Part shown: positions 1 through 64,000 of the stretch, one piece after another
Layout of the letters: every line of letters begins with the position of its first letter
Numbering within the stretch: the first letter of the stretch is position 1
From: a virus
Lineage: Duplodnaviria; Heunggongvirae; Uroviricota; Caudoviricetes
Virus record (IMG/VR): IMGVR_UViG_3300027808_000017
Location: 1-64,000 of that record
DNA length: 64,000 nucleotides
Direction: 5' to 3' (one strand)
Program-made: the position numbers and the translations under genes
The notes under the pieces: model-generated
Database searches by the model: none
Told to the model about the DNA's origin: nothing
What the model saw: only the letters and a program-made list of their open reading frames with translations

Positions 1-19
1 TACGAAAGAGCAAAACAAA

Positions 20-442
20 ATGGGACTATTTGATATATTTAAAAAGAAGCCAGTAGAACAGGTCGTAGCACCTGTTAAGGAAAAGAAACCTCGCACTCCC
101 AAAGTAAAAGAACCCATCAAGGAATTATCCGCTAAGGAAAAAGCAACCGCGGCAGGTGAACCTTATGTCAATGTATTGAGTATGGAAATTGATCCTGACA
201 ATATTAATGCAGGTGCATTTGAACTCGACTGGAACGACAAATTCATTCTTAATTTAATAAAAGCGGGTTACAAGATGCGTGACGATGATAAGGATACTGA
301 TTTAGTCGATAGGTGGTTTCAGACAGTGGCCAGAAACATTGCTTTAGAAGTATACGAGCAAGCACAAGCAGATCCAACTAACAGAGATTTACGAGAAATC
401 AAAACACGTGATTTGGGTAACGGGCGCACAGAAGTAAGTTAA
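20..442 (+). CDS. hypothetical protein, Lys/Pro-rich N-terminus
   Basis: 140-aa ORF in track; no recognisable motif. Confidence 0.45.
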   Translation: MGLFDIFKKKPVEQVVAPVKEKKPRTPKVKEPIKELSAKEKATAAGEPYVNVLSMEIDPDNINAGAFELDWNDKFILNLIKAGYKMRDDDKDTDLVDRWFQTVARNIALEVYEQAQADPTNRDLREIKTRDLGNGRTEVS

Positions 443-517
443 AGTATTATAAATTTTGGTTGACAATTAATTGATTCGGTGCTAAACTAACTACTTCTTT
501 ATAGATAGGAGTGACTC

Positions 518-1702
518 ATGGCATATTACTACAAATGGAAAAGTAATAATCAAAAACTTAAATTAGAACCCATTGACAATAAACTCAAACGTGAAAAAAA
601 TACGTTTAAAGTTAAAGATGTTGTTGGACTAACTGATGAATTAAATGATAGGTCCAACTCAGGATGGCATGAAAACATTGCACACTATATTGCAAACAAT
701 ATTTATTTTGAACTTAACAAACGTCCTAAACATGCACAAATAGAATTACGGTTATTGCTTAGTGATGAAGATATTCAGCGACTATTAGACGGCGGTCATT
801 GTGGTGATATTTCAGCACCGGGTGTATTTGATGAGCGCCGATTAAACCCTATCTTTGCAGTAAAACTTCTTAACGAAGATTATTTTCACGTTACTGATGG
901 TCAACATACACTTGCGGTAATTGCTGGCTTGGCAAGAAAAGGTAGATTAAAAATTGATGGCAATATTATTGAATCAAAAGATTGGTTAAGTGTCAAAGTT
1001 GATGTAATGTATGTAGAAAGCGATAGTCTTAGTTTTGCACGTAAACACTTTTTGTATATTAACGGTGAAGGTAAGAAACCCATAGAAGAATACGATAATC
1101 ATGCAGTGAATACATTGTGTGTTCGTTTAGATAGTGATACTGATCCTGATTCTATTAAAGCAGAGGAATTGCAATCTATCGCAGAAGAATACGGTATTAC
1201 TACATTACCTAAAAATCACCCTCAAGCAGAAGAACCCAATGCAGTAACACACATTAGTGGTATGAACAAGATGACTGCTGATGCATGGAGATTCTTGTGT
1301 GCAAATCACGAAAAATATTGGTCGAGCGAAAAAGTTGACAATGCTGAATTTGGTTTATTTGGTGGTCTATATGAACATTGCACTAAACCTAAATCAGGCA
1401 TTCGCACTGATACTAAGGCTTTTATAGAATTTGTACGTGACTTTAATGCTACTGTAAAAGAAGTTTTTGTTAATCCAAATGGATTAAAGGAAGCTACTAC
1501 TGAGGCATATAAAAAATATTCTTTACAAACAGTAAAATATGAAAAGAGTCCTGACAAAACAGTTGCATTAGCATTAATTTTAAAGATTTACAAAATGGCA
1601 GGTGGCACACATACAGTTCCGGGGATTGTAATGGCTCATGCACAAGACGGATATGATGTTACTGATTTTCTCTCAGAAGAAATTAAAGCAAAATTACCAT
1701 GA
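518..1702 (+). CDS. DGQHR-domain protein (DndB-like / ParB-like nuclease superfamily)
   Basis: 394-aa ORF; motif FHVTDGQHTLAVIAG matches the F-x-V-x-DGQH(R/T)-x-x-A core of DndB/DGQHR proteins; RBS GGAG upstream of ATG 518. Confidence 0.55.
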   Translation: MAYYYKWKSNNQKLKLEPIDNKLKREKNTFKVKDVVGLTDELNDRSNSGWHENIAHYIANNIYFELNKRPKHAQIELRLLLSDEDIQRLLDGGHCGDISAPGVFDERRLNPIFAVKLLNEDYFHVTDGQHTLAVIAGLARKGRLKIDGNIIESKDWLSVKVDVMYVESDSLSFARKHFLYINGEGKKPIEEYDNHAVNTLCVRLDSDTDPDSIKAEELQSIAEEYGITTLPKNHPQAEEPNAVTHISGMNKMTADAWRFLCANHEKYWSSEKVDNAEFGLFGGLYEHCTKPKSGIRTDTKAFIEFVRDFNATVKEVFVNPNGLKEATTEAYKKYSLQTVKYEKSPDKTVALALILKIYKMAGGTHTVPGIVMAHAQDGYDVTDFLSEEIKAKLP

Positions 1703-2121
1703 AATGGTTTTATATCATCAAGACTAGCCACAATGATACGCTAGGATTTGGAATTACTGCTCACTTATCTAAACGATTGGTTGATGGTTATTGCAATCCT
1801 AGCGCGGCAAAACAACAATTTTCAAAATTGTATTACGGAGAAAATCTGCATGTCAATCAATTAGAAAAATATATTAAACGTGTGTACAGTAGTAAACGAT
1901 TAAACTTTACTAACACACGTACCCGTAAACTTGAATGGATTGATCCAAAATATGATATTTCTATGCAAGAGTTGATTGAAGTGGTTGAGGATCGTATTGT
2001 AGGATATCCCTTACCGATTAGTCGTGTTAAGGGTAAATTCGTACCATACACACTTGATAATCCTGACGTATTTAGAACTATAACCGAAAATCCTGATTTG
2101 TTTTTAGAAGAAATCACTTGA
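1699..2121 (+). CDS. hypothetical protein
   Basis: 140-aa ORF, ATGA overlap with upstream gene. Confidence 0.45.
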   Translation: MKWFYIIKTSHNDTLGFGITAHLSKRLVDGYCNPSAAKQQFSKLYYGENLHVNQLEKYIKRVYSSKRLNFTNTRTRKLEWIDPKYDISMQELIEVVEDRIVGYPLPISRVKGKFVPYTLDNPDVFRTITENPDLFLEEIT

Positions 2122-2146
2122 CAATATTTAAATATACGTATATAAT
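2118..2146 (+). promoter_or_regulatory. sigma70-type promoter (TTGACA-17-TATAAT) immediately upstream of FEN gene
   Basis: TTGACA 2118-2123, 17-nt spacer, TATAAT 2141-2146; ATG at 2153 is only 7 nt downstream, implying a leaderless transcript. Confidence 0.5.
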
Positions 2147-2152
2147 ACACAC

Positions 2153-3163
2153 ATGACACACAAAACTTACGCACTCATTGATACCGCAAATACCTTCTTC
2201 CGTGCTAGACACGTTGCTAGTCGCAACTCTACATTAGAAGAAAAAATCGGCATGGCCCTACACTTGACACTTGCTAGTGTTAATCAAGCAGTAAGACGCT
2301 ATGGAATTGACCATGTTGTATTTTGCTTGGAGGGGAAATCGTGGAGGAAGGCAGTATACGGTCCTTACAAAAAAAATCGTGTGGTTGATGCAATGTCAGT
2401 CACTGAGGAAGAAAAAGAAGAATCGGCTATGTTTTGGGATACTTACGAAAAGTTTACCACATACATACGAGAGAAAACTAACGTCAGTGTACTCAGGCAC
2501 GAACGGGCTGAGGCTGATGATTTGATTGCCCGTTTTATCCATCTACATCCAAATGACACGCATTATATTATTAGCACTGATTCCGATTATGTTCAGCTTA
2601 TTACTGATAAAGTGTTCCAGTACAATGGAGTCGCAAATGAACTCATCACACTCTCCGGATATCTTAAAGATACGGGTAAGCCGATACTAGATAAGAAAAC
2701 TAAACAGCCTAAATTGTTAGAGGATCCACAGTACTTACTTTTTAAAAAATGTATGAGGGGAGACAGTTCCGACAACGTATTCAGTGCGTATCCGGGTGTG
2801 CGTGAAAAAGGTTCTAAGAATAAGGTTGGTTTGATTGAAGCATACGAAGATAGAATGAAGCAAGGTTTTTCGTGGAACAATCTAATGTTGCAACGCTGGC
2901 TGGACCACGAAAATGTCGAGCATCGGGTTAAAGATGACTATGAACGCAATCGTATGCTGATTGACTTAACTGCACAACCTGACGAGATTAAACAATTGGT
3001 TGATGAATCAATTCACAATGGTGTTCGTACAACTACAACATCTCAAGTTGGTATACACTTTATGAAATTTTGTAACAAATACGAATTGACTAAGCTCAGT
3101 GAACAATCAGAAACATATTCACGGTGGCTTAACAATCCCTATACAGGTGTACTCAATGGATAA
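2153..3163 (+). CDS. 5'-3' exonuclease / flap endonuclease (RNase H, T4 rnh / T5 D15-like)
   Basis: N-terminus YALIDTANTFFRA resembles FEN/PIN N-termini (LLLIDGNSLAYRAFFA-type), 336 aa, acidic clusters typical of FEN active site. Confidence 0.75.
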   Translation: MTHKTYALIDTANTFFRARHVASRNSTLEEKIGMALHLTLASVNQAVRRYGIDHVVFCLEGKSWRKAVYGPYKKNRVVDAMSVTEEEKEESAMFWDTYEKFTTYIREKTNVSVLRHERAEADDLIARFIHLHPNDTHYIISTDSDYVQLITDKVFQYNGVANELITLSGYLKDTGKPILDKKTKQPKLLEDPQYLLFKKCMRGDSSDNVFSAYPGVREKGSKNKVGLIEAYEDRMKQGFSWNNLMLQRWLDHENVEHRVKDDYERNRMLIDLTAQPDEIKQLVDESIHNGVRTTTTSQVGIHFMKFCNKYELTKLSEQSETYSRWLNNPYTGVLNG

Positions 3164-3359
3164 GAAAATTAGAATTAATTTAGCCGGCATTGATGAACTT
3201 GACGAACAAACATTGGGTATGTTGATTGACGGGCTTGTTGAACTATATCAAGAAAAATATGGATTAGATATTTTACTTGACGAACCAGACAAACCCGAGT
3301 ATGATGCAGAGAACTTGGATGTTGTAAAAGATTACTTGAAAAAATTTAGATTACAATGA
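3156..3359 (+). CDS. small highly acidic protein (possible DNA-mimic type)
   Basis: in-frame ATG 3156 (MDKKIRINL...) overlapping end of FEN gene; D/E-rich 67 aa. Confidence 0.35.
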   Translation: MDKKIRINLAGIDELDEQTLGMLIDGLVELYQEKYGLDILLDEPDKPEYDAENLDVVKDYLKKFRLQ

Positions 3360-3838
3360 ATGAGAAAATAACTTATTATAAAAAAGTGGGTCGTAGATAC
3401 AGGGCCGTGTATGAGTACGACCAAAAACTTAGTGATGCATTACCAAAAGGTACTCATCTAATACAGGTTTATCCAGGTGGAAAATTAACACGTTACAATA
3501 TAAACCCTGCACATGCACCAATGATTGCGGCTGGTCGTGTAGCAGAGGATAAGATTAGTGAGGTAATTAGAAAAGCCACTGACATGCGTCCTGCTAGTAA
3601 AGAAACAAAATTAACAGAAGAACAAATACGTTGCTGGAATGAACTAAGCAAAGCGTTTGGTGAAGATAACCACGCATTACAATGGCCCAGTGCTAGGGAA
3701 GCCTGTGAGGAAGCAGTCAAGGCAATGCAAGAGGAAGCAGAAAAACTACTAGCTGTGCCAGCAGTTAGAAAAGCCTATGAACATTTCTTGTTTGTAGCAG
3801 AATTAACCAAGGATACTAAAAATGAATCTAATAGCTAA
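3356..3838 (+). CDS. hypothetical protein
   Basis: 160-aa ORF, ATGA overlap. Confidence 0.45.
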   Translation: MNEKITYYKKVGRRYRAVYEYDQKLSDALPKGTHLIQVYPGGKLTRYNINPAHAPMIAAGRVAEDKISEVIRKATDMRPASKETKLTEEQIRCWNELSKAFGEDNHALQWPSAREACEEAVKAMQEEAEKLLAVPAVRKAYEHFLFVAELTKDTKNESNS

Positions 3839-4283
3839 ACCAATTATTAAAAATCAATATTGGGTAGTCACTGATGGTGACAAAAAAGTTGGTAATGTTA
3901 TTCAAGAGGGTAGTGAATACAAAGTTAAACTCAACAACAAAACTGAACTCTATGATAGCACCAAGGCTATTGAAAAACTTAAGCATATAGAATTTGAGAA
4001 ACTTGCAAAGGTCAAACCCAAGGACACTAGCCCGCCCTTTGCAGTCTTCCCAACAAGTAGGAATAAAATCTATAACAGCATATTAGATGTCAAGCGTAAG
4101 TTACATTTGTACACTACTACCCCAAAAAGCAAGTGTTACTATGTTGCTGGTTGGTTTGCTATCAAGACCGGTGCTGAGTATGTTGCTACTTTTTGTCCTA
4201 AATACATATTTGTTCAACGGTATAATTACAAAGGACCGTTTAACTCTGAGGTCGAAGCAAATAGTAGCATAAATACTCTATGA
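3822..4283 (+). CDS. hypothetical protein
   Basis: 153-aa ORF. Confidence 0.45.
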   Translation: MNLIAKPIIKNQYWVVTDGDKKVGNVIQEGSEYKVKLNNKTELYDSTKAIEKLKHIEFEKLAKVKPKDTSPPFAVFPTSRNKIYNSILDVKRKLHLYTTTPKSKCYYVAGWFAIKTGAEYVATFCPKYIFVQRYNYKGPFNSEVEANSSINTL

Positions 4284-4468
4284 ATCAAATAAAAAAATTT
4301 ATTGATAAAATAACGGTCATAGAAGGACGTCAAGCACGGGAAGTTGTACTTACACTCAATGATGCCAAAGAATTACGTGATGAAATTATGAAAATTCTAT
4401 TGGATAATCGTGAGTACAATAAAGAACCCGAAACTATTAAAGTAGTGATGCAGGGCGGTAAATGGTAA
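4280..4468 (+). CDS. hypothetical protein
   Basis: 62-aa ORF, ATGA overlap. Confidence 0.4.
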   Translation: MNQIKKFIDKITVIEGRQAREVVLTLNDAKELRDEIMKILLDNREYNKEPETIKVVMQGGKW

Positions 4469-4472
4469 ATTA

Positions 4473-4766
4473 ATGAGCAGAACACAACCCAAAGTTATAT
4501 TAGAAATAACAGATAAAGTCACATACAAATGTGACCAAATTGTAGAAGCTGCAGGTATATGGGCTGTGTTTTATGACGGGCAACCAATTAACTTAAAAGC
4601 ACAACATGCCTACGATAGTGAGAGTGTCCCAAAGTATAAAAAGACCAGTTTCAGTAATCCCGGTCATGCAAGAAACCTGTGTCGTAAATTAAACGCACAA
4701 TTTAAATCAGATAAATTCAGTGTCGTGTTTATGAACAACGGTACTAAAGTTTATCCTGATGACTAA
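4473..4766 (+). CDS. hypothetical protein
   Basis: 97-aa ORF. Confidence 0.45.
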   Translation: MSRTQPKVILEITDKVTYKCDQIVEAAGIWAVFYDGQPINLKAQHAYDSESVPKYKKTSFSNPGHARNLCRKLNAQFKSDKFSVVFMNNGTKVYPDD

Positions 4767-5157
4767 ACCCTCATATAAAGAAATTATTACCGAGGCAGTT
4801 GTAAATCAATTGCCAACAGGATTTGAGGTCTTGAAAGAAGATGCATTAAAGACATGGTGGTTTACTGGTCAGAGTAGTGACGTATTAAGATTAAGCGAAA
4901 CCGGTGATGTGAATTTTCGCATAGCACAAATTGAATTTTATCAATATGATTTTACACCCAAAACTGAAGATAGTTATTATCGGTACATGAGTGACTTGGG
5001 GAAGAAAATACGTTGCCCCTATTTTTTAGGTGTAAATAAAGTTGAAGGAAAGAAAAGTAAACCATACATAAGATTATATGATAGCAAGATTGCTATGATG
5101 ATTAGCTTATATGGGAACTTGGACAGTTATTTAAAATCAGTGAGGATACGAAAATGA
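4759..5157 (+). CDS. hypothetical protein
   Basis: 132-aa ORF. Confidence 0.45.
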   Translation: MTKPSYKEIITEAVVNQLPTGFEVLKEDALKTWWFTGQSSDVLRLSETGDVNFRIAQIEFYQYDFTPKTEDSYYRYMSDLGKKIRCPYFLGVNKVEGKKSKPYIRLYDSKIAMMISLYGNLDSYLKSVRIRK

Positions 5158-5330
5158 CAGAAGAAAAGAAAAGTAAGAACCCATTTGTGAATTTGGCTAA
5201 TGAAGCCAAAAAGAACAATAATGAACTTCACCCTGGATTGGGCAAAGCACCAAAGAAACAAGGACCAAAATTTAATACAAAAGGTTTTGGTGGTGCAAGT
5301 GTAATAAGACGGACAGGTCGTGGTGGATAG
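5154..5330 (+). CDS. small Lys-rich protein (58 aa, not in ORF track)
   Basis: ATG 5154 overlapping TGA of upstream gene (ATGA); MTEEKKSKNPFVNLANEAKK...; ends TAG 5328-5330. Confidence 0.35.
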   Translation: MTEEKKSKNPFVNLANEAKKNNNELHPGLGKAPKKQGPKFNTKGFGGASVIRRTGRGG

Positions 5331-5389
5331 TGTCAACGGAATCAATGCCTAAGGCGTTATATATAAATAATTTAACAAAGGAAACTAAA

Positions 5390-5584
5390 ATGAAACAACT
5401 CATCGTAATTATCATGACCACATTTGCATTAACAGCATTTGCCGCAGAACCAGCAACGGCTCCTGCGCCAGCGGCAGCACCTGCTAAAGACAGTAAAATG
5501 AAATTAGCTAAAAAGAAAGACCATAGCAAAGATAAAAAGGTTAAAAAGGACGCCACCAAAAGTCCCAGTAAACCAGCTAAGTGA
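5390..5584 (+). CDS. secreted Lys/Ala/Pro-rich protein
   Basis: start MKQLIVIIMTTFALTAFAAEP (signal peptide) with RBS AAAGGAAAC; C-terminal PAPAAAPAKD...KKVKKDATKSPSKPAK. Confidence 0.5.
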   Translation: MKQLIVIIMTTFALTAFAAEPATAPAPAAAPAKDSKMKLAKKKDHSKDKKVKKDATKSPSKPAK

Positions 5585-5777
5585 TGCTGAGGACGAGGAT
5601 GATGACGAATCATCTAGTCCAGACATAGTAGCGCATCGTGGTTATAGTCGTCCAAAGATTATTAACCATGAGTCTGATACTGATAACTTATCGGATCATG
5701 TAAAATTTAGGTTGTTTCTTGCTAGGAATTTAGCAATGAAAAAGTTTAGAGAAAAACGTAGTCAGGCATAAATATTA

Positions 5778-5812
5778 ATGCAGTTATGGGTTCTGCATAA
5801 AAACCCTTTTTA
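5778..5812 (+). terminator. rho-independent terminator-like hairpin
   Basis: ATGCAG..CTGCAT and GGGTT..AACCC stems followed by TTTTT. Confidence 0.4.
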
Positions 5813-5836
5813 AACACACTAACACAGGAGAAAATT

Positions 5837-6133
5837 ATGATTCAATCTTTCACACATGATGCCGTTGACGCGGTACAAACGGGTAAACTACAATTTGTTT
5901 CAGCTTTCGTTAAACACGAAGGTCTAGCAGAAACAATGACTAAATTTGTTGAAGCCCAAACAGAATACACCAAATCAGTATTAGATACAAACATTGATAC
6001 AATGTTGAATTTCGGTACACTTATTACAAAGAAAGACTTTGTTAAGGACCTTATCTCATCATATGGCTTTGATAAATTTGTACCCGCTATGCCGACTGCA
6101 CCTGCTAAATCTGCAAGTAAAAAGGCTAAGTAA
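5837..6133 (+). CDS. hypothetical protein with Ala/Pro/Lys-rich tail (phasin-like?)
   Basis: 98-aa ORF with RBS AGGAGAAAATT; C-terminus PAMPTAPAKSASKKAK. Confidence 0.45.
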   Translation: MIQSFTHDAVDAVQTGKLQFVSAFVKHEGLAETMTKFVEAQTEYTKSVLDTNIDTMLNFGTLITKKDFVKDLISSYGFDKFVPAMPTAPAKSASKKAK

Positions 6134-6479
6134 CTATGATGCCCTCCCTAATAGAGGTTATCAGAAACCTCTTTAAAAAATCAACCTATGGGTCTGACCT
6201 AGAAAAATATATTACTAACCGTTGTCCACAAAATTGCGGGGATGTAGAACGTTACACAATAGAATATCACAATAGAAAGGGTTCTATCCTATGAAATCCT
6301 TATGCAAATTCTATGAGTTTTTAATTATATGGGTAGAAATAATTCACGAATACCGTAAATTAAATAAGTCAAAATATTATTAATACCCAAAAGAATTGAT
6401 TGTATAGCATAACAATGTTATACTTCAATCGTGTTCACAAGGAACACAAACAGACATACACACATTAAAGGAGAAGATT

Positions 6480-6737
6480 ATGTCAAATTTACCAGAAGTA
6501 AAATTCAACAAAAACGGCTACGAGATTCGTACAGATATTTTAGACATGGCCAAGAGCATGGTCAGTGAAGAATTTCACGCCAAGTGGCACGGTTGGGAAA
6601 TGACTGCCGCACGTGATGAGAAAACCAATCAAATTGTTAGCACAGTTAAAATGCCAGAATTTCCAGGACTTGATAAGGTTCTTGAAACAGCAGAAAAGAT
6701 GTACAGTTTTGTAAATCAAGGCACTACTAAAAAGTAA
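6480..6737 (+). CDS. hypothetical protein
   Basis: 85 aa; RBS AAAGGAGAAGATT ATG. Confidence 0.5.
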   Translation: MSNLPEVKFNKNGYEIRTDILDMAKSMVSEEFHAKWHGWEMTAARDEKTNQIVSTVKMPEFPGLDKVLETAEKMYSFVNQGTTKK

Positions 6738-6756
6738 TACTTTTAGTTTCAAAAGA

Positions 6757-6782
6757 AGCTCCGCTAGTCGGGGCTTTTTTTT
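6757..6782 (+). terminator. rho-independent terminator
   Basis: GAAGCTCCG..CGGGGCTT stem followed by T9. Confidence 0.6.
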
Positions 6783-6791
6783 GCCCAAAAT

Positions 6792-6820
6792 TTGACAATA
6801 AATGGATACTCTGCTATACT
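6792..6820 (+). promoter_or_regulatory. sigma70-type early promoter (family member)
   Basis: TTGACA-17-TATACT followed by conserved UTR ...TGTATTGATTAATTAAAGGAGC. Confidence 0.6.
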
Positions 6821-6850
6821 ACGTGTATTGATTAATTAAAGGAGCTATCA

Positions 6851-7123
6851 ATGACCCAAGTTTATGATGCACTGAGCGAAAGCCAAAAACGTGACATTCG
6901 CATGTATGGCGTGACCGAAGCCGAGATGAAAGAGGCTGTAGAACAAAGTATTACTTTTCGTCATAGTGGTCCTGCTATGATGGCAGCTAGCCTGATGAGT
7001 GATTGTCAGGAAATGATTGCACATGACAACGGCGGATCGTATGATTTCATGGTTATCGAAGATGTTCGCCAAGCACTGAATCGTGCTAAGTGGATCCTCT
7101 TTGAATACTGTGACAAAAGGTAA
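6851..7123 (+). CDS. hypothetical early protein
   Basis: 90 aa, downstream of family promoter. Confidence 0.5.
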   Translation: MTQVYDALSESQKRDIRMYGVTEAEMKEAVEQSITFRHSGPAMMAASLMSDCQEMIAHDNGGSYDFMVIEDVRQALNRAKWILFEYCDKR

Positions 7124-7147
7124 TACTTAATGTTACATACCCAAAAC

Positions 7148-7176
7148 TTGACAATAAATCGGTTTGGGTATATAAT
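7148..7176 (+). promoter_or_regulatory. sigma70-type early promoter (family member)
   Basis: TTGACA-17(ATAAATCGGTTTGGGTA)-TATAAT; UTR CTTGTATTGATTGATTAAAGGAG. Confidence 0.65.
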
Positions 7177-7206
7177 ACTTGTATTGATTGATTAAAGGAG
7201 CTAGTT

Positions 7207-7443
7207 ATGAAGGTAAAACTTTTTGTTACAGGTAGTCAGAATTACATGTATTTCAAAAACAAACTTCCTACTAGGCGTTGGGATTACTGTGAAACACCCC
7301 GCAATGTGACTATTATCCCTGATCCGGTCAACGTCTATCAAGACGGTGAGTATGGTTTTGTGACAGTTTTTGGTCGTAAGATTTTTGTCAAATGTGACGG
7401 AAGTCATTGGGAAATCGTTGGTGCTGAGAAGCCCAAAACTTGA
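7207..7443 (+). CDS. hypothetical early protein
   Basis: 78 aa. Confidence 0.5.
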   Translation: MKVKLFVTGSQNYMYFKNKLPTRRWDYCETPRNVTIIPDPVNVYQDGEYGFVTVFGRKIFVKCDGSHWEIVGAEKPKT

Positions 7444-7468
7444 CAATAAATGGATTAGGGTATATAAT
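7440..7468 (+). promoter_or_regulatory. sigma70-type early promoter (family member)
   Basis: TTGACA (overlaps stop of upstream gene)-17-TATAAT; UTR AGACTCTTAGACAGTAAAGAAAAGGAAACGAA. Confidence 0.65.
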
Positions 7469-7500
7469 AGACTCTTAGACAGTAAAGAAAAGGAAACGAA

Positions 7501-7878
7501 ATGTCAAACGAATTAAAATCTTGGGAAGAAATGTCTGCACTAGAGCAGGCCCAATGTACATATTGGGATATGTACAAGGATGCTTACGGCGTTCGCCCCC
7601 GCGGTATTGACACTTCTGATTGGACCCTTAGGGATTTTGAAGCAGAGTTTGCTTCATTGGCTACTGCTATTGAACGTATGGAAACTCTACGTAAAATTGC
7701 TGAGGCAGAGACTATCGCCAAATTTGAGCAACACGTGACCAACACTATATGCATGGGTGCTCGGAATCGTGAGACCGCACTTAATTGGATCATGGATGCT
7801 AGCAACGCCAATGGTGACTGGGAGTACTTTTGTTTTATTGAAGGGTTACCTTATAGCTACTTCAGAAAAGCGGCCTAA
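7501..7878 (+). CDS. hypothetical early protein
   Basis: 125 aa. Confidence 0.5.
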   Translation: MSNELKSWEEMSALEQAQCTYWDMYKDAYGVRPRGIDTSDWTLRDFEAEFASLATAIERMETLRKIAEAETIAKFEQHVTNTICMGARNRETALNWIMDASNANGDWEYFCFIEGLPYSYFRKAA

Positions 7879-7880
7879 GG

Positions 7881-7909
7881 TTGACAATAAATAGATTTGG
7901 GTATATAAT
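7881..7909 (+). promoter_or_regulatory. sigma70-type early promoter (family member)
   Basis: TTGACA-17(ATAAATAGATTTGGGTA)-TATAAT. Confidence 0.65.
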
Positions 7910-7938
7910 ACTTGTATTGATTGATTAAAGGAGTTGAA

Positions 7939-8211
7939 ATGTCTGCACTAGTTGAATACACATTGGAACTGTACAAATCTGACAAACGTGTTACGGGCGG
8001 TAAGCGTCTTGTCACTAAAGAAGAATTTGCCCCTGTCACTAGAGCCTACATCAAGGCTGTGATTGAGTCAAAAACTAAGTTGGGTTTCATTGTTGAACCC
8101 CATGAGACTTATGTTACCAAACGCAACATGATGACCGGTAAAACATATCAGGAACGTTATGATACACCGTATTTCTGTTCACCCTCTAGCGAATCTTTTT
8201 GGAGCAATTAA
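7939..8211 (+). CDS. hypothetical early protein
   Basis: ATG 7939 after AAAGGAG; track ORF began at upstream TTG. Confidence 0.5.
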   Translation: MSALVEYTLELYKSDKRVTGGKRLVTKEEFAPVTRAYIKAVIESKTKLGFIVEPHETYVTKRNMMTGKTYQERYDTPYFCSPSSESFWSN

Positions 8212-8213
8212 TC

Positions 8214-8387
8214 ATGGCAGGTAAAGCAAAATCAATATATCTCACAGTAACCCCTAAGGGTCAATTACAAAGTGTTTTCAATAGGGTGTTCTTTGATGCT
8301 AAGTCCTACAATGAGTACATCAAGTCGGACGAATGCAAAGAAAAATATCCTGCTGACAAATTCGATATCATCAAAGAAACATATTAA
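8214..8387 (+). CDS. hypothetical small protein
   Basis: MAGKAKSIYL...; GGAG 11 nt upstream. Confidence 0.4.
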   Translation: MAGKAKSIYLTVTPKGQLQSVFNRVFFDAKSYNEYIKSDECKEKYPADKFDIIKETY

Positions 8388-8396
8388 GGAATAATC

Positions 8397-9125
8397 ATGC
8401 CTGGATTTGTAGATGTTACTGGTTGGTCTAAACAAGAAATTCAACGTCTTGGTCACGAGGATGACGATACACCTGATACAAAAACAGTATTCCGTGTTAA
8501 AAAGGAACCTAATATTAATTTCCAAGCTGATGATGTTTGGGCGGCTGCTTGTCAGGCTCAACAAGTCAATGGCAGTTATGTTAAACTCGGGGATGAAACT
8601 CAAAACACCAATCGTCAAATTATGTTTAGACTGTTGGCAGACACTACCCAAATTACCGATGAAAATCGTGTACAGGGTACAAAGGTTCGTCAATACTATC
8701 AAGCATTCACTTTCAAAATCCTTAAGGGAATTGCATTAAATGATTTTGATAACAATGCAATGCTTATCAGTAATCGCAATGTTATTACCAAACAGTATGA
8801 CGTAGCAGTCATTGCCAGCTTGCCACAAAGCTATGAACGAGGTTCTAAGCGAGCCAGTGTTACTCAACGGATTAAATTTGCTACTGGTGGTTATATCGGT
8901 CAACCCAGTGACAAAGTTACATTGACTATTGAACTATTGAAAGATGTTTATAGTCAGAAGTGGAATACAAATTATTTTACAGGTATTACAACTGATGACC
9001 AAATAGTATTTTTTGCTTATAATGGTACTGGTAAATTAGATATCGGTGATACATACACAATTCAGGGTACTGTTAAAGCGCACCGCGACAACAGTACGCA
9101 ACTAAATCGGGTAAAGTTTGTTTGA
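8397..9125 (+). CDS. hypothetical protein
   Basis: 242 aa; RBS AAGGAATAATC ATG. Confidence 0.5.
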   Translation: MPGFVDVTGWSKQEIQRLGHEDDDTPDTKTVFRVKKEPNINFQADDVWAAACQAQQVNGSYVKLGDETQNTNRQIMFRLLADTTQITDENRVQGTKVRQYYQAFTFKILKGIALNDFDNNAMLISNRNVITKQYDVAVIASLPQSYERGSKRASVTQRIKFATGGYIGQPSDKVTLTIELLKDVYSQKWNTNYFTGITTDDQIVFFAYNGTGKLDIGDTYTIQGTVKAHRDNSTQLNRVKFV

Positions 9126-9150
9126 CAATATATCCGGTTCGTAGTATACT
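9122..9150 (+). promoter_or_regulatory. sigma70-type promoter
   Basis: TTGACA-17-TATACT. Confidence 0.5.
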
Positions 9151-9182
9151 ACAATCATTCTTTCACACACAGGAGTTATACA

Positions 9183-9313
9183 TGAGTCATTTTATCGCAT
9201 TCATTCTTGGTATCGTAGTCGCAACAGTAGGCTTTACTGGTGTTGCTAAAATGCTTGACAACGGTGTCAACAAGACCAAAACAATTGTACAAGAACAAGC
9301 TAAGGAACAGTAA
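9183..9313 (+). CDS. small single-pass membrane protein
   Basis: MSHFIAFILGIVVATVGFTGV... after AGGAGTTATAC. Confidence 0.45.
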
Positions 9314-9408
9314 TGGTAATGTCTTGGCTTGCTGTACTACTGTTAGTGTTTGTGGGTGAACCTATGTTGGGATTAATTTTGGCATTTCTTATTTTGATGA
9401 TGGAGTAA
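9313..9408 (+). CDS. small hydrophobic peptide (31 aa)
   Basis: MVMSWLAVLLLVFVGEPMLGLILAFLILMME; not in ORF track. Confidence 0.3.
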   Translation: MVMSWLAVLLLVFVGEPMLGLILAFLILMME

Positions 9409-9412
9409 TAAT

Positions 9413-9559
9413 ATGAATGATGAATTGAAAGCACTAGTAATCAGTGCAGGTGCACCTAAAGACTTGCTTAATGAATTTTGGTTCAACATCTTTTGCGAGA
9501 AATTCGCTGATGTATTGTTGACGCAAGCCGAACAAGAAATGTTAGGAGCTAACAAATGA
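9413..9559 (+). CDS. small protein (48 aa)
   Basis: MNDELKALVISAGAPKDLLNEFWFNIF...; ATGA overlap with next ORF. Confidence 0.35.
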   Translation: MNDELKALVISAGAPKDLLNEFWFNIFCEKFADVLLTQAEQEMLGANK

Positions 9560-9681
9560 AAAAATATTTAAGCACAGATTTTATTATACCATTCTTGTGG
9601 TTCATCATACTGCAACCTTTGATTTTCTTCTTTACTATGTTTGTTTTTTTCTCGGCAGTGTATAATAGTATTTGGAGCTAA
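9556..9681 (+). CDS. small membrane peptide (41 aa)
   Basis: MKKYLSTDFIIPFLWFIILQPLIFFFTMFVFF... Confidence 0.35.
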   Translation: MKKYLSTDFIIPFLWFIILQPLIFFFTMFVFFSAVYNSIWS

Positions 9682-9684
9682 ACA

Positions 9685-11022
9685 ATGAGTGCAAGTTGGA
9701 TTAATAAATTAAACGAGAGCGACAGCCGCCTTCACAAAGAAGATGTGATTTTGCAGGCGCTTGAAGCAAGTGTCCTAGGCAGTCGTAATAGTCAGATTTT
9801 CTTGGGCTTTACTAACGCCTGTTATAATCCCTATGTTACATTTGGTATTCGTCAAGTGCCCGATACTGTAGGTATTGTTGACGCAGAAAATCCCTGGGAT
9901 GAATTCAATACGTTGATGTATCAACTTGGCCAGCGCAAGTTGACAGGTCATGCCGCACGTGATGCTGTACAAAATATGTCTGAACGATTTGACAGTATTG
10001 AATGGAACACATTCCTAGCACCTGTATTGCGTAGAGACTTACGTGCGGGTATCAGTGATAAGACAATCAATAAGATTTGTAAAGGTACTGAATATGAAGT
10101 ACCAATCTTTGGTTGTCAATTAGCAACTAACAGTGAAGGTCGTCCAGAGATGCAAGGTATCAAACGTCTTGAGCCTAAACTTGACGGCGTTCGTGTGTTG
10201 TTGACCGCTATCCCTGATGAAGATGGCAATATTGTCACTATTTGTTTCAGTCGCAATGGTAAACAGTTTGACAACTTTGGTCATATTGAAAATCAAGTGC
10301 GTGAGAACTTTGTAAAACTTACTCATAAAGCCGCAAGTAGTAACTTAAGCATGGGCTTTGTAATGGATGGTGAAGTGATTGGTAATACATTCCAAGAACT
10401 TATGCGACAAGCACGCCGCAAGACTGACGTACAAGCAGAGGATAGTGTGTTTAATGTATTTGACATTATACCAGTAGCAGCCTTCCGTGAGGGTCATTGG
10501 AATGCACAACTACACAAACGCATTACTATTTTAGAAGATATGCGTAGTATCATTGATGACATGCCTAATGTTGAATTGTTACCACATATCATGGTTGACT
10601 TGGATACAGCGGCAGGTAAAGATCAATTAGAACGATATGCCAAGGATCAAGTTAATGCAGGATTTGAAGGCATTATGATTAAAAATGTTGATGCGCCATA
10701 TGTTTGTAAACGTAGTACAGATTGGATGAAGTGGAAACCAGTTATTACCGTTGACTTAGAAGTTATTGGTATTGAAGAAGGTACCGGAAGAAATAAAGGA
10801 CGACTTGGAGCACTGGTTTGTGAGGGTCAAGATGACGGAAAGCACATTACTGTTAATGTTGGTAGTGGGTTCTCTGATACAGATAGAGATAGTTATTGGA
10901 ATGATAGCAATCACATCATTGGACGCACAGCCGAAATCTTATGTGATGTAGTGACACAAAATCGTGATGGTACATATAGTTTGCGCTTTCCACGATTTGT
11001 TAGATTTAGGGATGATAAATGA
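9685..11022 (+). CDS. ATP-dependent DNA ligase
   Basis: adenylation motif I (KxDG) in EPKLDGVRVLL; 445 aa; GGAG RBS. Confidence 0.85.
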   Translation: MSASWINKLNESDSRLHKEDVILQALEASVLGSRNSQIFLGFTNACYNPYVTFGIRQVPDTVGIVDAENPWDEFNTLMYQLGQRKLTGHAARDAVQNMSERFDSIEWNTFLAPVLRRDLRAGISDKTINKICKGTEYEVPIFGCQLATNSEGRPEMQGIKRLEPKLDGVRVLLTAIPDEDGNIVTICFSRNGKQFDNFGHIENQVRENFVKLTHKAASSNLSMGFVMDGEVIGNTFQELMRQARRKTDVQAEDSVFNVFDIIPVAAFREGHWNAQLHKRITILEDMRSIIDDMPNVELLPHIMVDLDTAAGKDQLERYAKDQVNAGFEGIMIKNVDAPYVCKRSTDWMKWKPVITVDLEVIGIEEGTGRNKGRLGALVCEGQDDGKHITVNVGSGFSDTDRDSYWNDSNHIIGRTAEILCDVVTQNRDGTYSLRFPRFVRFRDDK

Positions 11023-11228
11023 ACGAGCGAATTAAAGAACTTATCGAACAGGCTACTTGTTTCAAAGAAGGCCTTACTGAAGGATTATACGACATTGAAA
11101 TTTTTGACAAAGAAAAGTTTGCCGATTCGCTTGTATGGGAATGTATGAAAATCTGTGAAGATGTTATGAAAAAAGATAACTCTGCACTTGCCTGTTGGAG
11201 TGCAATCAAAGGAACATTTAGGAGTTGA
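11019..11228 (+). CDS. small protein, MNxRIKEL paralog family (copy 1)
   Basis: MNERIKELIEQATCF...; shares N-terminus with ORFs at 13466, 13774 and 62100-62303(-). Confidence 0.5.
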   Translation: MNERIKELIEQATCFKEGLTEGLYDIEIFDKEKFADSLVWECMKICEDVMKKDNSALACWSAIKGTFRS

Positions 11229-11231
11229 AGA

Positions 11232-11525
11232 ATGAATATATCTATTGCTAGTGCATCCGTAATGCCTGTACTCAATACCGCTGCCATGGCCGGTCGCAGA
11301 GTTGATAGAAATGAACAACTGGCGGATGAACACTATGATAAAATTGATGAATACTATGATGTGAAACGTAGTGATTGGCAAAAGAATCGTGCAAGTTTCC
11401 AGGATCATGAAGAGGCAAAATACATTGCAGAAATCAATGCATATCTCAGCCTCAAAAGACGAGTGGAATATGGGTTATATCAATATGGTAAATTTTTAGG
11501 CTACAACTTGGATGTATCCGTATGA
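11232..11525 (+). CDS. hypothetical protein
   Basis: 97 aa. Confidence 0.45.
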   Translation: MNISIASASVMPVLNTAAMAGRRVDRNEQLADEHYDKIDEYYDVKRSDWQKNRASFQDHEEAKYIAEINAYLSLKRRVEYGLYQYGKFLGYNLDVSV

Positions 11526-11647
11526 ACGAACCAGAAAAAGATAATGTTGCAGATTTAGTAGTTGATTATCCCATCAATGTAATACTGCCCATAGCCGGTG
11601 GTGTGTTGATATTTCTTTTGATTTTTATAGCTATTGTGGTGTCATAA
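11522..11647 (+). CDS. small membrane peptide (41 aa)
   Basis: MNEPEKDNVADLVVDYPINVILPIAGGVLIFLLIFIAIVVS; ATGA overlaps. Confidence 0.35.
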   Translation: MNEPEKDNVADLVVDYPINVILPIAGGVLIFLLIFIAIVVS

Positions 11648-11868
11648 TGAACGAATTAGAAATTGCACTGCAAGCACATGACTGGAGCCTAGATGGTTGG
11701 CGCACAAGACCTCAAGTGGATCAATTGATGAAGGGTCACCCAGATCCTGCAGAGGCCCAAGCACTGTGGCAACAGCATTGCCCTTGGAGCAACAGCAATG
11801 GCGGTTATGTTGCATGGTCAAAAAAATTCACCCAAGACAATGCCACAATGATATGGAGTTATCAATGA
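11647..11868 (+). CDS. hypothetical protein (G+C-richer)
   Basis: 73 aa. Confidence 0.45.
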   Translation: MNELEIALQAHDWSLDGWRTRPQVDQLMKGHPDPAEAQALWQQHCPWSNSNGGYVAWSKKFTQDNATMIWSYQ

Positions 11869-12158
11869 CACATAATCACAATTTATTATGTCAAATAAGG
11901 TCACTGTACAACGAACCATATCATGTTGTGAGGCCACTATTGCCCATAAGAATGCAACACGGTGCAGACATGATGGCCTGGGCTGAACACGCATTTGGTC
12001 CAGCAGGCAAAAGAATTAAGGGCATAATTGGGCAAACTGTAAAAGTTGAAGAACCTGGTCTTAGATACTATGTGGATCCCACTGCATTTTGGTTTAGAGA
12101 TAGCAAAGACCGTGATAGTTTTGTTGTACATTGGACAAAGGAGTTGAAGAATGATTAA
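11865..12158 (+). CDS. hypothetical protein
   Basis: internal Met (MTHNHNLL) of the 11697-12158 track ORF, ATGA-coupled to upstream gene. Confidence 0.4.
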   Translation: MTHNHNLLCQIRSLYNEPYHVVRPLLPIRMQHGADMMAWAEHAFGPAGKRIKGIIGQTVKVEEPGLRYYVDPTAFWFRDSKDRDSFVVHWTKELKND

Positions 12159-12327
12159 ACTTTGGTTAGCATTTATTATCCTTGCTGTTCTTATTCACTT
12201 TGGCATTAGTGCTTTAAGAAATATGAACGGTTTGGAACAATTAGCCTTGACAAAAAGTATAGGCTATAGTATACTTGTATCACTGGCAGCAGTAATGCTG
12301 ATGACAGTAATTGTTATTTTATTTTAA
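12151..12327 (+). CDS. small 2-TM membrane protein (58 aa)
   Basis: MIKLWLAFIILAVLIHFGISAL...; not in ORF track. Confidence 0.35.
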   Translation: MIKLWLAFIILAVLIHFGISALRNMNGLEQLALTKSIGYSILVSLAAVMLMTVIVILF

Positions 12328-12335
12328 GGAAAAAC

Positions 12336-13130
12336 ATGAAACGTATTTTTACTCTCTCTATTCTCGCTGCCGCAATTTTGGCAACTGGCTGTACACGTAT
12401 TGAAACCGGCGAGGTTGGTGTGCGAGTTGGATTTGACCGACAGATTCAGCCAGGTGAATTGTTGCCTGGATCATTCAATCAAACCATGATAGGTGATGTG
12501 CTTACATTCCCTATCAAGGACGTGAATGTGGTGCTGGAGAATATGACTCCTGTGGCCAAAGACAATTCAACCATGAAAGACTTTGATGCTGTGGTTGTTT
12601 ACAACATCAACCCACAACAAGTGAGTGAATTGTATGCAACCAAGAACAAGAGTTTCCACGCTGAGTTCAAAGGCGACACCTATGTGATGTACAACTACAT
12701 TGTGCAAAATGCTCGCAACGCCATCTACAAAGCCACACGTAAATATGAAGCATTAGACATGGCAGACAATCGTACTGAAATGGAAAACTATATCAAGGAT
12801 GAAATTACACGAAACCTTACTGAAGAAAAACTAGATGGCTCAATCACCATCAATCAAGTTATGGTTCGTAGTGTAATTCCTGCTGACAGTGTTGTTGAAA
12901 GTGCAAACGCCTTGGTTCGTAGCAAAAACGAATTGAAGCAAAAAGAAGTTGAAGTAAAAACTGCCGAAGCAGAAAGTCGCAGAATGGCAGCACTGGCCAA
13001 CAACTCAGGTGCTAGTATTGCGTTCATGCAAGCACAGGCTATGTTGAATATTAGTGAAGGTATCAAGAACGGTCAAGTGCAGACAATCGTTGTACCTAGC
13101 AACTTTAACGCATTGATGATGAACAAGTAA
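12336..13130 (+). CDS. SPFH/band-7 (prohibitin-like) lipoprotein
   Basis: lipobox ILATGC; TGEVGVRVGFDRQIQPGELLPG resembles SPFH domain start; C-terminal coiled coil. Confidence 0.55.
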   Translation: MKRIFTLSILAAAILATGCTRIETGEVGVRVGFDRQIQPGELLPGSFNQTMIGDVLTFPIKDVNVVLENMTPVAKDNSTMKDFDAVVVYNINPQQVSELYATKNKSFHAEFKGDTYVMYNYIVQNARNAIYKATRKYEALDMADNRTEMENYIKDEITRNLTEEKLDGSITINQVMVRSVIPADSVVESANALVRSKNELKQKEVEVKTAEAESRRMAALANNSGASIAFMQAQAMLNISEGIKNGQVQTIVVPSNFNALMMNK

Positions 13131-13274
13131 TATGTGGGCGTTGATTATTGCACTTACAATGGATGTAGCACCTTTTGAGATAAAGTTTACTCAATTGGCT
13201 GAGGTCAAAACATATCAAGAATGTAGAGACCTTTCTAAGATATTAAAAGACCGTGGCTTGAATGCACACTTGTT

Positions 13275-13469
13275 TTGTGTACAGCAACAATGAGTGGCTT
13301 AGGCATCATACAAGAAGAATCACCCCAAGCATGTCAAATGTGCGGGGTGATTGATGAATGTCGTCCTTATGGTCCTAATAACGAAGAAATTTGTTTTGAC
13401 TGTGCTATGAAGGATGAGGAAACTACTGAGCGCAAAATGACAACTTATATTTTTGGTGAACAACAATGA
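13275..13469 (+). CDS. small zinc-ribbon protein
   Basis: CQMCG...CRPYG...CFDC: two CxxC pairs. Confidence 0.45.
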   Translation: MCTATMSGLGIIQEESPQACQMCGVIDECRPYGPNNEEICFDCAMKDEETTERKMTTYIFGEQQ

Positions 13470-13777
13470 ACCAACGAATTAAAGAACTGTTAGATGAAGC
13501 CACTGTTTATGCACTGCATGAAACTAAAGATGCGGTTGACTTTTTAGATAATCCTGTAACAAAACAACAACGTGAGCGTCAATTGGAAATATTTGCTGAG
13601 GCTATTATTCGTGAATGTTGCATGGCATTACATCCTATGTTGCGTGACATGATTAGTCGTGGTCAAGGTCGTGAACTTATTCTACAACATTTTGGTATCA
13701 ATCCAAGAGAAATTACAACTTTTATGCTTGATAGAAGTATTGCACAGATGGAAAAGCAAATAGAGGTTAAAGAATGA
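13466..13777 (+). CDS. small protein, MNxRIKEL paralog family (copy 2)
   Basis: MNQRIKELLDEATVY...FAEAIIRECCMAL. Confidence 0.5.
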   Translation: MNQRIKELLDEATVYALHETKDAVDFLDNPVTKQQRERQLEIFAEAIIRECCMALHPMLRDMISRGQGRELILQHFGINPREITTFMLDRSIAQMEKQIEVKE

Positions 13778-13998
13778 ACCAGCGAATGAAAGAACTTGCT
13801 AAACAACTAGGTTACAATGTTAACTTTAAACCATCAGATGATGAAACAGATAGAGAATATCAGGTTGTTAGCAATGATTTTGCTGAAAAATTCGCTGAAT
13901 TGATTGTTCGGGATTGTGCCCTTACTGCTGGCCTAATGGAACATGGAGGCCGGAAAGGCATCGGTGCACAAATATTAGATAATTTTGGAGTTAAATAA
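13774..13998 (+). CDS. small protein, MNxRIKEL paralog family (copy 3)
   Basis: MNQRMKELAKQLGY...FAELIVRDCAL. Confidence 0.5.
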   Translation: MNQRMKELAKQLGYNVNFKPSDDETDREYQVVSNDFAEKFAELIVRDCALTAGLMEHGGRKGIGAQILDNFGVK

Positions 13999-14195
13999 TG
14001 TTTTTAACATGGGTTTTAGTAATATCAACATTCACCCCCGGTGGTGATTTAGTTAGTGAATATAAAGAAGGTCCTTTTCAATCTAAAAAAGAATGCATTG
14101 CATCAAAAAAAGAATTGAATAATCCACCTGCTTTAATGGGCTTGAAATTTAAAGGCAAGTGTGTTAGATTAAAAGTAGAAAACGAAAATGAGTAA
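13998..14195 (+). CDS. small secreted protein
   Basis: hydrophobic N-terminus MFLTWVLVISTFTPGG. Confidence 0.4.
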   Translation: MFLTWVLVISTFTPGGDLVSEYKEGPFQSKKECIASKKELNNPPALMGLKFKGKCVRLKVENENE

Positions 14196-14388
14196 CCTAG
14201 TCGGCAAGTCATACATTTTTGAAGATGGTGGCAAGATTGAAGTAATTCAAGTCAAACTAAGAGAAGATGGATTATGGGTGCATTATTTAATTTCAATGAA
14301 CTCTAGTCTACCTAGAAAACTAGTTATGAAACACGGTGAATTTATGACAAATTTTAAACATTTATTTGGAGAAGATGATGGCGTATAA
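14188..14388 (+). CDS. hypothetical protein
   Basis: 66 aa. Confidence 0.4.
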   Translation: MSNLVGKSYIFEDGGKIEVIQVKLREDGLWVHYLISMNSSLPRKLVMKHGEFMTNFKHLFGEDDGV

Positions 14389-14608
14389 AACAATTTATAC
14401 AGAAGTTGAAGTTGATGTTGACCTTTCAGAGTTTGAGACCGATGACCTACTTGACGAATTAGCAAGTCGTAGTTCACTCCCAATGGAAGAAGATTTCCAT
14501 GGTAAAGAAATACTTGAAGCCATTTATCATAAACGTAGAATGGGCCGCACTGATTATGAAAAAGAATTAGACCAATTGATTTGGAATAGTCTAGGCAAAA
14601 TGTTATAA
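14366..14608 (+). CDS. small acidic protein
   Basis: 80 aa, D/E-rich. Confidence 0.4.
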   Translation: MEKMMAYKTIYTEVEVDVDLSEFETDDLLDELASRSSLPMEEDFHGKEILEAIYHKRRMGRTDYEKELDQLIWNSLGKML

Positions 14609-14642
14609 TACATCGTGTAATCAACTATGAATAAATACTAGG

Positions 14643-16304
14643 ATGTTCTCACGAATCTTTTCACTCAGCAATGCCACTCTTTTAGTGGCATTGGCACTTA
14701 GTACTATCGCCGCTTGGTATAGTATTGTTGGTCTAACCGCTATCTTTGCAAGTGCGGTTATACCTATTATCATCATGGGCTCGGCACTTGAACTTGCAAA
14801 AATTATAACAACAGTCTGGTTGCGTAAGTATTGGGATCGTTGTACTTGGGTAATGAAAGTATATCTTGTTCCGGCTGTTATTGCACTTGCAGTATTAACA
14901 AGCATGGGTATTTTTGGTTTCTTATCTAAAGCACACTTAGACCAAGGTGTTATAGGTGGTGATAGTATTGCCCAAGTACAAATTTTAGATGAAAAAATAA
15001 AAACAGCAAAAGAAAATATAGAGTCCAATCGTAAGGCTCTTAAGCAAATGGATGAGGCTGTAGATCAAGTCATGGCACGTTCAGATTCAGAAAAAGGTGC
15101 AGATAAAGCAGTATCTGTTCGTAGAAGTCAGACAAAAGAACGAGTTAGATTACAAAATGAGATTATAGCTGAACAGACAAAAATTGCTAAACTTAACGAA
15201 GAACGAGCTCCTATTGCTTCAGAAGTACGTAAAGTTGAAGCAGAAGTTGGTCCAATCAAATACATTGCGGCATTTATTTATGGAGATAATCCAGATGCTA
15301 ATTTACTTGAACGTGCAGTACGATGGGTAATTATTTTACTTGTTATTGTATTTGACCCTCTTGCAATTATTTTAGTGATTGCGGCTAATCAGAGTAAAGA
15401 TTGGGATAAAGAAATTGAAGATGATAAAAATGCTATGGCTATCATCCCACCCAAAGAAGAAGATACGAGACCCTTTACCGAAGAAGAAATAACAGCATTA
15501 GATAAACCGGTAGAAGAAGTTGATATAGTTCCTGCACCAGAAACTGAACCAAAAGCAACTTGGGCTTTTCCATCTGACCCACAACCCGAATCAGTTGACC
15601 ATTATGTAGCAAACAAATTTACTGAATTTGATCCTAGATATTTGGTTACTAAAGTTATCACTGAAGAAGAATCTAAAGATATAGTGGCTTCTCCGGCATA
15701 CCCTGAAATGTATATCGATTATCAAATAATAGAAGATGTTATTGAAGAAGATTTACCACCTGTCACAAGTTGGGTAGAAATTCCTGAACCAGAAGTAATT
15801 GTAGCAGAGGAAGAAATCAAAGTAGACGATTCTCCTCCTTACGAAGGTATTAGAGATTTAAAAACAGGCCAATGGATACAAACAGGACCTGCAATTATTG
15901 ATCCAACAATAAAATCTACTATGGGTTTTAAAGATTTGGGCGGAGGGTATGTAGAATTTGAAGGCAAGAGAATGGCACTTCATGTTTTAAGAGATAAGCG
16001 TCCTGATTTGTTTGCTATCAGAGAAGACAATCCAAGACAAGTAAAAATTACTTTTGGATCCAAATCAGTTACTGTTGGTTTGATAGGTGATACGTTTATT
16101 CGTACCGATGCTATTCCCCATCGTGTTTTCAAAAGCAATGGTGAAAAATGGATAGAGATTAACAAGAACACAACAGCTACTTACTTAAGTAACACTAATT
16201 ACTTACAACATCTAATGGAAAAAATAGCAACTGGTGAATACGAACCCGACCTTTTAACCGAGTTGGAACAAGAGGCCATTTCAAATCATTTGAATTCAGC
16301 TTGA
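14643..16304 (+). CDS. multi-TM membrane protein with coiled coil and long acidic C-terminal domain
   Basis: 553 aa; ~3 N-terminal TM helices, coiled coil, further TM (VIILLVIVFDPLAIILVIAA), acidic tail. Confidence 0.55.
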   Translation: MFSRIFSLSNATLLVALALSTIAAWYSIVGLTAIFASAVIPIIIMGSALELAKIITTVWLRKYWDRCTWVMKVYLVPAVIALAVLTSMGIFGFLSKAHLDQGVIGGDSIAQVQILDEKIKTAKENIESNRKALKQMDEAVDQVMARSDSEKGADKAVSVRRSQTKERVRLQNEIIAEQTKIAKLNEERAPIASEVRKVEAEVGPIKYIAAFIYGDNPDANLLERAVRWVIILLVIVFDPLAIILVIAANQSKDWDKEIEDDKNAMAIIPPKEEDTRPFTEEEITALDKPVEEVDIVPAPETEPKATWAFPSDPQPESVDHYVANKFTEFDPRYLVTKVITEEESKDIVASPAYPEMYIDYQIIEDVIEEDLPPVTSWVEIPEPEVIVAEEEIKVDDSPPYEGIRDLKTGQWIQTGPAIIDPTIKSTMGFKDLGGGYVEFEGKRMALHVLRDKRPDLFAIREDNPRQVKITFGSKSVTVGLIGDTFIRTDAIPHRVFKSNGEKWIEINKNTTATYLSNTNYLQHLMEKIATGEYEPDLLTELEQEAISNHLNSA

Positions 16305-16324
16305 CCCAAAATCATCAAAAACAA

Positions 16325-16353
16325 TTGACACTAAATCATTTTGGTGCTATACT
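16325..16353 (+). promoter_or_regulatory. sigma70-type promoter
   Basis: TTGACA-17-TATACT. Confidence 0.5.
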
Positions 16354-16387
16354 ATGTTTATTGTTCAACTACACACAGAGGTTAATT

Positions 16388-17017
16388 ATGAAACTTAAAT
16401 TATCAGTACTTGTCATTGCATTGTCACTGACCGCATGTTCTAGTATGAAGACCGGTAACGGTACTAATTCTAGTGTCCCGATCGTCAATCAAAAGCTATC
16501 TACGTCATTCGTAGCTGAGGGTGTTAAGATTGAAACTAAATGTAGTTGGTCTATGTTCGGCAAAGATGAATGTCAATTAGTTGCTATTGAGGCAATTGGT
16601 ACAGCACCTACATTTGGTAACACTACGTCAAATCGTAAGAATGCACTTACCCGTGCTCAAATGGCAGCTGAACGTCAAGTAACTGAATTTTTGCAAAAAG
16701 AAGTCACCACTAGTCGTGTTCAAAACACTATTGCCAAGAACATTGAAAAGGCTTCTGACAAAGTTAAGTCAGGTAAGACTGATGATAGCGCAGTTGAATT
16801 GACTGACAAAGAGGCAAGTACTATTAATTTGCGTGAAAATCACAATGACACCCTTGTGTCATTGACTGAAAACATTCAAACATCAGCCAAAGCAATTCTC
16901 AAAGGCTTCATCAAGACTGACGAACGAGTTATTGGTGATCAGGAAGTTTCTGTGACTATGCGGTGGGACATAGACAGTGAACTGGCTCGCAATCAACTTG
17001 CTAAAGCAATGCGATGA
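16388..17017 (+). CDS. lipoprotein
   Basis: MKLKLSVLVIALSLTACSS lipobox; RBS GAGG. Confidence 0.55.
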   Translation: MKLKLSVLVIALSLTACSSMKTGNGTNSSVPIVNQKLSTSFVAEGVKIETKCSWSMFGKDECQLVAIEAIGTAPTFGNTTSNRKNALTRAQMAAERQVTEFLQKEVTTSRVQNTIAKNIEKASDKVKSGKTDDSAVELTDKEASTINLRENHNDTLVSLTENIQTSAKAILKGFIKTDERVIGDQEVSVTMRWDIDSELARNQLAKAMR

Positions 17018-18048
17018 AATACATATTGCTTGCGGTGATGCTGGCCCTAACAGCATGTGCTAGCACTACTGAGGCTGTAAGAACTTCAAGCGATAGTCCC
17101 GATGCTGGGGTCATACGTGTTCTCGGCACAGGATCAACTAAAGAAGAGGCAAAGAATAACGGCTTCACTACTGCTATCGAAATTGCTGTTGGTTCTGCAA
17201 TTCTTTCACACAAAGATGTCCGTTCCGATAAACTTATACGTGATGACATAGTGAAATACAATGCAGGTTACGTTGATAATTATAAAATCATTGACGAGAC
17301 AAAAACAAGCGGTGGTTACTCATTGTTGATGGATGTTCATGTTAAGAGCAGTCGCATACATGAACGATTATTGAGTGGGGGCGGTGACGAGAAAAATGTC
17401 AACGGTGATAAATTGGCTACTCAATATGACACATATCGTGCCCAACAAGAATCAGCCGATAAACTCATTGATGTGTTAATACAAGATTGGCCCGAAAAAG
17501 CCTTTACTATCAAACAAGGTAAACAAGAATTTAGTATTAATGAAAAACGTGTGTCTGTATTACGAATTCCAATTGAAATGAATATGAACTATAGCTATAT
17601 TATGGCATTGGATGAGTCTCTTAAAAAGATTAACCAAAAGAAAACATATTCAGATTTAAAAATTGGTATTGCAGTTAAAGCACCCGATGATTGGGTATTC
17701 GGTAGAACCAATGGATATTTCTTTGATGACATTCAACGTATAAAACAATTCCAACAAGGGTTTAATGATAACTTTTGGATTCAAGTTCATTTAAAAGATA
17801 TTAATGGTAATTTACTGTATTCTCAGTGTTTTGAACATGGAAGAAGTTTTTCATACCAAACAACTAAGGCATTTATTTTACAAGGTAATAACTCCGTAGA
17901 TTCTAACATTGAAATTGAACTAAATTCAAAACTATCCAAGACATTGCGCCAAGCATATAGTGTAGAAATGGTTCCCTCTAGAGTTTGTATCAACAAAATA
18001 TACGAAACTATACCTCTGCTAAAATGTCCCCCGCTAAACAAAAAATGA
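17014..18048 (+). CDS. lipoprotein
   Basis: MKYILLAVMLALTACAS lipobox; ATGA-coupled. Confidence 0.55.
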   Translation: MKYILLAVMLALTACASTTEAVRTSSDSPDAGVIRVLGTGSTKEEAKNNGFTTAIEIAVGSAILSHKDVRSDKLIRDDIVKYNAGYVDNYKIIDETKTSGGYSLLMDVHVKSSRIHERLLSGGGDEKNVNGDKLATQYDTYRAQQESADKLIDVLIQDWPEKAFTIKQGKQEFSINEKRVSVLRIPIEMNMNYSYIMALDESLKKINQKKTYSDLKIGIAVKAPDDWVFGRTNGYFFDDIQRIKQFQQGFNDNFWIQVHLKDINGNLLYSQCFEHGRSFSYQTTKAFILQGNNSVDSNIEIELNSKLSKTLRQAYSVEMVPSRVCINKIYETIPLLKCPPLNKK

Positions 18049-18059
18049 TAAGTAATAAT

Positions 18060-19283
18060 ATGACCGAAGAATCTAAAATAAATTATTGTCACTTTTGTGG
18101 GAACAGCAAAGAAATTGTAAAAAAACTTGTTGTTAGTGAGAAGGTTGCTATATGCAATGAGTGCGTGGAACTATGTCAGAATCTAATCAATGATGAAGTA
18201 GAGCCAGAAAATCCGATTGAACCTAATCGTGATCCGGAGGCCATCAAAGAATATCTTGATATGCACGTTGTTGGTCAAGAAGATGCTAAGATAGTTTTGA
18301 GCGTTGCTGTTGCCAATCATTATAAGCGCATCAACAATCCACCAAAAGATATTGAAATACAAAAAGGTAATGTGTTGATTGTCGGGCCTACAGGAAGTGG
18401 TAAAACATTGCTTGCTAAGACAGCCGCAAAATATCTTAAAGTGCCCTTCATTGTTGCTGATGCTACGAGTTTGACAGAAGCCGGGTATGTTGGAGATGAT
18501 GTTGAATCAATGATTAGTATGTTGATTCATGCCGCAGGTGGTGATGTAAAATTAGCCGAGCGTGGTATTATATTTGTTGATGAAATTGACAAGATTGCAC
18601 GTAAAGGTGAAAGTGCAAGTATCACCCGTGACGTATCAGGTGAAGGTGTTCAACAAGCATTGCTCAAAATGGTAGAAGGTAGTACCGTTCGTATTCCCAA
18701 AGAGGGTGGTCGTAAACATCCTGGTGGCGATATGAGTGAAATCAATACCAAAGATATATTGTTTATTGCCGGTGGCGCATTTGTTGGTCTTAAAGACATT
18801 ATTGCTAATCGTATGAATGGTACAAGTATTGGATTTAATGCTACTATCACTGACAGCAAAGTTGAAGGTGATTTGACAAAAGTCAGTCCTGATGACTTAA
18901 CCAAATATGGAATGATTCCTGAGTTCATTGGACGTTTTACTACTACAGTAAGTATCCAAGAATTGTCTAAGAAACAATTGGTTCATATTTTGACAGATGT
19001 AAAGAACAATTATATCAGTCAATACAAGTATTTGCTAAGTTTGGATAATATCAATTTATCTTTTACTAAAGAAGCCCTTGAACAAATTGCTGAGAATACA
19101 CTAACATTAAAGACCGGAGCACGTGGTTTACATACTGAGATTGAACGTGTTTTAATGTGTCATATGTTCTATACCAAGCAATACAAAGAAAATAATATAA
19201 CTATGCTAAATATAGATGTGGGTCAAATTTTAAATCCCACACCAATATATGACGAAAAAAGGAAGACAGGTACTAGTAACTGA
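18060..19283 (+). CDS. clpX: ATP-dependent Clp protease ATP-binding subunit ClpX
   Basis: N-terminal C4 zinc finger CHFCG...CNEC; Walker A GPTGSGKTLLAKT; ClpX-like length; start set at MTEESKINYCHFCG (track ORF starts further upstream). Confidence 0.85.
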   Translation: MTEESKINYCHFCGNSKEIVKKLVVSEKVAICNECVELCQNLINDEVEPENPIEPNRDPEAIKEYLDMHVVGQEDAKIVLSVAVANHYKRINNPPKDIEIQKGNVLIVGPTGSGKTLLAKTAAKYLKVPFIVADATSLTEAGYVGDDVESMISMLIHAAGGDVKLAERGIIFVDEIDKIARKGESASITRDVSGEGVQQALLKMVEGSTVRIPKEGGRKHPGGDMSEINTKDILFIAGGAFVGLKDIIANRMNGTSIGFNATITDSKVEGDLTKVSPDDLTKYGMIPEFIGRFTTTVSIQELSKKQLVHILTDVKNNYISQYKYLLSLDNINLSFTKEALEQIAENTLTLKTGARGLHTEIERVLMCHMFYTKQYKENNITMLNIDVGQILNPTPIYDEKRKTGTSN

Positions 19284-19470
19284 TGGTAATGTTGAAAAAG
19301 CATTACGTAAGTTTAAGAAAAAAATTGCAGAGCAAGGTCTACTGCAAGAAGTCCGCGACCGTCAAGAGTTCGTTAAACCCACAGTCAAACGCAAAATTGC
19401 CAAGAGCAAAGCAAAGAGTAGATGGAAGAAACATCTACGAGACCAAGAATTACCCAAAAAACTATATTAA
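19249..19470 (+). CDS. rpsU: 30S ribosomal protein S21
   Basis: VLVTDGNVEKALRKFKKKIAEQGLLQEVRDRQEFVKPTVKRK aligns with bacterial S21 ([43 protein letters not shown]); overlaps clpX 3' end. Confidence 0.75.
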   Translation: MTKKGRQVLVTDGNVEKALRKFKKKIAEQGLLQEVRDRQEFVKPTVKRKIAKSKAKSRWKKHLRDQELPKKLY

Positions 19471-19573
19471 CCTAAATAGTTGTATATATTGCACAATCAT
19501 GTAAAATATATACTGTAGTAGATGCCTAACGGGTCTATTACAACACAATCTTGCTTTAACAAAGGAGAAAATT

Positions 19574-21490
19574 ATGAGCAAAGTAATCGGTATCGACCTA
19601 GGTACCACAAATTCATGTGTAGCCGTCATTGAAAACGGAATCCCCAAAGTAATTGAAAACAGCGAAGGTGCTAGAACTACACCCTCAATCGTTGCCTATG
19701 CCAACGATGAGATTCTTGTAGGTGCTAGTGCTAAACGTCAAGCAGTTACTAATCCAAAAAATACAATCTACGCCGCAAAGCGACTGATTGGTCGTAAATT
19801 CAAAGAAGAGGCTGTACAAAAAGATATTAACTTGATGCCGTATACCATCGTTGAAAATGACAATGGTGATGCATGGGTTCAGTTAAACGATAATAAGTTA
19901 GCACCCCCGCAGATTTCAGCGGAAGTCTTACGCAAGATGAAAAAGACTGCGGAAGATTATCTAGGTCATGAAGTTACACAAGCAGTTATTACTGTTCCCG
20001 CTTATTTTAATGATAGTCAAAGACAAGCGACAAAAGATGCAGGTAAAATTGCAGGCTTGGAAGTATTGCGTATCATTAACGAACCCACAGCAGCCGCATT
20101 AGCGTATGGTGTAGATAAACAGGAAAAGCGTGACCGTAAAGTTGCTGTATATGACTTAGGTGGTGGTACCTTTGACGTATCAATCATTGAGATTGCCAAC
20201 GTTGATGGTGACACACAAGTTGAAGTATTGTCAACAAATGGCGATACATTCTTGGGTGGTGAAGACTTTGACCAACGCATCATGGACTACTTGATTAGTG
20301 AATTCAAAAAGGATTCAGGAGTCGATTTAAGTAAAGACATGCTAGCACTGCAACGACTAAAAGAAGCCGCAGAAAAGGCTAAGATTGAGTTGTCAAGTAC
20401 AGCACAAACAGATGTTAACTTACCATATGTAACAGCAGATGCTAGCGGTCCTAAGCACATGAACATTAAGTTGTCACGTAGCAAATTGGAACAGTTAGTT
20501 GATGAATTGATTCAACGCAGTATTCAACCATGTAAGACAGCTATGGCTGATGCTAAGATTTCAATAAGTGATATTGACGAGGTTATTCTTGTTGGTGGTA
20601 TGACACGTATGCCTAAAGTACAAGAAATGGTTGAATCATTTTTTGGTAAAGCACCTCGCAAGGACGTTAACCCGGATGAGGCAGTTGCCGCTGGTGCCGC
20701 TATTCAGGGTGATGTATTAGGTGGTGGACGCACAGATGTTTTATTGCTTGATGTTACTCCATTGAGTCTTGGCATTGAAACAATGGGTGGTGTGATGAGT
20801 AAGTTGATTCAAAAGAATACAACTATTCCTACTAAACAAAGTCAAACATTCAGTACAGCAGAAAACAATCAACAAGCGGTTACTATTAAAGTATTCCAAG
20901 GTGAACGTGAAATTGCACAATACAACAAGTTGCTAGGTGATTTTAACTTAGATGGAATTCCACCAGCACCAAAAGGTATGCCTCAAATCGAAGTTACATT
21001 TGATATTGATGCTAACGGCATTATGCACATCGGTGCAAAGGACAAAGGTACTGGTAAGGAAAACAAAATCACTATTAAATCAAACAGTGGTTTGAGTGAA
21101 TCAGAGATTCAAGAAATGGTTAAAGATGCTGAATTGAATGCTGAATCTGACAAGAAAGCCCGTGAATTAATTGAGGCACGTAATGGTGCAGAATCAACAT
21201 TGTATGGATTCAAACAAGACTTTAATAAGTACAGTGACAAAGTTACTGAAGAAGAAAAAACTAAAGCCGAAGAAGCAATCAAAGCAGTTGAAGAAGCAAT
21301 CAACGGGGATGACCCAACCGTTATCCAAGATAGTATTCCTAAATTATATGAGGCAATTGGTCCAATCACTAAAGCTAAAAGTGATGAAGAAGCCAAGAAA
21401 AAGGCTGAAGAGGCAACTAAGACTACAGAAGCACCAAAAGATGACAATGTAGTTGATGCAGAAGTTAAAGAGTCACCGGAGACTGTTTAA
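19574..21490 (+). CDS. dnaK: chaperone DnaK (Hsp70)
   Basis: [18 protein letters not shown]..., full-length Hsp70 (638 aa); RBS AAAGGAG. Confidence 0.9.
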
Positions 21491-21554
21491 ACTTTAGATC
21501 GGGTGCCGCATTGCGGGCCCGACAATTATTCTTGCTTTATTAAGGAGATATAAA

Positions 21555-22001
21555 ATGACAAGAGAATTAACATTAAGAGCGTTAGACATACCAACCATTC
21601 ATAGATTTGGAATAGGATTTGATTCTATGATAGATGAACTGATGCGTATGAATGCAACGCAAACTAACACCAACTACCCACCCTATAATATAGTAAAAGA
21701 ATCTGAGGATCGATTTGCTATTGAAGTAGCGGTTGCTGGGTTTAGTGAAGGTGAGGTTTCTATTGAAATAGAGAATCGTGTACTTACAATTGCCGGTAAC
21801 AAAATACATGACTTAGATAATCCTAAAGAATATCTACATCATGGGATAAGTAACCGTAATTTTATTCGTGAATTTTCTTTAGCAGAACATGTTGAAGTTA
21901 AAAGTGCTATAAATGAAAACGGGATCTTATCTATTGGACTAGAACGAATTATTCCAGAAGAGCATAAGCCCAAGAAGATTGTAATAAATTACAATAAATA
22001 A
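21555..22001 (+). CDS. small heat-shock protein (Hsp20/IbpA family)
   Basis: alpha-crystallin-like core (AVAGFSEGEVSIEIENRVLTIAG), 148 aa. Confidence 0.75.
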   Translation: MTRELTLRALDIPTIHRFGIGFDSMIDELMRMNATQTNTNYPPYNIVKESEDRFAIEVAVAGFSEGEVSIEIENRVLTIAGNKIHDLDNPKEYLHHGISNRNFIREFSLAEHVEVKSAINENGILSIGLERIIPEEHKPKKIVINYNK

Positions 22002-22024
22002 TATAATAGCATATCGTAAATACA

Positions 22025-22052
22025 AGTGTGCGGGAAACTGCACACTTTTTTG
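22025..22052 (+). terminator. rho-independent terminator
   Basis: AGTGTGC-GGGAAACT-GCACACT followed by T6. Confidence 0.6.
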
Positions 22053-22063
22053 AAAGAGAAAAA

Positions 22064-22369
22064 ATGGCACAAACAGATACGAACCTAAGCGTAAGACCTA
22101 TAGTTGATGTAAAGGAACCACCGTTGTTCAGAGTAATTTATATGAATGATGATTTAACCAGTATGGAATTTGTTATACGGAGTTTGATTGATCATTTTCA
22201 TTACACAGATGAAACCGCAGTGAATATCACAACTGGAATTCATGATTCCGGAAGTGCAGTAGTTGCAGTGTTACCATATGAAATTGCAGAACAAAAGGGT
22301 ATTGAAGTAACTATGGAAGCCAGAACTGAGGGCTATCCGTTACAAGTTAAAATTGAGGCCGAGACTTAA
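22064..22369 (+). CDS. clpS: ATP-dependent Clp protease adaptor ClpS
   Basis: PLFRVIYMNDDLTSMEFVIRSLIDHF...VAVLPYEIAEQKGIEVTMEARTEGYPLQ aligns with ClpS ([20 protein letters not shown]...); start moved to ATG 22064 after terminator. Confidence 0.65.
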   Translation: MAQTDTNLSVRPIVDVKEPPLFRVIYMNDDLTSMEFVIRSLIDHFHYTDETAVNITTGIHDSGSAVVAVLPYEIAEQKGIEVTMEARTEGYPLQVKIEAET

Positions 22370-23054
22370 ATTCTATTCGTTTAGGGTAATAAGGATTTCG
22401 GCCCGCACACGGGTTATTAAGGTAGTTGATATTGTCTAAGACAGTATCAACTATTTTTCCATGTGTGCCAAATACCCAGTGAGATACTTTGTTTTCAGTA
22501 TCATATTCTAATGCATCAGTTAGTGGTCCGGCATCATGCATATCAGGTTCTTCACCATAATATAATTTTTTAGTTGGTACAGAACTAGAAACTACCATAA
22601 TATGTTCTACTTCTGAATGGACCTGTAATCTGTGTATAGTACTGCATAGATATGAAACATCCTCATATCCAGCAACAATTAATTCTATTTCAGCCATTTT
22701 ATTTCTAGGCTTATAATTTCCATACCATCCATTAGTGGCTACGATTGCTATCTCATTTAGCACCACTACATTATCATGTAAGAATATTACATTCTTTAAT
22801 GACGCACAAATTTCTCCAATTTCTTTGATACGTTTTTCTCTAATAATTACAGTAGAGTGTTCTAACGCACCATCAATAAAAAAGACACCCTGATAGCAAT
22901 TACTCAGGGTGTCTAATACTGTTTGTAGCATTGCTAAATCATTACTGACATTACCCGCAACAATACAATATAAACTTGTAGGTTTATCTTCCCAGATAAA
23001 GGTGTCATCTACTGATAAATTCAAATCACTAATTACATCAAATCCAAGTATCAT
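22347..23054 (-). CDS. putative calcineurin-like metallophosphoesterase
   Basis: N-terminal D-x-SDLNL, later GN/GTHGK motifs; 235 aa. Confidence 0.4.
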   Translation of the reverse strand: MILGFDVISDLNLSVDDTFIWEDKPTSLYCIVAGNVSNDLAMLQTVLDTLSNCYQGVFFIDGALEHSTVIIREKRIKEIGEICASLKNVIFLHDNVVVLNEIAIVATNGWYGNYKPRNKMAEIELIVAGYEDVSYLCSTIHRLQVHSEVEHIMVVSSSVPTKKLYYGEEPDMHDAGPLTDALEYDTENKVSHWVFGTHGKIVDTVLDNINYLNNPCAGRNPYYPKRIEFKSRPQF

Positions 23055-23115
23055 GTTTTCAACAGTTAATATGGAAATAGGACTACTGCCCTATTTCGCA
23101 ATAAAGCAGTATATA

Positions 23116-23403
23116 TTACGCTTTTGGTTTAGCTTTAGTTGTTTTAGAGGCTACTTTTTTAACGGCAGCAACTGCATCTTTAACATCAACTTTGCCGTCT
23201 TCATTGACATCTAATGCTTTTTTAACACGGGTGGTAGTCTTTTTAGCAACTTCCTTAACAACCGCTACTTCAACTTTGACTTCAGCAACGGCTTCTTTGA
23301 CAACTTCTTCAACCTTAGCAATTGCTTCTGGTTCAGATTTAGCCAAATAATTCCATAATGAGTAAACAGCAATCACTGCAACGACAACGATAATAATTTC
23401 CAT
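23116..23403 (-). CDS. membrane-anchored Ala/Val/Lys-rich repeat protein
   Basis: N-terminal TM MEIIIVVVAVIAVY; internal repeats VKEAVAEVKVEV / VKDAVAAVKKVASKTTKAKPKA. Confidence 0.5.
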   Translation of the reverse strand: MEIIIVVVAVIAVYSLWNYLAKSEPEAIAKVEEVVKEAVAEVKVEVAVVKEVAKKTTTRVKKALDVNEDGKVDVKDAVAAVKKVASKTTKAKPKA

Positions 23404-23434
23404 AGTAAAATCTCCTTGAACTAATATTTATGAC

Positions 23435-23944
23435 TTGAGGTTCCAAAGCAGATTTTTTCATAAATACTGTATGTTCAAGTCCTTGTCATTGCGAGAGTTG
23501 ATGGATCTACCCTTGCCCAAAATCACCGCGCAAAAAAGACTACTATTTAGACCGGATTTAGAGGATGTGGAACATGTCTATGATTTGTTAAATGAGCATG
23601 TTTTTGATAATATTTTAGTTAAGCCTAATATTAAATTGGGCACATGCCGAGACTATTGGGGAATGTGTTATGGGGAGGACAATCCCTATAATAGCGGAAC
23701 TTATTGCAGAATCAAACTAAGTGACAAATGGTATTCTGCTCAATGGATGGTGACAATGTTATCGCATGAAATGAGTCATCAGTATCAATGGGATGTTTAC
23801 AGTCATGGTCGTAAGACTAGAGTTATGAGCCATGGACCTAGTTTCTACAGATATCAATTAAAGATGCGGGAACACAATATTTCATTGAAAACATACTATT
23901 CTACTAGACAATGGTTTAATAAACAAGATTTGTTTAAAGCGTGA
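23435..23944 (+). CDS. SprT-like zinc metallopeptidase
   Basis: HEMSHQYQW...H motif in SprT-like context; 169 aa (true start may be Met 23471). Confidence 0.55.
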   Translation: MRFQSRFFHKYCMFKSLSLRELMDLPLPKITAQKRLLFRPDLEDVEHVYDLLNEHVFDNILVKPNIKLGTCRDYWGMCYGEDNPYNSGTYCRIKLSDKWYSAQWMVTMLSHEMSHQYQWDVYSHGRKTRVMSHGPSFYRYQLKMREHNISLKTYYSTRQWFNKQDLFKA

Positions 23945-23963
23945 AAGAGATAAATACATTACT

Positions 23964-25457
23964 ATGAGAGCAATTGAATTTTTAAAAGAATCCCAAGGTG
24001 GTATATTCCGCCGTGCCCAAGAGGTTGACCAAGGTGCGGAAATCAAGTTTAAAAACGCGGAAACAAACCAAGAAATTAAACTACTGTCAGCAGAAGTATT
24101 TCCTCAAACTGGACAATACCAAACATATGAAGAATTAGACCAAGCAGTTACTGATTTTTGTACTATGTTTGAAGTTCCACCGGAGAACGTTCAGTATGCA
24201 GGTAAACCAGATAAATCACGTGCCGCAATGGTAAGTATTTGGACGGATTTAACATCAGGTGAACCAATGGCGTTTGTTAAACTTGCTACAAAACGTAGTG
24301 AAGGTGCTTCACCTATTATGCAGAGTAATGCTGATTTTAAGAATGCGTTTGGTTATGGAGATGTAGGTAAGACAGCACAACGTCAAACATTACAATTAAA
24401 ACCAAAAGACGTATTAGCATTTGATGAATGGTTAAATCCACAAGGTGTTATACGCAGTGTTACTAGCAGATTGAAAACTAGAAGTGACCTAGACGAAAAC
24501 CTGAAGCAAGGATTAGTACAGCTTGTAACTAATGTTGCCCAAGGTGTCAGTGAGCCTGTGCCGGGTATGGCACAATATTTAACAACGTTAGAAGTTGATT
24601 ACGGTGAGGTACCTGCCCCTATTGCGTTAATTACAGGTAATTTTGTAGGAGGAGACTATCTGCAAGCCGAAAAAGGATTATTAGGTCCATTAGGTTTAAA
24701 ATGGAGCGATTTATCAAAAATATTGTATCCCAAGGCCGGGGGCGAAAAGATTTATGATAGTTACATTTATATTGATGAAGAAACCAAACTTAAAGTAAGT
24801 TCAAAAGATAAAAAAGGCGGCGCAGCCGCTAGTATTACTGGATTAATTGATGAAATTAACAAAACACCAGAAAAATTTCAAAGTGTATTACTTAATAAAA
24901 AATTCGGCTCTTTACTTAATATATGTAGGACAATTGCTAGCGCACCAAATACATATCAAGGAAGTGCAAAAAAGAGTAGCAAAAGTATAAATGGCCCTTT
25001 AATTTTAGCTGTAAATACTTTTAAATTTATTGACGACAATGATGCTAGAACAATTGTAGGGTTGATGAACTCCCCAAATAATAAAATGATGCCAGAACAA
25101 GCATACAAAAAAAATGTCATTGGTCCTAATTTATGGAAGATAATTTCAGTTAAAGGTGCCAATTATAAGGACCCGGGATATAATTTAGGTTATCATGTAA
25201 TGGCATGTGTTGCAAAAAATATTGCTAATATATGTAATAGCGATCCAAATACTGATAAATTTTTTAGGTCTATTTTGGAAAGATCCAACATGGTACAAGT
25301 TAAAACTACAGTTAAAAAATCCGGTGACGGGGCGGCATTTACTAATTTTGTTGTAATGTATCCTCCGGTCTTCGATGGCAAAATGACTATGCATGCGGAT
25401 AACAATTATATGGCGACACGAAAGCCAATCGCACCATTAAGTTTCAAAATGCCTTAA
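23964..25457 (+). CDS. hypothetical protein (497 aa)
   Basis: N-terminus MRAIEFLKES resembles N-terminus of 863-aa protein at 46123. Confidence 0.5.
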   Translation: MRAIEFLKESQGGIFRRAQEVDQGAEIKFKNAETNQEIKLLSAEVFPQTGQYQTYEELDQAVTDFCTMFEVPPENVQYAGKPDKSRAAMVSIWTDLTSGEPMAFVKLATKRSEGASPIMQSNADFKNAFGYGDVGKTAQRQTLQLKPKDVLAFDEWLNPQGVIRSVTSRLKTRSDLDENLKQGLVQLVTNVAQGVSEPVPGMAQYLTTLEVDYGEVPAPIALITGNFVGGDYLQAEKGLLGPLGLKWSDLSKILYPKAGGEKIYDSYIYIDEETKLKVSSKDKKGGAAASITGLIDEINKTPEKFQSVLLNKKFGSLLNICRTIASAPNTYQGSAKKSSKSINGPLILAVNTFKFIDDNDARTIVGLMNSPNNKMMPEQAYKKNVIGPNLWKIISVKGANYKDPGYNLGYHVMACVAKNIANICNSDPNTDKFFRSILERSNMVQVKTTVKKSGDGAAFTNFVVMYPPVFDGKMTMHADNNYMATRKPIAPLSFKMP

Positions 25458-25519
25458 CCAAAACTCTTTTAATTTGTTTTACAACGTGTTATACTTGTAA
25501 AACATTTTAAAGGAAGTTT

Positions 25520-26107
25520 ATGAGTCTAGTCCCAATCGTCATTGAACAAACAAGCAAAGGTGAGCGTAGTTATGATATCTACAGCCGTCTATTGCGTGAC
25601 CGTGTAATTTTACTTGAGGGTGAAGTACATGACCAAATGGCAAATCTTATTGTTGCCCAATTGCTATTCCTAGAATCAGAGGGTGACAAGGATATTTCAA
25701 TGTATATCAATAGTCCCGGCGGTAGTGTGACAGCAGGTATGGCAATCTATGATGCTATGCAATTCGTTAAGCCTGATATTCATACAATTGTAATGGGTCA
25801 GGCATGTTCTATGGGTAGTCTACTCGCACAATCAGGTGCACCCGGTAAACGTTTTATGTTGCCCAATGCAAGGCACATGATTCATCAACCTTCAGGTGGT
25901 GCAAGAGGTCAAGCAACTGATATGCTGATTCAGGTAAATGAAATACTTGAAATGAAAAAGAACCTAACAGGAATCTACACTAAGCACAATTCAAAAGGTA
26001 AAACTTTTGATGTACTCCAAGCTGATATGGAACGTGATAATTTTATGAGTGCTCAACAAGCATTTGACTATGGACTAGTAGACGAAATAGTTACAAAGCG
26101 AGGTTAA
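25520..26107 (+). CDS. clpP: ATP-dependent Clp protease proteolytic subunit ClpP
   Basis: [27 protein letters not shown] (Ser), HQP...GQATD (His/Asp) catalytic triad context; 195 aa. Confidence 0.9.
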
Positions 26108-26109
26108 TT

Positions 26110-26850
26110 ATGGAAGAACTAATTGACCTTTCATATGCTCATCATATCCAAGATACCGTTGACATAGAAACTATATGTTCAAATGCAATTGAAGTTAATT
26201 CAATGGAACCCTATTGTTGGCCATTAGATATACCAATAGATAAAGAATTATTATTAGAAAGTTGGAACAAGCTATTTGTTTCGCTTGGTTATACTTATGA
26301 ATCTATGACCGCATTAATGCGTGAGTATTTTGTAGAAAAATATAAACAATTAGGTCACCCCAAAGATCCAATTGCATGGGATATGAATCTAACACATTAT
26401 ACCGAACTAACCGGTGATGATCGATGGAATAAGTTCAGAGGTACCGTCGAATGGATTCTAGAAGATGGCGGAGATCCTAAAAGAGCCACTGAGATGTTAT
26501 CAGAAATAAAAAATACATACTTAGAACATGTCATCAACAGTTTATTTGAGCATCATGCTAAGAATTTTAATAGAGAATTTAAAGGGCAACTTAATGTAAC
26601 TTGGGTTGGTCCTGGTCAACGATATAATCTTCACAACGATAATAATATCTATTTAAGATATCATATTCCGATCATAACAGATCCAAAAGTCTTTTGGATA
26701 TTTCAGGATGTAAATAATGTTGAACAATATTATAAAATGCACATGCCGGTTGGTGCTGTATGGATGTTAAATCCTGTACAAGTAGTACATACCGTAGTAA
26801 ACCAATGGGACCATGCAAGGGCACATTTATTATTGTCCGAGTTTAGATAA
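26110..26850 (+). CDS. putative aspartyl/asparaginyl beta-hydroxylase-like (cupin) protein
   Basis: NLHNDNN...RYHIPIITD resembles H-x-D...RxH(L/I)P(L/I) core of Asp beta-hydroxylases. Confidence 0.35.
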   Translation: MEELIDLSYAHHIQDTVDIETICSNAIEVNSMEPYCWPLDIPIDKELLLESWNKLFVSLGYTYESMTALMREYFVEKYKQLGHPKDPIAWDMNLTHYTELTGDDRWNKFRGTVEWILEDGGDPKRATEMLSEIKNTYLEHVINSLFEHHAKNFNREFKGQLNVTWVGPGQRYNLHNDNNIYLRYHIPIITDPKVFWIFQDVNNVEQYYKMHMPVGAVWMLNPVQVVHTVVNQWDHARAHLLLSEFR

Positions 26851-27531
26851 AATTAATTTAGAAAATGCTATATGAGCTTCTTGGTTAAAATGACCTAACG
26901 GCAATCGTTCATGCCCTTGATTCATACACCAAGTACTAAAATCTTCAAAGATTATTTTGCTAGTGTCAACGTGTTGAATTGAATTATAAATATCACTAAA
27001 TCCAAAAATATGAAAGTAATTTGAGGATAGATTTTTACATGTTTGGTCAACATAAAACAATGCATTTTCCACTCCGGTATCATTTATCCTTAGCATGTGT
27101 TCAATAAAATGCTTGTTAATTGGATGATGTTTTAAATTATTTTTATATTGATTTCCGCTCCACTGTATACCTAATTGAATGTAATTTGTATTGTCTCTCG
27201 CATAAAAATTTCCCTTATCAGGATAGTATAGTTCTTTTCGATGTGGTTCTGTATAAAAAAATAATACCAAACTATCAGGATGATCCGTCAGTGCTTTTGG
27301 TAAAATACGTAAACTGCGTTCATTACTCCCACCACTAAGAGCATAATTATAGCAAGGAATATTAAGGCTATCAGCTACTAACTTGGGGAAAGAAAAAGAT
27401 TTTGTTTGATTATCCATGTACTCCAAAGTAATACTACCTTTGATGTAATCGTTGACCAAATCCTCTCCCAATAATTCACATCCTGCAACATGGCTATCAC
27501 CAAATGCTAGCACCGACTTATAGTTTTTCAT
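26830..27531 (-). CDS. SGNH/GDSL-family hydrolase
   Basis: N-terminal block I motif VLAFGDSHVAG. Confidence 0.55.
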   Translation of the reverse strand: MKNYKSVLAFGDSHVAGCELLGEDLVNDYIKGSITLEYMDNQTKSFSFPKLVADSLNIPCYNYALSGGSNERSLRILPKALTDHPDSLVLFFYTEPHRKELYYPDKGNFYARDNTNYIQLGIQWSGNQYKNNLKHHPINKHFIEHMLRINDTGVENALFYVDQTCKNLSSNYFHIFGFSDIYNSIQHVDTSKIIFEDFSTWCMNQGHERLPLGHFNQEAHIAFSKLILSKLGQ

Positions 27532-27559
27532 AGTACATATTTAGTTAACAAAAATATGG

Positions 27560-27588
27560 TTGACAATAAATCACTTTGGGTATACAAT
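27560..27588 (+). promoter_or_regulatory. sigma70-type early promoter (family member)
   Basis: TTGACA-17(ATAAATCACTTTGGGTA)-TACAAT. Confidence 0.6.
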
Positions 27589-27617
27589 AGAGGCTTCTGT
27601 AGAGAAAAGGAGTTTTT

Positions 27618-27818
27618 ATGTCTTACGTTGTTTTCAAGCATAACAAAGAATACGGTCCTCGACAAGGTCTCGAGGGTCCGTTTCACTATCCCAATGGTCG
27701 TGTTCTGTATTACGATCCTAAAGCAGGTGAGTACTACGATCCTCGTACCGACTTTTACGTTGACCGTGACGAGGTCTCAGACCTGCAAAATTCTATCTTT
27801 GACATCCTGAAAGGTTAA
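27618..27818 (+). CDS. hypothetical early protein
   Basis: 66 aa; RBS AAAGGAG. Confidence 0.5.
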   Translation: MSYVVFKHNKEYGPRQGLEGPFHYPNGRVLYYDPKAGEYYDPRTDFYVDRDEVSDLQNSIFDILKG

Positions 27819-27819
27819 T

Positions 27820-28038
27820 ATGAACAGCTTATATGCTTTAGTATTCATTATGGCAGGTTCACCCCCTGCATATTTAGGTAACTATACTGGTCTGAATAGT
27901 TGTCAAAAGGCTATACGTGATATCTACAGTGGTCGCTTGAATCCAACCGGCGAATATTTGCCAGAGTTAGACAAAAGTATTAAATTGATAATGAAGAATA
28001 AAAAAGAATTTATTTGCATTCCGGTGTCAAAAGACTGA
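27820..28038 (+). CDS. hypothetical protein
   Basis: 72 aa. Confidence 0.45.
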   Translation: MNSLYALVFIMAGSPPAYLGNYTGLNSCQKAIRDIYSGRLNPTGEYLPELDKSIKLIMKNKKEFICIPVSKD

Positions 28039-28044
28039 AAACGG

Positions 28045-28073
28045 TTGACAATAAATGGCTTTGGGTATATAAT
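28045..28073 (+). promoter_or_regulatory. sigma70-type early promoter (family member)
   Basis: TTGACA-17(ATAAATGGCTTTGGGTA)-TATAAT; UTR AGAATCTTAAACAGTAAAGAAAAGGA. Confidence 0.65.
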
Positions 28074-28106
28074 AGAATCTTAAACAGTAAAGAAAAGGAC
28101 TTGCAA

Positions 28107-28379
28107 ATGCGTACACCAACTATAATTTATGGTTTGAAAAATTCTCAGAAAATTCGCATCATTTTCAAAGGTGATGGTTCTGAGAATGAAATTGGATTGT
28201 ACATGACAGTACAACAATCGGTGACAATGTTTGCTACCGCTCTCTCACGTAGCCTAGCTTGGGATGCATTATTGCAATTGTCATCTATACGTCAGGAAGC
28301 ACAAAAATATAACGAACCGATTCCAACAGGGATCGGCACTACAATTCGTGGCAAGCAAATTCAAGTTGATTTGGTCTGA
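28107..28379 (+). CDS. hypothetical early protein
   Basis: ATG 28107 (MRTPTIIYGL) after UTR/RBS; track ORF extends upstream through promoter. Confidence 0.5.
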   Translation: MRTPTIIYGLKNSQKIRIIFKGDGSENEIGLYMTVQQSVTMFATALSRSLAWDALLQLSSIRQEAQKYNEPIPTGIGTTIRGKQIQVDLV

Positions 28380-28389
28380 GGAGACAAAA

Positions 28390-28557
28390 ATGAAATTAGA
28401 AACCGCTCTTAACGTGATCCATAAAGAAGGTAAATTCTTAGGATTGACTTCCTTCGCAATGATGCAATTCATTGCAAAGAATCCCCTAGCACAACCTAAA
28501 AAGACATTAGAAGCCTTTAAGGTTGTAAAAGAAAGTGTTACAAATACTTTTGAATAA
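28390..28557 (+). CDS. hypothetical small protein (55 aa)
   Basis: MKLETALNVIHKEGKF...; RBS GAGGAGACAAAA. Confidence 0.4.
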   Translation: MKLETALNVIHKEGKFLGLTSFAMMQFIAKNPLAQPKKTLEAFKVVKESVTNTFE

Positions 28558-28562
28558 AAAGG

Positions 28563-28591
28563 TTGACGATAAATCGTTTTGGGTATATAAT
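28563..28591 (+). promoter_or_regulatory. sigma70-type early promoter (family member)
   Basis: TTGACG-17(ATAAATCGTTTTGGGTA)-TATAAT. Confidence 0.6.
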
Positions 28592-28625
28592 AGAATCTTA
28601 AACAGTAAACAACAGGAGTTAGCAA

Positions 28626-29093
28626 ATGGGTACACGTTCACTTATCGCAGTTGTTCATGGTGATAACTACAAAACAGTTTATTGTCATTGGGATGGCTAT
28701 CTGTCACACAATGGTCGTATTTTGCAAAAACACTATGATTCACCTAAAGCAAACAATCTTGTTGCAATGGGCAATATCTCTAGTCTCAAAGCTAACATTG
28801 GTAGAAAACACCCCTTCAGTGCGTTTGACATTCCCGGCATGTCTCCAAGTGCATGGGAAAATAAGTATGGCAACATGACTACATTCTATGGTCGTGACCG
28901 CGGAGACGAAGGTCAAGAGTTTGTCACACATACCAGCAAAGAATCACTAATTGAATCATTCAATGAGTCTTGGTGCGAGTTTGCATATATTATGAAAGAT
29001 GACATTTGGTATGTTATGTTTCAAGGTGATGAGAATTTTTATTTGTTGTCAGAAGAATTGGTTAAACAAAAAGATACAGTAGAGGCAGTATAA
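28626..29093 (+). CDS. hypothetical protein
   Basis: 155 aa. Confidence 0.5.
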   Translation: MGTRSLIAVVHGDNYKTVYCHWDGYLSHNGRILQKHYDSPKANNLVAMGNISSLKANIGRKHPFSAFDIPGMSPSAWENKYGNMTTFYGRDRGDEGQEFVTHTSKESLIESFNESWCEFAYIMKDDIWYVMFQGDENFYLLSEELVKQKDTVEAV

Positions 29094-29422
29094 TGGAAGC
29101 AGTTGTCGAGACTACAGTCTGGAACGATAGCAATAACGCTAATCATACCTATCTACTTGATGGCACCAAAATGATTGCGTACATTAAAGTAGGCGACACT
29201 GCTCCCTTTTATTTTAAAAACCCAATCACCATTGACAAACGTGGTCGGAAGTTTCAAGCATTGAAAGTTAATCCTTTCAAAAAGATAAAAGAAAAATCAA
29301 CAATAATTAAAGTGTCCGGTAGTAAAGGTAATATATATAGTATTGATACGGAAGACAAAACATGTACGTGTCCGGGCTATATGTATCGTGGTAGTTGTAA
29401 ACACATTACGGAGTTAGTATGA
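29093..29422 (+). CDS. SWIM-type zinc-finger protein
   Basis: C-terminal CTCPGYMYRGSCKH = CxCxnCxH SWIM signature. Confidence 0.5.
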   Translation: MEAVVETTVWNDSNNANHTYLLDGTKMIAYIKVGDTAPFYFKNPITIDKRGRKFQALKVNPFKKIKEKSTIIKVSGSKGNIYSIDTEDKTCTCPGYMYRGSCKHITELV

Positions 29423-29631
29423 ACGATTATAATACGCACATAGATCCCGAGTATCCATACTCTATTGTGATACCCGGTGACAATCTGGAAATGTCAGCAG
29501 TTAATAGCCCCACAAGTGTTTGGCTAAGAACTAAAAAGTATCCTTACATTGTAGGTGGTACTTTTGAAAGACACATTTTTAGGTTTAAAGAATACAAACA
29601 CGCTAAAGCGTTTGCGGCAAAATGGAAATAA
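29419..29631 (+). CDS. hypothetical protein
   Basis: 70 aa. Confidence 0.45.
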   Translation: MNDYNTHIDPEYPYSIVIPGDNLEMSAVNSPTSVWLRTKKYPYIVGGTFERHIFRFKEYKHAKAFAAKWK

Positions 29632-29637
29632 TTTATA

Positions 29638-30480
29638 ATGAAGATAGCAGTATGCAGTGACTTGCACTTAGAATTTGAAGACCTCATCCTCAAGAACGAA
29701 GAGGATGCAGAGGTCCTCATCCTGTCCGGCGACATTATGATTGCTGAGGACTTACACAGCCACCCTGTGAAGCATCCTATGGATCCTACTAACATTCCCA
29801 ATTTGGGTCGTAGACAAGAAGCCGCACAAAGGTTCCGTGATTTTCTTAGTCGTTGTAGTTTTCAATTCCCGCATGTAATTTACATTGCAGGCAATCACGA
29901 ATTCTATCATGGTAAGTGGGTAGCTAGTTTGAATCATCTACGTGAAGAATGTGCAAGATATCCTAATGTTTATTTCCTTGAGAATGATATCAAGGTTATC
30001 AATGAAGTGACCTTTATTGGTGCAACATTGTGGACTGACTGTAACAAGGCTGATCCATTGACTATGCATGCCTTGACTGATATGATGAATGACTTTAGAG
30101 TGATTCGTAATGATGAACTTGGATACACTAGATTGCGGCCTGCTCATATTGCAATGCGTCATAAAAAAACATTGGATTACTTCAAGCATGTTTTGGCTGA
30201 TAGAAAAGATGAGAAGTGTGTTATTGTTGGTCATCATTCACCTAGTCATTTAAGCATACATGAGATGTACAAGAATGATTACTTGATGAACGGTGGTTAT
30301 CACAGTGATTTAAGTGAATTCATTTTGGATCATCCGCAAGTTAAACTATGGACTCATGGTCATACGCACACACCTTTTGACTATGTGATTGGTGATACCC
30401 GAATCGTATGCAACCCAAGAGGGTATAAAGGACATGATGCAAGTGCCGATATTTTCAAACTTATTTTTGTAGATGTTTGA
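29638..30480 (+). CDS. calcineurin-like metallophosphoesterase
   Basis: motifs CSDLHLE, SGDI, AGNHEFY, GHHSP, HGHTHT. Confidence 0.65.
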   Translation: MKIAVCSDLHLEFEDLILKNEEDAEVLILSGDIMIAEDLHSHPVKHPMDPTNIPNLGRRQEAAQRFRDFLSRCSFQFPHVIYIAGNHEFYHGKWVASLNHLREECARYPNVYFLENDIKVINEVTFIGATLWTDCNKADPLTMHALTDMMNDFRVIRNDELGYTRLRPAHIAMRHKKTLDYFKHVLADRKDEKCVIVGHHSPSHLSIHEMYKNDYLMNGGYHSDLSEFILDHPQVKLWTHGHTHTPFDYVIGDTRIVCNPRGYKGHDASADIFKLIFVDV

Positions 30481-30498
30481 TTCACGTTAAATATTTTC

Positions 30499-31359
30499 AT
30501 GACCGAATCAACAGAATCGCAACCTGAAAAATTAGTACATTTAAAATTTATATTTAACCAGATCGGTGATCAGGTTTGTACTACAGGTTTGCCTGAAATA
30601 ATATACAAAAAAACAAATACCAAATCAGTAATCACTGATCCATTAATATGGGTATTCAAGCATAACCCATATGTTGTATTCATGACCGAAGAAGAGGCAA
30701 AGGACCTTCCTATGGCTGTAGTTCAGCCTGACACTAGGCATGAAGATCATCGACAAAAATATATGGATACTTTTGGTACGCAACTAATTTATGGACAACT
30801 TGAATTTATGTCTACTTTAATGGGTGTTCCAGGTATACATTTGCGTCATCCTAGATTGTATTTGCATGAAGATTCAGAGATAGTTCCACATAAGATTGTG
30901 GTTCACACTACTGGATCTGATAGAACACGATTGAATGAAGTAAACATCAGAACACATTTGGGTGAGGATAACGTCCGAGTAATGTCTGATGAAATAATTT
31001 CAGCTATTCTAAAGAATTATAAAAATTTCAAGATAGTACAAATAGGTGGAAAAGATGACAAACCACTAGGTGGTGATACCATAGACTTGCGTGGTAAGAT
31101 AAGTTTATGGGAAGTTGCCAAAGAGATATCTGAATCAAGTAGATTTATTGGTGTTAATTCAGGATTAATGCATATTGCTAATTGCTATCCTAGAGTTGAT
31201 AAAAGAATTTTCCTAACAGAATTTCCTAGAGAATCCTTATTGAAGTGGTATCCAGGAGATATGAGAAACCTTTTGTTTTCCTGGGCCGACGCAACCAACA
31301 TGTATTTCAACAGAACAGTTGATGATATTGGATTGACATATTCTTACACGAAGATTTAA
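30499..31359 (+). CDS. putative GT9-like (heptosyltransferase-like) glycosyltransferase
   Basis: C-terminal FIGVNSGLMHIANCY resembles GT9 LIGNDSGPMHLAAA motif. Confidence 0.35.
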   Translation: MTESTESQPEKLVHLKFIFNQIGDQVCTTGLPEIIYKKTNTKSVITDPLIWVFKHNPYVVFMTEEEAKDLPMAVVQPDTRHEDHRQKYMDTFGTQLIYGQLEFMSTLMGVPGIHLRHPRLYLHEDSEIVPHKIVVHTTGSDRTRLNEVNIRTHLGEDNVRVMSDEIISAILKNYKNFKIVQIGGKDDKPLGGDTIDLRGKISLWEVAKEISESSRFIGVNSGLMHIANCYPRVDKRIFLTEFPRESLLKWYPGDMRNLLFSWADATNMYFNRTVDDIGLTYSYTKI

Positions 31360-31396
31360 AACGGGTAAAATTTAAAAAAGAGTTTACCAAATACTA

Positions 31397-31425
31397 TTGT
31401 AATAGTCCTGTCTTTATATTATAAT
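31397..31425 (+). promoter_or_regulatory. putative sigma70 promoter
   Basis: TTGTAA-17-TATAAT. Confidence 0.35.
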
Positions 31426-31469
31426 CTGTATACGTTGTGAGAGCAACGATTTTTTAAGGAAGAAAAAAT

Positions 31470-31733
31470 ATGAACAAGCAAGTAACTAAGCAAGAACGCC
31501 TTATCGAGGCATTCAAGTCAGGCGAAAAACTGACAGCGGCACAAATCAAAGCACGTTTTGGTATTGCCAACCCAACCGCAACCGTAAGTGATTTGCGTTT
31601 GCGTAGTGGATTTGCTATCTATGCAAATCAACACACCGATACTAAAGGTCGTGTTAGCACCAAGTACCGTTTAGGTAACCCTAGCCGCGAAGTTGTTGCC
31701 GCAGGATATCGTGCATTGGCACTTATCGCCTAA
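31470..31733 (+). CDS. hypothetical small basic protein (possible DNA-binding)
   Basis: 87 aa; RBS AAGGAAGAAAAAAT. Confidence 0.5.
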   Translation: MNKQVTKQERLIEAFKSGEKLTAAQIKARFGIANPTATVSDLRLRSGFAIYANQHTDTKGRVSTKYRLGNPSREVVAAGYRALALIA

Positions 31734-31754
31734 TCTCTTTATTGAGACTACTGA

Positions 31755-31780
31755 AAAAGGGTGTTTATCACCCTTTTTTC
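31755..31780 (+). terminator. rho-independent terminator
   Basis: AAAGGGTG-TTTATC-CACCCTTTT then T-run. Confidence 0.65.
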
Positions 31781-31782
31781 AT

Positions 31783-31811
31783 TTGCACATAATTAAGTTA
31801 TGTGTTATAAT
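31783..31811 (+). promoter_or_regulatory. putative sigma70 promoter
   Basis: TTGCAC-17-TATAAT; RBS AAAGGAG follows. Confidence 0.45.
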
Positions 31812-31829
31812 ATATGAAAGGAGAATTCA

Positions 31830-32354
31830 ATGGGTTTATTTCATAAGATAATGAACAAGCTAGGTCGTTATCGCCTAATTCCAGATCGTAGAACAGGTGA
31901 AGACTATATGCATCGCTACTATCTGTTTCTTAAAGACCGTACATGGTTTCCCTTCAATTTCACATTACACAAGATTGTAAAAAGTGACGATCCAATTTTT
32001 CACGACCATCCTTGGGCTTTTATGACTATTGTTCTTAAAGGTGGTTACTGGGAACATACACCTGTCTTTAATTCTGAAGGTAAAAAGATTGCTGAGTTTC
32101 AACGTTGGCACGGTCCAGGTAGTATTATCTTTCGCCGAGCAAAAGATTTTCATTGGCTAGAACTTGACTGGATGGTTGGCCCTGCAACTACATTGTTCTT
32201 CATGGGTCCTCAAGTGCGTGACTGGGGATTTCTAATCAATAGAACTAAAACAAAAAACCAGTGGGTTCAACATGAAAATTATCTGAACAATTACCAAGAT
32301 TATCACAAGAAATACATAGAGCCAAAAACAATGGCAAGTAGAAAGAAACCATAA
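31830..32354 (+). CDS. hypothetical protein (possible cupin-like)
   Basis: 174 aa; HDHPW...WEH...H pattern. Confidence 0.4.
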   Translation: MGLFHKIMNKLGRYRLIPDRRTGEDYMHRYYLFLKDRTWFPFNFTLHKIVKSDDPIFHDHPWAFMTIVLKGGYWEHTPVFNSEGKKIAEFQRWHGPGSIIFRRAKDFHWLELDWMVGPATTLFFMGPQVRDWGFLINRTKTKNQWVQHENYLNNYQDYHKKYIEPKTMASRKKP

Positions 32355-32578
32355 TGTACATCACACTAACAAACGCCGCAGAGTCACACAAAGGAAACAA
32401 GATTGCAATTAATACAAGTTTAATTGCAACTGTACATCAATCAACAGTTAAACAAGATGACGGTATTATTGGACATGTAACTTATATTTTCTGCCCACCT
32501 CATGGTACATGGGAAGTCAGTGAATCACTTGAAGATGTAGTTAAAGAATTAAATTCTTTAGAATGGAATAAAAAATGA
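32354..32578 (+). CDS. hypothetical protein
   Basis: 74 aa. Confidence 0.45.
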   Translation: MYITLTNAAESHKGNKIAINTSLIATVHQSTVKQDDGIIGHVTYIFCPPHGTWEVSESLEDVVKELNSLEWNKK

Positions 32579-32856
32579 ATGAAGATACACGTGAAGTCTT
32601 GTTAATTCTGCAAGAAGAATGTGCAGAGGTAACTCAAGCGGTCAGTAAGTGTTTTCGTTTTGGTCCCGATCAAATGAAACCTGGTAAGGATCGCACTAAT
32701 ATTAATATGCTTGAAGAAGAAATTGGCGATCTGTTTGCTATGGTTGAGTTACTTACTGACTTAAATGTTGGTGTAACAGTTGAGGGCATTCAACAAGCCA
32801 AGATGAAGAAGTTTGAAAAATTGAAGATTTGGTCTGACTTAAAAATTAATAAATAA
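32575..32856 (+). CDS. MazG-like nucleoside triphosphate pyrophosphohydrolase
   Basis: LQEECAEV...EEEIGDLFAMV: EExxE/D metal-binding pattern of MazG/dimeric dUTPase family. Confidence 0.55.
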   Translation: MNEDTREVLLILQEECAEVTQAVSKCFRFGPDQMKPGKDRTNINMLEEEIGDLFAMVELLTDLNVGVTVEGIQQAKMKKFEKLKIWSDLKINK

Positions 32857-32860
32857 TATT

Positions 32861-33214
32861 ATGGAAATATTACTTCTTATCGTTGGTCTTGTAATTGGTT
32901 ACCTAATAGGTGAGTCCTATTGTTTGTTCAAAATGCGTCATATTATTCTGGATGTAGCTTCAAAAGAAGGCATTTATCTTGATGATGAAATAGAGTCTAA
33001 AGGCAAGGTAATAGAAGTACACAAGTTAAGAATTCAAAATATCAATGATATGTTGTATCTTTATACTGATGCAGAAGATTTCATATGTCAAGCCAAAACG
33101 TTAGAAGAATTAGCCACACTATCACAACAATATAAAAACATCAACTACGCCGCAGTGATTCATGATAACAAAGTGTTCACTTTCATCAACGGCAATGTAA
33201 CTGAAAAAGAATGA
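32861..33214 (+). CDS. membrane-anchored hypothetical protein
   Basis: N-terminal TM MEILLLIVGLVIGYLIG. Confidence 0.45.
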   Translation: MEILLLIVGLVIGYLIGESYCLFKMRHIILDVASKEGIYLDDEIESKGKVIEVHKLRIQNINDMLYLYTDAEDFICQAKTLEELATLSQQYKNINYAAVIHDNKVFTFINGNVTEKE

Positions 33215-33750
33215 AAATCAAAATTAACAAGTGGCCCAAAGGGGCAGGAGATCAAAAAGTTGATATCCAAATTGATTCATGGGATACATGGAACATGGAT
33301 GGTACCTTGGCTAAAATCATCTACCCAATGTTGATTCAACTAAAAGCTACTAAGCACGGTATACCTAACGAATTTGTAAATGATGTTGGTGGTGAAGATT
33401 ATGTTGACCAAGAAAGTTTTGACTTTTATAAAGAAACTCACAAAGAATCCTGGGATATTGCAGCAAAGCAGTGGGATGAAACACTTGATAAAATGATCTG
33501 GTCGTTTGGTCAAATTGCTTATGAAGATTATGATGATAAGTATCATCACGGCAAAGCTGAGTATGATTGGGTTGATTCTGATAAGACATATCCAAACCCA
33601 GTTACTGGTAAATTAGAACCCACATATCGAATGGTTGACAAGAACCCAGGTGAACATTGGTATGATCATGTAGGTCATCAACTGCATGAACAGCGTATAC
33701 AAGAAGGTTTTGAATTGTTCGGTAAGTATTTTCGTAATCTTTGGGACTAA
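33211..33750 (+). CDS. hypothetical protein
   Basis: 179 aa. Confidence 0.45.
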   Translation: MKIKINKWPKGAGDQKVDIQIDSWDTWNMDGTLAKIIYPMLIQLKATKHGIPNEFVNDVGGEDYVDQESFDFYKETHKESWDIAAKQWDETLDKMIWSFGQIAYEDYDDKYHHGKAEYDWVDSDKTYPNPVTGKLEPTYRMVDKNPGEHWYDHVGHQLHEQRIQEGFELFGKYFRNLWD

Positions 33751-33751
33751 C

Positions 33752-34009
33752 ATGAACGCATTTGACCATATGGTAACTATTCTATCCGCTGAGGCGTATA
33801 AAGATAATGATTTTACACCTATTAGTAAAGATGAGTATGCTAAATTTTGCAAAGAGTATATTTTTGAAAAACTAAAAGAGATACGATTTGGTACAGCCTT
33901 TCAAAAAAGATTTGGCGTAAGAGATAGAGTACTAAGTATATTTAGCGAACAGAAAGATGCCATGGATCATATTGAGAGATATTATATAGGGGAAAGTAAT
34001 GAGTGGTGA
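33752..34009 (+). CDS. hypothetical protein
   Basis: internal Met MNAFDHM of track ORF 33686-34009. Confidence 0.4.
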   Translation: MNAFDHMVTILSAEAYKDNDFTPISKDEYAKFCKEYIFEKLKEIRFGTAFQKRFGVRDRVLSIFSEQKDAMDHIERYYIGESNEW

Positions 34010-34799
34010 AATAGAAAATATACGCAAGAGAGGAATTGTAGTAGAAACCGCAGTTGATGCTAATAGGATTTTAGGTTTAATTAATAAATTAAAACCAATA
34101 CAAACTCAATATGAATTAATGCGTGTAGGTCACGACAGAGAAGGGGGCTATTTAATTCCAGATGACATTGTTGGGATAGCAACTTGTTTTTCTGCTTGTT
34201 CCTCTATAGATAGTTCAGTTGCATTTGAACAAGATTTGCATGAATCATTTGGTATTAATTCGCATCTAGTAAATTTTTCTATGGAAGAAGTACCTGGATA
34301 TATTACACCATTGTCATTCATTCCAAAATTTTTAGGTCCAACTAATAATAATACGGATATAACATTAGATTCTTGGGTCAAAGAAACAGTAGAATACGAA
34401 TATTGTGGAGTGCATCAATTAATGCTTAAATTAGATTGTGAAGGTAAGGAATATGGTGCTATTCTTTCCTCCTCTGAGGAAATTCTTAAACAATTTAGAA
34501 TTATAGTCTTAAAATTAACTGATGTTGATAAATGGGGGCATCCGTCTTTCTTTAAAATTGTCGAAGATTTTACCAACAAACTATTACAACATTTTAATGT
34601 AGTACATATTCATCCAGACAATAAAGGAATCATCAAAAATATTAATGGGATAGATTTACCAGAAACAATAGAGATTACCTTTCTTTCTAAAAAAAGATGT
34701 AAGGTATTGGGATATGTAAATTCATTGCCAGATGAATTAGATAAACCATGCAATCCGGATTTAGTTGATATAGCGTTACCTGATATTTGGTATAAGTAA
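33999..34799 (+). CDS. hypothetical protein, tandem paralog A
   Basis: shares GGYL(I/V)PDD, ESFGINSHL, DSWVK, KWGHPSFF, LLQHFxVVHxHP, LPDIWYK with next ORF. Confidence 0.5.
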   Translation: MSGEIENIRKRGIVVETAVDANRILGLINKLKPIQTQYELMRVGHDREGGYLIPDDIVGIATCFSACSSIDSSVAFEQDLHESFGINSHLVNFSMEEVPGYITPLSFIPKFLGPTNNNTDITLDSWVKETVEYEYCGVHQLMLKLDCEGKEYGAILSSSEEILKQFRIIVLKLTDVDKWGHPSFFKIVEDFTNKLLQHFNVVHIHPDNKGIIKNINGIDLPETIEITFLSKKRCKVLGYVNSLPDELDKPCNPDLVDIALPDIWYK

Positions 34800-34822
34800 A
34801 ATATAAATTATAAAGGAAAATA

Positions 34823-35587
34823 ATGCCAAACGAAACTATTGTTGAACTTGCTGTAAGTGCGGATAGGCTTGTCAATTTGATTAGTAAATTAAAGCCAGTA
34901 AAAACACAAACTGAACTAATGAGAGTTGGATCTACCCAAGATGGTGGATATTTAGTTCCGGATGATGTCGGGGGGATAATTGCATGTTTCTCTCCTGGAG
35001 TAGAACATACATCAACATTTGAATTAGATTTACTTGAATCTTTTGGAATCAATTCTCATTTAGCAGATTATTCAGTAGACGGTCCTCCTGCATATTTTAA
35101 CCCATTATCGTTTACTAAAAAATTCTTGGGCGCAATAAACAATGATGTATATATGACAATGGATTCATGGGTAAAGAGTACACCTGAATACGAATCTATT
35201 GGTGATTTTCTACTTCAAATGGATATTGAATTTGGTGAGTACAGTACATTGCTTGCAACTTCGGATGAGATTCTTAAAAGATTTAGAATTATAGTTATTG
35301 AAGTACATCACATTGACAAATGGGGACACCCCTCTTTCTTTAACATAGCAGAATCATTCTTTGATAAACTGTTACAACATTTTCATGTAGTACATGCACA
35401 TCCTAATAATTATGGCACTGTTATTAATGTTAATGGAGTAGAGTTACCGCAAACTATTGAATTTACTTTACTTGCAAAAGACAGATGTAATATATCAGGG
35501 TTTGTTGATACTTTTCCAGATGAATTAGATAGTCCGTGCTGCCCTGATAAAAATGAACTAGTGTTACCTGATATTTGGTATAAATGA
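34823..35587 (+). CDS. hypothetical protein, tandem paralog B
   Basis: collinear homolog of 33999-34799. Confidence 0.5.
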   Translation: MPNETIVELAVSADRLVNLISKLKPVKTQTELMRVGSTQDGGYLVPDDVGGIIACFSPGVEHTSTFELDLLESFGINSHLADYSVDGPPAYFNPLSFTKKFLGAINNDVYMTMDSWVKSTPEYESIGDFLLQMDIEFGEYSTLLATSDEILKRFRIIVIEVHHIDKWGHPSFFNIAESFFDKLLQHFHVVHAHPNNYGTVINVNGVELPQTIEFTLLAKDRCNISGFVDTFPDELDSPCCPDKNELVLPDIWYK

Positions 35588-36126
35588 AACAAAAATTTAT
35601 AGATTACTTCATGGATGTAGCTGAACGCACTAGTCAGTTAAGCCATGCTATACGATTGCAAGTTGGTGCTATCATTGTTAAAGATGATAGGATCATCAGC
35701 ATCGGATACAACGGTATGCCTAGTGGTTGGGACAACAATTGTGAAGATAAAGAATACATGAGTAGTGATGCCGGGGGTTGGTTAGATCCTAATGAGATTT
35801 ATGAACGATGGCCGTTTGAAGAAAAACCCAGAATTCAATGGTTTGGGGATGACTCTATAACTGTTACCAATAGATATAAACTGAAAACGAAACAAGAGGT
35901 GTTACATGCTGAAACAAATGCGATTGCAAAACTGGCTAAGTCTAACGAATCTGGTGTGGGTGCTACTTTGTTTATTACCCATTCTCCATGTTTGGACTGT
36001 GCCAAACTTATATACCAAAGTGGTATTAACAACGTTCTATACCGTAACACTTATCGTAGCGATGATGGTATAGATTTCTTAAACAAGAGTGGAGTCAATG
36101 TCACCCAACACACAGTACAAAACTGA
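35584..36126 (+). CDS. dCMP deaminase
   Basis: zinc-binding HAETNAI ... PCLDCAKLI (H-A-E / PCxxC). Confidence 0.8.
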   Translation: MKQKFIDYFMDVAERTSQLSHAIRLQVGAIIVKDDRIISIGYNGMPSGWDNNCEDKEYMSSDAGGWLDPNEIYERWPFEEKPRIQWFGDDSITVTNRYKLKTKQEVLHAETNAIAKLAKSNESGVGATLFITHSPCLDCAKLIYQSGINNVLYRNTYRSDDGIDFLNKSGVNVTQHTVQN

Positions 36127-36298
36127 AATAAACATTAAGTTTGGTCAACTAGCACCAATCATGCACTGGTGCCAAACTCAATGTAATTGTGATTGGGGTT
36201 ACAAAATGTTAGACAATGCAGGATATCATCCAGGTAAATATGAATTTTACTTTGAAGATGAGAAAGATTACGTTAACTTTATACTTTGGAAAAAATGA
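36089..36298 (+). CDS. hypothetical small Cys-containing protein
   Basis: track ORF; true start may be Met 36161 (MHWCQTQCNCDWGY). Confidence 0.35.
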   Translation: MESMSPNTQYKTEINIKFGQLAPIMHWCQTQCNCDWGYKMLDNAGYHPGKYEFYFEDEKDYVNFILWKK

Positions 36299-36546
36299 AG
36301 TACTTTACTTTTTACCGTGAATCAAATAACTTTGATGACATATTAAACGATATCAATCTTAAAAAATTGATTACTACTAAACTGCGTTGGGATAATTACC
36401 TAATGATTGGCATCAGCAAATATAAAAAAGATGCGGAAAAGATATTCAGCTATGTCACACTTAAGTATGGTGATGAGATGCGTAACCGATTGACTAAAGA
36501 CTATAGCCCTGTACCAAATGTGGATTACATCCCTATTAGAAAATAG
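36286..36546 (+). CDS. hypothetical protein
   Basis: 86 aa. Confidence 0.4.
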   Translation: MEKMKYFTFYRESNNFDDILNDINLKKLITTKLRWDNYLMIGISKYKKDAEKIFSYVTLKYGDEMRNRLTKDYSPVPNVDYIPIRK

Positions 36547-36714
36547 TCATTTGGTTACTTTGTGCAAAAAATGATCCTATACTATATAGTACTTGAACTA
36601 GAATAAACCCAGCATTCAATACACCAAACAACAAATACATAGCCGTTAATGCCATGATTAAGCTATGTAATGCTGGATTCATCAATAATTTTTTTATTTT
36701 TTGGCAAATATTTT

Positions 36715-37014
36715 TCATCGTTTACTTTGTTGTACCTTTTCTGTTGTAGTATTAGAGCAACTAACCGCATTGCTACGAAATGTTTTATATATTGTTGCCT
36801 TATTACCCTCTCTACAATGGTACTCGCATATTTGCATACCGTTATCTGTAACCGAGGTATAGGCTAAATCACATTGACTATTTATTAGTTTTGTTTTTTC
36901 TATCTTATGAGTTGATTCTGAATTTATATTTATATATAAATTCTTCGGGACAAGCGGTGCTACCACAGTAACTACGGCAGCAACACCCAATAAGAAATTA
37001 TTGAATTTTATCAC
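36715..37014 (-). CDS. secreted Cys-rich small protein
   Basis: signal peptide MIKFNNFLLGVAAVVTVVAPLV; 6 Cys. Confidence 0.45.
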   Translation of the reverse strand: MIKFNNFLLGVAAVVTVVAPLVPKNLYININSESTHKIEKTKLINSQCDLAYTSVTDNGMQICEYHCREGNKATIYKTFRSNAVSCSNTTTEKVQQSKR

Positions 37015-37126
37015 TACGTATAGTCCTTTCTTGTTTTATTTTTTAGTGCAACTATACTAGAATATTTACCCCACGTGGACAGGCAATATCTTACTAGATA
37101 TTGGTAAATTCAATTAACTGAGTATA

Positions 37127-37468
37127 TTAAATGTTATTAGGATTGCTTCCGGCATTGCCGGAACCTAATACACATGCAGTAGTATCGGTGTACTCTACTA
37201 CAGTCCAAGTTTTCTTTTCTTTGTTTACTAGTAAAGCAAGATGACTGTTGGTGTTTGACTTACCAACCCACACAGGTGTTTCTCCAAATTCTTTGGCAAA
37301 ATGCGGTATCACAAAGTCTGCATTACTACATTTTAATGGCTTTTGTAATTGGATAATTTCTTGTGCGTGGCCAGTTAAACAAACCAACAATGACAGTGCT
37401 AATAATTTTTTCATTGTATACGTCCCTAAGGCAACGGACTGCTGGAGGGTCCTGATGAATGTATACAT
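37127..37468 (-). CDS. secreted small protein (paralog 1)
   Basis: signal peptide MKKLLALSLLVCLTGHAQ; shares EFGxxxxWVG...TWTVVEY...AC with next ORF. Confidence 0.5.
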   Translation of the reverse strand: MYTFIRTLQQSVALGTYTMKKLLALSLLVCLTGHAQEIIQLQKPLKCSNADFVIPHFAKEFGETPVWVGKSNTNSHLALLVNKEKKTWTVVEYTDTTACVLGSGNAGSNPNNI

Positions 37469-37731
37469 GCAACACTAGAACTATACTGAACTACAGTAAA
37501 TGTTCCTGTAACACGATTACGCATCACTGCAATAGTTGTGGGGGTTTTAGTTAAATTGTCTTGTCCCACCCATATTTGTTCTTGACCAAATTCTCTAGCC
37601 AAGAATTCTAACATAGCTTGTGCCGGGGCACAACTTAATTGCACTTCAGCTTGGAACATGCGATTTGGTACTTGGGCGCTGGCTATAGAGCTAATTAGGC
37701 AGAATAGGAACGCCGCTATTGATTTTTGCAT
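37426..37731 (-). CDS. secreted small protein (paralog 2)
   Basis: signal peptide MQKSIAAFLFCLISSIASAQV. Confidence 0.5.
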   Translation of the reverse strand: MQKSIAAFLFCLISSIASAQVPNRMFQAEVQLSCAPAQAMLEFLAREFGQEQIWVGQDNLTKTPTTIAVMRNRVTGTFTVVQYSSSVACIHSSGPSSSPLP

Positions 37732-37781
37732 AATGGATCCTTAAAATAGTATTGAATAGTATTTATCTTCGCTGGTATTAG

Positions 37782-38564
37782 TTAATTTAACAAATCTGGT
37801 TGTTCTTTTAGGATTCTATGATACAGTGGTTGAAAACTAAACCAACCTGCAAATGCTGATCCCACGATTGAATACGATTGTTCACATGATTCCGTAGAAA
37901 TACTTTTTGGGCTATGGGTGACACCCGCAGATTCTGTCAATAACTGTACCTGACAACTTCTTTCCATGGTAATAAACCACCATGCGGCTGCGTCAACAGT
38001 ATCGCCCACAGTCAGCAAACCGTGATTTTGTAGGATTACCGCTTTGTTTGCCCCCAGTGCATTGGCTATTCTTTTACCCTCATCAAGTTCAACTGCCACA
38101 CCACCAAAGTCTTGATATACTGAATGATCATTGTAAAAAGCACAAACATCTTGTGTCAGCATGTCAAGAGGTTTACCAAATGTGCTCCATGCCCTACCGT
38201 ACATACTATGTGAATGTGCCGCTGCCATAGCATCAGGTCGGGCGTGATGAACACTGCTGTGTATTGCAAAACCTGCTGTGTTAACAGGATGATTACCTTC
38301 AATGACATTTCCTGAATGGTCTACTCTGAGCAAATTAGACACACACACCTGACTAAAATGCACTCCAAACGGATTAATCCAAAACGTGTCTAAAAATTCT
38401 GGATCCCGAGCCGTTATATGCCCCGCGACACCTTCATCAAATCCAAATTTTGAAAAAAGACGAAACGCCGCAGCCAGGCGCTGTTTGCAATGAAGTCGGT
38501 GGTCTTGGGGATTTGAAAACACCGGCGGGGTTGGTAAATCTAATGCCATTTTACGTTGATCCAT
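37782..38564 (-). CDS. class II aldolase/adducin-domain protein
   Basis: GHITARDP..., HSH, LQNHGLLTVG motifs typical of class II aldolase/adducin N-terminal domain; G+C-richer. Confidence 0.55.
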   Translation of the reverse strand: MDQRKMALDLPTPPVFSNPQDHRLHCKQRLAAAFRLFSKFGFDEGVAGHITARDPEFLDTFWINPFGVHFSQVCVSNLLRVDHSGNVIEGNHPVNTAGFAIHSSVHHARPDAMAAAHSHSMYGRAWSTFGKPLDMLTQDVCAFYNDHSVYQDFGGVAVELDEGKRIANALGANKAVILQNHGLLTVGDTVDAAAWWFITMERSCQVQLLTESAGVTHSPKSISTESCEQSYSIVGSAFAGWFSFQPLYHRILKEQPDLLN

Positions 38565-38576
38565 AATTATTTTCTT

Positions 38577-39095
38577 TTATTGTGATGGGTTTGAGAGGCA
38601 GCTTCTCTGTACTTCGTTTAACATCATATAACGTTCACGCTGTCCGTGATGAATATTATAAATCAAATCGGCAATATTCCGAGTGATACGCATGAATTCT
38701 GGATTACAATGATGTGGGAATGTTTGTACAAATGTTTTCTTTGTATAGTCCCAGTCATTATCCCGCATGATAAATGCATAATGTGTGAGTTCGTGTCCTA
38801 GGCCCCAATCTATCATCTCATAACCATAATGTTTCAGTGTTTCGGGAGAGATGATAATTTGCATATCATAGTCAGAGTTATCTAGTATAGGAAATTGAAA
38901 CATCATTCTTACTCCAGGGGGCAGCGTTTCAACGGTGATTGGTGGCATGGGTAAATCTACAGGAGCGCCCACACGCTGTTTGATAAATTTCCACTCTAGT
39001 TCAATCACTGGCCAATCTAAATCCGATAATATCGGTTGGACGTTGGCTATGGAGCTAGTTAGGCAGAATAGGAACGCCATTGCTATGTATTTCAT
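38577..39095 (-). CDS. secreted HExxH zinc metallopeptidase-like protein
   Basis: signal peptide MKYIAMAFLFCLTSSIANVQP; GLGHELTHYAF. Confidence 0.5.
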   Translation of the reverse strand: MKYIAMAFLFCLTSSIANVQPILSDLDWPVIELEWKFIKQRVGAPVDLPMPPITVETLPPGVRMMFQFPILDNSDYDMQIIISPETLKHYGYEMIDWGLGHELTHYAFIMRDNDWDYTKKTFVQTFPHHCNPEFMRITRNIADLIYNIHHGQRERYMMLNEVQRSCLSNPSQ

Positions 39096-39269
39096 AGTGG
39101 CTCCTTTTAATATAGTATTTATTTAAATTTGCTTGGCAAAGTGTCCTTAGGACCAGTTTTCTTTGCTTCATCCATCATTTTTTCTGTTGCTGGGCTAGTT
39201 CTGTGGGGTACACTGTGATGTTTTTGTGATGGGGGATATTTCGGGGGACTGTGTTTAAACCAACTCATG

Positions 39270-39521
39270 TTATTCTCCTTCTTTTTTTTCGTTTGATTTT
39301 GTTGTTCCGTATTGTATTTGTCGTTGCTTTGCTATTACCATTCTCATACATTGAGTCCTACGTTCATAACTCTTAATCTTATCACAAAATGTAGCACTAC
39401 CTGCATAACTTGCTAGACAGTAGTTTTTGTCATCCTGTACATTCATTTTGGAACAATCATTCATGTCACTGTTGACTGACACTGACACAAACAATAATGA
39501 TAATATGATAATATTTCGCAT
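39270..39521 (-). CDS. secreted Cys-rich small protein
   Basis: start at MRNIIILSLLFVSVSVNS (signal peptide); track start further upstream falls in terminator hairpin. Confidence 0.45.
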   Translation of the reverse strand: MRNIIILSLLFVSVSVNSDMNDCSKMNVQDDKNYCLASYAGSATFCDKIKSYERRTQCMRMVIAKQRQIQYGTTKSNEKKEGE

Positions 39522-39547
39522 ATAGAAAAGCCCCTTACGGGGCGATA
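39522..39547 (-). terminator. rho-independent terminator (minus strand)
   Basis: minus-strand reading: CGCCCCG-TAA-GGGGCT then TTTTCT. Confidence 0.55.
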
Positions 39548-39763
39548 TCATTCTTGCATTTTTCTCTGAATATAACTGTCAATTTTTGACTTTGCATCAT
39601 CTAACGAATTTGCATATATTTTAAAAATACCTTTATTTTTATTAATAGTTACATCGTATGGTATAATACCGTTAAAATTAAATCCTTCAGGAACTTCTAC
39701 TTCTACTTCAAATTGTCTCAGATTTTTAATTCTCTCTAACAATTTTGTCACTAATTCAGCCAT
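39548..39763 (-). CDS. hypothetical protein
   Basis: 71 aa. Confidence 0.45.
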   Translation of the reverse strand: MAELVTKLLERIKNLRQFEVEVEVPEGFNFNGIIPYDVTINKNKGIFKIYANSLDDAKSKIDSYIQRKMQE

Positions 39764-39963
39764 AAATTTCTCCTATATTTTATAGTGTACTATATCTCTT
39801 AGTTATTTATTCTAAATATTTACATGAGTAAATCTTTATTAGACGAACTACGTGAACACTTAGAGGGTATTGAAAACTATTGGCTAGCATTAGCTATAAT
39901 TATGTTATTCTCTTTATTTGCATCAGTATTAACATTATTTGGTGTGTACTTTTATACTCGTCT

Positions 39964-40299
39964 TTAATGTTTTCTAGGATGGTTTATAAACCATCTCTCT
40001 AATTCTTCCAAATTTAAATCACCATCAAAGTGTTTCTTAAATCCCTTATAGAATCTTATCTTTTCTGGATCTCCGTTGAATCGTTCCATGATTTGATCTT
40101 CTTCTAACTGCTCCCGTTGAAACTCTGGTAATATTTCTTTATAGCTGTAATATCCAAATAAAATAAAACAAGCAAGCACTGATGTTATGAAAATGAAGGC
40201 ATATATATAGTCGTGGAAAATAATTAAAATTATAGGTACTAAAAAGACACCAAGAATTGATAGCAAAATTAACGATAGTGTTTTAGTTACTGGATTCAT
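39964..40299 (-). CDS. 2-TM membrane protein
   Basis: TM helices LSLILLSILGVFLVPIILIIF and FIFITSVLACFILFGYY. Confidence 0.45.
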   Translation of the reverse strand: MNPVTKTLSLILLSILGVFLVPIILIIFHDYIYAFIFITSVLACFILFGYYSYKEILPEFQREQLEEDQIMERFNGDPEKIRFYKGFKKHFDGDLNLEELERWFINHPRKH

Positions 40300-41122
40300 T
40301 TTCTGTTTTCTTTCTCTCTTTCTCTGCTAAAAATTCTTCATATTCTTTTAATTTTTTCTGTCGTTCAAACCATTCCTGTTTCCTCAATTCGGCTAGGCGA
40401 GTTTGATATGGTTTATTTTTTATGTCATATCCCCATCTTGTTTGAGCATCATGTGCTATCCACATCATTAACCCACCTATGACTAACATTACAATAATAA
40501 CACCCACACCAAACATAAACTCAAATTGATACTTAGCCATTCTTTGTTTGCGTCTTAATGCTTGTGCCGCCTCTGCTCGCATTTGTTTTGCAACAAGAAT
40601 TTTTTGTTCAGTACCCATTTCTTTAGTCATTAAGTCTACTTCGGTGTACAATGCACCCAGTTCAGGTGGTGATTGGTAGATCATGAGTTCACGCAATTCT
40701 TTACCCATTTGTTCTAATTGCTTTTTCATTAGAACACGTTTTAATGCACGTTTAGCTAAACTATCACCACCACTATATACTTCTGTCTTACTGCGCTTTT
40801 CTTCTTCTTCAAGTACTGCTAGACATTTGAAATAGTTATCGTAGTAAGCGCCCAGACTGTCTCCAATTTCTGTATAGATATTGGTGCTTTCCTCACTACG
40901 TTTGTTTAGTTCTTTTACGCGGGTTTTTTCTTCTGCTAACTGCTTAACCGCGGCAGGTGGAACAGGTTTTCCCTCATACTTTTTATGAAACTGGTCATCT
41001 AAATCTTTTAGTACGCCCTTTACATCACCTGTCGCACTCTTAATGTCTTTATAAAGTTGGCACCCCTTCTTAACGGCTTGTACTGCGCCGTTTGCTAAGG
41101 CAAAGAGGGTAAACGGATCCAT
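40283..41122 (-). CDS. coiled-coil protein with C-proximal TM segment
   Basis: 279 aa; TM FMFGVGVIIVMLVIGGLMMWI. Confidence 0.5.
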   Translation of the reverse strand: MDPFTLFALANGAVQAVKKGCQLYKDIKSATGDVKGVLKDLDDQFHKKYEGKPVPPAAVKQLAEEKTRVKELNKRSEESTNIYTEIGDSLGAYYDNYFKCLAVLEEEEKRSKTEVYSGGDSLAKRALKRVLMKKQLEQMGKELRELMIYQSPPELGALYTEVDLMTKEMGTEQKILVAKQMRAEAAQALRRKQRMAKYQFEFMFGVGVIIVMLVIGGLMMWIAHDAQTRWGYDIKNKPYQTRLAELRKQEWFERQKKLKEYEEFLAEKERKKTENESSN

Positions 41123-41159
41123 AGCGGTCCTTTAGGTGTTAAGGCATAACCGAATCAAA

Positions 41160-41711
41160 TTAGATAGGTAACCAAAGCCAAAGTGCTTGGCTCATTAGTA
41201 TCATTGCTACACCACCTACATATAAACTTGCTGTATATAGACGATTGTTAACTGATAAGATACTTGCTGATAAAAGAACAATAGCAATTTGAAATAAGCT
41301 ACCTGCAAATGTATACCATGGACTACGTAGTTTAGCCACTGCACGTTCATCTTCTAATTTACGTGCTTTAGCCATTAACTCTTTTTTACCTTCACCAGAT
41401 TCTGGATCAGATTCGTAACGGTCAATTTTAGCCTGTAGTCGTGCAACTTTTTCCTTGTCACCTCTAGCTAAGGCATCATCACGTGCCATTTCTGCTAATG
41501 TACCCTTGATACTTTTAGCTTGATAGAAGCTCCAAGTATTGTTAGCATCAATAGTATTGTTCAATACTTTACCACTATTACTACCACCTATATAGGTATT
41601 GATAGCAAGTAGTGCCGCAAATACGACAATAACCCATCCTGCTTTATCCTTGATTAATGCCTCACGCTCTGAACGAGATAGAGGTTTTGCTTCTTGTTTT
41701 ACTTCTGCCAT
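41160..41711 (-). CDS. membrane protein
   Basis: 183 aa; TM near N-term and C-term; RBS AAGGGAG. Confidence 0.5.
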   Translation of the reverse strand: MAEVKQEAKPLSRSEREALIKDKAGWVIVVFAALLAINTYIGGSNSGKVLNNTIDANNTWSFYQAKSIKGTLAEMARDDALARGDKEKVARLQAKIDRYESDPESGEGKKELMAKARKLEDERAVAKLRSPWYTFAGSLFQIAIVLLSASILSVNNRLYTASLYVGGVAMILMSQALWLWLPI

Positions 41712-41772
41712 TTTAGTCTCCCTTATGTTATAATTATTATATTAGTATTTATTGTTTTTTTGCCCAAAATCT

Positions 41773-41802
41773 TTGACAATCATGTGCAAAGTATGATACT
41801 AT
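41773..41802 (+). promoter_or_regulatory. sigma70-type promoter with extended -10
   Basis: TTGACA, ~18-nt spacer, TGaTACTAT; ATG 41809 only ~7 nt downstream. Confidence 0.4.
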
Positions 41803-41808
41803 TATATT

Positions 41809-42336
41809 ATGAAATTAAACATGCCACATTTATACCTAGACATGGACGGTGTCCAAGCAGACTTATTCACCGAAGTAGCACATAGATGCGGAGTCAAACA
41901 TTGGGATGATATACCAGATCATGATGAAGTTTTTAACAAACTAAGTTTACAAGGCCCAGAGGTTGCCTATGAATTATTTCGTGTATTGAAACCATTATCC
42001 GGTGGACAAGTTATTGTCAACTGGCTACATGATAGCAAAATACCGTTCACTGTATTAAGTGCCCCATTACGCAATGAAGGTGATGCAAGTGTTAGGGCAA
42101 AACGTGATTGGCTAGATGAGTTTAATCCCGGAACCAGTCAAAATGCTATCTTTACTAAACGCAAATTCAAATATGCAATATCAGATGGACAACCTAATGT
42201 ACTAGTAGATGACTTTAACTATTATCTAAACAGTTGGGCAGAAGCCGGTGGTATTGCAGTCAAGCATAGTGATGCAACTACTGAACATACCATAATGCAG
42301 TTGAACAAAATCTATAAGCCTTATCTAAATAACTAA
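41809..42336 (+). CDS. 5'(3')-deoxyribonucleotidase-like HAD phosphatase
   Basis: HAD motif I LYLDMDGVQADLF near N-terminus (cf. DMDGVLAD of dNT-type nucleotidases). Confidence 0.55.
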   Translation: MKLNMPHLYLDMDGVQADLFTEVAHRCGVKHWDDIPDHDEVFNKLSLQGPEVAYELFRVLKPLSGGQVIVNWLHDSKIPFTVLSAPLRNEGDASVRAKRDWLDEFNPGTSQNAIFTKRKFKYAISDGQPNVLVDDFNYYLNSWAEAGGIAVKHSDATTEHTIMQLNKIYKPYLNN

Positions 42337-42343
42337 ATATTAG

Positions 42344-42532
42344 ATGAGCAAAAAACTGCCTGAAGGAAAGATCCAAAGTTACGAGGTCATATCTCACAAA
42401 GATGAGAATGGTGACATGTTGATGCCTATACCAAAATCTTTATTGAAAGAATTAGGTTGGAAACCCGGTGACAACATTGAATTTGGACTTGATACTAAAG
42501 GTCAGTTTATTTTAACGAGAAAAGAAGAATGA
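42344..42532 (+). CDS. SpoVT/AbrB (MazE-like) swapped-hairpin domain protein
   Basis: MLMPIPKSLLKELGWKPGDNIEFGLDTKGQFILTRKEE; homologous to N-terminus of 58775-59257(-). Confidence 0.45.
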   Translation: MSKKLPEGKIQSYEVISHKDENGDMLMPIPKSLLKELGWKPGDNIEFGLDTKGQFILTRKEE

Positions 42533-42954
42533 GTTACGTTTACACTAGTCCCGGGATGACCCCAACCGCAGTACCAACAATAACCGTTTCTACCGTTTCA
42601 CCCAACACAGTTACTTATCCTAATCAAATAAATTGGGGTACCATGTCTACCGGTGGTAATGGTAGTACTGGTACTTACACCATTGCAACTGATCCCAATC
42701 TTAAAGGTGCATCATTACAAATTAAAGGTAATGCAGAGTTTGAAGGTGATGTTACTTTTGAGGGTGACGTTGCTATTAAAGGTAAGTCAATCAAAGAGTC
42801 ACTATTAGCTATTGAGGAACGGTTAGCCATACTACACCCAAATATAGAACTAGAGAAGAAATGGAACAACTTGCGAGAACTACGTAAACAATACATGGAA
42901 CTTGAAGCCGAAATTATAGAAAAAGAGAAGATGTGGGCTATACTGAAAAAGTAG
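42529..42954 (+). CDS. hypothetical protein with Thr-rich / fibre-like N-half and coiled-coil C-half
   Basis: GNAEFEGDVTFEGDVAIKG repeats then heptad-rich tail. Confidence 0.45.
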   Translation: MSYVYTSPGMTPTAVPTITVSTVSPNTVTYPNQINWGTMSTGGNGSTGTYTIATDPNLKGASLQIKGNAEFEGDVTFEGDVAIKGKSIKESLLAIEERLAILHPNIELEKKWNNLRELRKQYMELEAEIIEKEKMWAILKK

Positions 42955-42957
42955 TAC

Positions 42958-42986
42958 TTGACAGTAATTGGGCTTTAGTCTATAAT
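42958..42986 (+). promoter_or_regulatory. sigma70-type promoter
   Basis: TTGACA-17-TATAAT. Confidence 0.55.
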
Positions 42987-43018
42987 ATGTACATGTTCAA
43001 CACTATGACTCACACATT

Positions 43019-43408
43019 ATGACTATGCATCTTGAGGGCCCATGGCTCAGTCTTGGCGGCAAACGTAAAGGCAAGGTTAAGTTCCGCAATGCTGAACAAG
43101 CAAAGAAAGCAAGAGAATTGGAAGAATCTTGGAAAGAAATGCTGAAACGCCAAGGCGTTGAAGCCGAAGAAAAGAAACGTGCTAAGGCACTTAAGGCTCC
43201 TACACTTACATATAAATTGTCTGCACCTCCAGGACGTGAGACACAAAAAATCAAAAGTCTAAGCACACCCGGTGGTTCTACTGCCGCTGTTCACAAAGTG
43301 TACACTGGTGACAAAATCATTGGTATCGCTACTATGCACAAATCAAATGCTGTGCCTGTGTTTAGCAATGAACAAGCGGTAGAAATTTCAAGGATGCGCC
43401 GTGGCTAG
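43019..43408 (+). CDS. hypothetical basic protein (G+C-richer)
   Basis: 129 aa. Confidence 0.45.
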   Translation: MTMHLEGPWLSLGGKRKGKVKFRNAEQAKKARELEESWKEMLKRQGVEAEEKKRAKALKAPTLTYKLSAPPGRETQKIKSLSTPGGSTAAVHKVYTGDKIIGIATMHKSNAVPVFSNEQAVEISRMRRG

Positions 43409-43664
43409 ATGCACCTACTACGGCGTCAAAGGCGACTATGCGTGGAAATTGGCATTGGACAATAAATTGCGCTCGACCAATATCAACCACATTCCCCGAC
43501 TCATGCGTGAAAGCGATCAAGTGTGGTATCAAGGTCCTCGTGGCGGTGTGCAGTTGGCCAAGGGTGCATACTGGAACTACTGGGCCACCTATCTGCGCCA
43601 GGATTCAGAAAAAATGAAAGAATTCATATGGATCAAGTTAAAAGCAAAGGAGTTGCGATTTTAA
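43401..43664 (+). CDS. hypothetical protein
   Basis: 87 aa. Confidence 0.45.
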   Translation: MARCTYYGVKGDYAWKLALDNKLRSTNINHIPRLMRESDQVWYQGPRGGVQLAKGAYWNYWATYLRQDSEKMKEFIWIKLKAKELRF

Positions 43665-43880
43665 ATGGCAAAAGAAGAGGGTATTAAAATGGACGGCAAG
43701 GTAGTAGATGTACTACCTAATGCCGTTTTTAAAGTAGTAATGGAAGCTGGTCCTATCATAACAGGATACATCAGCGGCCGCATGCGTAAGCATGATATTA
43801 AAATTTTATTGGGTGATACTGTTGAAGTTGAATTCAGCCCATATGATTTGACTAAAGGTCGTATAACCCGTAGACGGTAA
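43665..43880 (+). CDS. infA: translation initiation factor IF-1
   Basis: 71 aa S1-like OB fold: [63 protein letters not shown] aligns end-to-end with bacterial IF-1. Confidence 0.85.
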
Positions 43881-43923
43881 GTTGTAACAGTATTGTCACA
43901 TATATCCCAATAAATATGGGTAT

Positions 43924-44808
43924 ATGCAAAAAACTTACCGCAGTATTTTCATTAGCGATGTACACTTAGGTACAAAAGATTGTCAAGCAGGAAAATTAAA
44001 CAATTTCCTCAAGCACAATTCGTGCGATACCCTATATCTTGTGGGTGATATAATTGATGCATGGAAAATACAACAAAACAAATGGCGTTGGAAACAATCA
44101 CACACCAACGTAGTACGCAGAGTATTAGGTCATGCCAAGCGTGGCACTAAAGTAATATTCATTGCAGGCAATCACGATGAATTCTTAAGACCAATGATAC
44201 CCTATGGTTTCAGTTTTGGCTTAATAGAAATACACAATCAAATAGAGCATATAGGTGCAGACGGTAAACATTATCTTGTCACTCACGGAGACATGTTTGA
44301 TGGCCTTACAAGACTAGCACCCTGGTTATCATTCTTAGGAGACAAAGCATATGATTTCATTCTTAGCCTCAATAGCAAACTTGCTTGGATTCGTCGCCGT
44401 ATGGGTTTTGGGTACTTTAGCCTTAGCCGTTTTCTTAAGCACAGGGTCAAAAAAGCAGTAGATTTTATTTTTAAGTTTGAAGAAAACTTAGCTAAGTATT
44501 GCAAGAAGCGTGGATTTGATGGAGTGATATGCGGTCACATACATCACGCAGAAATAAAAGATATAGATGGTGTAACTTATATGAATGACGGTGATTGGGT
44601 AGAGAGTTGTACTGCGCTAGTAGAACATCATGATGGTCGTTGGGAAATAATAACTTGGACACAGGAGAGTGACAATGTGGATAATGATATTGATAGCAGT
44701 ACACGTGAACAACCCACAGGATCAACCAGGAAGAATAGAACTGACATTCAACGACCAAAAGAGTTGCGAACAAGCGTTGTTGACAATGAAGTACGAATTA
44801 AAATTTAA
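43924..44808 (+). CDS. LpxH-family metallophosphoesterase
   Basis: ISDVHLG, GDIIDAW, AGNHDEF, THGD, CGHIHH, DGDW - same motif order as LpxH; acidic C-terminal extension. Confidence 0.55.
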   Translation: MQKTYRSIFISDVHLGTKDCQAGKLNNFLKHNSCDTLYLVGDIIDAWKIQQNKWRWKQSHTNVVRRVLGHAKRGTKVIFIAGNHDEFLRPMIPYGFSFGLIEIHNQIEHIGADGKHYLVTHGDMFDGLTRLAPWLSFLGDKAYDFILSLNSKLAWIRRRMGFGYFSLSRFLKHRVKKAVDFIFKFEENLAKYCKKRGFDGVICGHIHHAEIKDIDGVTYMNDGDWVESCTALVEHHDGRWEIITWTQESDNVDNDIDSSTREQPTGSTRKNRTDIQRPKELRTSVVDNEVRIKI

Positions 44809-44829
44809 GAGTTTTAAGGTAGAAGGAAA

Positions 44830-45549
44830 ATGTCAGAAACAATACTAAGTGAAAAAATTACAATCGTTGTGCCATGTAAGAATGAAGAAAATTACATCGC
44901 ACATCTACTGATGCATCTACGCAATCAACTGATAGGTAGTACCAAAATCATTATTGCAGATTGTTCTACTGACAATACCCGTGAAGTTATTCAAGCAACA
45001 AAGGGTAGATTAAATGTAGAAATCATTGACGGTGGACCTGTTAGCATTGCAAAGAATCGTGGTGCTAAATTAGTAACTACTCCCTACATTCTATTCATTG
45101 ACGCTGATGTTCGTTTCTTTAAAGAGACAGTTATCCGTGATTCAGTCAATGAGATGGAGTCAAAGAACTTAGATTTAATCGGACTAAACATCAAATGCTA
45201 TGACCATGACAAACGTACTAGTATTGGATTTGCTGTTTTCAACGGAATCAACCGTATATTAAAACACTTTAGTCCATTTGCTGTGGGTGCTTTCATGCTA
45301 ACACGCAGAGATAGATTTGAAGAATTCGGGGGATTCCCTGAAAAGATGTCAACATCCGAAGACTATTTCCTATCCAGAAAGTACAGCCCCAAAAAGTTTA
45401 GAATTATTAAACATCATTTTGGTCAAGATAGTCGCAGATTTAAGAAGATGGGTTATTTTGGAATGGCTACATATCTTGTTAAGAACTTTGTTAACCGAAA
45501 CAATAAGAAATACTGGGATAGTTTAGACTCATCTAAGTATTGGAGCTAA
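44830..45549 (+). CDS. family 2 glycosyltransferase
   Basis: ITIVVPCKNEENYI N-terminus, DAD (DxD) motif, 239 aa. Confidence 0.65.
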   Translation: MSETILSEKITIVVPCKNEENYIAHLLMHLRNQLIGSTKIIIADCSTDNTREVIQATKGRLNVEIIDGGPVSIAKNRGAKLVTTPYILFIDADVRFFKETVIRDSVNEMESKNLDLIGLNIKCYDHDKRTSIGFAVFNGINRILKHFSPFAVGAFMLTRRDRFEEFGGFPEKMSTSEDYFLSRKYSPKKFRIIKHHFGQDSRRFKKMGYFGMATYLVKNFVNRNNKKYWDSLDSSKYWS

Positions 45550-45574
45550 TGTAAGTTGCGATAAATACTCTACT

Positions 45575-46126
45575 ATGTACGATATTGTAGAGAAAATCAG
45601 TGAATCCAGAACAAAAAAATTAGAGATAGTCAAGCTATCCTATGACCTTTCCGACCTCAATCCAGTATTAAGCAAAAAGACAATGGATTATCACTATGGG
45701 GATTTAGCCCATGGATATGCATCCCGATACAACAAGGGTGAGGGTGACAAAGATTTCAATTATGCGGGTGCTTTCCTGCACAACATTTATTTTCCGCAGT
45801 TTCGCAAAATACAAGAAGATAACACTCCTAACGGTCCTGTACTAGGAATCATTAAGCGTAAGTACGATTGGTGGAGAGATTTTAAAGAACAATTCAAACA
45901 AGAAGCCATGAAGATACAGGGTAGTGGTTGGATTTATATGAGTTATACAGGTGAGATAAAGACTATTGTTAACCACGAGGTTCGTGAAGATATTCTTATT
46001 CTAGTTGACTGGTGGGAACATGCTTGGGCCTTAGACTATCAAGCAGATAAAAAAGGTTACTTAGAAAACATTTGGAAGATAATGAACTGGAGTCACATCA
46101 ATACCCGCTGGGGGAAGAATTTATGA
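45575..46126 (+). CDS. Fe/Mn superoxide dismutase homolog
   Basis: SKKTMDYHYGDLAHGY ~ QTMEIHHTKHHQTY; GSGWIYM ~ GSGWAWL; DWWEHAWALDYQ...IWKIMNW ~ DVWEHAYYLKFQ...FWNVVNW. Confidence 0.6.
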   Translation: MYDIVEKISESRTKKLEIVKLSYDLSDLNPVLSKKTMDYHYGDLAHGYASRYNKGEGDKDFNYAGAFLHNIYFPQFRKIQEDNTPNGPVLGIIKRKYDWWRDFKEQFKQEAMKIQGSGWIYMSYTGEIKTIVNHEVREDILILVDWWEHAWALDYQADKKGYLENIWKIMNWSHINTRWGKNL

Positions 46127-48663
46127 GAGCCACTGAATTTATAACTGAATCTAAAACTGTAGAGTACGAAGGCTTAACACTAAAAATAAGTAAACAAGGT
46201 CATGAGTTAATAGTCAATGCCCTTGATGATTGGGGTAATAAAGTATTAGGCCATGTAAGATTCAACATAGGTGATGGTAAAGAATTAGACCCACAAGACC
46301 TTAAAGTTGATGATAAGTATCAAGGTCAAGGCATCGCTAAAGTCATGTATGATTATGTTAAAAGTCTTGGCTATACGATTGCTAGAAGTTATGACCAAAC
46401 TGATGCCGGTGCAGGCTTTTGGAACAAGCATCGCGGAGAAGATGTTCGTATTTGGGAAGCCCGAGCCGGTGGAAAACTGAATAGAAAATACGATTCGGCC
46501 CGTCGAGAAGTTAAAAGCATTTTGAACAGCCCATACATAAACTTAAAAGAGTGGGGTCTGAGCATGACTATGTTGCCCAAACTAGGTATTAATCCTGGCA
46601 AGGGCATCAGCGAGGATACTCCCAAGGGCATTTACTTTTATCCATTAGCGTATGTCAATGATTGGGTCAATGGTTCTGAGGAGTTACCATGGGGTAATGA
46701 TTTCCCATACATACAAGTGTTTCAATACGATACTAGTCATCGAATGACACCGGACACAAAAGTTGATCCTGAGAGATTAAAGGCAACACTGCGTCAATAT
46801 TGTCCTGAAGAAGTTATCAATCAATTAATAGAAGAAGGCACATACAACAATGATCCTTATTGGTTTATTTATAATTGCCTAATTCAAGTAAGCAAGAATG
46901 ATGAATCTACTATTATTCGTTGGAATAAAATATTAAGAGACTTGGGCTTTACTAGTGTTTATGACTATGGCAAGGGCTGGATAGCACACAACGAACCAGA
47001 GCAAGGTATTATCTTAGATCCAAGAATCATCAAGCAGGTTCAAACTTTTAACAACTACACACGTAAGCAAGGTGTAGCGGAGGGCAAGGTCAAACTCTAC
47101 ACAGATCCTGGCTATTTTGGGGCAGAAGTAGATGACACAGGGTTTGATGGCCTACCAGTAGTCAACATACCCACTAATCAACTTGTGGGATTTGAACCAG
47201 ATTCAAAGATGAATCAACCAAAAAGCCGAGCCAATGTTGAAAAAATAGTAGCAGGATTGAAACAAGGTGACAAGTTGCCACCATTGTTGGTTCGCAAATA
47301 TAAAAATGGATATCAAGTATTAGATGGTCATCATAGATTCTGGGCCTATAAATTGTCGGGTACAAAATCTATTCCATCACGAATTGTACCTGATAAAGAT
47401 ATAGAAGAAATCAGTAAACAAGGTGTGGTAGAAAGTGTCAATGACTATCTATGGCACGGGTCTAGGTATAGAAATGAGGTACTAGTACCGCGTCAGGCTA
47501 ATGATACCGGTGGTAAAGAAGAAAGTAATAAAAATGCTATATATGCTACTCCTAGTGCAAAAGTTGCTATAGCAATGGGGCTAACTACTCCTGGATCAGA
47601 TACCGGAATGTTTCCAAACGATCCACAAATGGTACTATTCAAAGGCGGTATTAGAAAAGGTGAAATGGTTTACTTGCACAAGGTACCTAAAGATTTATTC
47701 ATAAAACACAACAGCAGAGAATGGTATAGTAAACCCGATGTAAAAGAAATTACACCTATAGAAGTAGTAACAGTTCCTGTAGACAAATGGTTAAGTTTGA
47801 TTAGAACTGCTACCCCTAAAGATTTAGAATTACAGAAAAAAAACATGAAGAAGCAAGGTGTGGCGGAAGGCTTAGATGATAATAGAGTTAGTTTCAAGGT
47901 ACAAAAAGGTAAAAACAAATTTGCAACTACTTTAAGTGTTGGTGGCGACCCAGTAGGAGTATACCAATATGATGCTGATACAGGTCGTAGCATAGCCGAG
48001 ATTTATCCAGAATTCAAAGGCAAAGGATTAGGTAAATTATTGGTTTTACATGCTATCTATACCGCGGCTAATTTGGGATTAGATTTCCAAGAAGATGAAT
48101 CAAGAACCTCAGAGTATGATAATGTATTAGATAGTTTGAGTAGTAACGGTTATATTGTAGATGACGATGGATATTGGTATGTAACCGGTCAAGGTGAACA
48201 ATATCTACAACAATCATTAAAACAAGGTGTGGCGGAAGGTGATGACAAATTAAAAGATCCAATAGCAAATGCAATATTAGATTTCTATCAACATGCCGGA
48301 CATATTAGCAAAGACCCAATTGATAACTATGTTGGTACTGCAAAAGAATTGCTAAGTCAGGTCAGTGATCCTACAGTCAAATCAAAGATACTAGATATTT
48401 TCAAACAAGCAAAACAAAGCCCATATGTTCAAGGTGGAGTTGTTACAACTATTGGTGCATTACTTGCCGGTGGAGTATTAAGTTCAGCACAGAAAATGGG
48501 ATTGAGTCCAGCGCAAACTAACTTAGTGTTACAAGCGATACTAAATACAGTTATACCTACTGTGGTGTCCAGGATCAATGGAAAGAGTTGGAGTGACACA
48601 GTTAAGTACACACTAGCAAGTGCAGGCATTGGTACTGGCATTGCTGGTATGATGGAGGAATAA
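46123..48663 (+). CDS. large multidomain protein: GNAT-like / ParB-like nuclease domain / second GNAT-like, with KQGVAEG linker repeats and hydrophobic C-terminus
   Basis: GNAT motif A-like YQGQGIAKVMYDYV and KGKGLGKLLVLHAIY; ParB/Srx motif GYQVLDGHHRFWAYKL; start at MRATEFITES (GGGGGAAG RBS). Confidence 0.5.
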   Translation: MRATEFITESKTVEYEGLTLKISKQGHELIVNALDDWGNKVLGHVRFNIGDGKELDPQDLKVDDKYQGQGIAKVMYDYVKSLGYTIARSYDQTDAGAGFWNKHRGEDVRIWEARAGGKLNRKYDSARREVKSILNSPYINLKEWGLSMTMLPKLGINPGKGISEDTPKGIYFYPLAYVNDWVNGSEELPWGNDFPYIQVFQYDTSHRMTPDTKVDPERLKATLRQYCPEEVINQLIEEGTYNNDPYWFIYNCLIQVSKNDESTIIRWNKILRDLGFTSVYDYGKGWIAHNEPEQGIILDPRIIKQVQTFNNYTRKQGVAEGKVKLYTDPGYFGAEVDDTGFDGLPVVNIPTNQLVGFEPDSKMNQPKSRANVEKIVAGLKQGDKLPPLLVRKYKNGYQVLDGHHRFWAYKLSGTKSIPSRIVPDKDIEEISKQGVVESVNDYLWHGSRYRNEVLVPRQANDTGGKEESNKNAIYATPSAKVAIAMGLTTPGSDTGMFPNDPQMVLFKGGIRKGEMVYLHKVPKDLFIKHNSREWYSKPDVKEITPIEVVTVPVDKWLSLIRTATPKDLELQKKNMKKQGVAEGLDDNRVSFKVQKGKNKFATTLSVGGDPVGVYQYDADTGRSIAEIYPEFKGKGLGKLLVLHAIYTAANLGLDFQEDESRTSEYDNVLDSLSSNGYIVDDDGYWYVTGQGEQYLQQSLKQGVAEGDDKLKDPIANAILDFYQHAGHISKDPIDNYVGTAKELLSQVSDPTVKSKILDIFKQAKQSPYVQGGVVTTIGALLAGGVLSSAQKMGLSPAQTNLVLQAILNTVIPTVVSRINGKSWSDTVKYTLASAGIGTGIAGMMEE
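47065..48240 (+). repeat. three copies of a ~20-nt intragenic direct repeat encoding KQGVAEG
   Basis: AAGCAAGGTGTAGCGGAGGGC at 47065-47085, AAGCAAGGTGTGGCGGAAGG at 47851-47870, AACAAGGTGTGGCGGAAGGT at 48221-48240. Confidence 0.7.
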
Positions 48664-48986
48664 TGGCATATTCAGAAAAAGTAATTGACCAAATAGTAAA
48701 AGAACACAATGTTGTGTTGTTTATGAAGGGGACCGCACAATTTCCCATGTGTGGATTTTCGGGCAAAGCTATACAACTGCTGAATGAATGCGATTCAGAC
48801 TTTGATGTATTCACTGTAAATGTGCTTGATGATAATGACATTCGACAAAGTATCAAAGAATACAGTAATTGGCCGACCATTCCTCAATTGTATGTCAATG
48901 GTGAGTTCATCGGCGGATCTGACATCTTGATCGAAATGCACGAATCAGGTGAATTACAACAATTATTAAAAAACAAGGAGTCATAA
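48663..48986 (+). CDS. monothiol glutaredoxin (Grx4/GrxD type)
   Basis: FMKGTAQFPMCGFSGKA: CGFS active site; 107 aa. Confidence 0.8.
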   Translation: MAYSEKVIDQIVKEHNVVLFMKGTAQFPMCGFSGKAIQLLNECDSDFDVFTVNVLDDNDIRQSIKEYSNWPTIPQLYVNGEFIGGSDILIEMHESGELQQLLKNKES

Positions 48987-48989
48987 TTT

Positions 48990-49018
48990 ATGGCATATTC
49001 AGAAAAAGTAATTGACCA
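48990..49018 (+). repeat. 29-bp exact direct repeat of the first 29 nt of the grx CDS (copy at 48663-48691)
   Basis: ATGGCATATTCAGAAAAAGTAATTGACCA present at both positions; second copy opens a 16-codon remnant ORF. Confidence 0.85.
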
Positions 49019-49078
49019 CTACGCAGTTATGATAGAATAATAATGCACACAACCGGGTGCACCTAGATAAATACTTGT

Positions 49079-49675
49079 ATGAAAAACAAATATGGTCTAA
49101 GTAAGGTGTGCTTTTTTTGTGAATCTAGTTTTATAACTAAACCTAGATTTATAGATTACTGTTCACAAAAATGTAAAAATCCTCTTAACAGGGGAGAATA
49201 TGATCCCTGGAATAAAGGTATCAAACTTACAGATGAACAAAAAGCAAAACAAAATACAGACGGGCTCAAAAAAGGATGGGGATGGAACAAGGGCGGAACT
49301 AATGAAGCGGCACGCCAGCGTATGCTAGTCAATAATCCAAATAAAGATGGAAGGTTAAACAATCTTAGACCAAAAAATCCAATTACAGAACCCCTTAAAA
49401 TATATCGTAGTAAGGTTAGGTACCATACATATAGAACTCTTAAAGAAATGAGAGCAAACGGTGAGTGGGTTCCAAAAACTGGTAAGTATAAAGACAGTTG
49501 GCAAATTGACCATATTATTCCACACAAACAAGGTTTTGAATTAAGAATAGATCCTTCAGTACTTGGTGGAAAAAAGAATATACAATTTATTAAAGGCGAA
49601 GAAAACAGAAAAAAATGGGATAGTTATCAACCCATTGAAATAGTAGAGTCTATTACAGGAGGTAATTATGTATAG
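49079..49675 (+). CDS. putative HNH endonuclease
   Basis: N-terminal Cys cluster CFFC...C..C; WQIDHIIPHKQG...N...N consistent with HNH core. Confidence 0.45.
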   Translation: MKNKYGLSKVCFFCESSFITKPRFIDYCSQKCKNPLNRGEYDPWNKGIKLTDEQKAKQNTDGLKKGWGWNKGGTNEAARQRMLVNNPNKDGRLNNLRPKNPITEPLKIYRSKVRYHTYRTLKEMRANGEWVPKTGKYKDSWQIDHIIPHKQGFELRIDPSVLGGKKNIQFIKGEENRKKWDSYQPIEIVESITGGNYV

Positions 49676-50051
49676 TGCAAAAGTGTTAGATCATTATGAG
49701 AACCCTAGGAACGCAGGAAGTTTTTCCAAAGATGAAGAAAATATAGGTACGGGATTAGTAGGAGCCCCGGCGTGTGGTGACCTAATGAAACTACAAATAA
49801 GAGTAGAGAATGGCATTATTACAGATGCACGTTTTAAAACGTATGGATGTGGATCGGCAATTGCAAGTAGTTCTCTAGTCACAGAGTGGGTTAAAGGCAA
49901 GACATTAGACGAGGCAGCAACTATTAAAAATTCAGAAATTGCTGAGGAACTTGCATTACCCCCAGTTAAGATACATTGTAGTATCTTAGCAGAAGATGCT
50001 ATCAAAGCCGCAGTAGAAGATTATAAAAAGAAACATGATATCATTATCTGA
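49668..50051 (+). CDS. iscU: Fe-S cluster assembly scaffold IscU
   Basis: YENPRNAGSF, GAPACGD, YGCGSAIASS, LPPVKIHCS (three conserved Cys + LPPVK). Confidence 0.85.
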   Translation: MYSAKVLDHYENPRNAGSFSKDEENIGTGLVGAPACGDLMKLQIRVENGIITDARFKTYGCGSAIASSSLVTEWVKGKTLDEAATIKNSEIAEELALPPVKIHCSILAEDAIKAAVEDYKKKHDIII

Positions 50052-50358
50052 CAAAGCAAAAACAAAAATAGAAACTCTATTAAAGAGTTCTCAACATGTT
50101 GGGATTCGTATAGGGGTGAAAACAACTGGTTGTAGTGGATTAGCATATGTATTAGAATATGTAAAAGAATATGTTAGTGATCCTACTACTATCAATTACG
50201 CTCAACCTAACTTTTGTGTATTAGTAGATAAAAAGCATAATGTATATTTAGAAGGTCTTACGATGGATTATGTCCGTAATGGACTAAATGAGGGGTTTGA
50301 GTTTAGCAACCCGAATGAACGTGACCGCTGTGGATGCGGAGAAAGTTTTAGAGTATGA
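50035..50358 (+). CDS. A-type Fe-S carrier (IscA/HesB family)
   Basis: GCSGLAY ... CGCGESF C-terminal signature. Confidence 0.7.
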
Positions 50359-50678
50359 TAACAATTACAGAATCAGCAAGTATCAAAATAGCAGATATTA
50401 TTGCGGAAGAAAACAACCCTGACTTAAAGTTACGTATGTTTGTCCAGGGCGGGGGATGCTCAGGATTCAGCTATGGATTTACGTTAGAGGAGATAAAAAA
50501 TGAAGATGACTTTGAATTTGAAGCTGGTGCCACAAGTGTCCTGGTCGATGCAATGTCGGCTCAATATCTTCAAGGGGCTGAGGTTGATTACGTAGAAGAC
50601 TTAATGGGGGCAGAATTCAAGATAAAGAACCCCACAGCTACTAGTACTTGCGGATGCGGGAGTTCCTTTTCGGTTTAA
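50355..50678 (+). CDS. A-type Fe-S carrier (IscA/ErpA family)
   Basis: [21 protein letters not shown] ... CGCGSSFSV. Confidence 0.8.
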
Positions 50679-50702
50679 GATAAATACTAGACAAGGATTA
50701 TC

Positions 50703-52751
50703 ATGGCAATTTTAGGACAAGCAAACATATTAGTAGGAGTAGAAAATCAAGCTACTGGTAGTGATAGCATCTACACCGCATTCAATAAAGTAGTTGACAA
50801 CTTTGACACGTTATTCACCTATTCCAGCCCGTTCAATACATTTAATAGTGGTAACGGGATCACAGCAACCCCATTTAGTAGCAACGGATCAGTATTCTTT
50901 GAAAACACAGGAGTAACTAGTTTAATTGCCGGTACTGGAATCACTATATCATCTCAAACAGGAGAAATTGTTATTTCTTCTGCCGGTGGGGAGGGAATGT
51001 CAGGTGTCACTAGTGTTGGAATATCAAGTATTTCGTTAGATGTAAGTGATTCTCCTATCGTCAGTTCAGGATTAATTAGAGTAGAATTACCTACAATTGA
51101 AACAGGCCTTGGATTTGAACCGGGTGACTATATTACACCCGCACTTACCGTAGATGCATACGGTCGTATTACTAGTATTTCTAATACCTCTACGTCAGGT
51201 ACAGTAACCAGCATAGCACTAGATACAGTTGGTGATGGCATTGGCATAACCGGAGGTCCGATAACAGATAATGGAACGATTGTTATTACTAACACAGGCG
51301 TTACCAGAATAAATGCAGGAAATGGAATTGAATTAAGTGGTAGTACCGGAAACGTGACTATCAATTCTACACTTAGAGGTGTTGGTGTTGTTAGTAGAGT
51401 AGATGTTGATAGTACTACACTGACAGTACTGAACAGTCCAATAACATCATCAGGAACAATTACAGTTGATATTCCAGATGACATCTCGTTAGCTGGAAAT
51501 CTTATTGCAAATACTATCACTAGCAACTCCACAGCAACAATTACAGGTAATATTACTGTGGGTAATATTACCTCTACTGGTACAATTACTTCATTAGGTG
51601 GAAATATTTTATTAGGAGCTAATCTAGTAATTACTACCTTAAGTGGCACGGGCGGACCATCTAATATTCTTACTATTGGGTTTACTACTCAACCAAGAAT
51701 ACCGTTTGTACCAGGTGCTATCATTACCATTACCGGAACAACACCAACTACTTACAATGGATCTTACACAGTAATCACAGGTACTACAAGTGCAGTAACT
51801 GTGACTAGTTCAGTATCAACAGCAGTAGTTACAAAAGGTAGAATCATTGGTGGAGGTGATATAATTAGTAATGGATTTGTTACGGTATCTGCTAACATTA
51901 CTAGTGCAAACGTGATAGCTACTACAGCATTGCAGGCACCCAAAGTTAATATTACAGGTAATGTATCATCCTCTGCATGGGGTACAAGTGGAATAGGTTT
52001 AGTTGTGTCAGCAAATACATATACTGATGCCTCTACTGCAGGTTCAGGCACAGTCGCAAGTGCTTCAATCAACGTGATAAATATACCAACTATTACAGCA
52101 AGTAATCTTGCAGTAACCGTCACTAAAGCATCGTCATTATATATTGCAGGTGCACCTGCTGCCGGTGCTAATATTACATTAACCAATTCATATGCATTGC
52201 AAGTGGCTGCTGGGCCTGTACAGATTGATACATCTACTGCCGCAACATCAGCCACGACCGGCGCACTAAGAGTTGCCGGTGGTGTAGGTATCAGTGGTGC
52301 TTTATATGCAGGAGGCGGAATAGCTAGTGCAAACACTACATCCGGTTCTCTAGTGGTTACCGGTGGACTAGGTGTTAGTGGTGATACATATCACGGTGGT
52401 AGTGTCCTTATTTCAGGAACAGGCGGGCTAGGGTACGGAACTGGATCTGGTGGAACAGTTACGCAAGCTACAAGCCGAACAACCGGTGTAACTATTAATA
52501 AAACAAACGGTGCTATTGTTCTTATTTCCGGAGCAGGTTCTACCGGGTGGCAATCATTCACTGTGACTAATAGTACAGTGGTAGCTACTGATGTAGTTCA
52601 TGTTTCTCAAAAATCAGGTACGGATCTTTATCAAATATTTGTTACTGCTATAGCAGCCGGTAGCTTTCGAATAACATATGCAACTACTGCAGGCTCAACT
52701 ACTGAGCAACCGGTATTTAATTTCGCTGTCGTAAAAGCAGTAACAGCATAA
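50703..52751 (+). CDS. tail-fibre-like structural protein (Thr/Gly/Ser/Ile-rich repeats)
   Basis: 682 aa; repeated NTGVT(S/R)(L/I)xAGxGIxxSxxTGxVxI units. Confidence 0.5.
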   Translation: MAILGQANILVGVENQATGSDSIYTAFNKVVDNFDTLFTYSSPFNTFNSGNGITATPFSSNGSVFFENTGVTSLIAGTGITISSQTGEIVISSAGGEGMSGVTSVGISSISLDVSDSPIVSSGLIRVELPTIETGLGFEPGDYITPALTVDAYGRITSISNTSTSGTVTSIALDTVGDGIGITGGPITDNGTIVITNTGVTRINAGNGIELSGSTGNVTINSTLRGVGVVSRVDVDSTTLTVLNSPITSSGTITVDIPDDISLAGNLIANTITSNSTATITGNITVGNITSTGTITSLGGNILLGANLVITTLSGTGGPSNILTIGFTTQPRIPFVPGAIITITGTTPTTYNGSYTVITGTTSAVTVTSSVSTAVVTKGRIIGGGDIISNGFVTVSANITSANVIATTALQAPKVNITGNVSSSAWGTSGIGLVVSANTYTDASTAGSGTVASASINVINIPTITASNLAVTVTKASSLYIAGAPAAGANITLTNSYALQVAAGPVQIDTSTAATSATTGALRVAGGVGISGALYAGGGIASANTTSGSLVVTGGLGVSGDTYHGGSVLISGTGGLGYGTGSGGTVTQATSRTTGVTINKTNGAIVLISGAGSTGWQSFTVTNSTVVATDVVHVSQKSGTDLYQIFVTAIAAGSFRITYATTAGSTTEQPVFNFAVVKAVTA

Positions 52752-52778
52752 AAAAAGCCCCTTAAGGGGCTTTTTTGT
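52752..52778. terminator. bidirectional rho-independent terminator between convergent genes
   Basis: AAAAAAAGCCCCTT-AA-GGGGCTTTTTTG. Confidence 0.75.
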
Positions 52779-53011
52779 TATATAAAATTCTTTATATCTA
52801 GCTTGGATAGCATGTGGTCTGTGTATTTTGAATGACACATTGTAATGATATCTTCATAGGGCCATTCTAAATAAAACGGACATCCGGTTCGCCACTTGCT
52901 ATTTGTTCTAAAATAAGCCAACTCATACAAGTCTGCTTTATTTGAAGGATCAAACTTACGGCGCTTAAGTGATATCTCACTTAATGTTGTCCAATTATCG
53001 TATGCTGGCAT
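52778..53011 (-). CDS. hypothetical protein
   Basis: 77 aa. Confidence 0.45.
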   Translation of the reverse strand: MPAYDNWTTLSEISLKRRKFDPSNKADLYELAYFRTNSKWRTGCPFYLEWPYEDIITMCHSKYTDHMLSKLDIKNFI

Positions 53012-53014
53012 TTA

Positions 53015-53203
53015 TCAATCACGTTCCATTTTGCTGGCTTCTACTATGACTGCATTTACTTCTTCCAAAGTAGGGCACATAATCTTAGCAGATTTCCAAT
53101 CATCATCATGGTCACGACCGGACACTTCAACCATGTAGCCGTTATCATAAAAATAAACAGTTACACTGTCACCGGCTTTTTTCAATTTATCACTTAATTT
53201 CAT
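53015..53203 (-). CDS. hypothetical protein
   Basis: 62 aa. Confidence 0.4.
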   Translation of the reverse strand: MKLSDKLKKAGDSVTVYFYDNGYMVEVSGRDHDDDWKSAKIMCPTLEEVNAVIVEASKMERD

Positions 53204-53230
53204 TTTGTTTCCTTATTGTAAATGGGTATA

Positions 53231-53254
53231 GGCGCCGTAGCGCCTTTTGTTATT
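53231..53254 (+). terminator. hairpin + T-run (plus-strand orientation) immediately 3' of a minus-strand gene
   Basis: GGCGC-CGTA-GCGCC TTTTGTTATT. Confidence 0.3.
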
Positions 53255-53636
53255 AAACGGTTGCGACACCGACTTCTGCCAACAGTTGTTCAGCAGACAC
53301 TTCTTTCTTACCACGAGCCTTGATGTTAGCAAGACTAGGCTTTGCGGCTTTAGTAGTACGCACTTTAACAGTGCCCTTGCTTGCCTCTTTAACACGATCA
53401 GCCAATGCATCACTGATTGTTGCTTGATCACCAGCAGATTGGAAATCTGCATGAGCGGTCAAATAATTGAGTGCCTCAACCTTAGTCATCTCAGAGGGCA
53501 ACTCAATCAGGTCGATACGTGTAGCACCGCCCTTAGAGAATTGTTTGACACGGCGAACCATGTCATCTGTAAAACGGACCTTAGCGTTACCGTTGTGAAT
53601 TGTAATACCTGCAACTTTAAAAGTTTGATTAGCCAT
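53253..53636 (-). CDS. hypothetical protein (128 aa)
   Basis: start at MANQTFKV after AAAGGAATACAA; track ORF starts further upstream. Confidence 0.45.
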   Translation of the reverse strand: MANQTFKVAGITIHNGNAKVRFTDDMVRRVKQFSKGGATRIDLIELPSEMTKVEALNYLTAHADFQSAGDQATISDALADRVKEASKGTVKVRTTKAAKPSLANIKARGKKEVSAEQLLAEVGVATV

Positions 53637-53750
53637 TTGTATTCCTTTAAAAAATATAGCTAGTTGAAAAAATATGCTTTTCAGCACAGTTATAATGATA
53701 ACACAAAGGGTTATTAATGTCAACCATTTGTGTTACCAAAATCTTTTTAA

Positions 53751-54161
53751 TTAACCCACAATGTAGGGCTTGTTCCATTTGCCGATGTGTACTTCAACAT
53801 ACCAACCTACGTTAAAATAGTCGGATTGGATATCGCTCTTGTCCCAATTACCATCGTTCATTGCTTCCATTACTTCGGTCAAGAATGCCTTAGCATCACC
53901 GTCATAGTGTTCATGGAACCAGTAAGGATTGATAGAATCGTAAGCATTTGTGTTAGGCTTGAAACCTTGTGCAACCTGATAAAAATTATTACCGCACACA
54001 CGATTAGAGTTTGCGATAAAGTCAATTTTACCTGACTTTAAGGTCAATGACAATGTAGAATGATGACGGACACTCAGTGAACCCTTGATACCATACTTGT
54101 TAAGAATGGATTTAACTTTAGGGGCGATTTCTGATTTACGTTCCTGAGACATATAAGCCAT
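53751..54161 (-). CDS. hypothetical early protein
   Basis: 136 aa downstream of family promoter. Confidence 0.5.
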   Translation of the reverse strand: MAYMSQERKSEIAPKVKSILNKYGIKGSLSVRHHSTLSLTLKSGKIDFIANSNRVCGNNFYQVAQGFKPNTNAYDSINPYWFHEHYDGDAKAFLTEVMEAMNDGNWDKSDIQSDYFNVGWYVEVHIGKWNKPYIVG

Positions 54162-54194
54162 TTGTTACTCCTTGTTTCGACTGTTTAAGATTCT

Positions 54195-54223
54195 ATTATA
54201 TACCCAAATCCATTTACTGTCAA
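54195..54223 (-). promoter_or_regulatory. sigma70-type early promoter (family member, minus strand)
   Basis: revcomp TTGACAGTAAATGGATTTGGGTA TATAAT + UTR AGAATCTTAAACAG. Confidence 0.65.
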
Positions 54224-54228
54224 CCGTT

Positions 54229-54360
54229 TTACTGTTCCATCGGATCATTAAGAATATATTCGGAAATATATTCTACTACAAAAGTTTTACCTTTGTGCAA
54301 TTTGAGATATTCACCTAGGGACTCTGCACTGCGAAAAATATAACTGTTAATGCGAAACAT
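54229..54360 (-). CDS. small early protein (43 aa, not in ORF track)
   Basis: MFRINSYIFRSAESLGEYLKLHKGKTFVVEYISEYILNDPMEQ after UTR ...TTGATTGATTAAAGGAGTGTAT. Confidence 0.4.
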   Translation of the reverse strand: MFRINSYIFRSAESLGEYLKLHKGKTFVVEYISEYILNDPMEQ

Positions 54361-54380
54361 ATACACTCCTTTAATCAATC

Positions 54381-54409
54381 AATAAAAGTATTATATACCC
54401 GAATCCATT
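54381..54409 (-). promoter_or_regulatory. sigma70-type early promoter (family member, minus strand)
   Basis: revcomp TTGACA-ATAAATGGATTCGGGTA-TATAAT. Confidence 0.65.
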
Positions 54410-54573
54410 TATTGTCAAATTTTGGCTAATTTCTTTTTAGTGTGTCAGAGTTCTAGGCCTATATCAGAATCGGTCCTAGAGCACCTGACACACAAATGAA
54501 TACTCAAGTATTCATTTTTATTAAGAAGTTATATATAAAAAAACCCTACAAGGTTAATACTTTACTTTTAGTT

Positions 54574-55641
54574 TCAAAAAGCATCGTACATGCGGTACAT
54601 GGTCTTTTCAACTCTTGTCAGTACAACAGTGGTACCGTTGTCTTTGAAAGTGAATTCACCTTTACGACCATCAACGTGAATCAATGCATCAGGCTTGAAG
54701 GTCTTCCAAATGTACTCACTATCCTTATCCTCAGGGTCACTGTCAAATTCAACTTCAACACCTTTTGGTTGCAGGGGATTACCTTGAAACTTGCCATCAC
54801 GGTTACCACTTTTAACTTCTTTACCGTTGTGTACAATTTTCAGTGTGTACTCGGTACCGTTATCAAACTCAGGTTTAGCGTTAAGCATTTCTAGCGCCTC
54901 TTGCGGAGATTCGTTATAGCGGTTCATTTCTTCAACAATTGACTTCAACATATCAAAATTGAATTCAGCAAACAAGCTACCAATATTTACCATGCTATCA
55001 ACATTTTTGAGGCTTGCATCCTTAAGATTGTCATAACAGTATTCACGGATGAATGGCTCATCCAATCCTTTGAAGTCTAGCATGTAGTAGATACGACCTG
55101 GACGATTACGCATGTGTGAATCAACACGCCACTTATCGTTACAGGTAATCATAAACAATTTCTTAGTTGGAAAGACACCATCCAACAATGTTAGAATTGA
55201 TTCTTGTTGGTCTTTATCATACGTCTTTTCAAACTCATCAAATAGAATAGCACAAGGCTGTTCAATGTTTTGAATGAATGTATTAAACTTATCACCGCAC
55301 CAAGGCTGATTGATAACGATTGTAGGGATTCCTTGCTTAGCCAATTGAATAGCAACATTCTTAGTAAGCAATGTTTTACCACTACCTTTTTCACCAGTCA
55401 TCATTACACCGGTTGCGTTATCACGATCCATAAAGGTACGGATAATCTTGTCAGTGTTCTTAAGACAATTTCCGTAGATTTTACCTGGAATAGCAAAGCC
55501 ATCAATATGTTCTAGGTACAACTCACCTGACATTTCATTAATTTTAACAACATAATTACCTGCAGGCAACATACGATGAATGTCCATTGCCTCATCACTG
55601 GCTACACGGTAGGTATTACCAGTCTTCAAAAAATAACTCAT
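54574..55641 (-). CDS. classic-clade AAA+ ATPase
   Basis: Walker A GEKGSGKTLL, Walker B ILFDEFE, sensor-2-like NRPGRIYY; 355 aa; RBS AAAGGA. Confidence 0.65.
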   Translation of the reverse strand: MSYFLKTGNTYRVASDEAMDIHRMLPAGNYVVKINEMSGELYLEHIDGFAIPGKIYGNCLKNTDKIIRTFMDRDNATGVMMTGEKGSGKTLLTKNVAIQLAKQGIPTIVINQPWCGDKFNTFIQNIEQPCAILFDEFEKTYDKDQQESILTLLDGVFPTKKLFMITCNDKWRVDSHMRNRPGRIYYMLDFKGLDEPFIREYCYDNLKDASLKNVDSMVNIGSLFAEFNFDMLKSIVEEMNRYNESPQEALEMLNAKPEFDNGTEYTLKIVHNGKEVKSGNRDGKFQGNPLQPKGVEVEFDSDPEDKDSEYIWKTFKPDALIHVDGRKGEFTFKDNGTTVVLTRVEKTMYRMYDAF

Positions 55642-55799
55642 TTCAATCCTTTAAAAAAAATTGTTCTATATTTGTTAACACTGACATTGTATTCAATACA
55701 AAACATACTCCGGCTGCATACCAGGAAAAAGAATATTTTTCAGAATCAATAATCCACTTAGCCGCCCAAATTGCAAATATTAGGTTAAGTATTATCATA

Positions 55800-55973
55800 T
55801 TATGAATTCAGTGTAGCAAATGGACTCATATCTTCTTCATTCGGTTCTATCTGCTCAAGTGTATCATACACCCACACGATAGGGATATCAAGAATTTTGG
55901 CAATTGTCGCAGGATGAACACCATCCTCGATCATCATTTCAATATCCAGCATTACATTAGTCATTTTGCTCAT
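55800..55973 (-). CDS. small acidic protein (57 aa, not in ORF track)
   Basis: MSKMTNVMLDIEMMIEDGVHPATIAKILDIPIVWVYDTLEQIEPNEEDMSPFATLNS. Confidence 0.35.
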   Translation of the reverse strand: MSKMTNVMLDIEMMIEDGVHPATIAKILDIPIVWVYDTLEQIEPNEEDMSPFATLNS

Positions 55974-56136
55974 TTTCTAACTCCTCAAGTCTATACTCTG
56001 CTAATTCATCAATCATGGTATCAATTAACACAAGGTGATCTTGTACAAAATTCATATCACCCAATGTATCAATCATTAGTTCTTTGGCTTCTTCTAATCT
56101 TTCGATTGCCAATTTCATTTTTTCTGCATTAGTCAT
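55957..56136 (-). CDS. small acidic coiled-coil protein (59 aa, not in ORF track)
   Basis: MTNAEKMKLAIERLEEAKELMIDTLGDMNFVQDHLVLIDTMIDELAEYRLEELENEQND. Confidence 0.35.
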   Translation of the reverse strand: MTNAEKMKLAIERLEEAKELMIDTLGDMNFVQDHLVLIDTMIDELAEYRLEELENEQND

Positions 56137-56348
56137 TTTGAATTACTCACTGTAGTTTTAAACAAAAATCCAAACAACACCGTAATGCCCCACGCCTGCA
56201 GCCAGGACACTTCACTAACCCCTGCAACGGCTCCAACCAAGCAACCATTCCAAAGCATGTACACCGGCCAACTTAGTAAGAAACTAAGTAACAATAGTCC
56301 TGCAATAGCAATGACAATTGCCCCAATCATAACAGCAATTTTTTCCAT
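56133..56348 (-). CDS. small 2-TM membrane protein
   Basis: MEKIAVMIGAIVIAIAGLLLLSFLLSW... Confidence 0.45.
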   Translation of the reverse strand: MEKIAVMIGAIVIAIAGLLLLSFLLSWPVYMLWNGCLVGAVAGVSEVSWLQAWGITVLFGFLFKTTVSNSK

Positions 56349-56353
56349 GATTA

Positions 56354-56626
56354 TTACTCCGAAAATTCGTACATGTATTGAGCAACGCTAGGATCCAACT
56401 TGATGAGGTCTTTAGCGGCACCAGTCAATGCACGATAACGGGCTTGCACTTGACTACGGGGCAGTTCGCCGTCACAGGAAAGATTCTCAGGGCTCAGTGC
56501 GGCATCAATACTTTGTGCAACACGTTTGCGACCCTCAGCCGTTTTAACTTCGTAGACCACAACGTTACCACTGAACAATGAATTCCAGCTGTTTTGCTGG
56601 GAGATGTATGCGTTAAGTGCTTTCAT
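56354..56626 (-). CDS. hypothetical early protein
   Basis: 90 aa. Confidence 0.5.
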   Translation of the reverse strand: MKALNAYISQQNSWNSLFSGNVVVYEVKTAEGRKRVAQSIDAALSPENLSCDGELPRSQVQARYRALTGAAKDLIKLDPSVAQYMYEFSE

Positions 56627-56659
56627 TTTTGATTCCTTTAATCAACTGTTTAAGATTAT

Positions 56660-56688
56660 ATTATATACCCGAATTGATTTATTGTCAA
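56660..56688 (-). promoter_or_regulatory. sigma70-type early promoter (family member, minus strand)
   Basis: revcomp TTGACAATAAATCAATTCGGGTA TATAAT. Confidence 0.65.
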
Positions 56689-56951
56689 GCCTGGTATGTA
56701 AAATAACTACGGATTTTGCTTTGGCGATTGGTGTGACTTTCGTTGAATTTTACTTCATAGCCTCGCTCACGGAGAGCAGTCATCAACACTGACAAGTCAC
56801 AGTCCTCTTCCAGGAATGCATTCTCACCCTTTTGATAACTGTATGTAGAGATTTTGTCGGCGATACCAAGTGACACCAACTTGGACTTTGCAATACGTGC
56901 CCAAGCATGACCAGGATCTGCAAAAACTTTGATGGAGATTTTTTTAGTCAT
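56685..56951 (-). CDS. hypothetical protein
   Basis: 88 aa; 3' end overlaps -35 of downstream promoter. Confidence 0.45.
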   Translation of the reverse strand: MTKKISIKVFADPGHAWARIAKSKLVSLGIADKISTYSYQKGENAFLEEDCDLSVLMTALRERGYEVKFNESHTNRQSKIRSYFTYQA

Positions 56952-56960
56952 GTTTGTTCC

Positions 56961-57203
56961 TTAGATGTAAAAACATTCACCACGCTTGTCGGCACCGATA
57001 GCATCATAGACACATTCACGAACCATAGTGTCCATTGCCTCACCGAACATGTCAGGATTAGAATCGGCCAAGTCACGCAATGCCTTGAAAGTCTGTTTCC
57101 ATGACAGATTTTGACTTTTGGCAGTTGTCACAATACCGTGAACAGCCATGTTACCTTCATCAGAGTACATAGCATAAGTGATATCAAGTGTGATTTTAGT
57201 CAT
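56961..57203 (-). CDS. hypothetical early protein
   Basis: 80 aa. Confidence 0.5.
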   Translation of the reverse strand: MTKITLDITYAMYSDEGNMAVHGIVTTAKSQNLSWKQTFKALRDLADSNPDMFGEAMDTMVRECVYDAIGADKRGECFYI

Positions 57204-57235
57204 TTCGTTTCCTTTTCTTTACTGTCTAAGATTCT

Positions 57236-57264
57236 ATTATATACCCAAAGCCATTTATTGTCAA
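57236..57264 (-). promoter_or_regulatory. sigma70-type early promoter (family member, minus strand)
   Basis: promoter+UTR (to ATG 57203) nearly identical over ~60 nt to the + strand copy at 7440-7503. Confidence 0.7.
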
Positions 57265-57281
57265 CTTTGGGTATGTTGTTT

Positions 57282-57584
57282 TTAAGCAACTTCCAACATG
57301 CTAGCTGGGACTCTCCAGGTCGTGCCAATCAAGCTACTTGACTTTTGCTCACTCACCAGGATGTACTTTTGATTTACTTTTTTCACAGTACCGGTCACAA
57401 TCATACCATTGCGACTATTTTTGAATTTGACAACAGTACCAACGTTCATGGCACGTTTGTTCTGCTTTGCAATGCTAGCACGGGCAAACTTGATGGCATC
57501 ACCAATGCTATTCAGTTCATCATTGGTAAAGTTACCGAACATGATAGCAGAATTAACTTGCTGAATTGCTGAGAATTTTTCCAT
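57282..57584 (-). CDS. hypothetical early protein
   Basis: start at MEKFSAIQQ after AAAGGAAAGACAA; track start is a TTG upstream. Confidence 0.5.
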   Translation of the reverse strand: MEKFSAIQQVNSAIMFGNFTNDELNSIGDAIKFARASIAKQNKRAMNVGTVVKFKNSRNGMIVTGTVKKVNQKYILVSEQKSSSLIGTTWRVPASMLEVA

Positions 57585-57619
57585 TTGTCTTTCCTTTGAG
57601 TTAATCAATCAATACACGT

Positions 57620-57648
57620 AGTATATCAAACTTTGGATTTATTGTCAA
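57620..57648 (-). promoter_or_regulatory. sigma70-type early promoter embedded in 3' end of upstream small ORF
   Basis: revcomp TTGACAATAAATCCAAAGTTTGA TATACT. Confidence 0.55.
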
Positions 57649-57763
57649 CCAAAACTTGGTCTGTGACAATGATTCCACCGTAAGCATTTTGATAAGTTTC
57701 CGCAACTGCACGGATGAAGAAAGTGAGTACTTTACCGTTACCTGCAATCAAAGTGAATTTCAT
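57626..57763 (-). CDS. small early protein (45 aa, not in ORF track)
   Basis: MKFTLIAGNGKVLTFFIRAVAETYQNAYGGIIVTDQVLVDNKSKV; last codons encode the next promoter's -35. Confidence 0.4.
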   Translation of the reverse strand: MKFTLIAGNGKVLTFFIRAVAETYQNAYGGIIVTDQVLVDNKSKV

Positions 57764-57789
57764 ATCGATTCCTTACTGTTGATACAAGT

Positions 57790-57818
57790 ATTATATACCC
57801 GAAATGATTTACTGTCAA
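57790..57818 (-). promoter_or_regulatory. sigma70-type early promoter (family member, minus strand)
   Basis: revcomp TTGACAGTAAATCATTTCGGGTA TATAAT. Confidence 0.65.
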
Positions 57819-57839
57819 CTGAAAAATGAATACTTTATG

Positions 57840-58073
57840 TTACTCTTTGGTAGTATAGTTTCTAGCAGATATCCCGCACTTTTCGCCGTACATGCGTGAT
57901 TGTTCACAGGTCTTCAAATAACTGGTCCTAGAGCGGCCTAGTACGTAATCGGGGGTTGGTTCTGTCAAAGAATCTGGATGTGTGCAAGTATGCTCATAAT
58001 CATTTCGTATTACTTTGTTAAGTAACGGGATTTGACTGATAAACTTACAATCCTTACAAAGCAGGACTTCCAT
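57840..58073 (-). CDS. small Cys/His-containing protein (possible zinc-binding)
   Basis: MEVLLCKDCKF...HTCTH...C; ATG one nt after stop of upstream basic ORF. Confidence 0.4.
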   Translation of the reverse strand: MEVLLCKDCKFISQIPLLNKVIRNDYEHTCTHPDSLTEPTPDYVLGRSRTSYLKTCEQSRMYGEKCGISARNYTTKE

Positions 58074-58074
58074 G

Positions 58075-58227
58075 TTAGTACTCACTCTTTTTATGTTTTG
58101 GTGTGCGGCGATATGCAATTTTGCTTTGCACAACCTTGGGTTTGAACGGTGTATTTTCTTGAAACAATACACGATGGGCCCTGTGTTTGGGCTGTTCAAT
58201 TTTGAAAGATAAGAGTTCTTTTTTCAT
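58075..58227 (-). CDS. small highly basic protein (50 aa)
   Basis: MKKELLSFKIEQPKHRAHRVLFQENTPFKPKVVQSKIAYRRTPKHKKSEY; ATG 7 nt from -10. Confidence 0.4.
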   Translation of the reverse strand: MKKELLSFKIEQPKHRAHRVLFQENTPFKPKVVQSKIAYRRTPKHKKSEY

Positions 58228-58234
58228 AGCCTTT

Positions 58235-58263
58235 AGTATAGCAGAACCCTTATTTATTGTCAA
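58235..58263 (-). promoter_or_regulatory. sigma70-type promoter (minus strand)
   Basis: revcomp TTGACAATAAATAAGGGTTCTGC TATACT. Confidence 0.5.
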
Positions 58264-58508
58264 CCAGAGCGGCCTGTACTGTAGTGTGTACCTTTTGGTC
58301 CTTTTGAAACAAAAGTTCTACCATATAATTCACCCTGATATTCATCACTATTAGTAGAGTATTTCAGTACCACTTTGATACTTTTATTCAGGCTAATGCT
58401 TAACAGTACTTGAGGTTTGAATTCAAGTACATCGGCCGTTACCGTTTGTCCATTGTCTACACACTTGACCTGTGCAGTTTCATCATACCGAATCATCTTA
58501 GACTCCAA
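58260..58508 (-). CDS. hypothetical protein
   Basis: 82 aa. Confidence 0.45.
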   Translation of the reverse strand: MESKMIRYDETAQVKCVDNGQTVTADVLEFKPQVLLSISLNKSIKVVLKYSTNSDEYQGELYGRTFVSKGPKGTHYSTGRSG

Positions 58509-58791
58509 GAGTAACGTTTATTTGTTTGATAGATTTGGTAGTGAAACTACGCCACTCTTTAATGTCTGTATCAAACACCCGCATTGTAGTTTCTGATTGT
58601 TTCCTAGGTGTTGCACCTTCTTTGATTTCAATTTTAGGAACAACGTCAGGATTGGTTGTGCAATTCATTACACGTTCAGTACCATCCTTTTTAGTGAAGG
58701 TAACTGTAACTGTATCAGTACCCAACATACCACGCAACCAAGATTCAAACTTAGTCCAGTCTTCTTCTTTCCAATCAATTGTCGGATTCAT
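58498..58791 (-). CDS. hypothetical protein
   Basis: 97 aa. Confidence 0.45.
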   Translation of the reverse strand: MNPTIDWKEEDWTKFESWLRGMLGTDTVTVTFTKKDGTERVMNCTTNPDVVPKIEIKEGATPRKQSETTMRVFDTDIKEWRSFTTKSIKQINVTLGV

Positions 58792-59257
58792 CTTCTTGTT
58801 CTTCCCAGGTTGTAAAAAAGTTTTTAATTTTTAATTCTTCATCCCAAGAACTACAATAATCATTATCTACATCACACAATGTCAATGCTTCCTCTTTAGA
58901 CACAATACGATGACTAACAATCTGTTCACCAATATGTTCTTGGCTAAACTCTTTTGCCTCGTTCATTGTAACAGTATCTAATGCCCAATCAGTTTTGTTC
59001 TTCCCGTACTTATCAATACCAACAGGAACTTCAACCATATAACGTTCACGGAATGTACTGACACATTCAACAAGAACCCATTGTGTATCTTTCTTTTCTT
59101 TCTTAGTCAAGGTAAAACTCCCGTCTTTGTGTGTTTTAAATTTAAGTGTATCACCGATCTCCCAACCTAATTCATCACAAAATCCCTCCGGGAACGGAAG
59201 AATCAAGTCACCTGTATCAGGATCTTCTTGTAGGTATACTGTGTGTTTCTTTGACAT
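58775..59257 (-). CDS. protein with N-terminal SpoVT/AbrB-like domain
   Basis: DLILPFPEGFCDELGWEIGDTLKFKTHKDGSFTLTKKE homologous to ORF 42344-42532. Confidence 0.45.
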   Translation of the reverse strand: MSKKHTVYLQEDPDTGDLILPFPEGFCDELGWEIGDTLKFKTHKDGSFTLTKKEKKDTQWVLVECVSTFRERYMVEVPVGIDKYGKNKTDWALDTVTMNEAKEFSQEHIGEQIVSHRIVSKEEALTLCDVDNDYCSSWDEELKIKNFFTTWEEQEDESDN

Positions 59258-59266
59258 TTTTTTTCC

Positions 59267-59554
59267 TTATGTTAACATGCGAATTAAACCAATTGAATCT
59301 ATCGTTGTGAGCAAGAGGTAGTTCCCAAGCATACCAAACGATCGGCGAGTATAACTAGCCCAAGCGTACATAGCACACCCTGTAATCCAAACAGGATAAA
59401 GTGCCAGTAAAGGTGGATTTGGAACTGTTGCAGCCATTGTGATAGCACACCCAATGCTAATACCCCAAGCAACAACTTCAACACAGAATCTAAATTTGTT
59501 AGTTTTGTAATCACTTTTTATCCAATCAAAGGTATCATGTAAAAAATTAGTCAT
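59267..59554 (-). CDS. 3-TM membrane protein
   Basis: 95 aa hydrophobic. Confidence 0.45.
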   Translation of the reverse strand: MTNFLHDTFDWIKSDYKTNKFRFCVEVVAWGISIGCAITMAATVPNPPLLALYPVWITGCAMYAWASYTRRSFGMLGNYLLLTTIDSIGLIRMLT

Positions 59555-60146
59555 GTGTTTTTATTACTTCAAGTAATACTTTCTCAACCATTTTGTTAAG
59601 TGTAATATCATGTTTATGTGCTTCCATGCACAATTGTAACATAACATCATCTTCCAATTCAATAGGAACTTGAACACGCTTGTCAAAATCTTCACCATAA
59701 AAGATTGCTTTTGCTTTTTCTAAAAAGTCTTCCTCAGTTTCAAGATCAATCCATTTAACATCATCCCAAGCCTTGCGCCATTTAACATTGCGTGACTTAG
59801 CCTCAGATATCATGGCATCTTTATATTCAGGATTCAACCAACGATAAGGTTCCATCTCTTTATCTTCTTTGCCCCATCCACTGGTTTTAATACTTACATC
59901 GGCTTCATAGATTTCCTGTGTCTCAGTACTGTAAAGCACAGACACATGAGCAAACTCACTTTCATAATTTAAAAACCTTGCGTTTGGATAACAGTTCCAT
60001 CCATACTCACTACCTTCAGTAATACGGTGATTTGTTAGTTCATTTATTTGACTTAAGTGCATTTTCTTGTCCTTTGTAGTGTTCAATAATAGGTTCGATG
60101 TTGTTATTGTATATCTGTTCCATTGTTTTGTAAAGCAGTTTGGCAT
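59547..60146 (-). CDS. hypothetical protein with C-terminal ribbon-helix-helix-like segment
   Basis: RVQVPIELEDDVMLQLCMEAHKHDITLNKMVEKVLLEVIK (beta-alpha-alpha pattern); true start may be internal Met MHLSQ. Confidence 0.4.
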   Translation of the reverse strand: MPNCFTKQWNRYTITTSNLLLNTTKDKKMHLSQINELTNHRITEGSEYGWNCYPNARFLNYESEFAHVSVLYSTETQEIYEADVSIKTSGWGKEDKEMEPYRWLNPEYKDAMISEAKSRNVKWRKAWDDVKWIDLETEEDFLEKAKAIFYGEDFDKRVQVPIELEDDVMLQLCMEAHKHDITLNKMVEKVLLEVIKTHD

Positions 60147-60279
60147 CCTGCTCAGTCATACCTGCTGTCCAATTTGGTTCGCCATCTTCTTTACGCAACC
60201 CATAATCATGCCTATATGTATAACACATGTCAGTGATAATTTGTTCTTTATCTTTCATATAATTTTTTACACTCCACAA
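60040..60279 (-). CDS. hypothetical protein
   Basis: 79 aa. Confidence 0.4.
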   Translation of the reverse strand: MWSVKNYMKDKEQIITDMCYTYRHDYGLRKEDGEPNWTAGMTEQDAKLLYKTMEQIYNNNIEPIIEHYKGQENALKSNK

Positions 60280-60475
60280 TTACAAAAGTGGGATAGTTTT
60301 CTTTCATTGATAAAACAGTCGGGCAATGAAATTCAACTACAATAGTTTCACTATCATAGTAGTCATTGGTTATCAACCCCCAAACAAATCGTCCAATAAA
60401 TATTACACCCAATAATACAACGATAGGCAATATCAAACTACTTGCTCTGTTGGGTCCTGGAAAACTATACATCAT
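60248..60475 (-). CDS. small membrane protein
   Basis: TM ILPIVVLLGVIFIGRFVWGLI. Confidence 0.4.
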   Translation of the reverse strand: MMYSFPGPNRASSLILPIVVLLGVIFIGRFVWGLITNDYYDSETIVVEFHCPTVLSMKENYPTFVIVECKKLYER

Positions 60476-60484
60476 GTATCCTTG

Positions 60485-60763
60485 TCAACATTCAATCCAG
60501 CAATTGTTTGCATAATCCCAATGTCTATTATCATATAAAGAAAACATGATTTCATAACCAAACAAACCTAACTCAAGTTTAATACCTGCATGGTCACCTT
60601 TTCTACGCCAATCAAATTTAAAATGAAATAGATTTTCACAGTCTTGAAATACTTCAAATTCAAAATATTTGTGTTTGAAGGGCGTACCACAAACATAATT
60701 AAAAATATGATTGAATGACGTACTAGTGAAGGGGTAATCAATTGAAAAGTTTAGTTTAATCAT
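60485..60763 (-). CDS. hypothetical protein
   Basis: 92 aa. Confidence 0.45.
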   Translation of the reverse strand: MIKLNFSIDYPFTSTSFNHIFNYVCGTPFKHKYFEFEVFQDCENLFHFKFDWRRKGDHAGIKLELGLFGYEIMFSLYDNRHWDYANNCWIEC

Positions 60764-60802
60764 ATTATGATGATAACATGAAACCTAATTAAAGTCAATT
60801 AT

Positions 60803-61015
60803 TTAGGTTAACATGTTGTTGATAAGTTTTAGGGCACTTTGTACTACTGATACATCTACGTGCATTCTTTGGGCAATTTCATGCACATTCAGATTTCTTT
60901 CAACCATTTCTTTCACTTGCAACATTACGTCATGGGACATGTTAAACTCCTTAGGGGGTATATATAACGCCTCAGGATCCAGTTCCGTTGACATTAAATT
61001 TTCAACATTGCCCAC
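60803..61015 (-). CDS. small putative HTH DNA-binding protein
   Basis: C-terminal LNVHEIAQRMHVDVSVVQSAL helix-turn-helix-like. Confidence 0.4.
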   Translation of the reverse strand: MGNVENLMSTELDPEALYIPPKEFNMSHDVMLQVKEMVERNLNVHEIAQRMHVDVSVVQSALKLINNMLT

Positions 61016-61329
61016 ATTGCTGTCTTTTCCAAATCAGTTTGAAAGTTTGGGTATACCTCATCCAATCTTGATTTAGGAATATTCACATATCCTTTATTTT
61101 CTTTTTTGCGAAACATATCTTCTGCTTCCCAAATTGATGCACTAAACATCTTTGTCTGTAATTTGGCACCACGCCGGCCCCAAAATGATAGGTATTCATT
61201 GTATGCAGGTTTATAGTTTGGAAAAGGATGAAATTTAAGATGTGAGGCCTCATGTTCACGCAACAGAATGATGCCCCAGACTTTATCAGAAGTGCCTTCA
61301 CGACACCAACCAATATATGCGTAGTTCAT
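60994..61329 (-). CDS. WGR-domain protein
   Basis: DKVWGIILL...SFWGRRGAKLQTKMFSASIWEAEDMFRKKENKGY matches WGR domain pattern (W..., WGRxG, KxxKGY). Confidence 0.5.
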   Translation of the reverse strand: MNYAYIGWCREGTSDKVWGIILLREHEASHLKFHPFPNYKPAYNEYLSFWGRRGAKLQTKMFSASIWEAEDMFRKKENKGYVNIPKSRLDEVYPNFQTDLEKTAMWAMLKI

Positions 61330-61604
61330 TCTTCAATTTCCTCTACAGGTTTATCAGGGATATTTTCTGTATCATTATCTTGTGCAAACACAAAGCCCAT
61401 ATCTAACATTGTGTCCATTTCAGCAGGTGTACAGTGAGCACGAAACACAAACAGTCGGCAAGTAAGATTGTCCTTGCTATAGTAGATCCTATAACTCACA
61501 CGTTCCACATTCAATGCTTTAGCAAGGTCGTCTAAAGAAAAACTTTCGGGCCAGTCATCATCAACGCTATTACGTATCTTTTCAAAATAAAAATCTTGCA
61601 TCAT
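61326..61604 (-). CDS. hypothetical protein
   Basis: start at MMQDFYF after GAAGGA RBS; avoids overlap with upstream ORF. Confidence 0.45.
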   Translation of the reverse strand: MMQDFYFEKIRNSVDDDWPESFSLDDLAKALNVERVSYRIYYSKDNLTCRLFVFRAHCTPAEMDTMLDMGFVFAQDNDTENIPDKPVEEIEE

Positions 61605-61614
61605 TTTAATTCCT

Positions 61615-61872
61615 TCAGCTAAAAACAAATATCCAGGCATTGATAATAAACCAAACTGTTGCACAAGACATAATAACAATCAATGCATCCAGTGCAATGA
61701 TTTCGGGTCCAGGGGGCTTAGGTCCAAATTCTTTTAACCAAGAATTTTGGTCAACCTTTTTAACTTCTGCTGTACCTAAATGCAAATCAACGGGTTTCAT
61801 TACCGTAAACTCATTCATTATTTCATCGGTCATTTCCGGCAAGTCATCAAAGTCATCAAGTGGTTTATTCAT
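61615..61872 (-). CDS. hypothetical protein with C-terminal TM
   Basis: 85 aa. Confidence 0.45.
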   Translation of the reverse strand: MNKPLDDFDDLPEMTDEIMNEFTVMKPVDLHLGTAEVKKVDQNSWLKEFGPKPPGPEIIALDALIVIMSCATVWFIINAWIFVFS

Positions 61873-61875
61873 ATT

Positions 61876-62103
61876 TTATCTCCATGCATTAACTAAACCA
61901 ATTACACAAGTAACGATTGCTACCATGTTCACTACTAGTTGCGGGCGATTCTTAACACGAATAGTCCACGCCATAAATGCTAATGTGCCTAATGTAAATG
62001 CCACAATGTTGTAGGGATAAACACTAGGTCCAATTGCATTGCACACGTGTCCTGCAATAATGAATACTGCACCAGCCCATTGTAAGATATCGTTTACTTT
62101 CAT
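61876..62103 (-). CDS. 2-TM membrane protein
   Basis: 75 aa. Confidence 0.45.
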   Translation of the reverse strand: MKVNDILQWAGAVFIIAGHVCNAIGPSVYPYNIVAFTLGTLAFMAWTIRVKNRPQLVVNMVAIVTCVIGLVNAWR

Positions 62104-62303
62104 TCTTCAACTCCGAAAACTCTGAAATGTTTTCCAATAATTACACAGCCTCTAAATTCACCATTATCCGCTAGAATCTTGATACATTCCATCACAATCA
62201 ACTCGGCAAACTTTTGACATTCTGGCATGTCCCAGTGTCCAATGCCAAACATATCCGTTGTGTATCCAGCCTGTTCAGCAAGTTCTCGAATTCGTTCGTT
62301 CAT
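62100..62303 (-). CDS. small protein, MNxRIKEL paralog family (copy 4)
   Basis: MNERIRELAEQAGYTTD...FAELIVMECIKIL. Confidence 0.5.
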   Translation of the reverse strand: MNERIRELAEQAGYTTDMFGIGHWDMPECQKFAELIVMECIKILADNGEFRGCVIIGKHFRVFGVEE

Positions 62304-62641
62304 TACTTTACTCCAAATGTGTTCAATGCTGGTTGCAGTGTGTTAATCAATTCAGTCTCGCGGGCATGAGCAGGACGCTTGCCTCTCACAATCTCCACGA
62401 CACCAAATACAAATCGCTCGGCACCTTGTTCACGCAAGGCACGTGACAAACCCCAATCTTTGTTCTCAGTCATAGCACGTTGCATGTGTTTTTGCATACG
62501 ACGGCGTAATGTGCGAAATACATTACCCTTGAATGAAACAGCAGTCAGACCAATGTAATACTCAAGTGTTACAGTGTCTTGAATGTAGTAGATGACTTGA
62601 TTGCGGTCTGTTCTACGTTTGCGGTTGATTTTCGAGTTCAT
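62303..62641 (-). CDS. putative GIY-YIG nuclease
   Basis: VIYYIQDTVTLEYYIGLT...RTLRRRMQKH...ARETELINTLQPALN fits GIY-x10-YIG...R...H...E...N spacing. Confidence 0.45.
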   Translation of the reverse strand: MNSKINRKRRTDRNQVIYYIQDTVTLEYYIGLTAVSFKGNVFRTLRRRMQKHMQRAMTENKDWGLSRALREQGAERFVFGVVEIVRGKRPAHARETELINTLQPALNTFGVK

Positions 62642-62647
62642 GTAAGT

Positions 62648-62676
62648 ATTATATACCCAATGTGATTTATTGTCAA
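62648..62676 (-). promoter_or_regulatory. sigma70-type early promoter (family member, minus strand); leaderless
   Basis: revcomp TTGACAATAAATCACATTGGGTA TATAAT then ACTTAC ATG. Confidence 0.6.
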
Positions 62677-62699
62677 CTATTGAGTATACTACTTTCAGT

Positions 62700-62927
62700 T
62701 TACTTTACAAACCCAGCAAACATTTCAATGTCATACCAAGCTACTGCTTTAGTATTCATTTCATAAACAAGCACAGGGAATGCTTGAGTATTAACTTTAT
62801 CAAAGTTAACAAGTTTCTCAAAATTAGATTGACACAGTTCTTCATCAGACTGGTCCTCAAAAGTCACAAATGCTTTGTTAGTGTTCACAAACTCATCAAT
62901 GTTGTAAGACATAATAGGCCCTTTCAA
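62700..62927 (-). CDS. hypothetical early protein
   Basis: 75 aa; RBS AAAGGG. Confidence 0.5.
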   Translation of the reverse strand: MKGPIMSYNIDEFVNTNKAFVTFEDQSDEELCQSNFEKLVNFDKVNTQAFPVLVYEMNTKAVAWYDIEMFAGFVK

Positions 62928-62942
62928 ATGTTTAAGATGCTA

Positions 62943-62971
62943 TTGTATACCCAATTTGATTTATTGTCAAC
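62943..62971 (-). promoter_or_regulatory. sigma70-type early promoter (family member, minus strand)
   Basis: revcomp TTGACAATAAATCAAATTGGGTA TACAAT. Confidence 0.6.
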
Positions 62972-63407
62972 TTGTTGTTGTAAGGATATCCAAAGCCTGT
63001 TGTAATACTTTTGACTGACGATGTTGTACATCCAACTCCCATGGTAGGTTGGTGTATTCTTCATGTGTCATTTCTTCAGGTGGTTTATTTGTATAGGGTA
63101 TGCCATGCCAATAACACATGCCATTAGGTTTAATCTTAAGCATACCTAAATACTTTTGACTAACATGTATCAGTTCATGTACAAGAATTTTTAGTTGTGA
63201 TTCTAGTGATAGGTTGATGTTCAATCCAATACGATTGACTCGGTTGATATCAATACCACCATAGACATTCTCCTCTAAGGGGCACAAGCATACCTCTACA
63301 GTGTCCGGCAACTCTATGATTTGAGATACTGCAATGGCTAACGAGGTCAATAAAGCCTCGTTATCTTTTTCATAGTTATTATTTTTATAGTAAAACTTAA
63401 CTTCCAT
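62967..63407 (-). CDS. HExxH-motif protein (putative zinc metallopeptidase-like)
   Basis: LVHELIHVSQKY; 146 aa. Confidence 0.4.
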   Translation of the reverse strand: MEVKFYYKNNNYEKDNEALLTSLAIAVSQIIELPDTVEVCLCPLEENVYGGIDINRVNRIGLNINLSLESQLKILVHELIHVSQKYLGMLKIKPNGMCYWHGIPYTNKPPEEMTHEEYTNLPWELDVQHRQSKVLQQALDILTTTS

Positions 63408-64000
63408 TATGCATTATGAATTTTGTCCATTGCCTTTTTAACTATCTTCTCACGTTCTTGTTTAGTTCTAGCACCTAGCACTGTTATATTATATAATTGG
63501 TTATTTGTACTTACAAGCATTGTGATACAGAATCCTGCCGCATTTGTAAACCCTGTCTTTATCGTAACTATTCCTTCTTTTCCAAAATAATGACTAGTTG
63601 GATTACTAATAATTGATTTGTTCCTTGGTTGTTTGATTCGCTTTTTAGATTTTTTACTCTTTTTAGATTTATTAGGTACCGCTGATTTAGTAACCACTCT
63701 TTGTGTTTGTGCGGCTTGTTGTACAATAGGAAAATTACTAACTGCTTTAACTAGCATTACAATATCATTAACAGTACTGTAATTCATAGCACTCAATCCA
63801 GTGGGTTCGACAAATCCGGTATGCATCATTCCAAGTTCTTTTGAATGAGTATTCATTTGACGAATAAAATGTGGTTGTCCACCGGGATAATTTTGCGATA
63901 AAGTAACTGCGGCTAAATTATCACTGCTTACTAATGACATGTTAACTAGTTCTTGTCTTGTCAGAATCATGCCCTTCCTTAGTTTAGTGTGATTGATTTT
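63407..64000 (-). CDS. D-alanyl-D-alanine carboxypeptidase (peptidase S11/PBP5-like), 5'-truncated by window edge
   Basis: SxN motif VSSDN, KTG motif IKTGFTNAAGFC; frame open to window end so SxxK motif presumably lies beyond 64000. Confidence 0.6.
   Translation of the reverse strand, partial: KINHTKLRKGMILTRQELVNMSLVSSDNLAAVTLSQNYPGGQPHFIRQMNTHSKELGMMHTGFVEPTGLSAMNYSTVNDIVMLVKAVSNFPIVQQAAQTQRVVTKSAVPNKSKKSKKSKKRIKQPRNKSIISNPTSHYFGKEGIVTIKTGFTNAAGFCITMLVSTNNQLYNITVLGARTKQEREKIVKKAMDKIHNA

Follow-up and report, generated by a model that had tools for sequence, protein, structure and literature searches.

The gene at positions 46123 to 48663 of the analyzed stretch (the window, 64,000 nucleotides of viral DNA) probably comes from an uncultured freshwater jumbo phage whose heads assemble in the T4 manner. 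Its product would be a polyvalent effector polyprotein, loaded into the capsid, cleavable by a protease, and shuffled by recombination; we put this reading at about 55%. Capsid packaging, cleavage at the junctions, and the enzyme activities are what we infer. The protein belongs to the class of polyvalent proteins already described by Iyer, Burroughs, Anand, de Souza, and Aravind in 2017 (PMC5512222). It differs from the members described there in having Glu-ending boundary motifs in place of an internal peptidase and in its nucleotide-conserved in-frame junction.

An uninterrupted plus-strand ORF runs from 46072 (TTG) or 46123 (ATG) to 48663. The initial annotation had placed an 863-aa protein at 46123 to 48663; the ORF is real, but these coordinates give 846 aa, and 863 aa is the product of the longer ORF with the TTG start, which was also picked by automatic gene callers (protein P0001). 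The ATG at 46123 is the likely start because homologues begin at MRAxEF and because it overlaps the stop codon of the upstream SOD gene. Six modules of ∼100 to 210 aa follow a short leader, giving the order leader, GNAT, ART, ParB-like, ART, weak GNAT, and Gly-rich tail (Table 1).

Table 1. Features of the polyprotein gene and of the second leader-bearing gene, in window coordinates
Feature	Position	Strand	Basis or remark
Leader MRATEFITE, aa 1-9	46123..46149	+	Putative capsid-targeting propeptide, with cleavage proposed behind Glu9
Module 1, small GNAT acetyltransferase, aa 10-112	46150..46458	+	Motif A YQGQGIAK; ends in DVRIWE, then AR
Module 2, predicted ART-fold domain (ART-PolyVal / AcrIF11 / RES type), aa 113-314	46459..47064	+	Structure prediction
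Junction 1, KQGVAEG (AAGCAAGGTGTAGCGGAGGGC)	47065..47085	+	Direct-repeat family D1
Module 3, ParB/sulfiredoxin-type N-terminal domain, aa 322-431	47086..47415	+	Motif LDGHHRFWAYKL
Junction 2, degenerate, KQGVVES	47416..47436	+	Repeat search
Module 4, predicted H-Y-E class ART domain, aa 439-576	47437..47850	+	Structure prediction, candidate triad
Junction 3, KQGVAEG	47851..47871	+	Direct repeat
Module 5, second small GNAT-like domain, aa 584-699	47872..48219	+	Motif KGKGLGK, weak
Junction 4, KQGVAEG	48220..48240	+	Direct repeat
Module 6, C-terminal, aa 707-846	48241..48663	+	Gly/Ala-rich hydrophobic stretches, then stop; alternative C-terminal module
Second leader-bearing gene, 497 aa, MRAIEFLKES	23964..25457	+	Between SprT-like and ClpP genes

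The gene had been described as GNAT-like, ParB-like nuclease, and second GNAT-like segments. Domain searches recovered all three, the second GNAT weakly, and structure prediction added two ART folds; the segments are not joined directly, and aa 113 to 314 and 439 to 576 had been missed. In a Pfam scan of the whole protein, Acetyltransf_1 and Acetyltransf_7 scored 32.4 and 32.6 bits, above their cut-offs, over two stretches. The first GNAT holds up on its own, with aa 1 to 112 reaching 22.9 bits for Acetyltransf_1 against a cut-off of 20.7 and with the motif YQGQGIAK in place; in L027 it is a stand-alone 114-aa gene consisting of leader and GNAT. The second stretch is module 5, which has the KGKGLG motif but, when scanned alone, falls under the Acetyltransf_1 cut-off (E = 0.0045, 17.7 bits). 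Module 3 matches ParB-like families of PHROG down to 3.5e-9, and its LDGHHR fits the DGxHR type; PF02195 was precomputed on P0001. Its ParB-like character stands, but the label "nuclease" derives from family membership only.

Module 2, which directly follows the first GNAT, has proteins with an "ART-PolyVal-like domain" as its top Foldseek matches, and its ART-PolyVal/AcrIF11-like fold also occurs in a solved phage ejection protein. Compared with the H-Y-D active site of ART-PolyVal (PF18760 type), the Tyr residues in GIYFYP and Asp169 are invariant; the first strand (WxxSMT) has no conserved His, and the module may be inactive. Module 4, as modeled, shows an ART fold with a conserved H-Y-E triad whose candidate residues, His445 (nearly invariant), Tyr474, and Glu533 (both invariant), lie on or beside predicted strands. 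With two ART-fold modules present, DNA modification is no likelier an activity than ADP-ribosylation of proteins or nucleic acids. The proposal of a novel anti-defence or DNA-modifying effector had overlooked both of them, and the class itself is not novel (PMC5512222). A related reading, in which the main business of the protein is that of a ParB-type nuclease or DNA-modifying anti-defence effector and an acetyltransferase lies on either side, would account for the ParB_N and GNAT matches. We consider it improbable: ParB is a single, freely exchanged module among six, its ParB_N score of 24 to 25.5 bits lies just below the Pfam cut-off of 26.3, no nuclease residues are evident in module 3 beyond the family motif, and the two ART-fold modules are left out.

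Module 6 has no Pfam match. The glycine-rich, hydrophobic character ascribed to the C terminus is moderately borne out (12.6% Gly versus 9.2% overall; a maximum 19-aa Kyte-Doolittle score of 1.52, a borderline membrane helix). Among the 120 homologues listed, 46 BLAST segments (40 distinct) span the module, and its characteristic tail (...YTLASAGIGTGIAG...), where visible, lies at or near the C-terminal end; module 6 is one of a few alternative C-terminal modules of the family. Relatives carry GH19 plus LysM, NTase (Pol-beta), deaminase, and sigma70_r4 modules. No peptidase family was found in the polyprotein in Pfam and PHROG scans.

The modules are separated by a recurrent junction. Three KQGVAEG linkers had been attributed to a ∼20-nt direct repeat, and this was confirmed: the copies at 47065, 47851, and 48220 form a 21-nt direct repeat with synonymous differences only. 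A degenerate fourth copy brings KQGVAEG-type junctions to four of the five internal boundaries; at the fifth (aa 112), QGVAE has been lost in the window, and homologues read DVRVWE-QGVAE-AR. An exact 17-mer of the junction is present in at least 120 IMG/VR stretches, and across 57 unrelated contexts its nucleotide sequence is conserved, each time within the reading frame and in coding-strand orientation. Its core CAAGGTGTGGCGGAA retains otherwise rare codons (GTG in 22/26 copies versus a background of 0.15, GCG in 23/26 versus 0.07), as well as GGT in 26/26 (background, 0.48). To call the linker a peptide repeat is therefore too narrow, since it is conserved at the nucleotide level and marks recombination breakpoints.

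The ends of BLAST segments cluster at aa 112, 311 to 324, 430 to 441, 577 to 586, and 700 to 707, with 43 of them at aa 112/113. A given ART or ParB module has 10 to 14 different neighbors per side; the ParB module, for example, is bounded by linkers in 13 distinct copies, whose neighbors are of 10 kinds on the left and 10 on the right. When the window was compared with ∼85%-identical syntenic genomes, four of the five breaks in DNA homology (47426, 46461, 48218, and 48252) coincided with a junction or lay a few bases from one, the fifth (46394) lying ∼65 nt inside module 1. Homology with the syntenic L002 ends at 47426, within junction 2, and homology resumes at 48218 with L006 and at 48252 with L013. 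In these comparisons, the six modules are shown to shuffle independently.

Nucleotide conservation of the junction is unneeded for a protease site, and its explanation could lie purely at the DNA or RNA level. This favors an alternative that we regard as unlikely, though the strongest of the rivals: the protein would be a multi-enzyme of the cytoplasm that is not packaged and is synthesized once infection has begun, for early host takeover or metabolism. The junctions would then be mere flexible linkers, kept as recombination joints or as ribosome-pausing sequences with rare codons or SD-like character (consistent with the rare GTG and GCG), and the conserved start ATG AGA GCA would serve chiefly translation initiation. 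The setting of the gene also favors this alternative. Its neighbors are SOD, glutaredoxin, Fe-S assembly, metallophosphatase, and glycosyltransferase genes, which is not a typical virion-gene context; it sits in an auxiliary metabolic gene operon without its own upstream promoter or structural neighbors, and no recognizable head genes occur in the 64-kb window.

The N-terminal leader argues for packaging instead. Its resemblance to the N terminus of the 497-aa protein at 23964, the other of the two copies in the window, had been pointed out before and is far above chance: the motif MR[A]xEF[IL]xE begins 52 ORFs in related IMG/VR loci, against ∼0.1 expected by a rough residue-frequency estimate. 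Across the family, the consensus MRAxEF[IL]xE precedes a small residue. To judge by their sequences, proteins that are otherwise unrelated begin with this leader, by the dozens, in related viral contigs; 25 of them have only M1, R2, and E9 in common. Of 86 distinct N termini in the 497-aa family, no fewer than 82 retain the leader; the family spans 30 to 79% identity, and the leader persists where overall identity falls to 30 to 40%. Codon usage at leader positions 5 to 9 equals the background, which points to selection on the leader peptide; both this and the survival of these positions in so divergent a family speak against a role confined to translation initiation. Codons 2 and 3, on the other hand, are nucleotide biased (AGA in 32/34), as the cytoplasmic alternative would have it. 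Stand-alone single-module genes bear the same leader, which counts against that alternative, and runs of six or seven consecutive leader genes occur. Some members of the polyprotein family lack the leader and start directly with a cytidylyltransferase fold.

Every boundary of the protein, the leader end and the five junctions alike, reads hydrophobic-x-Glu followed by a small residue, and six of its seven hydrophobic-x-E-[GAS] sites are exactly these boundaries. Upstream of module-2-type domains, all 33 distinct junctions have Glu at P1 and V, L, I, M, or F at P3, including 16 that lack the canonical linker; the motif before module 2 could be part of the conserved N terminus of the module itself. 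Such conservation in canonical and noncanonical junctions counts against the cytoplasmic alternative. The motif fits the cleavage rule of T4 gp21, and we infer cleavage from that fit. The leader ends in ITE then S in the window protein and in [ILT]-x-E then S, G, or A in the family, resembling both the T4 capsid-targeting sequence (CTS) and the sites in Alt, again to the disadvantage of a cytoplasmic protein.

A Peptidase_S77 (87 bits) and, at 35% to T4, a gp23-like capsid protein are encoded on contigs that bear leader or linker genes (L014, L177, and L216). Directly behind the protease, scaffold, and capsid genes of L014 come six leader genes, one of them for an 865-aa polyvalent protein, an arrangement that runs counter to the cytoplasmic alternative. 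So do the GH19 lysozyme/LysM and peptidoglycan-binding modules found among leader proteins, which fit action at entry. Propeptides of the clade's capsid proteins keep YL-x-E just ahead of the first conserved block. However, among 79 head-module loci with related proteases, leader genes lie within 10 kb in 5 and the QGVAE linker in 0; leader genes thus seldom lie beside head genes, which favors the cytoplasmic alternative. The suggestion of a shared N-terminal targeting or processing signal, of the sort found on internal-head or injected proteins of large phages, is well supported comparatively, because the leader is common to unrelated proteins, is T4 CTS-like, and ends in a gp21-type I-T-E and because genes for a protease of the gp21 family and for a gp23-like capsid protein lie on related contigs with leader and linker genes, but it falls short of proof.

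The leader might otherwise be a recognition or degradation tag for a phage-encoded Clp machinery, which would set the time at which a group of phage proteins is destroyed, for instance through an N-degron at Phe6 exposed by cleavage. ClpX, ClpS, and a cellular-type ClpP are encoded in the window, and a ClpA-like protein is found in one relative; the 497-aa family is conserved and non-mosaic, in a conserved SprT-like/ClpP synteny (the protein has no match in Pfam, PHROG, or cultured phages); and Phe6 is the most conserved leader residue. To our knowledge, however, the leader does not fit N-terminal ClpX recognition motifs. No known cleavage exposes Phe6, the polyprotein gene is 20 kb away from the Clp genes, and the junction motif and the T4 resemblance are left unexplained. 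We consider a Clp tag very improbable.

If the gene does encode a packaged polyprotein, the leader would act like the T4 CTS and bring it into the prohead core. The phage gp21-family serine protease would cut C-terminal to Glu9 and to the Glu in every junction, freeing about six separate enzymes of 100 to 210 residues within the capsid. Ejected with the DNA, these could ADP-ribosylate and acetylate host proteins or nucleic acids, as T4 Alt does, with a ParB-type NTPase or nuclease activity working alongside the ART and GNAT modules; the outcome would be host takeover or the blocking of defence. The invariant 17 to 21 nt of the junction and the leader codons would provide in-frame microhomology, through which recombination between co-infecting relatives could swap, delete, or add modules, yielding a fast-changing effector repertoire. 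More tentatively, and with less than even odds, freshwater jumbo phages of an abundant, uncultured T4-related clade may possess plug-and-play effector delivery with a universal leader label and a dual-role junction. The 9-residue, T4 CTS-like leader would route any protein, single-domain or polyprotein, into the prohead; the nucleotide-invariant junction of 17 to 21 nt would be both a head-protease cut site (GVAE, then G) and recombination microhomology; and cassettes (ARTs, GNATs, ParB, NTases, lysozymes, deaminases, and sigma-factor fragments) would be exchanged between genes and genomes. If true, bacteriophages would have their own equivalent of a viral polyprotein, combined with a cassette-exchange system, and a natural analogue of engineered T4 CTS protein-delivery vectors.

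Like the described polyvalent proteins, the window protein is a single phage polypeptide that unites enzymatic domains of several unrelated kinds, with extensive mosaicism and predicted delivery with DNA. It shares with them a PolyVal-like ART fold, a RimI-like GNAT beside an ART, and a ParB domain, and its relatives share a Pol-beta NTase, lysozyme/LysM, deaminase, and sigma-70 region 4; GNAT beside ART, plus ParB, is a described theme of the class (PMC5512222). An in-polypeptide peptidase (zincin MPTase or assemblin-like) is a common but non-obligatory theme there (PMC5512222). Unlike those proteins, ours has no zincin metallopeptidase or other peptidase, and every boundary has a Glu-ending motif suited to a head protease acting in trans. 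Its modules are small (100 to 210 aa) and bounded by one nucleotide-conserved in-frame junction (the word "linker" is absent from PMC5512222), and its N-terminal leader is common to many single-domain proteins.

The T4 CTS is MKTYQEFIAE, with targeting residues 4 and 7 and processing residues 8 and 10. Leader and CTS share M, a basic and a small residue, then E-F-I-x-E with one gap, a match too short for statistics; the most conserved residues of MRAxEFIxE correspond to the T4 targeting and processing positions, although homology is not demonstrable. As in T4 IPI, IPII, and IPIII, a propeptide (here putative) of ∼10 residues with a hydrophobic-x-Glu end is common to unrelated proteins of a hypervariable repertoire, and a protease of the gp21 family is encoded along with a gp23-like capsid protein, here on related contigs. 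The T4 internal proteins, however, are single small basic proteins cut once, whereas here multi-module polyproteins that have internal sites carry the label as well, and there are dozens of leader genes per lineage, with enzymatic domains. T4 Alt, an injected ART, is cut by gp21 at ITE-6 and LTE-619. The window protein likewise contains predicted ARTs, presumably delivered from the capsid, and its leader has the same I-T-E as ITE-6; Alt, however, is a single enzyme of the R-S-E clade, and in the window protein H-Y-E and PolyVal-like ART folds are combined with four further modules. Ejection or inner-body proteins of phiKZ, 201phi2-1, and SPN3US are processed by gp21-like proteases; many head proteins of these phages are cleaved on the C-terminal side of Glu in a three-residue motif, often with several sites in the propeptide, and the cargo is ejected into the host. 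Their motifs favor S, A, or G at P3, in contrast to V, I, or L here and in T4, and no shared universal leader or repeated inter-domain junction has been described for them.

As in tip swapping of polymorphic toxins, Rhs, and CDI systems, the R64 shufflon, and integron cassettes, short conserved borders permit in-frame module exchange, which generates combinatorial diversity in conflict proteins. Unlike in these systems, exchange here affects multiple internal positions, not a C-terminal tip only, and all repeats are direct and inside one frame. No dedicated recombinase or immunity genes for cassette exchange were seen, and the modules are probably exchanged by general homologous recombination between phages.

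Related loci in IMG/VR number 42, on contigs of up to 359 kb; in GTDB, the first 120 stretches among the matches listed look like chance matches, although bacterial genomes may still carry related loci. The DNA polymerase on one leader/linker contig is 46 to 49% identical to those of Atu_ph07, which is assigned to gp23-type group 2.2, and Phosso and ∼42% identical to those of several Vibrio, Erwinia, Serratia, and Yersinia jumbo phages of ∼350 kb.

The polyprotein gene is an uninterrupted ORF with two candidate starts (see the table of features). The initial annotation gave it 863 aa at 46123-48663; the ORF stands, but those coordinates encode 846 aa, and 863 aa is the length from the TTG codon, which automatic callers also picked (protein P0001). 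We take ATG 46123 as the start because it overlaps the stop codon of the preceding Fe/Mn superoxide dismutase gene and because the same MRAxEF motif opens homologues. Identical copies in independent assemblies (L001 and L283) argue against an assembly artifact.

A search of 5.8 billion proteins returned 787 relatives of the polyprotein. Almost all match only 13 to 56% of the query, at 41 to 96% identity, and their matched parts are joined to other domains: GH19 lysozyme with LysM, cytidylyltransferase, deaminase, Pol-beta NTase, SET, sigma-70 region 4, and deoxynucleotidase. The BLAST segments have sharp, repeated boundaries on the query, at aa 112/113, 311-324, 430-441, 577-586, and 700-707, which define six modules, M1 to M6. 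Four boundaries are KQGVAEG or KQGVVES junctions. At the fifth (aa 112), the window reads DVRIWE-AR and homologues read DVRVWE-QGVAE-AR; this boundary is the same junction minus the 15 nt coding for QGVAE.

The earlier observation of a modular protein is confirmed and widened by these data. Its first GNAT segment scores above threshold with Pfam GNAT models, and its second is detectable but weak alone (E 0.0045). The ParB-like segment falls just under the Pfam threshold for ParB_N and matches PHROGs ParB-like families with values down to 3.5e-9. The KQGVAEG linkers are encoded by a 21-nt repeat whose copies vary only synonymously, and a degenerate copy is also present. The C terminus, described as glycine rich and hydrophobic, is moderately Gly rich over its last 140 aa, with hydrophobicity that is only borderline. 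For M2 and M4, Pfam gave no match and PDB sequence profile searches yielded nothing useful; structure comparison was the sole approach that assigned their folds. Searching 50,697 phage genomes by tblastn with the whole polyprotein and the 497-aa protein, the second leader-bearing gene product of the window, gave no matches, and modules M1 to M6 are carried by no cultured relative in this set.

Features of the window and of related loci (nt positions unless marked aa)
Feature	Position	Strand	Content
Proteostasis block	window 17985-26850		ClpX, DnaK/Hsp70 (864 bits), Hsp20, ClpS, SprT-like zincin, 497-aa leader protein, cellular-type ClpP, Asp/Asn-hydroxylase-like protein
497-aa protein	window 23964-25457	+	MRAxEF-type leader
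IF-1 homologue	window 43665-43880		phage-encoded translation initiation factor (Pfam eIF-1a, 73 bits)
Redox and Fe-S cluster gene set	window 43924-50678		before polyprotein gene: metallophosphatase, GT2 glycosyltransferase, Fe/Mn superoxide dismutase; after it: monothiol-type glutaredoxin, 198-aa protein, IscU, two IscA-like proteins
Polyprotein ORF	window 46072 (TTG) or 46123 (ATG) to 48663	+	leader, M1 to M6
36-nt direct repeat	window 46184-46219 and 47408-47443		72% identity
KQGVAEG repeat	window 47065, 47851, 48220		21 nt
Degenerate junction	window 47416		KQGVVES
Fibre-like protein	window 50703-52751		682 aa, many short Gly/Thr/Ser/Ile repeats; C-terminal part matches phrog_18251
M1	aa 10-112		small GNAT
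M2	aa 113-314		ART fold, PolyVal/AcrIF11/RES type
M3	aa 322-431		ParB/Srx
M4	aa 439-576		ART, H-Y-E class
M5	aa 584-699		GNAT-like (weak)
M6	aa 707-846		Gly-rich hydrophobic tail
ClpA-like protein	L012 3-2249		
Giant family member	L012 5351-12994		2547 aa; amidoligase, deaminase, ParB/ART-type modules
Seven consecutive leader genes	L012 15155-19388		follow the giant
Alternative C-terminal modules	L029 2556-4265; L014 9359-11956		
ORF after gp23-like capsid gene	L177 3241-3987; L216 1446-2165 (reverse complement)		240-248 aa

The family repeatedly uses a small number of alternative C-terminal modules (proteins P0013, P0023, P0053, and others), which behave as cassettes fixed in position. Most frequent is a basic tail, ...ENFADGKNPGRKG...RMAHWLANMKAGRAKKK, with a match to Pfam DUF6321; other modules terminate in ...DYLEEK or ...KNAKAFGWLTSRAGIPP.... 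In the 36-nt direct repeat, ISKQGHELIVNA of the first GNAT corresponds to ISKQGVVESVND of the degenerate junction; the repeat may be due to chance or be the remnant of an old junction.

With the domain order GNAT, ART, ParB, ART, GNAT (ART, ADP-ribosyltransferase), the polyprotein is a polyvalent effector, an already known kind of protein. Among the polyvalent proteins of Iyer et al. 2017, ARTs are the commonest protein-modifying domain, RimI-like GNATs typically adjoin the ART, ParB domains are present, and injection together with DNA has been proposed (PMC5512222). The GNAT-ART-ParB architecture matches that description, whereas the pairing of a short leader with junctions is not described there, at least under "linker" (0 occurrences). 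Its organization is so far undescribed in a polyvalent effector: a leader that resembles the T4 capsid-targeting sequence and also heads many single-domain proteins, a nucleotide-invariant junction, and Glu-ending boundary motifs.

To follow the modules through related genomes, we compared the window with four loci that share its gene order at ∼85% nucleotide identity (L002, L006, L013, and L027). The metallophosphatase (4/4) and glycosyltransferase (3/4) genes are followed by the superoxide dismutase gene, the variable polyprotein gene, the Fe-S genes (3/4), and the fibre gene. The modules of the variable gene are not the same from locus to locus; in L027, this gene consists of leader and GNAT only. 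Homology with L002 ends at 47426, within the degenerate junction. For L006, homology ends at 46461, the M1/M2 boundary, and returns where junction 4 starts (48218), and for L013 the return is at 48252. When linker-containing ORFs were cut at the junction and the pieces clustered at 80% coverage, 19 distinct copies of the M4-type ART had 14 different neighbor types on the left and 14 on the right, and 13 copies of the ParB module had 10 neighbor types per side. Stand-alone genes of leader, junction, and a module also occur (MRANEFIVEGVAEG...YLWHGS in L031; MRATEFIVEGVAEGK...ParB in P0055). Judged from these sequence comparisons, modules are demonstrably exchanged at the nucleotide-invariant, in-frame junction. 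In these four loci, the polyprotein is the sole variable gene of the redox/Fe-S set, and the N-terminal part of the nearby fibre-like protein is strongly divergent (49 to 62% identity).

Among the 120 relatives listed, QGVAE is the commonest 5-mer, found in 78 of them and up to six times per protein. In 57 different contexts, the core (A/G)AG CAA GGT GTG GCG GAA G is shared, its flanks hold essentially no information, and it lies always in frame on the coding strand, with 0 minus-strand matches. The junction is conserved as nucleotides, beyond the peptide alone, since its codons depart from background usage: GTG in 22/26 (background, 0.15), GCG in 23/26 (0.07), GGT in 26/26 (0.48), and AAG in 12/14 (0.30). 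In IMG/VR, the exact 17-mer was matched in at least 120 stretches (GC about 0.41; contigs up to 524 kb); of those listed, two or more linker peptides occur in 73 and leader ORFs in 41. We treat the first 120 bacterial-genome matches listed as chance because they are single, of high GC (median, 0.61), and without leader ORFs nearby. A Chi-like role was considered and judged unlikely because the junction is restricted to the coding strand and frame and, within the window, to the polyprotein gene. Inspection of the 57 contexts by eye revealed no conserved start codon for internal translation downstream of the SD-like junction. Recombination accounts for the conservation at the nucleotide level, or else an RNA-level effect does, for example pausing at rare codons or at an SD-like sequence between domains; the protease hypothesis does not. 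The two roles of the junction are compatible but independent. Under the main rival to packaging, the polyprotein would be a cytoplasmic, non-packaged multi-enzyme, with junctions serving only recombination or folding; we consider this less likely.

The leader, MR[A]xEF[IL]xE, opens 52 ORFs in 42 related IMG/VR loci and the window (366,000 ORF residues); about 0.1 would be expected by chance, by our own residue-frequency estimate. All 52 are on the same strand as the polyprotein, in consecutive runs of up to seven in L012 and of six in both L029 and L014. Apart from the leader itself, the proteins are unrelated (mean column identity, 11%); they have NUDIX, M48 peptidase, LysM, PG_binding_1, sigma-70 r4, and various DUF domains. 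The similarity first noticed between two N termini of the window is real: an MRAxEF-type leader also opens the 497-aa protein, whose family is conserved over its full length (30 to 79% identity) and keeps MR[AFV]x[ED][FIL][LIK]xES in at least 82 of 86 distinct N termini. Codons 5 to 9 follow background usage, so it is the peptide that is under selection; codons 2 and 3 (AGA GCA) are nucleotide biased. Some members of the polyprotein family lack the leader, and one 24.6-kb piece of the Agrobacterium phage Atu_ph07 genome has no leader-like starts. No conserved promoter or RBS was seen upstream of leader genes, and the window shows no excess of the T4 late promoter sequence TATAAATA (4 copies versus 8 expected). 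The window also has no tRNAs.

The T4 capsid-targeting sequence, MKTYQEFIAE (PMC8442874), aligns with the leader as M, basic, small, x, E-F-I-x-E, and its Phe7, Ile8, and Glu10 are counterparts of the leader's most conserved Phe6, Ile/Leu7, and Glu9. In T4, targeting depends on residues 4 and 7 and processing on residues 8 and 10 (PMC9026906). The gp21 protease and its giant-phage relatives cleave C-terminal to Glu, after a three-residue motif, and T4 Alt, an injected ADP-ribosyltransferase, is cleaved at ITE-6 and LTE-619 (PMC5694885); the window leader, MRATEFITE, likewise ends in I-T-E. Only seven hydrophobic-x-E-[GAS] sites exist in the 846-aa protein, and six of these coincide exactly with the end of the leader (9) and the five junctions (112, 320, 437, 582, and 705). 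The 33 distinct sequences directly upstream of M2-type modules all have Glu at P1 and V/L/I/M/F at P3, with P2 varying; 16 of them lack the canonical linker and still fit this rule, and in one case the leader Glu is fused straight to the module (MRAQEFLSE, then ARSNPEQN). The hydrophobic-x-Glu before M2 could be part of that module's own conserved N terminus.

The 64-kb window has no recognizable head genes. With T4 gp21 and gp23 as queries against all fetched loci, matches were found on contigs bearing leader or linker genes: L014 has a Peptidase_S77 protease (667-1302, 87 bits), a coiled-coil scaffold of the gp22-like type, and a gp23-like capsid protein (35% identity to T4), L177 has protease and capsid protein, and L216 has capsid protein. 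Six leader genes come after the head module in L014, the last encoding a polyvalent protein of 865 aa that combines an NTase, an ART sharing 82% identity with M4, KQGVAED, and a DUF6321 tail. The gene that follows the capsid gene in L177 and in L216 has several GVAE sites. Capsid proteins of the clade keep YL-x-E in their N termini, just before the first conserved block; T4 gp23 is cleaved in the corresponding region, after FLTE, and at P1 of the T4 targeting sequence an Asp prevents processing while leaving targeting intact. The Glu-ending motif at every boundary would fit the head protease found on these related contigs. Since leader genes lie within 10 kb in 5 of 79 head-module loci with related proteases (linker, 0/79), the L014 arrangement is an exception, and leader genes are usually elsewhere, as in the window.

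The DNA polymerase of another leader/linker contig shares 46 to 49% identity with its counterparts in Sinorhizobium phage Phosso and Atu_ph07; the next relatives, at about 42%, are several jumbo phages of ∼350 kb that infect Vibrio, Erwinia, Serratia, and Yersinia. Atu_ph07 belongs to gp23-type group 2.2 of Iyer et al. 2021, and related contigs of 345 to 360 kb agree with a gp23-type jumbo-phage placement.

In the mechanism we propose, the polyprotein would be loaded into the capsid and cleaved into separate enzymes, which would then be ejected into the host, where they would ADP-ribosylate or acetylate their targets. We consider this the most likely mechanism, with a probability of roughly 0.55. 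If it is correct, these phages have standardized both the loading and the evolution of injected weapons: cargo would reach the capsid by virtue of a single short label, and a single short joint would both free and reshuffle enzyme modules. The polyvalent-protein concept would gain a route to domain separation without a built-in peptidase, and the T4 targeting-sequence and Alt paradigm, so far studied in coliphages, would reach environmental jumbo phages; a T4-type protease should then recognize the leader and a cleavable linker. There would also follow a testable rule predicting which unknown proteins of huge uncultured phages enter the host by ejection, a catalogue of compact ADP-ribosyltransferase, acetyltransferase, and ParB modules with host transcription or defense as probable targets, and design principles, taken from nature, for phage-based protein delivery.

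The ClpP-like gene beside the 497-aa protein was rejected as the maturation protease because it encodes a cellular-type ClpP, 67% identical to that of Atu_ph07 and ∼60% identical to ClpP-like sequences in several unannotated phage-collection records, and because it lies in a ClpX-DnaK-Hsp20-ClpS block. A lake contig of 276 kb (L285) keeps the order of this proteostasis block, with ribosomal protein S21 in addition. An ORF for a putative GIY-YIG-type homing endonuclease separates the gp23-like capsid gene from the next gene of the head region in L177 and L216; the same place in L014 holds a different, 497-aa insert.

Follow-up and report, generated by a model that had tools for sequence, protein, structure and literature searches.

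The grx-iscU locus and its direct repeats

The locus lies within a stretch of 64,000 nt of phage DNA, which was analysed as a whole and is called the window here. It comprises an ORF of 863 aa, a glutaredoxin gene (grx), a free-standing ORF of 198 aa, the Fe-S scaffold gene iscU and two A-type carrier genes, with the following features.

46072-48663, + strand: 863-aa ORF with GNAT and ParB-N domains; its stop overlaps the grx ATG (ATAATG)
48643-48665, + strand: repeat A, the last 20 nt of the 863-aa ORF plus ATG (GCTGGTATGATGGAGGAATAATG)
48663-48986, + strand: grx, a Grx4-family monothiol glutaredoxin with a CGFS site and a chimeric N-terminus
48663-48691, + strand: copy 1 of the 29-mer, the iscU-derived start of grx (codons MAYSEKV plus ATTGACCA)
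48990-49023, + strand: iscU stub, a 34-nt orphan 5' end of the resident iscU that includes copy 2 of the 29-mer
48990-49040, + strand: 16-codon remnant ORF, iscU codons 1-11 fused in frame to decayed last codons of the 863-aa ORF
49024-49045, + strand: repeat A', a 22-nt decayed copy of the 3' end of the 863-aa ORF plus ATG (CAGTTATGATAGAATAATAATG), assigned to the cassette
49046-49078, + strand: conserved nuclease leader of 33 nt (CACACAACCGGGTGCACCTAGATAAATACTTGT)
49079-49675, + strand: 198-aa ORF, a free-standing putative homing endonuclease
49668-50051, + strand: live iscU of 127 aa, an uninterrupted ORF (TIGR01999 216.9 bits against a cut-off of 192.4)
49668-49784, + strand: presumed cassette-derived, co-converted first 117 nt of iscU, mosaic against relatives L001 and L016
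50035-50678, + strand: two A-type carrier genes (IscA-like 50035-50358, ErpA-like 50355-50678), making the Fe-S module complete

The grx product matched PF00462 (3e-19) and TIGR00365 (148 bits against a cut-off of 117.1) and has the active site ...FPMCGFSG... of a Grx4 equivalog; the protein was found in at least 24 contigs. The three cluster-ligand cysteines of an IscU scaffold, in GAPACGD, YGCGSA and IHCSIL, are all present in the iscU product.

A preliminary description of this DNA had reported an exact 29-bp direct repeat at 48663 and 48990, the second copy opening a 16-codon remnant, and had read it as a tandem grx duplication with the second copy replaced by an HNH gene, or as nuclease-mediated gene conversion. 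The repeat is real: exact search found ATGGCATATTCAGAAAAAGTAATTGACCA twice on the + strand of the 64,000-nt window (48663-48691 and 48990-49018), with no further match in the window allowing up to 3 mismatches, and the repeat was absent from 100/100 dinucleotide-preserving shuffles. The second copy indeed opens a 16-codon ORF, MAYSEKVIDHYAVMIE followed by a stop (48990-49040). The two copies lie 327 bp apart with exactly one grx gene between them and the second leads into a short dead ORF, as a tandem grx pair overwritten by the HNH gene would have it, but the 29-mer is the first 29 nt of iscU. Full-length iscU begins with it in six of the seven viral contigs having the 29-mer, and E. coli IscU, whose structure is solved, reads YSEKVIDHYENPRN from residue 3. 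Past nt 29 copy 2 continues with the iscU-specific CTACG and grx with AATAG; copy 2 holds no further duplicated-gene sequence, no other grx homology was found downstream, and nuclease-free sisters have an intact iscU at this place. Moreover, looping-out of a tandem pair cannot give a chimeric grx alone, because the native 5' end would stay. We consider a duplication of grx highly improbable; by comparison of sequences, both 29-mer copies are the first codons of iscU and not grx sequence.

The start of grx is itself composite. Grx4 of Burkholderiales begins MSDVQQR-IDQIVK and other phage grx genes begin ME-IDQLVK or ...TELIIDQIIK, while the start MAYS[EQKD]K[VI]-IDQIVK was found only in one grx clade (P0001-P0021). 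Because bacterial Grx4 begins MSDVQQR-IDQIVK, the foreign part of the window grx is codons 1-7 only, joined at ATTGACCA, a stretch that native grx (I-D-Q) shares with iscU (I-D-H). A second grx clade has an independent chimera, MAYSPQL-IDQ, adjoining an iscU with the start MAYSPQLIDHY. Copy 1 would be the older of the two: throughout this phage grx clade, iscU codons would have taken the place of the first 7 codons, with the 8-nt microhomology ATTGAYCA as the joint, and the resulting likeness of the two gene starts is a portable homology. The copies in the window may be identical because the resident iscU start converted the start of grx or recombined with it, or because neither has departed from the ancestral sequence. 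A rival proposal is concerted evolution: the start of grx and that of iscU, or the stub, would be kept identical over the 29-mer by ongoing short-patch conversion, rather than by a single import or shared ancestry. Similarity within a genome is often above that between genomes (29/29 in the window, 28/29 in L148 and in L151), nt 6 of the window copy (A) is the iscU and stub state and is absent from all grx alleles of the 117-aa context, and the second grx clade matches its iscU independently. On the other hand, the copies match at only 21-24 of 29 positions in L081, L142, L144, L152 and L153, the window offers one or two informative sites, and flanking homology is minimal; we regard ongoing conversion as possible though rather doubtful.

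Judged by the iscU of relatives, the second copy is truly 34 nt long, the stub being identical to iscU nt 1-34 of L001, a nuclease-free relative. The stub end is a constant junction, and the stub allele follows the local iscU type (L148, L152). The tail of the remnant ORF reads AVMIE in the window and AGMMEE in L148, each followed by a stop. A second, degenerate direct repeat lies beside the 29-mer, with 18/23 matches between 48643-48665 (GCTGGTATGATGGAGGAATAATG) and 49023-49045 (GCAGTTATGATAGAATAATAATG). In L148-L152 A' stands at the equivalent place, nearly undiverged (CAGGTATGATGGAGGAATAATG), and repeat A of the window matches 20/20 the fragment between stub and nuclease leader in these relatives. 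Upstream, the sequence beyond the conserved ...ASAGIGTGIAG segment of the 863-aa ORF is different in each lineage, and this point is therefore a recombination joint.

The 198-aa ORF and its association with iscU

The preliminary description had placed a putative HNH nuclease gene at 49079-49675. A 198-aa ORF does lie there, and the HNH label, though plausible, goes with a sub-threshold match: PF01844 scored 16.1 bits (E 0.013), below its cut-off of 21.4, and similar sub-threshold matches were obtained with 20 of 24 family members (best E 7.7e-4). Nothing above threshold was found in Pfam or NCBIfam, a family profile search against PDB sequences gave nothing relevant, and the 198-aa protein gave nothing in Foldseek against PDB; the ORF corresponds to PHROG 5104, of unknown function. 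Motifs in it are an N-terminal Cys4, two WNKG (NUMOD3-like) and, at the C-terminus, D-H...N...N in a putative beta-beta-alpha region, with D144, H145, N167 and N176 invariant across 24 diverse members. These candidate catalytic residues form the H-N-N pattern, which is known from nicking HNH enzymes, and weakly suggest that the ORF belongs to the HNH superfamily.

The family is confined to phages (381 proteins, 72 viral loci), with zero members found in a scan of 185,579 cellular genomes, and no paralogue of the ORF occurs within the window. In 68/68 informative loci iscU begins immediately 3' of the family ORF, the upstream genes being unrelated. The 3' end of the window ORF provides iscU with a ribosome-binding site (GGAGG), and the two genes overlap by 8 nt. 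The 33-nt leader is kept in distant cassette copies (L009, L010, L016, L148) and matches no Rfam family; a leader hairpin was considered and dropped, as it is not conserved among the distant copies. An intron- or intein-borne nuclease was likewise rejected: the ORF is separate, and an Rfam scan of 48400-50200 (E up to 1) yielded no intron, only one chance-level sRNA match.

The live iscU is a mosaic. Its nt 1-117 show 50-73% identity to L001 and 76-86% to the nuclease-linked L016, and from 49785 on it is resident, L001-like sequence (86-100% per 30-nt bin). The switch at 49784/49785 directly follows CTA (49782-49784), a diagnostic Leu codon whose counterpart in nuclease-free alleles is GTN (Val); all cassette alleles of the subfamily to which the window belongs have GAC CTN in common. 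At this Cys-Gly-Asp-Val coding site the L001-type iscU reads …TGTGGTGATGTGATGAAA… and the window type …GGTGACCTAATG…. Among all alleles compared, nuclease-linked iscU was altered within GTGMVGAPACGDVMKLQ in 40/40 cases and nuclease-free iscU in 0/12 (Fisher p = 5e-12).

As a side observation, many relatives carry insertions of 6-9 nt at this site that read Gly-stop-Gly, and the window iscU has substitutions only (GAC CTA). In the 8-nt insertion class of these relatives, ATGA forms an overlapping stop and start (MTGDVMRLQ...).

Could the 198-aa ORF instead be no mobile nuclease but a domesticated zinc-finger protein, one that binds DNA or RNA and regulates or accompanies iscU, with ordinary phage module shuffling behind the mosaicism? 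It always adjoins iscU and is translationally coupled to it, and the Cys4 and two WNKG motifs, the sub-threshold HNH match, the empty Foldseek search and the PHROG of unknown function would all suit such a factor. Against this, backgrounds that are nearly identical differ in whether they have the ORF, and decayed copies exist. Its linkage to changes at one conserved iscU site, all of them non-synonymous or disruptive, is perfect, and crossovers lie exactly there; stub lengths vary across lineages, and the D-H...N...N motif is invariant. A domesticated factor thus appears unlikely.

Relatives with and without the cassette

The preliminary description had proposed comparison with related genomes lacking the nuclease. 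Such relatives were found: in the sisters L081, L151 and L153 an intact iscU stands 3 nt past the grx stop codon, at the position of copy 2, and L001, syntenic and 82-87% identical, is without both grx and the 198-aa ORF. Within the shared 117-aa/grx context, L148-L150 and L152 have the 198-aa ORF and L151 and L081 are without it. The ORF was also found in states of decay: L071-L079 retain just its last ~30 codons, and L099 retains only 16 nt of its end together with the recoded iscU nt 1-35. Several lineages carry stubs of differing length, which speaks for repeated insertion. The window and L148 share ~96% identity from grx to iscU nt ~87 and ~70-75% beyond, and L147 is a recombinant between L081-like and window-like sequence. 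Set against L001, L147, L148 and L016, the window has sharp mosaic boundaries at 48663, ~48762, 49023/24 and 49784/85, in agreement with the earlier view of a recombination hotspot inside the Fe-S module; nuclease-linked gene conversion best explains the second copy.

We also weighed whether the second repeat and the stub could come from mis-joined reads, since assemblers can be misled by short exact repeats and the preliminary description had named such an artefact as its own refutation. The same junctions occur in L006 and L008 (IMG/VR) and in L156-L161 (JGI, ENA megahit), that is, across projects and assemblers, and diverged versions of the architecture occur in L147-L152. The same layout was seen in at least 24 independent metagenome contigs. 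The chance of an assembly artefact is thus negligible.

A blastn search of 50,697 phage records gave only distant iscU matches (67-69% identity) and no close relative. Three predicted ancestral junctions were also searched for: a short end of the big (863-aa) ORF joined to an intact iscU, and the big-ORF end joined to the leader, both with zero matches in viral and metagenome scans, and the promoter of the 117-aa context joined to an intact iscU, with zero matches in the viral scan. Because these three scans were empty, the order of events given below remains inferred.

Proposed origin of the cassette and comparison with known systems

We argue, as the quite likely explanation of the locus, that both 29-mers are iscU starts and that copy 2 was orphaned by a free-standing homing-endonuclease cassette which came to lie between the stub and the working iscU. 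The cassette is probably of the HNH type and was probably gained by one-sided illegitimate break repair, as judged from the sequences compared. It would consist of the 22-nt fragment of an upstream gene's terminus, the 33-nt leader, the 198-aa gene and the recoded iscU nt 1-117. The nuclease is predicted to cut or nick a nuclease-free iscU at the Cys-Gly-Asp-Val-Met codons, ~115 nt into the gene, and the break would be repaired from a cassette-bearing phage in co-infection. The resistant site and all sequence between it and the nuclease gene would be co-converted, with the resident sequence resuming abruptly at 49785. In a recipient without homology upstream of the cassette, the left end would be joined illegitimately, and the remaining 5' part of its iscU would persist as the stub, next to a few donor bases from the upstream gene (A'). 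The junction may later have been inherited and spread by homologous exchange, of which L147 would be an instance. The sequences directly show what the repeat is, the stub, the mosaic boundaries, and the strict association of the ORF with iscU and with an altered target site; the nuclease activity, the position of the cut and the order of the steps are proposed.

There is precedent (PMC2988022) for cleavage at a distance, for co-conversion and for illegitimate repair that is one-sided and uses microhomologies. The window resembles the intronless homing of free-standing HNH and GIY-YIG endonucleases of T4-like phages (MobE, MobA, Seg) in that the nuclease gene is intergenic, in neither intron nor intein, and its presumed target is a conserved neighbour gene distant from the insertion point (PMC2988022). 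Shared too are presence and absence in syntenic relatives, presumably resistant donor alleles, altered at a conserved site of the one associated gene (iscU), co-converted flanks with mosaic boundaries, and patchy copies that decay. Unlike those systems, the presumed target here is an Fe-S scaffold gene, and no report of iscU as a target of such nucleases was found in the literature; the protein family is unannotated and below the Pfam HNH threshold; and the cassette carries a recoded target 5' end with an overlapping stop and start, so that the start is replaced and a stub left. As in one-sided illegitimate repair, homology would lie on one side only, the other junction would arise at a microhomology following resection, and pieces of both partners (the 34-nt stub and the 22-nt A') are kept, but here the process is deduced from natural genomes and not crosses, and the element is free-standing.

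The insertions of the relatives invite another comparison. T4 gene 60 reportedly has a bypass cassette with the nuclease MobA (Bonocora et al. 2011). In T4 the insert guards against the nuclease of the same cassette (Manning and Atkins 2022, bioRxiv 10.1101/2022.08.31.505936). The relatives, and only they, likewise have a nuclease-linked insert in a conserved target site with a Gly codon, a stop and a second Gly codon; the window iscU is an uninterrupted 127-codon ORF. Unlike gene 60, the insert is 6-9 nt instead of 50 nt, so that there is no room for a stem-loop or internal SD, and the take-off and landing Gly codons are often non-identical, the decoding being putative. Alternatively, the inserts may be read like the MobE-split nrdA of Aeh1 ('genes in pieces'), as two translated pieces that reassemble; here, the nuclease gene is not between the pieces, and in a protein of 127 aa the split would come within the cluster-ligand loop, Cys37-Asp39. 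We offer only tentatively that the family of the 198-aa ORF represents new phage-restricted, iscU-specific homing endonucleases whose self-immunity comes from the Val-to-Leu change (GAC CTA) or, in many relatives, from the 6-9-nt insertion. It is similarly speculative that an insert of the form Gly codon, stop, 0-3 nt, Gly codon is decoded by a very short ribosomal hop or gives a two-piece IscU.

Phage-encoded Fe-S assembly auxiliary genes (iscU, A-type carriers and grx) have been described (Nishimura et al. 2017, PMC5332604), and the window has the same kind of grx-iscU-iscA/erpA module in a large phage; in contrast, that work makes no mention of mobile nucleases, stubs or chimeric gene starts in Fe-S modules. 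The repeat locus is best read as a scar of recombination left by a mobile element of known kind, not as a duplicated glutaredoxin, and an annotation trap is thereby corrected: the 'remnant' is iscU, not grx, and the glutaredoxin N-terminus is transplanted. The nuclease family numbers 381 proteins, lacks a model in Pfam and NCBIfam and falls in a PHROG of unknown function; it is a candidate for a new specificity because its predicted target is narrow and conserved, being the Cys-Gly-Asp-Val-Met codons of IscU. In relatives, the Gly-stop-Gly mini-insertions may mean either that the ribosome makes a short hop or that the Fe-S scaffold works in two pieces, in connection with immunity to the nuclease; if the hop is true, the nuclease-plus-bypass cassette of T4 gene 60/MobA would have in them a second, independent natural counterpart on a miniature scale. 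The locus would offer a clean natural example of a selfish nuclease reshaping an auxiliary metabolic operon of a large freshwater-type phage, in which the nuclease would replace the start of its target gene, leave datable scars (the stub and the donor upstream-gene fragment) and drag grx between phage lineages.

The 29-bp repeat and the iscU stub

The 29-mer ATGGCATATTCAGAAAAAGTAATTGACCA has two exact plus-strand occurrences in the window, at 48663-48691 and 48990-49018; scanning the window for further matches with up to three mismatches gave none, nor did 100 shuffles. The genes of the region are arranged as follows.

Genes around the repeat
46072-48663, plus strand, GNAT/ParB-N protein, 863 aa
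48663-48986, plus strand, grx, Grx4-type monothiol glutaredoxin
48990-49040, plus strand, 16-codon ORF, MAYSEKVIDHYAVMIE and stop
49079-49675, plus strand, 198-aa ORF
49668-50051, plus strand, iscU
50035-50358, plus strand, IscA-like gene
50355-50678, plus strand, ErpA-like gene
after the ErpA-like gene, plus strand, 682-aa protein gene, last in this order

The junction sequences of the window recur in an IMG/VR contig and in contigs of JGI and ENA, which come from different samples, and the window grx protein is found on at least 24 contigs. The repeat is therefore real, and the preliminary description was correct in placing exact copies at 48663 and 48990.

The peptide opening the 16-codon ORF, MAYSEKVIDHY, is the canonical IscU N-terminus; E. 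coli IscU, as in its solved structure, reads YSEKVIDHYENPRN from residue 3. The exact 29-mer was found in seven viral contigs, in six of which a single copy opens a full-length iscU (MAYSEKVIDHYENPRNVGSF...). L001 is a related locus which is syntenic with the window, 82-87% identical to it and lacking grx as well as the 198-aa ORF; the second copy equals the first 34 nt of its iscU (ATGGCATATTCAGAAAAAGTAATTGACCACTACG), and beyond them the window departs from L001. The second copy is therefore an orphaned 5' stub, derived from iscU rather than from grx, and the tandem grx duplication proposed earlier is not supported. Over its first 29-33 nt, iscU of the related loci L002-L005 and L007 is 100% identical to window 48990-49021, in phage iscU genes that share ~74-76% identity elsewhere. 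Such synonymous-site conservation at the iscU 5' end is unusual and could reflect a constraint on translation initiation or frequent recombination there.

The chimeric start of grx

The closest bacterial Grx4 proteins, from Burkholderiales, start MSDVQQR-IDQIVK, and other phage glutaredoxins start ME-IDQLVK or ...TELIIDQIIK. A MAYS[EQKD]K[VI]-IDQIVK start was seen only in a clade of proteins (P0001-P0021) 93-100% identical to the window grx protein, so the foreign part of grx is codons 1-7 only. The two genes share a microhomology at the junction, ATT GAC CA, read as I-D-Q in grx and as I-D-H in iscU. An independent chimera is present in another phage grx clade (protein P0023, locus L142), where grx starts MAYSPQL-IDQIIK beside an iscU starting MAYSPQLIDHY; iscU-to-grx transplantation has therefore taken place at least twice.

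The usual context of grx in relatives is a 117-aa ORF and a sigma70-like promoter, followed by grx. Chimeric starts in this context differ from that of the window at one to three sites, always including nt 6, which is C or T there and A in the window; L001-type iscU and the stub likewise have A. The chimeric grx start predates the window phage. How closely it matches the neighbouring start of iscU or of the stub depends on the genome (29/29 in the window, 28/29 in L148 and L151, 21-24/29 elsewhere), and therefore the exact identity in the window fits three options equally: a crossover of an incoming chimeric grx start with a resident iscU start, a short conversion, or ancestry that was retained.

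The 198-aa ORF and its proposed target in iscU

Relatives of the 198-aa ORF numbered 72 in viral contigs (51-100% identity) and 381 in the protein collection; 185,579 representative genomes of bacteria and archaea yielded none. In all 68 loci with contig sequence past the ORF, its end lies a few bases at most from the start of iscU; the upstream genes are mutually unrelated (NUDIX, SOD-like, Gly-rich membrane protein, grx and others). On the same background the ORF is present in L148-150 and L152 and absent from L151 and L081, where an intact iscU begins 3 nt past the grx stop codon; L071-79 retain decayed copies, with the last ~30 codons left. No intron or other Rfam family was detected around the ORF, so it is free-standing. 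At L099:5150-5330 the last 16 nt of the nuclease ORF (ATTACAGGAGGTAATT) precede an iscU with a recoded MYSAKVLDHY start, recoded over nt 1-35 and L001-like from nt ~36, with the nuclease-sensitive GATGTG site, an apparent footprint of nuclease loss.

Four Cys are conserved in the family alignment, which also has two WNKG motifs and an invariant block, Q-x-D-H-I-I-P ... N167 ... N176-R-x-K-W. The Pfam HNH model matches this block in 20 of 24 members, always below the cut-off (21.4 bits; the window ORF scores 16.1 bits), and residues 101-198 are modelled confidently by AlphaFold (pLDDT 85-96) in a beta-beta-alpha arrangement. Precomputed Pfam domains were absent among the relatives, a few of which are labelled 'McrA' by JGI, and Foldseek, a PDB profile search and NCBIfam returned no match. 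The product, a putative HNH endonuclease in the preliminary description, is probably an HNH-like nuclease, and the case for a homing element is based mainly on genetics. At L069/L070:4995-5630 the first ~98 residues (the Cys4 and WNKG region) belong to this family and the C-terminal half is unrelated, the chimeric gene still lying 2 nt upstream of iscU, which suggests exchange of the catalytic module by domain swapping.

All 12 distinct nuclease-free iscU alleles carry an uninterrupted GTGMVGAPACGDVMKLQ; this sequence is altered in each of the 40 alleles with linkage to the ORF or to remnants of it (Fisher p = 5e-12, the alleles not being independent). In the window subfamily the constant change is GAC CTN (Asp-Leu) for GAY GTN (Asp-Val).

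Proposed target site in iscU
L001-type: …GCTTGTGGTGATGTGATGAAACTA…
window-type: …GCGTGTGGTGACCTAATGAAACTA…

Compared with L001, window iscU is 50-73% identical over nt 1-117 and 86-100% from 49785 onward; its identity to the nuclease-linked L016 is 76-86% for those 117 nt and drops after them. L148 matches the window at ~96% across grx, the ORF and iscU as far as nt ~87, and at ~70-75% past that point, with the CTG codon still kept. Free-standing phage homing endonucleases are described as cleaving at a distance, having resistant donor alleles and co-converting the intervening DNA (PMC2988022), and the site changes and mosaic pattern seen here match this behaviour. The nuclease-mediated conversion put forward as the other possibility in the preliminary description is supported, as is its view of the region as a recombination hotspot.

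Outside the window subfamily, most nuclease-linked iscU genes carry a 6-9-nt insertion right behind Cys37-Gly38, in the form of a Gly codon, a stop (TAA/TAG/TGA), 0-3 nt and a Gly codon, then GAY GTN ATG.

Examples of the iscU mini-insertion
L018 ~5700-5720, GGT TAA C GGA (GAT GTA ATG after)
L026 ~5690-5705, GGA TGA CT GGA (form GGA TGA CY GGA)
L052 ~5710-5730, GGT TAG TTA GGT
further form, GGT TGA GGA
further loci, L019-L066, L071-L079, L027, L028, L033

All three reading-frame offsets occur, and both iscU halves are intact ORFs, kept so across lineages whose nucleases are 51-79% identical to that of the window. L062/63 have a variant without a stop (GGT TGT T GGA), and the 8-nt class has an ATGA stop-start overlap giving MTGDVMRLQ.... 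Candidate modes of decoding are a short ribosomal hop over the stop, a split two-piece IscU or frameshifting. The arrangement recalls T4 gene 60 with its take-off and landing codons, where the insert gives protection from MobA. In L031:3546-4835 and L032 an intein-like insertion of ~340 aa lies immediately before Cys63 (KTYG/CLTSNAPV...VGSHN/CGSAIASSS, slashes marking its boundaries), with sub-threshold matches to Pfam Hint and PT-HINT; this one gene thus has a nuclease gene upstream of it and both a mini-insertion and an intein-like insertion inside it.

Proposed assembly of the composite and the wider phage context

Throughout the nuclease-bearing loci of the grx clade, TTT separates the grx stop from the 34-nt stub, which ends invariantly at ...[CT][AG]CG/CAG... 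and tracks the local iscU type.

Stub types
MAYSEKVIDHY, window and L147
MAYSEKLIDHC, L148-150
MAYSPQLIDHY, L152, equal to iscU of L081

In L148-152 the 22 nt past the stub are CAGGTATGATGGAGGAATAATG, a 20/20 copy of the end of the window 863-aa ORF plus ATG (48643-48665); its counterpart behind the window stub (49024-49045) differs by four more substitutions. The remnant ORF thus joins in frame iscU codons 1-11 and the last codons of the 863-aa ORF (AGMMEE-stop in L148, AVMIE-stop in the window). Elsewhere among the cassette lineages the stub is absent or of a different length (MAYSDK, MSYSAKVTNK, MAYSEKVITAGAPRN). In the simplest reading, the ancestral cassette (the ORF, its leader and the recoded iscU 5' end) would have lain directly behind the terminus of the 863-aa ORF. 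It would then have entered a grx-iscU context without upstream homology through one-sided illegitimate break repair, as documented for T4 intron homing (PMC2988022), the repair retaining 34 nt of recipient iscU and 22-23 nt of the donor upstream gene, and the composite would later have spread through homologous exchange. L147 equals L081 up to grx nt ~98 and the window (100%) from 48762 to 51200. Scans for the predicted intermediates (863-aa ORF end with intact iscU, the same end with the leader, and the promoter of the 117-aa context with intact iscU) gave no match.

Across the junction of the stub and the 863-aa ORF copy, at 49012-49041 (plus strand), lies a sigma70-like TTGACC-18 nt-AATAAT (10/12), ~40 nt upstream of the nuclease ORF, a candidate promoter for the nuclease gene; the region as a whole showed no excess of promoter-like sites over shuffled sequence (10 found, 7.1 expected). 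The C-terminus of the 863-aa ORF (window 48600-48663; L001, L098-L107, L123) is hypervariable past a conserved ...ASAGIGTGIAG, where every relative has its own extension (~300 extra residues in L098/L099) and its own downstream gene; in L098 and L100 iscA follows directly, with no iscU. This point is a recombination joint independent of the nuclease. The iscU-iscA gap is another insertion point in the module, being occupied in one grx-iscU lineage (L144-L146:3204-4949) by a 581-aa B12-binding radical-SAM gene.

A ~60-70-nt cassette, TTGACAATAAAT-N-GGGTATATAAT followed by a conserved leader and AAGGAG, recurs at least 12 times in the window, each copy lying directly upstream of an ORF.

Promoter cassette copies
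~7145-7215, 7437-7505, 7878-7945, 27556-27620, 28040-28110, 28560-28630, plus strand
54156-54231, 54365-54439, 56621-56699, 57198-57284, 57789-57818, 62922-62973, minus strand

Their core corresponds to a consensus sigma70 -35, a 17-nt spacer and a -10, and they are probably early phage promoters for host RNA polymerase. None precedes grx or iscU in the window; relatives L081 and L147-L155 have TTGACA...TATAAT before the chimeric grx. The phage also encodes a DNA ligase, a 5'-3' exonuclease and, at 17985-21490, a ClpX-like ATPase (17985-19283) and a full-length DnaK/Hsp70 (19574-21490, PF00012 E 5e-260). Since DnaK/HscA-type chaperones act with IscU in cells, the phage DnaK may have a functional connection to the Fe-S module.

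Phage Fe-S auxiliary modules of this kind have been reported (PMC5332604), and a literature search combining iscU, homing endonuclease and phage gave only two papers, in which these terms appear in passing. In functional terms the window element is probably a free-standing homing-endonuclease cassette like those of T4-like phages; what is new is the protein family, the target iscU and the cassette's replacement of its target's 5' end.
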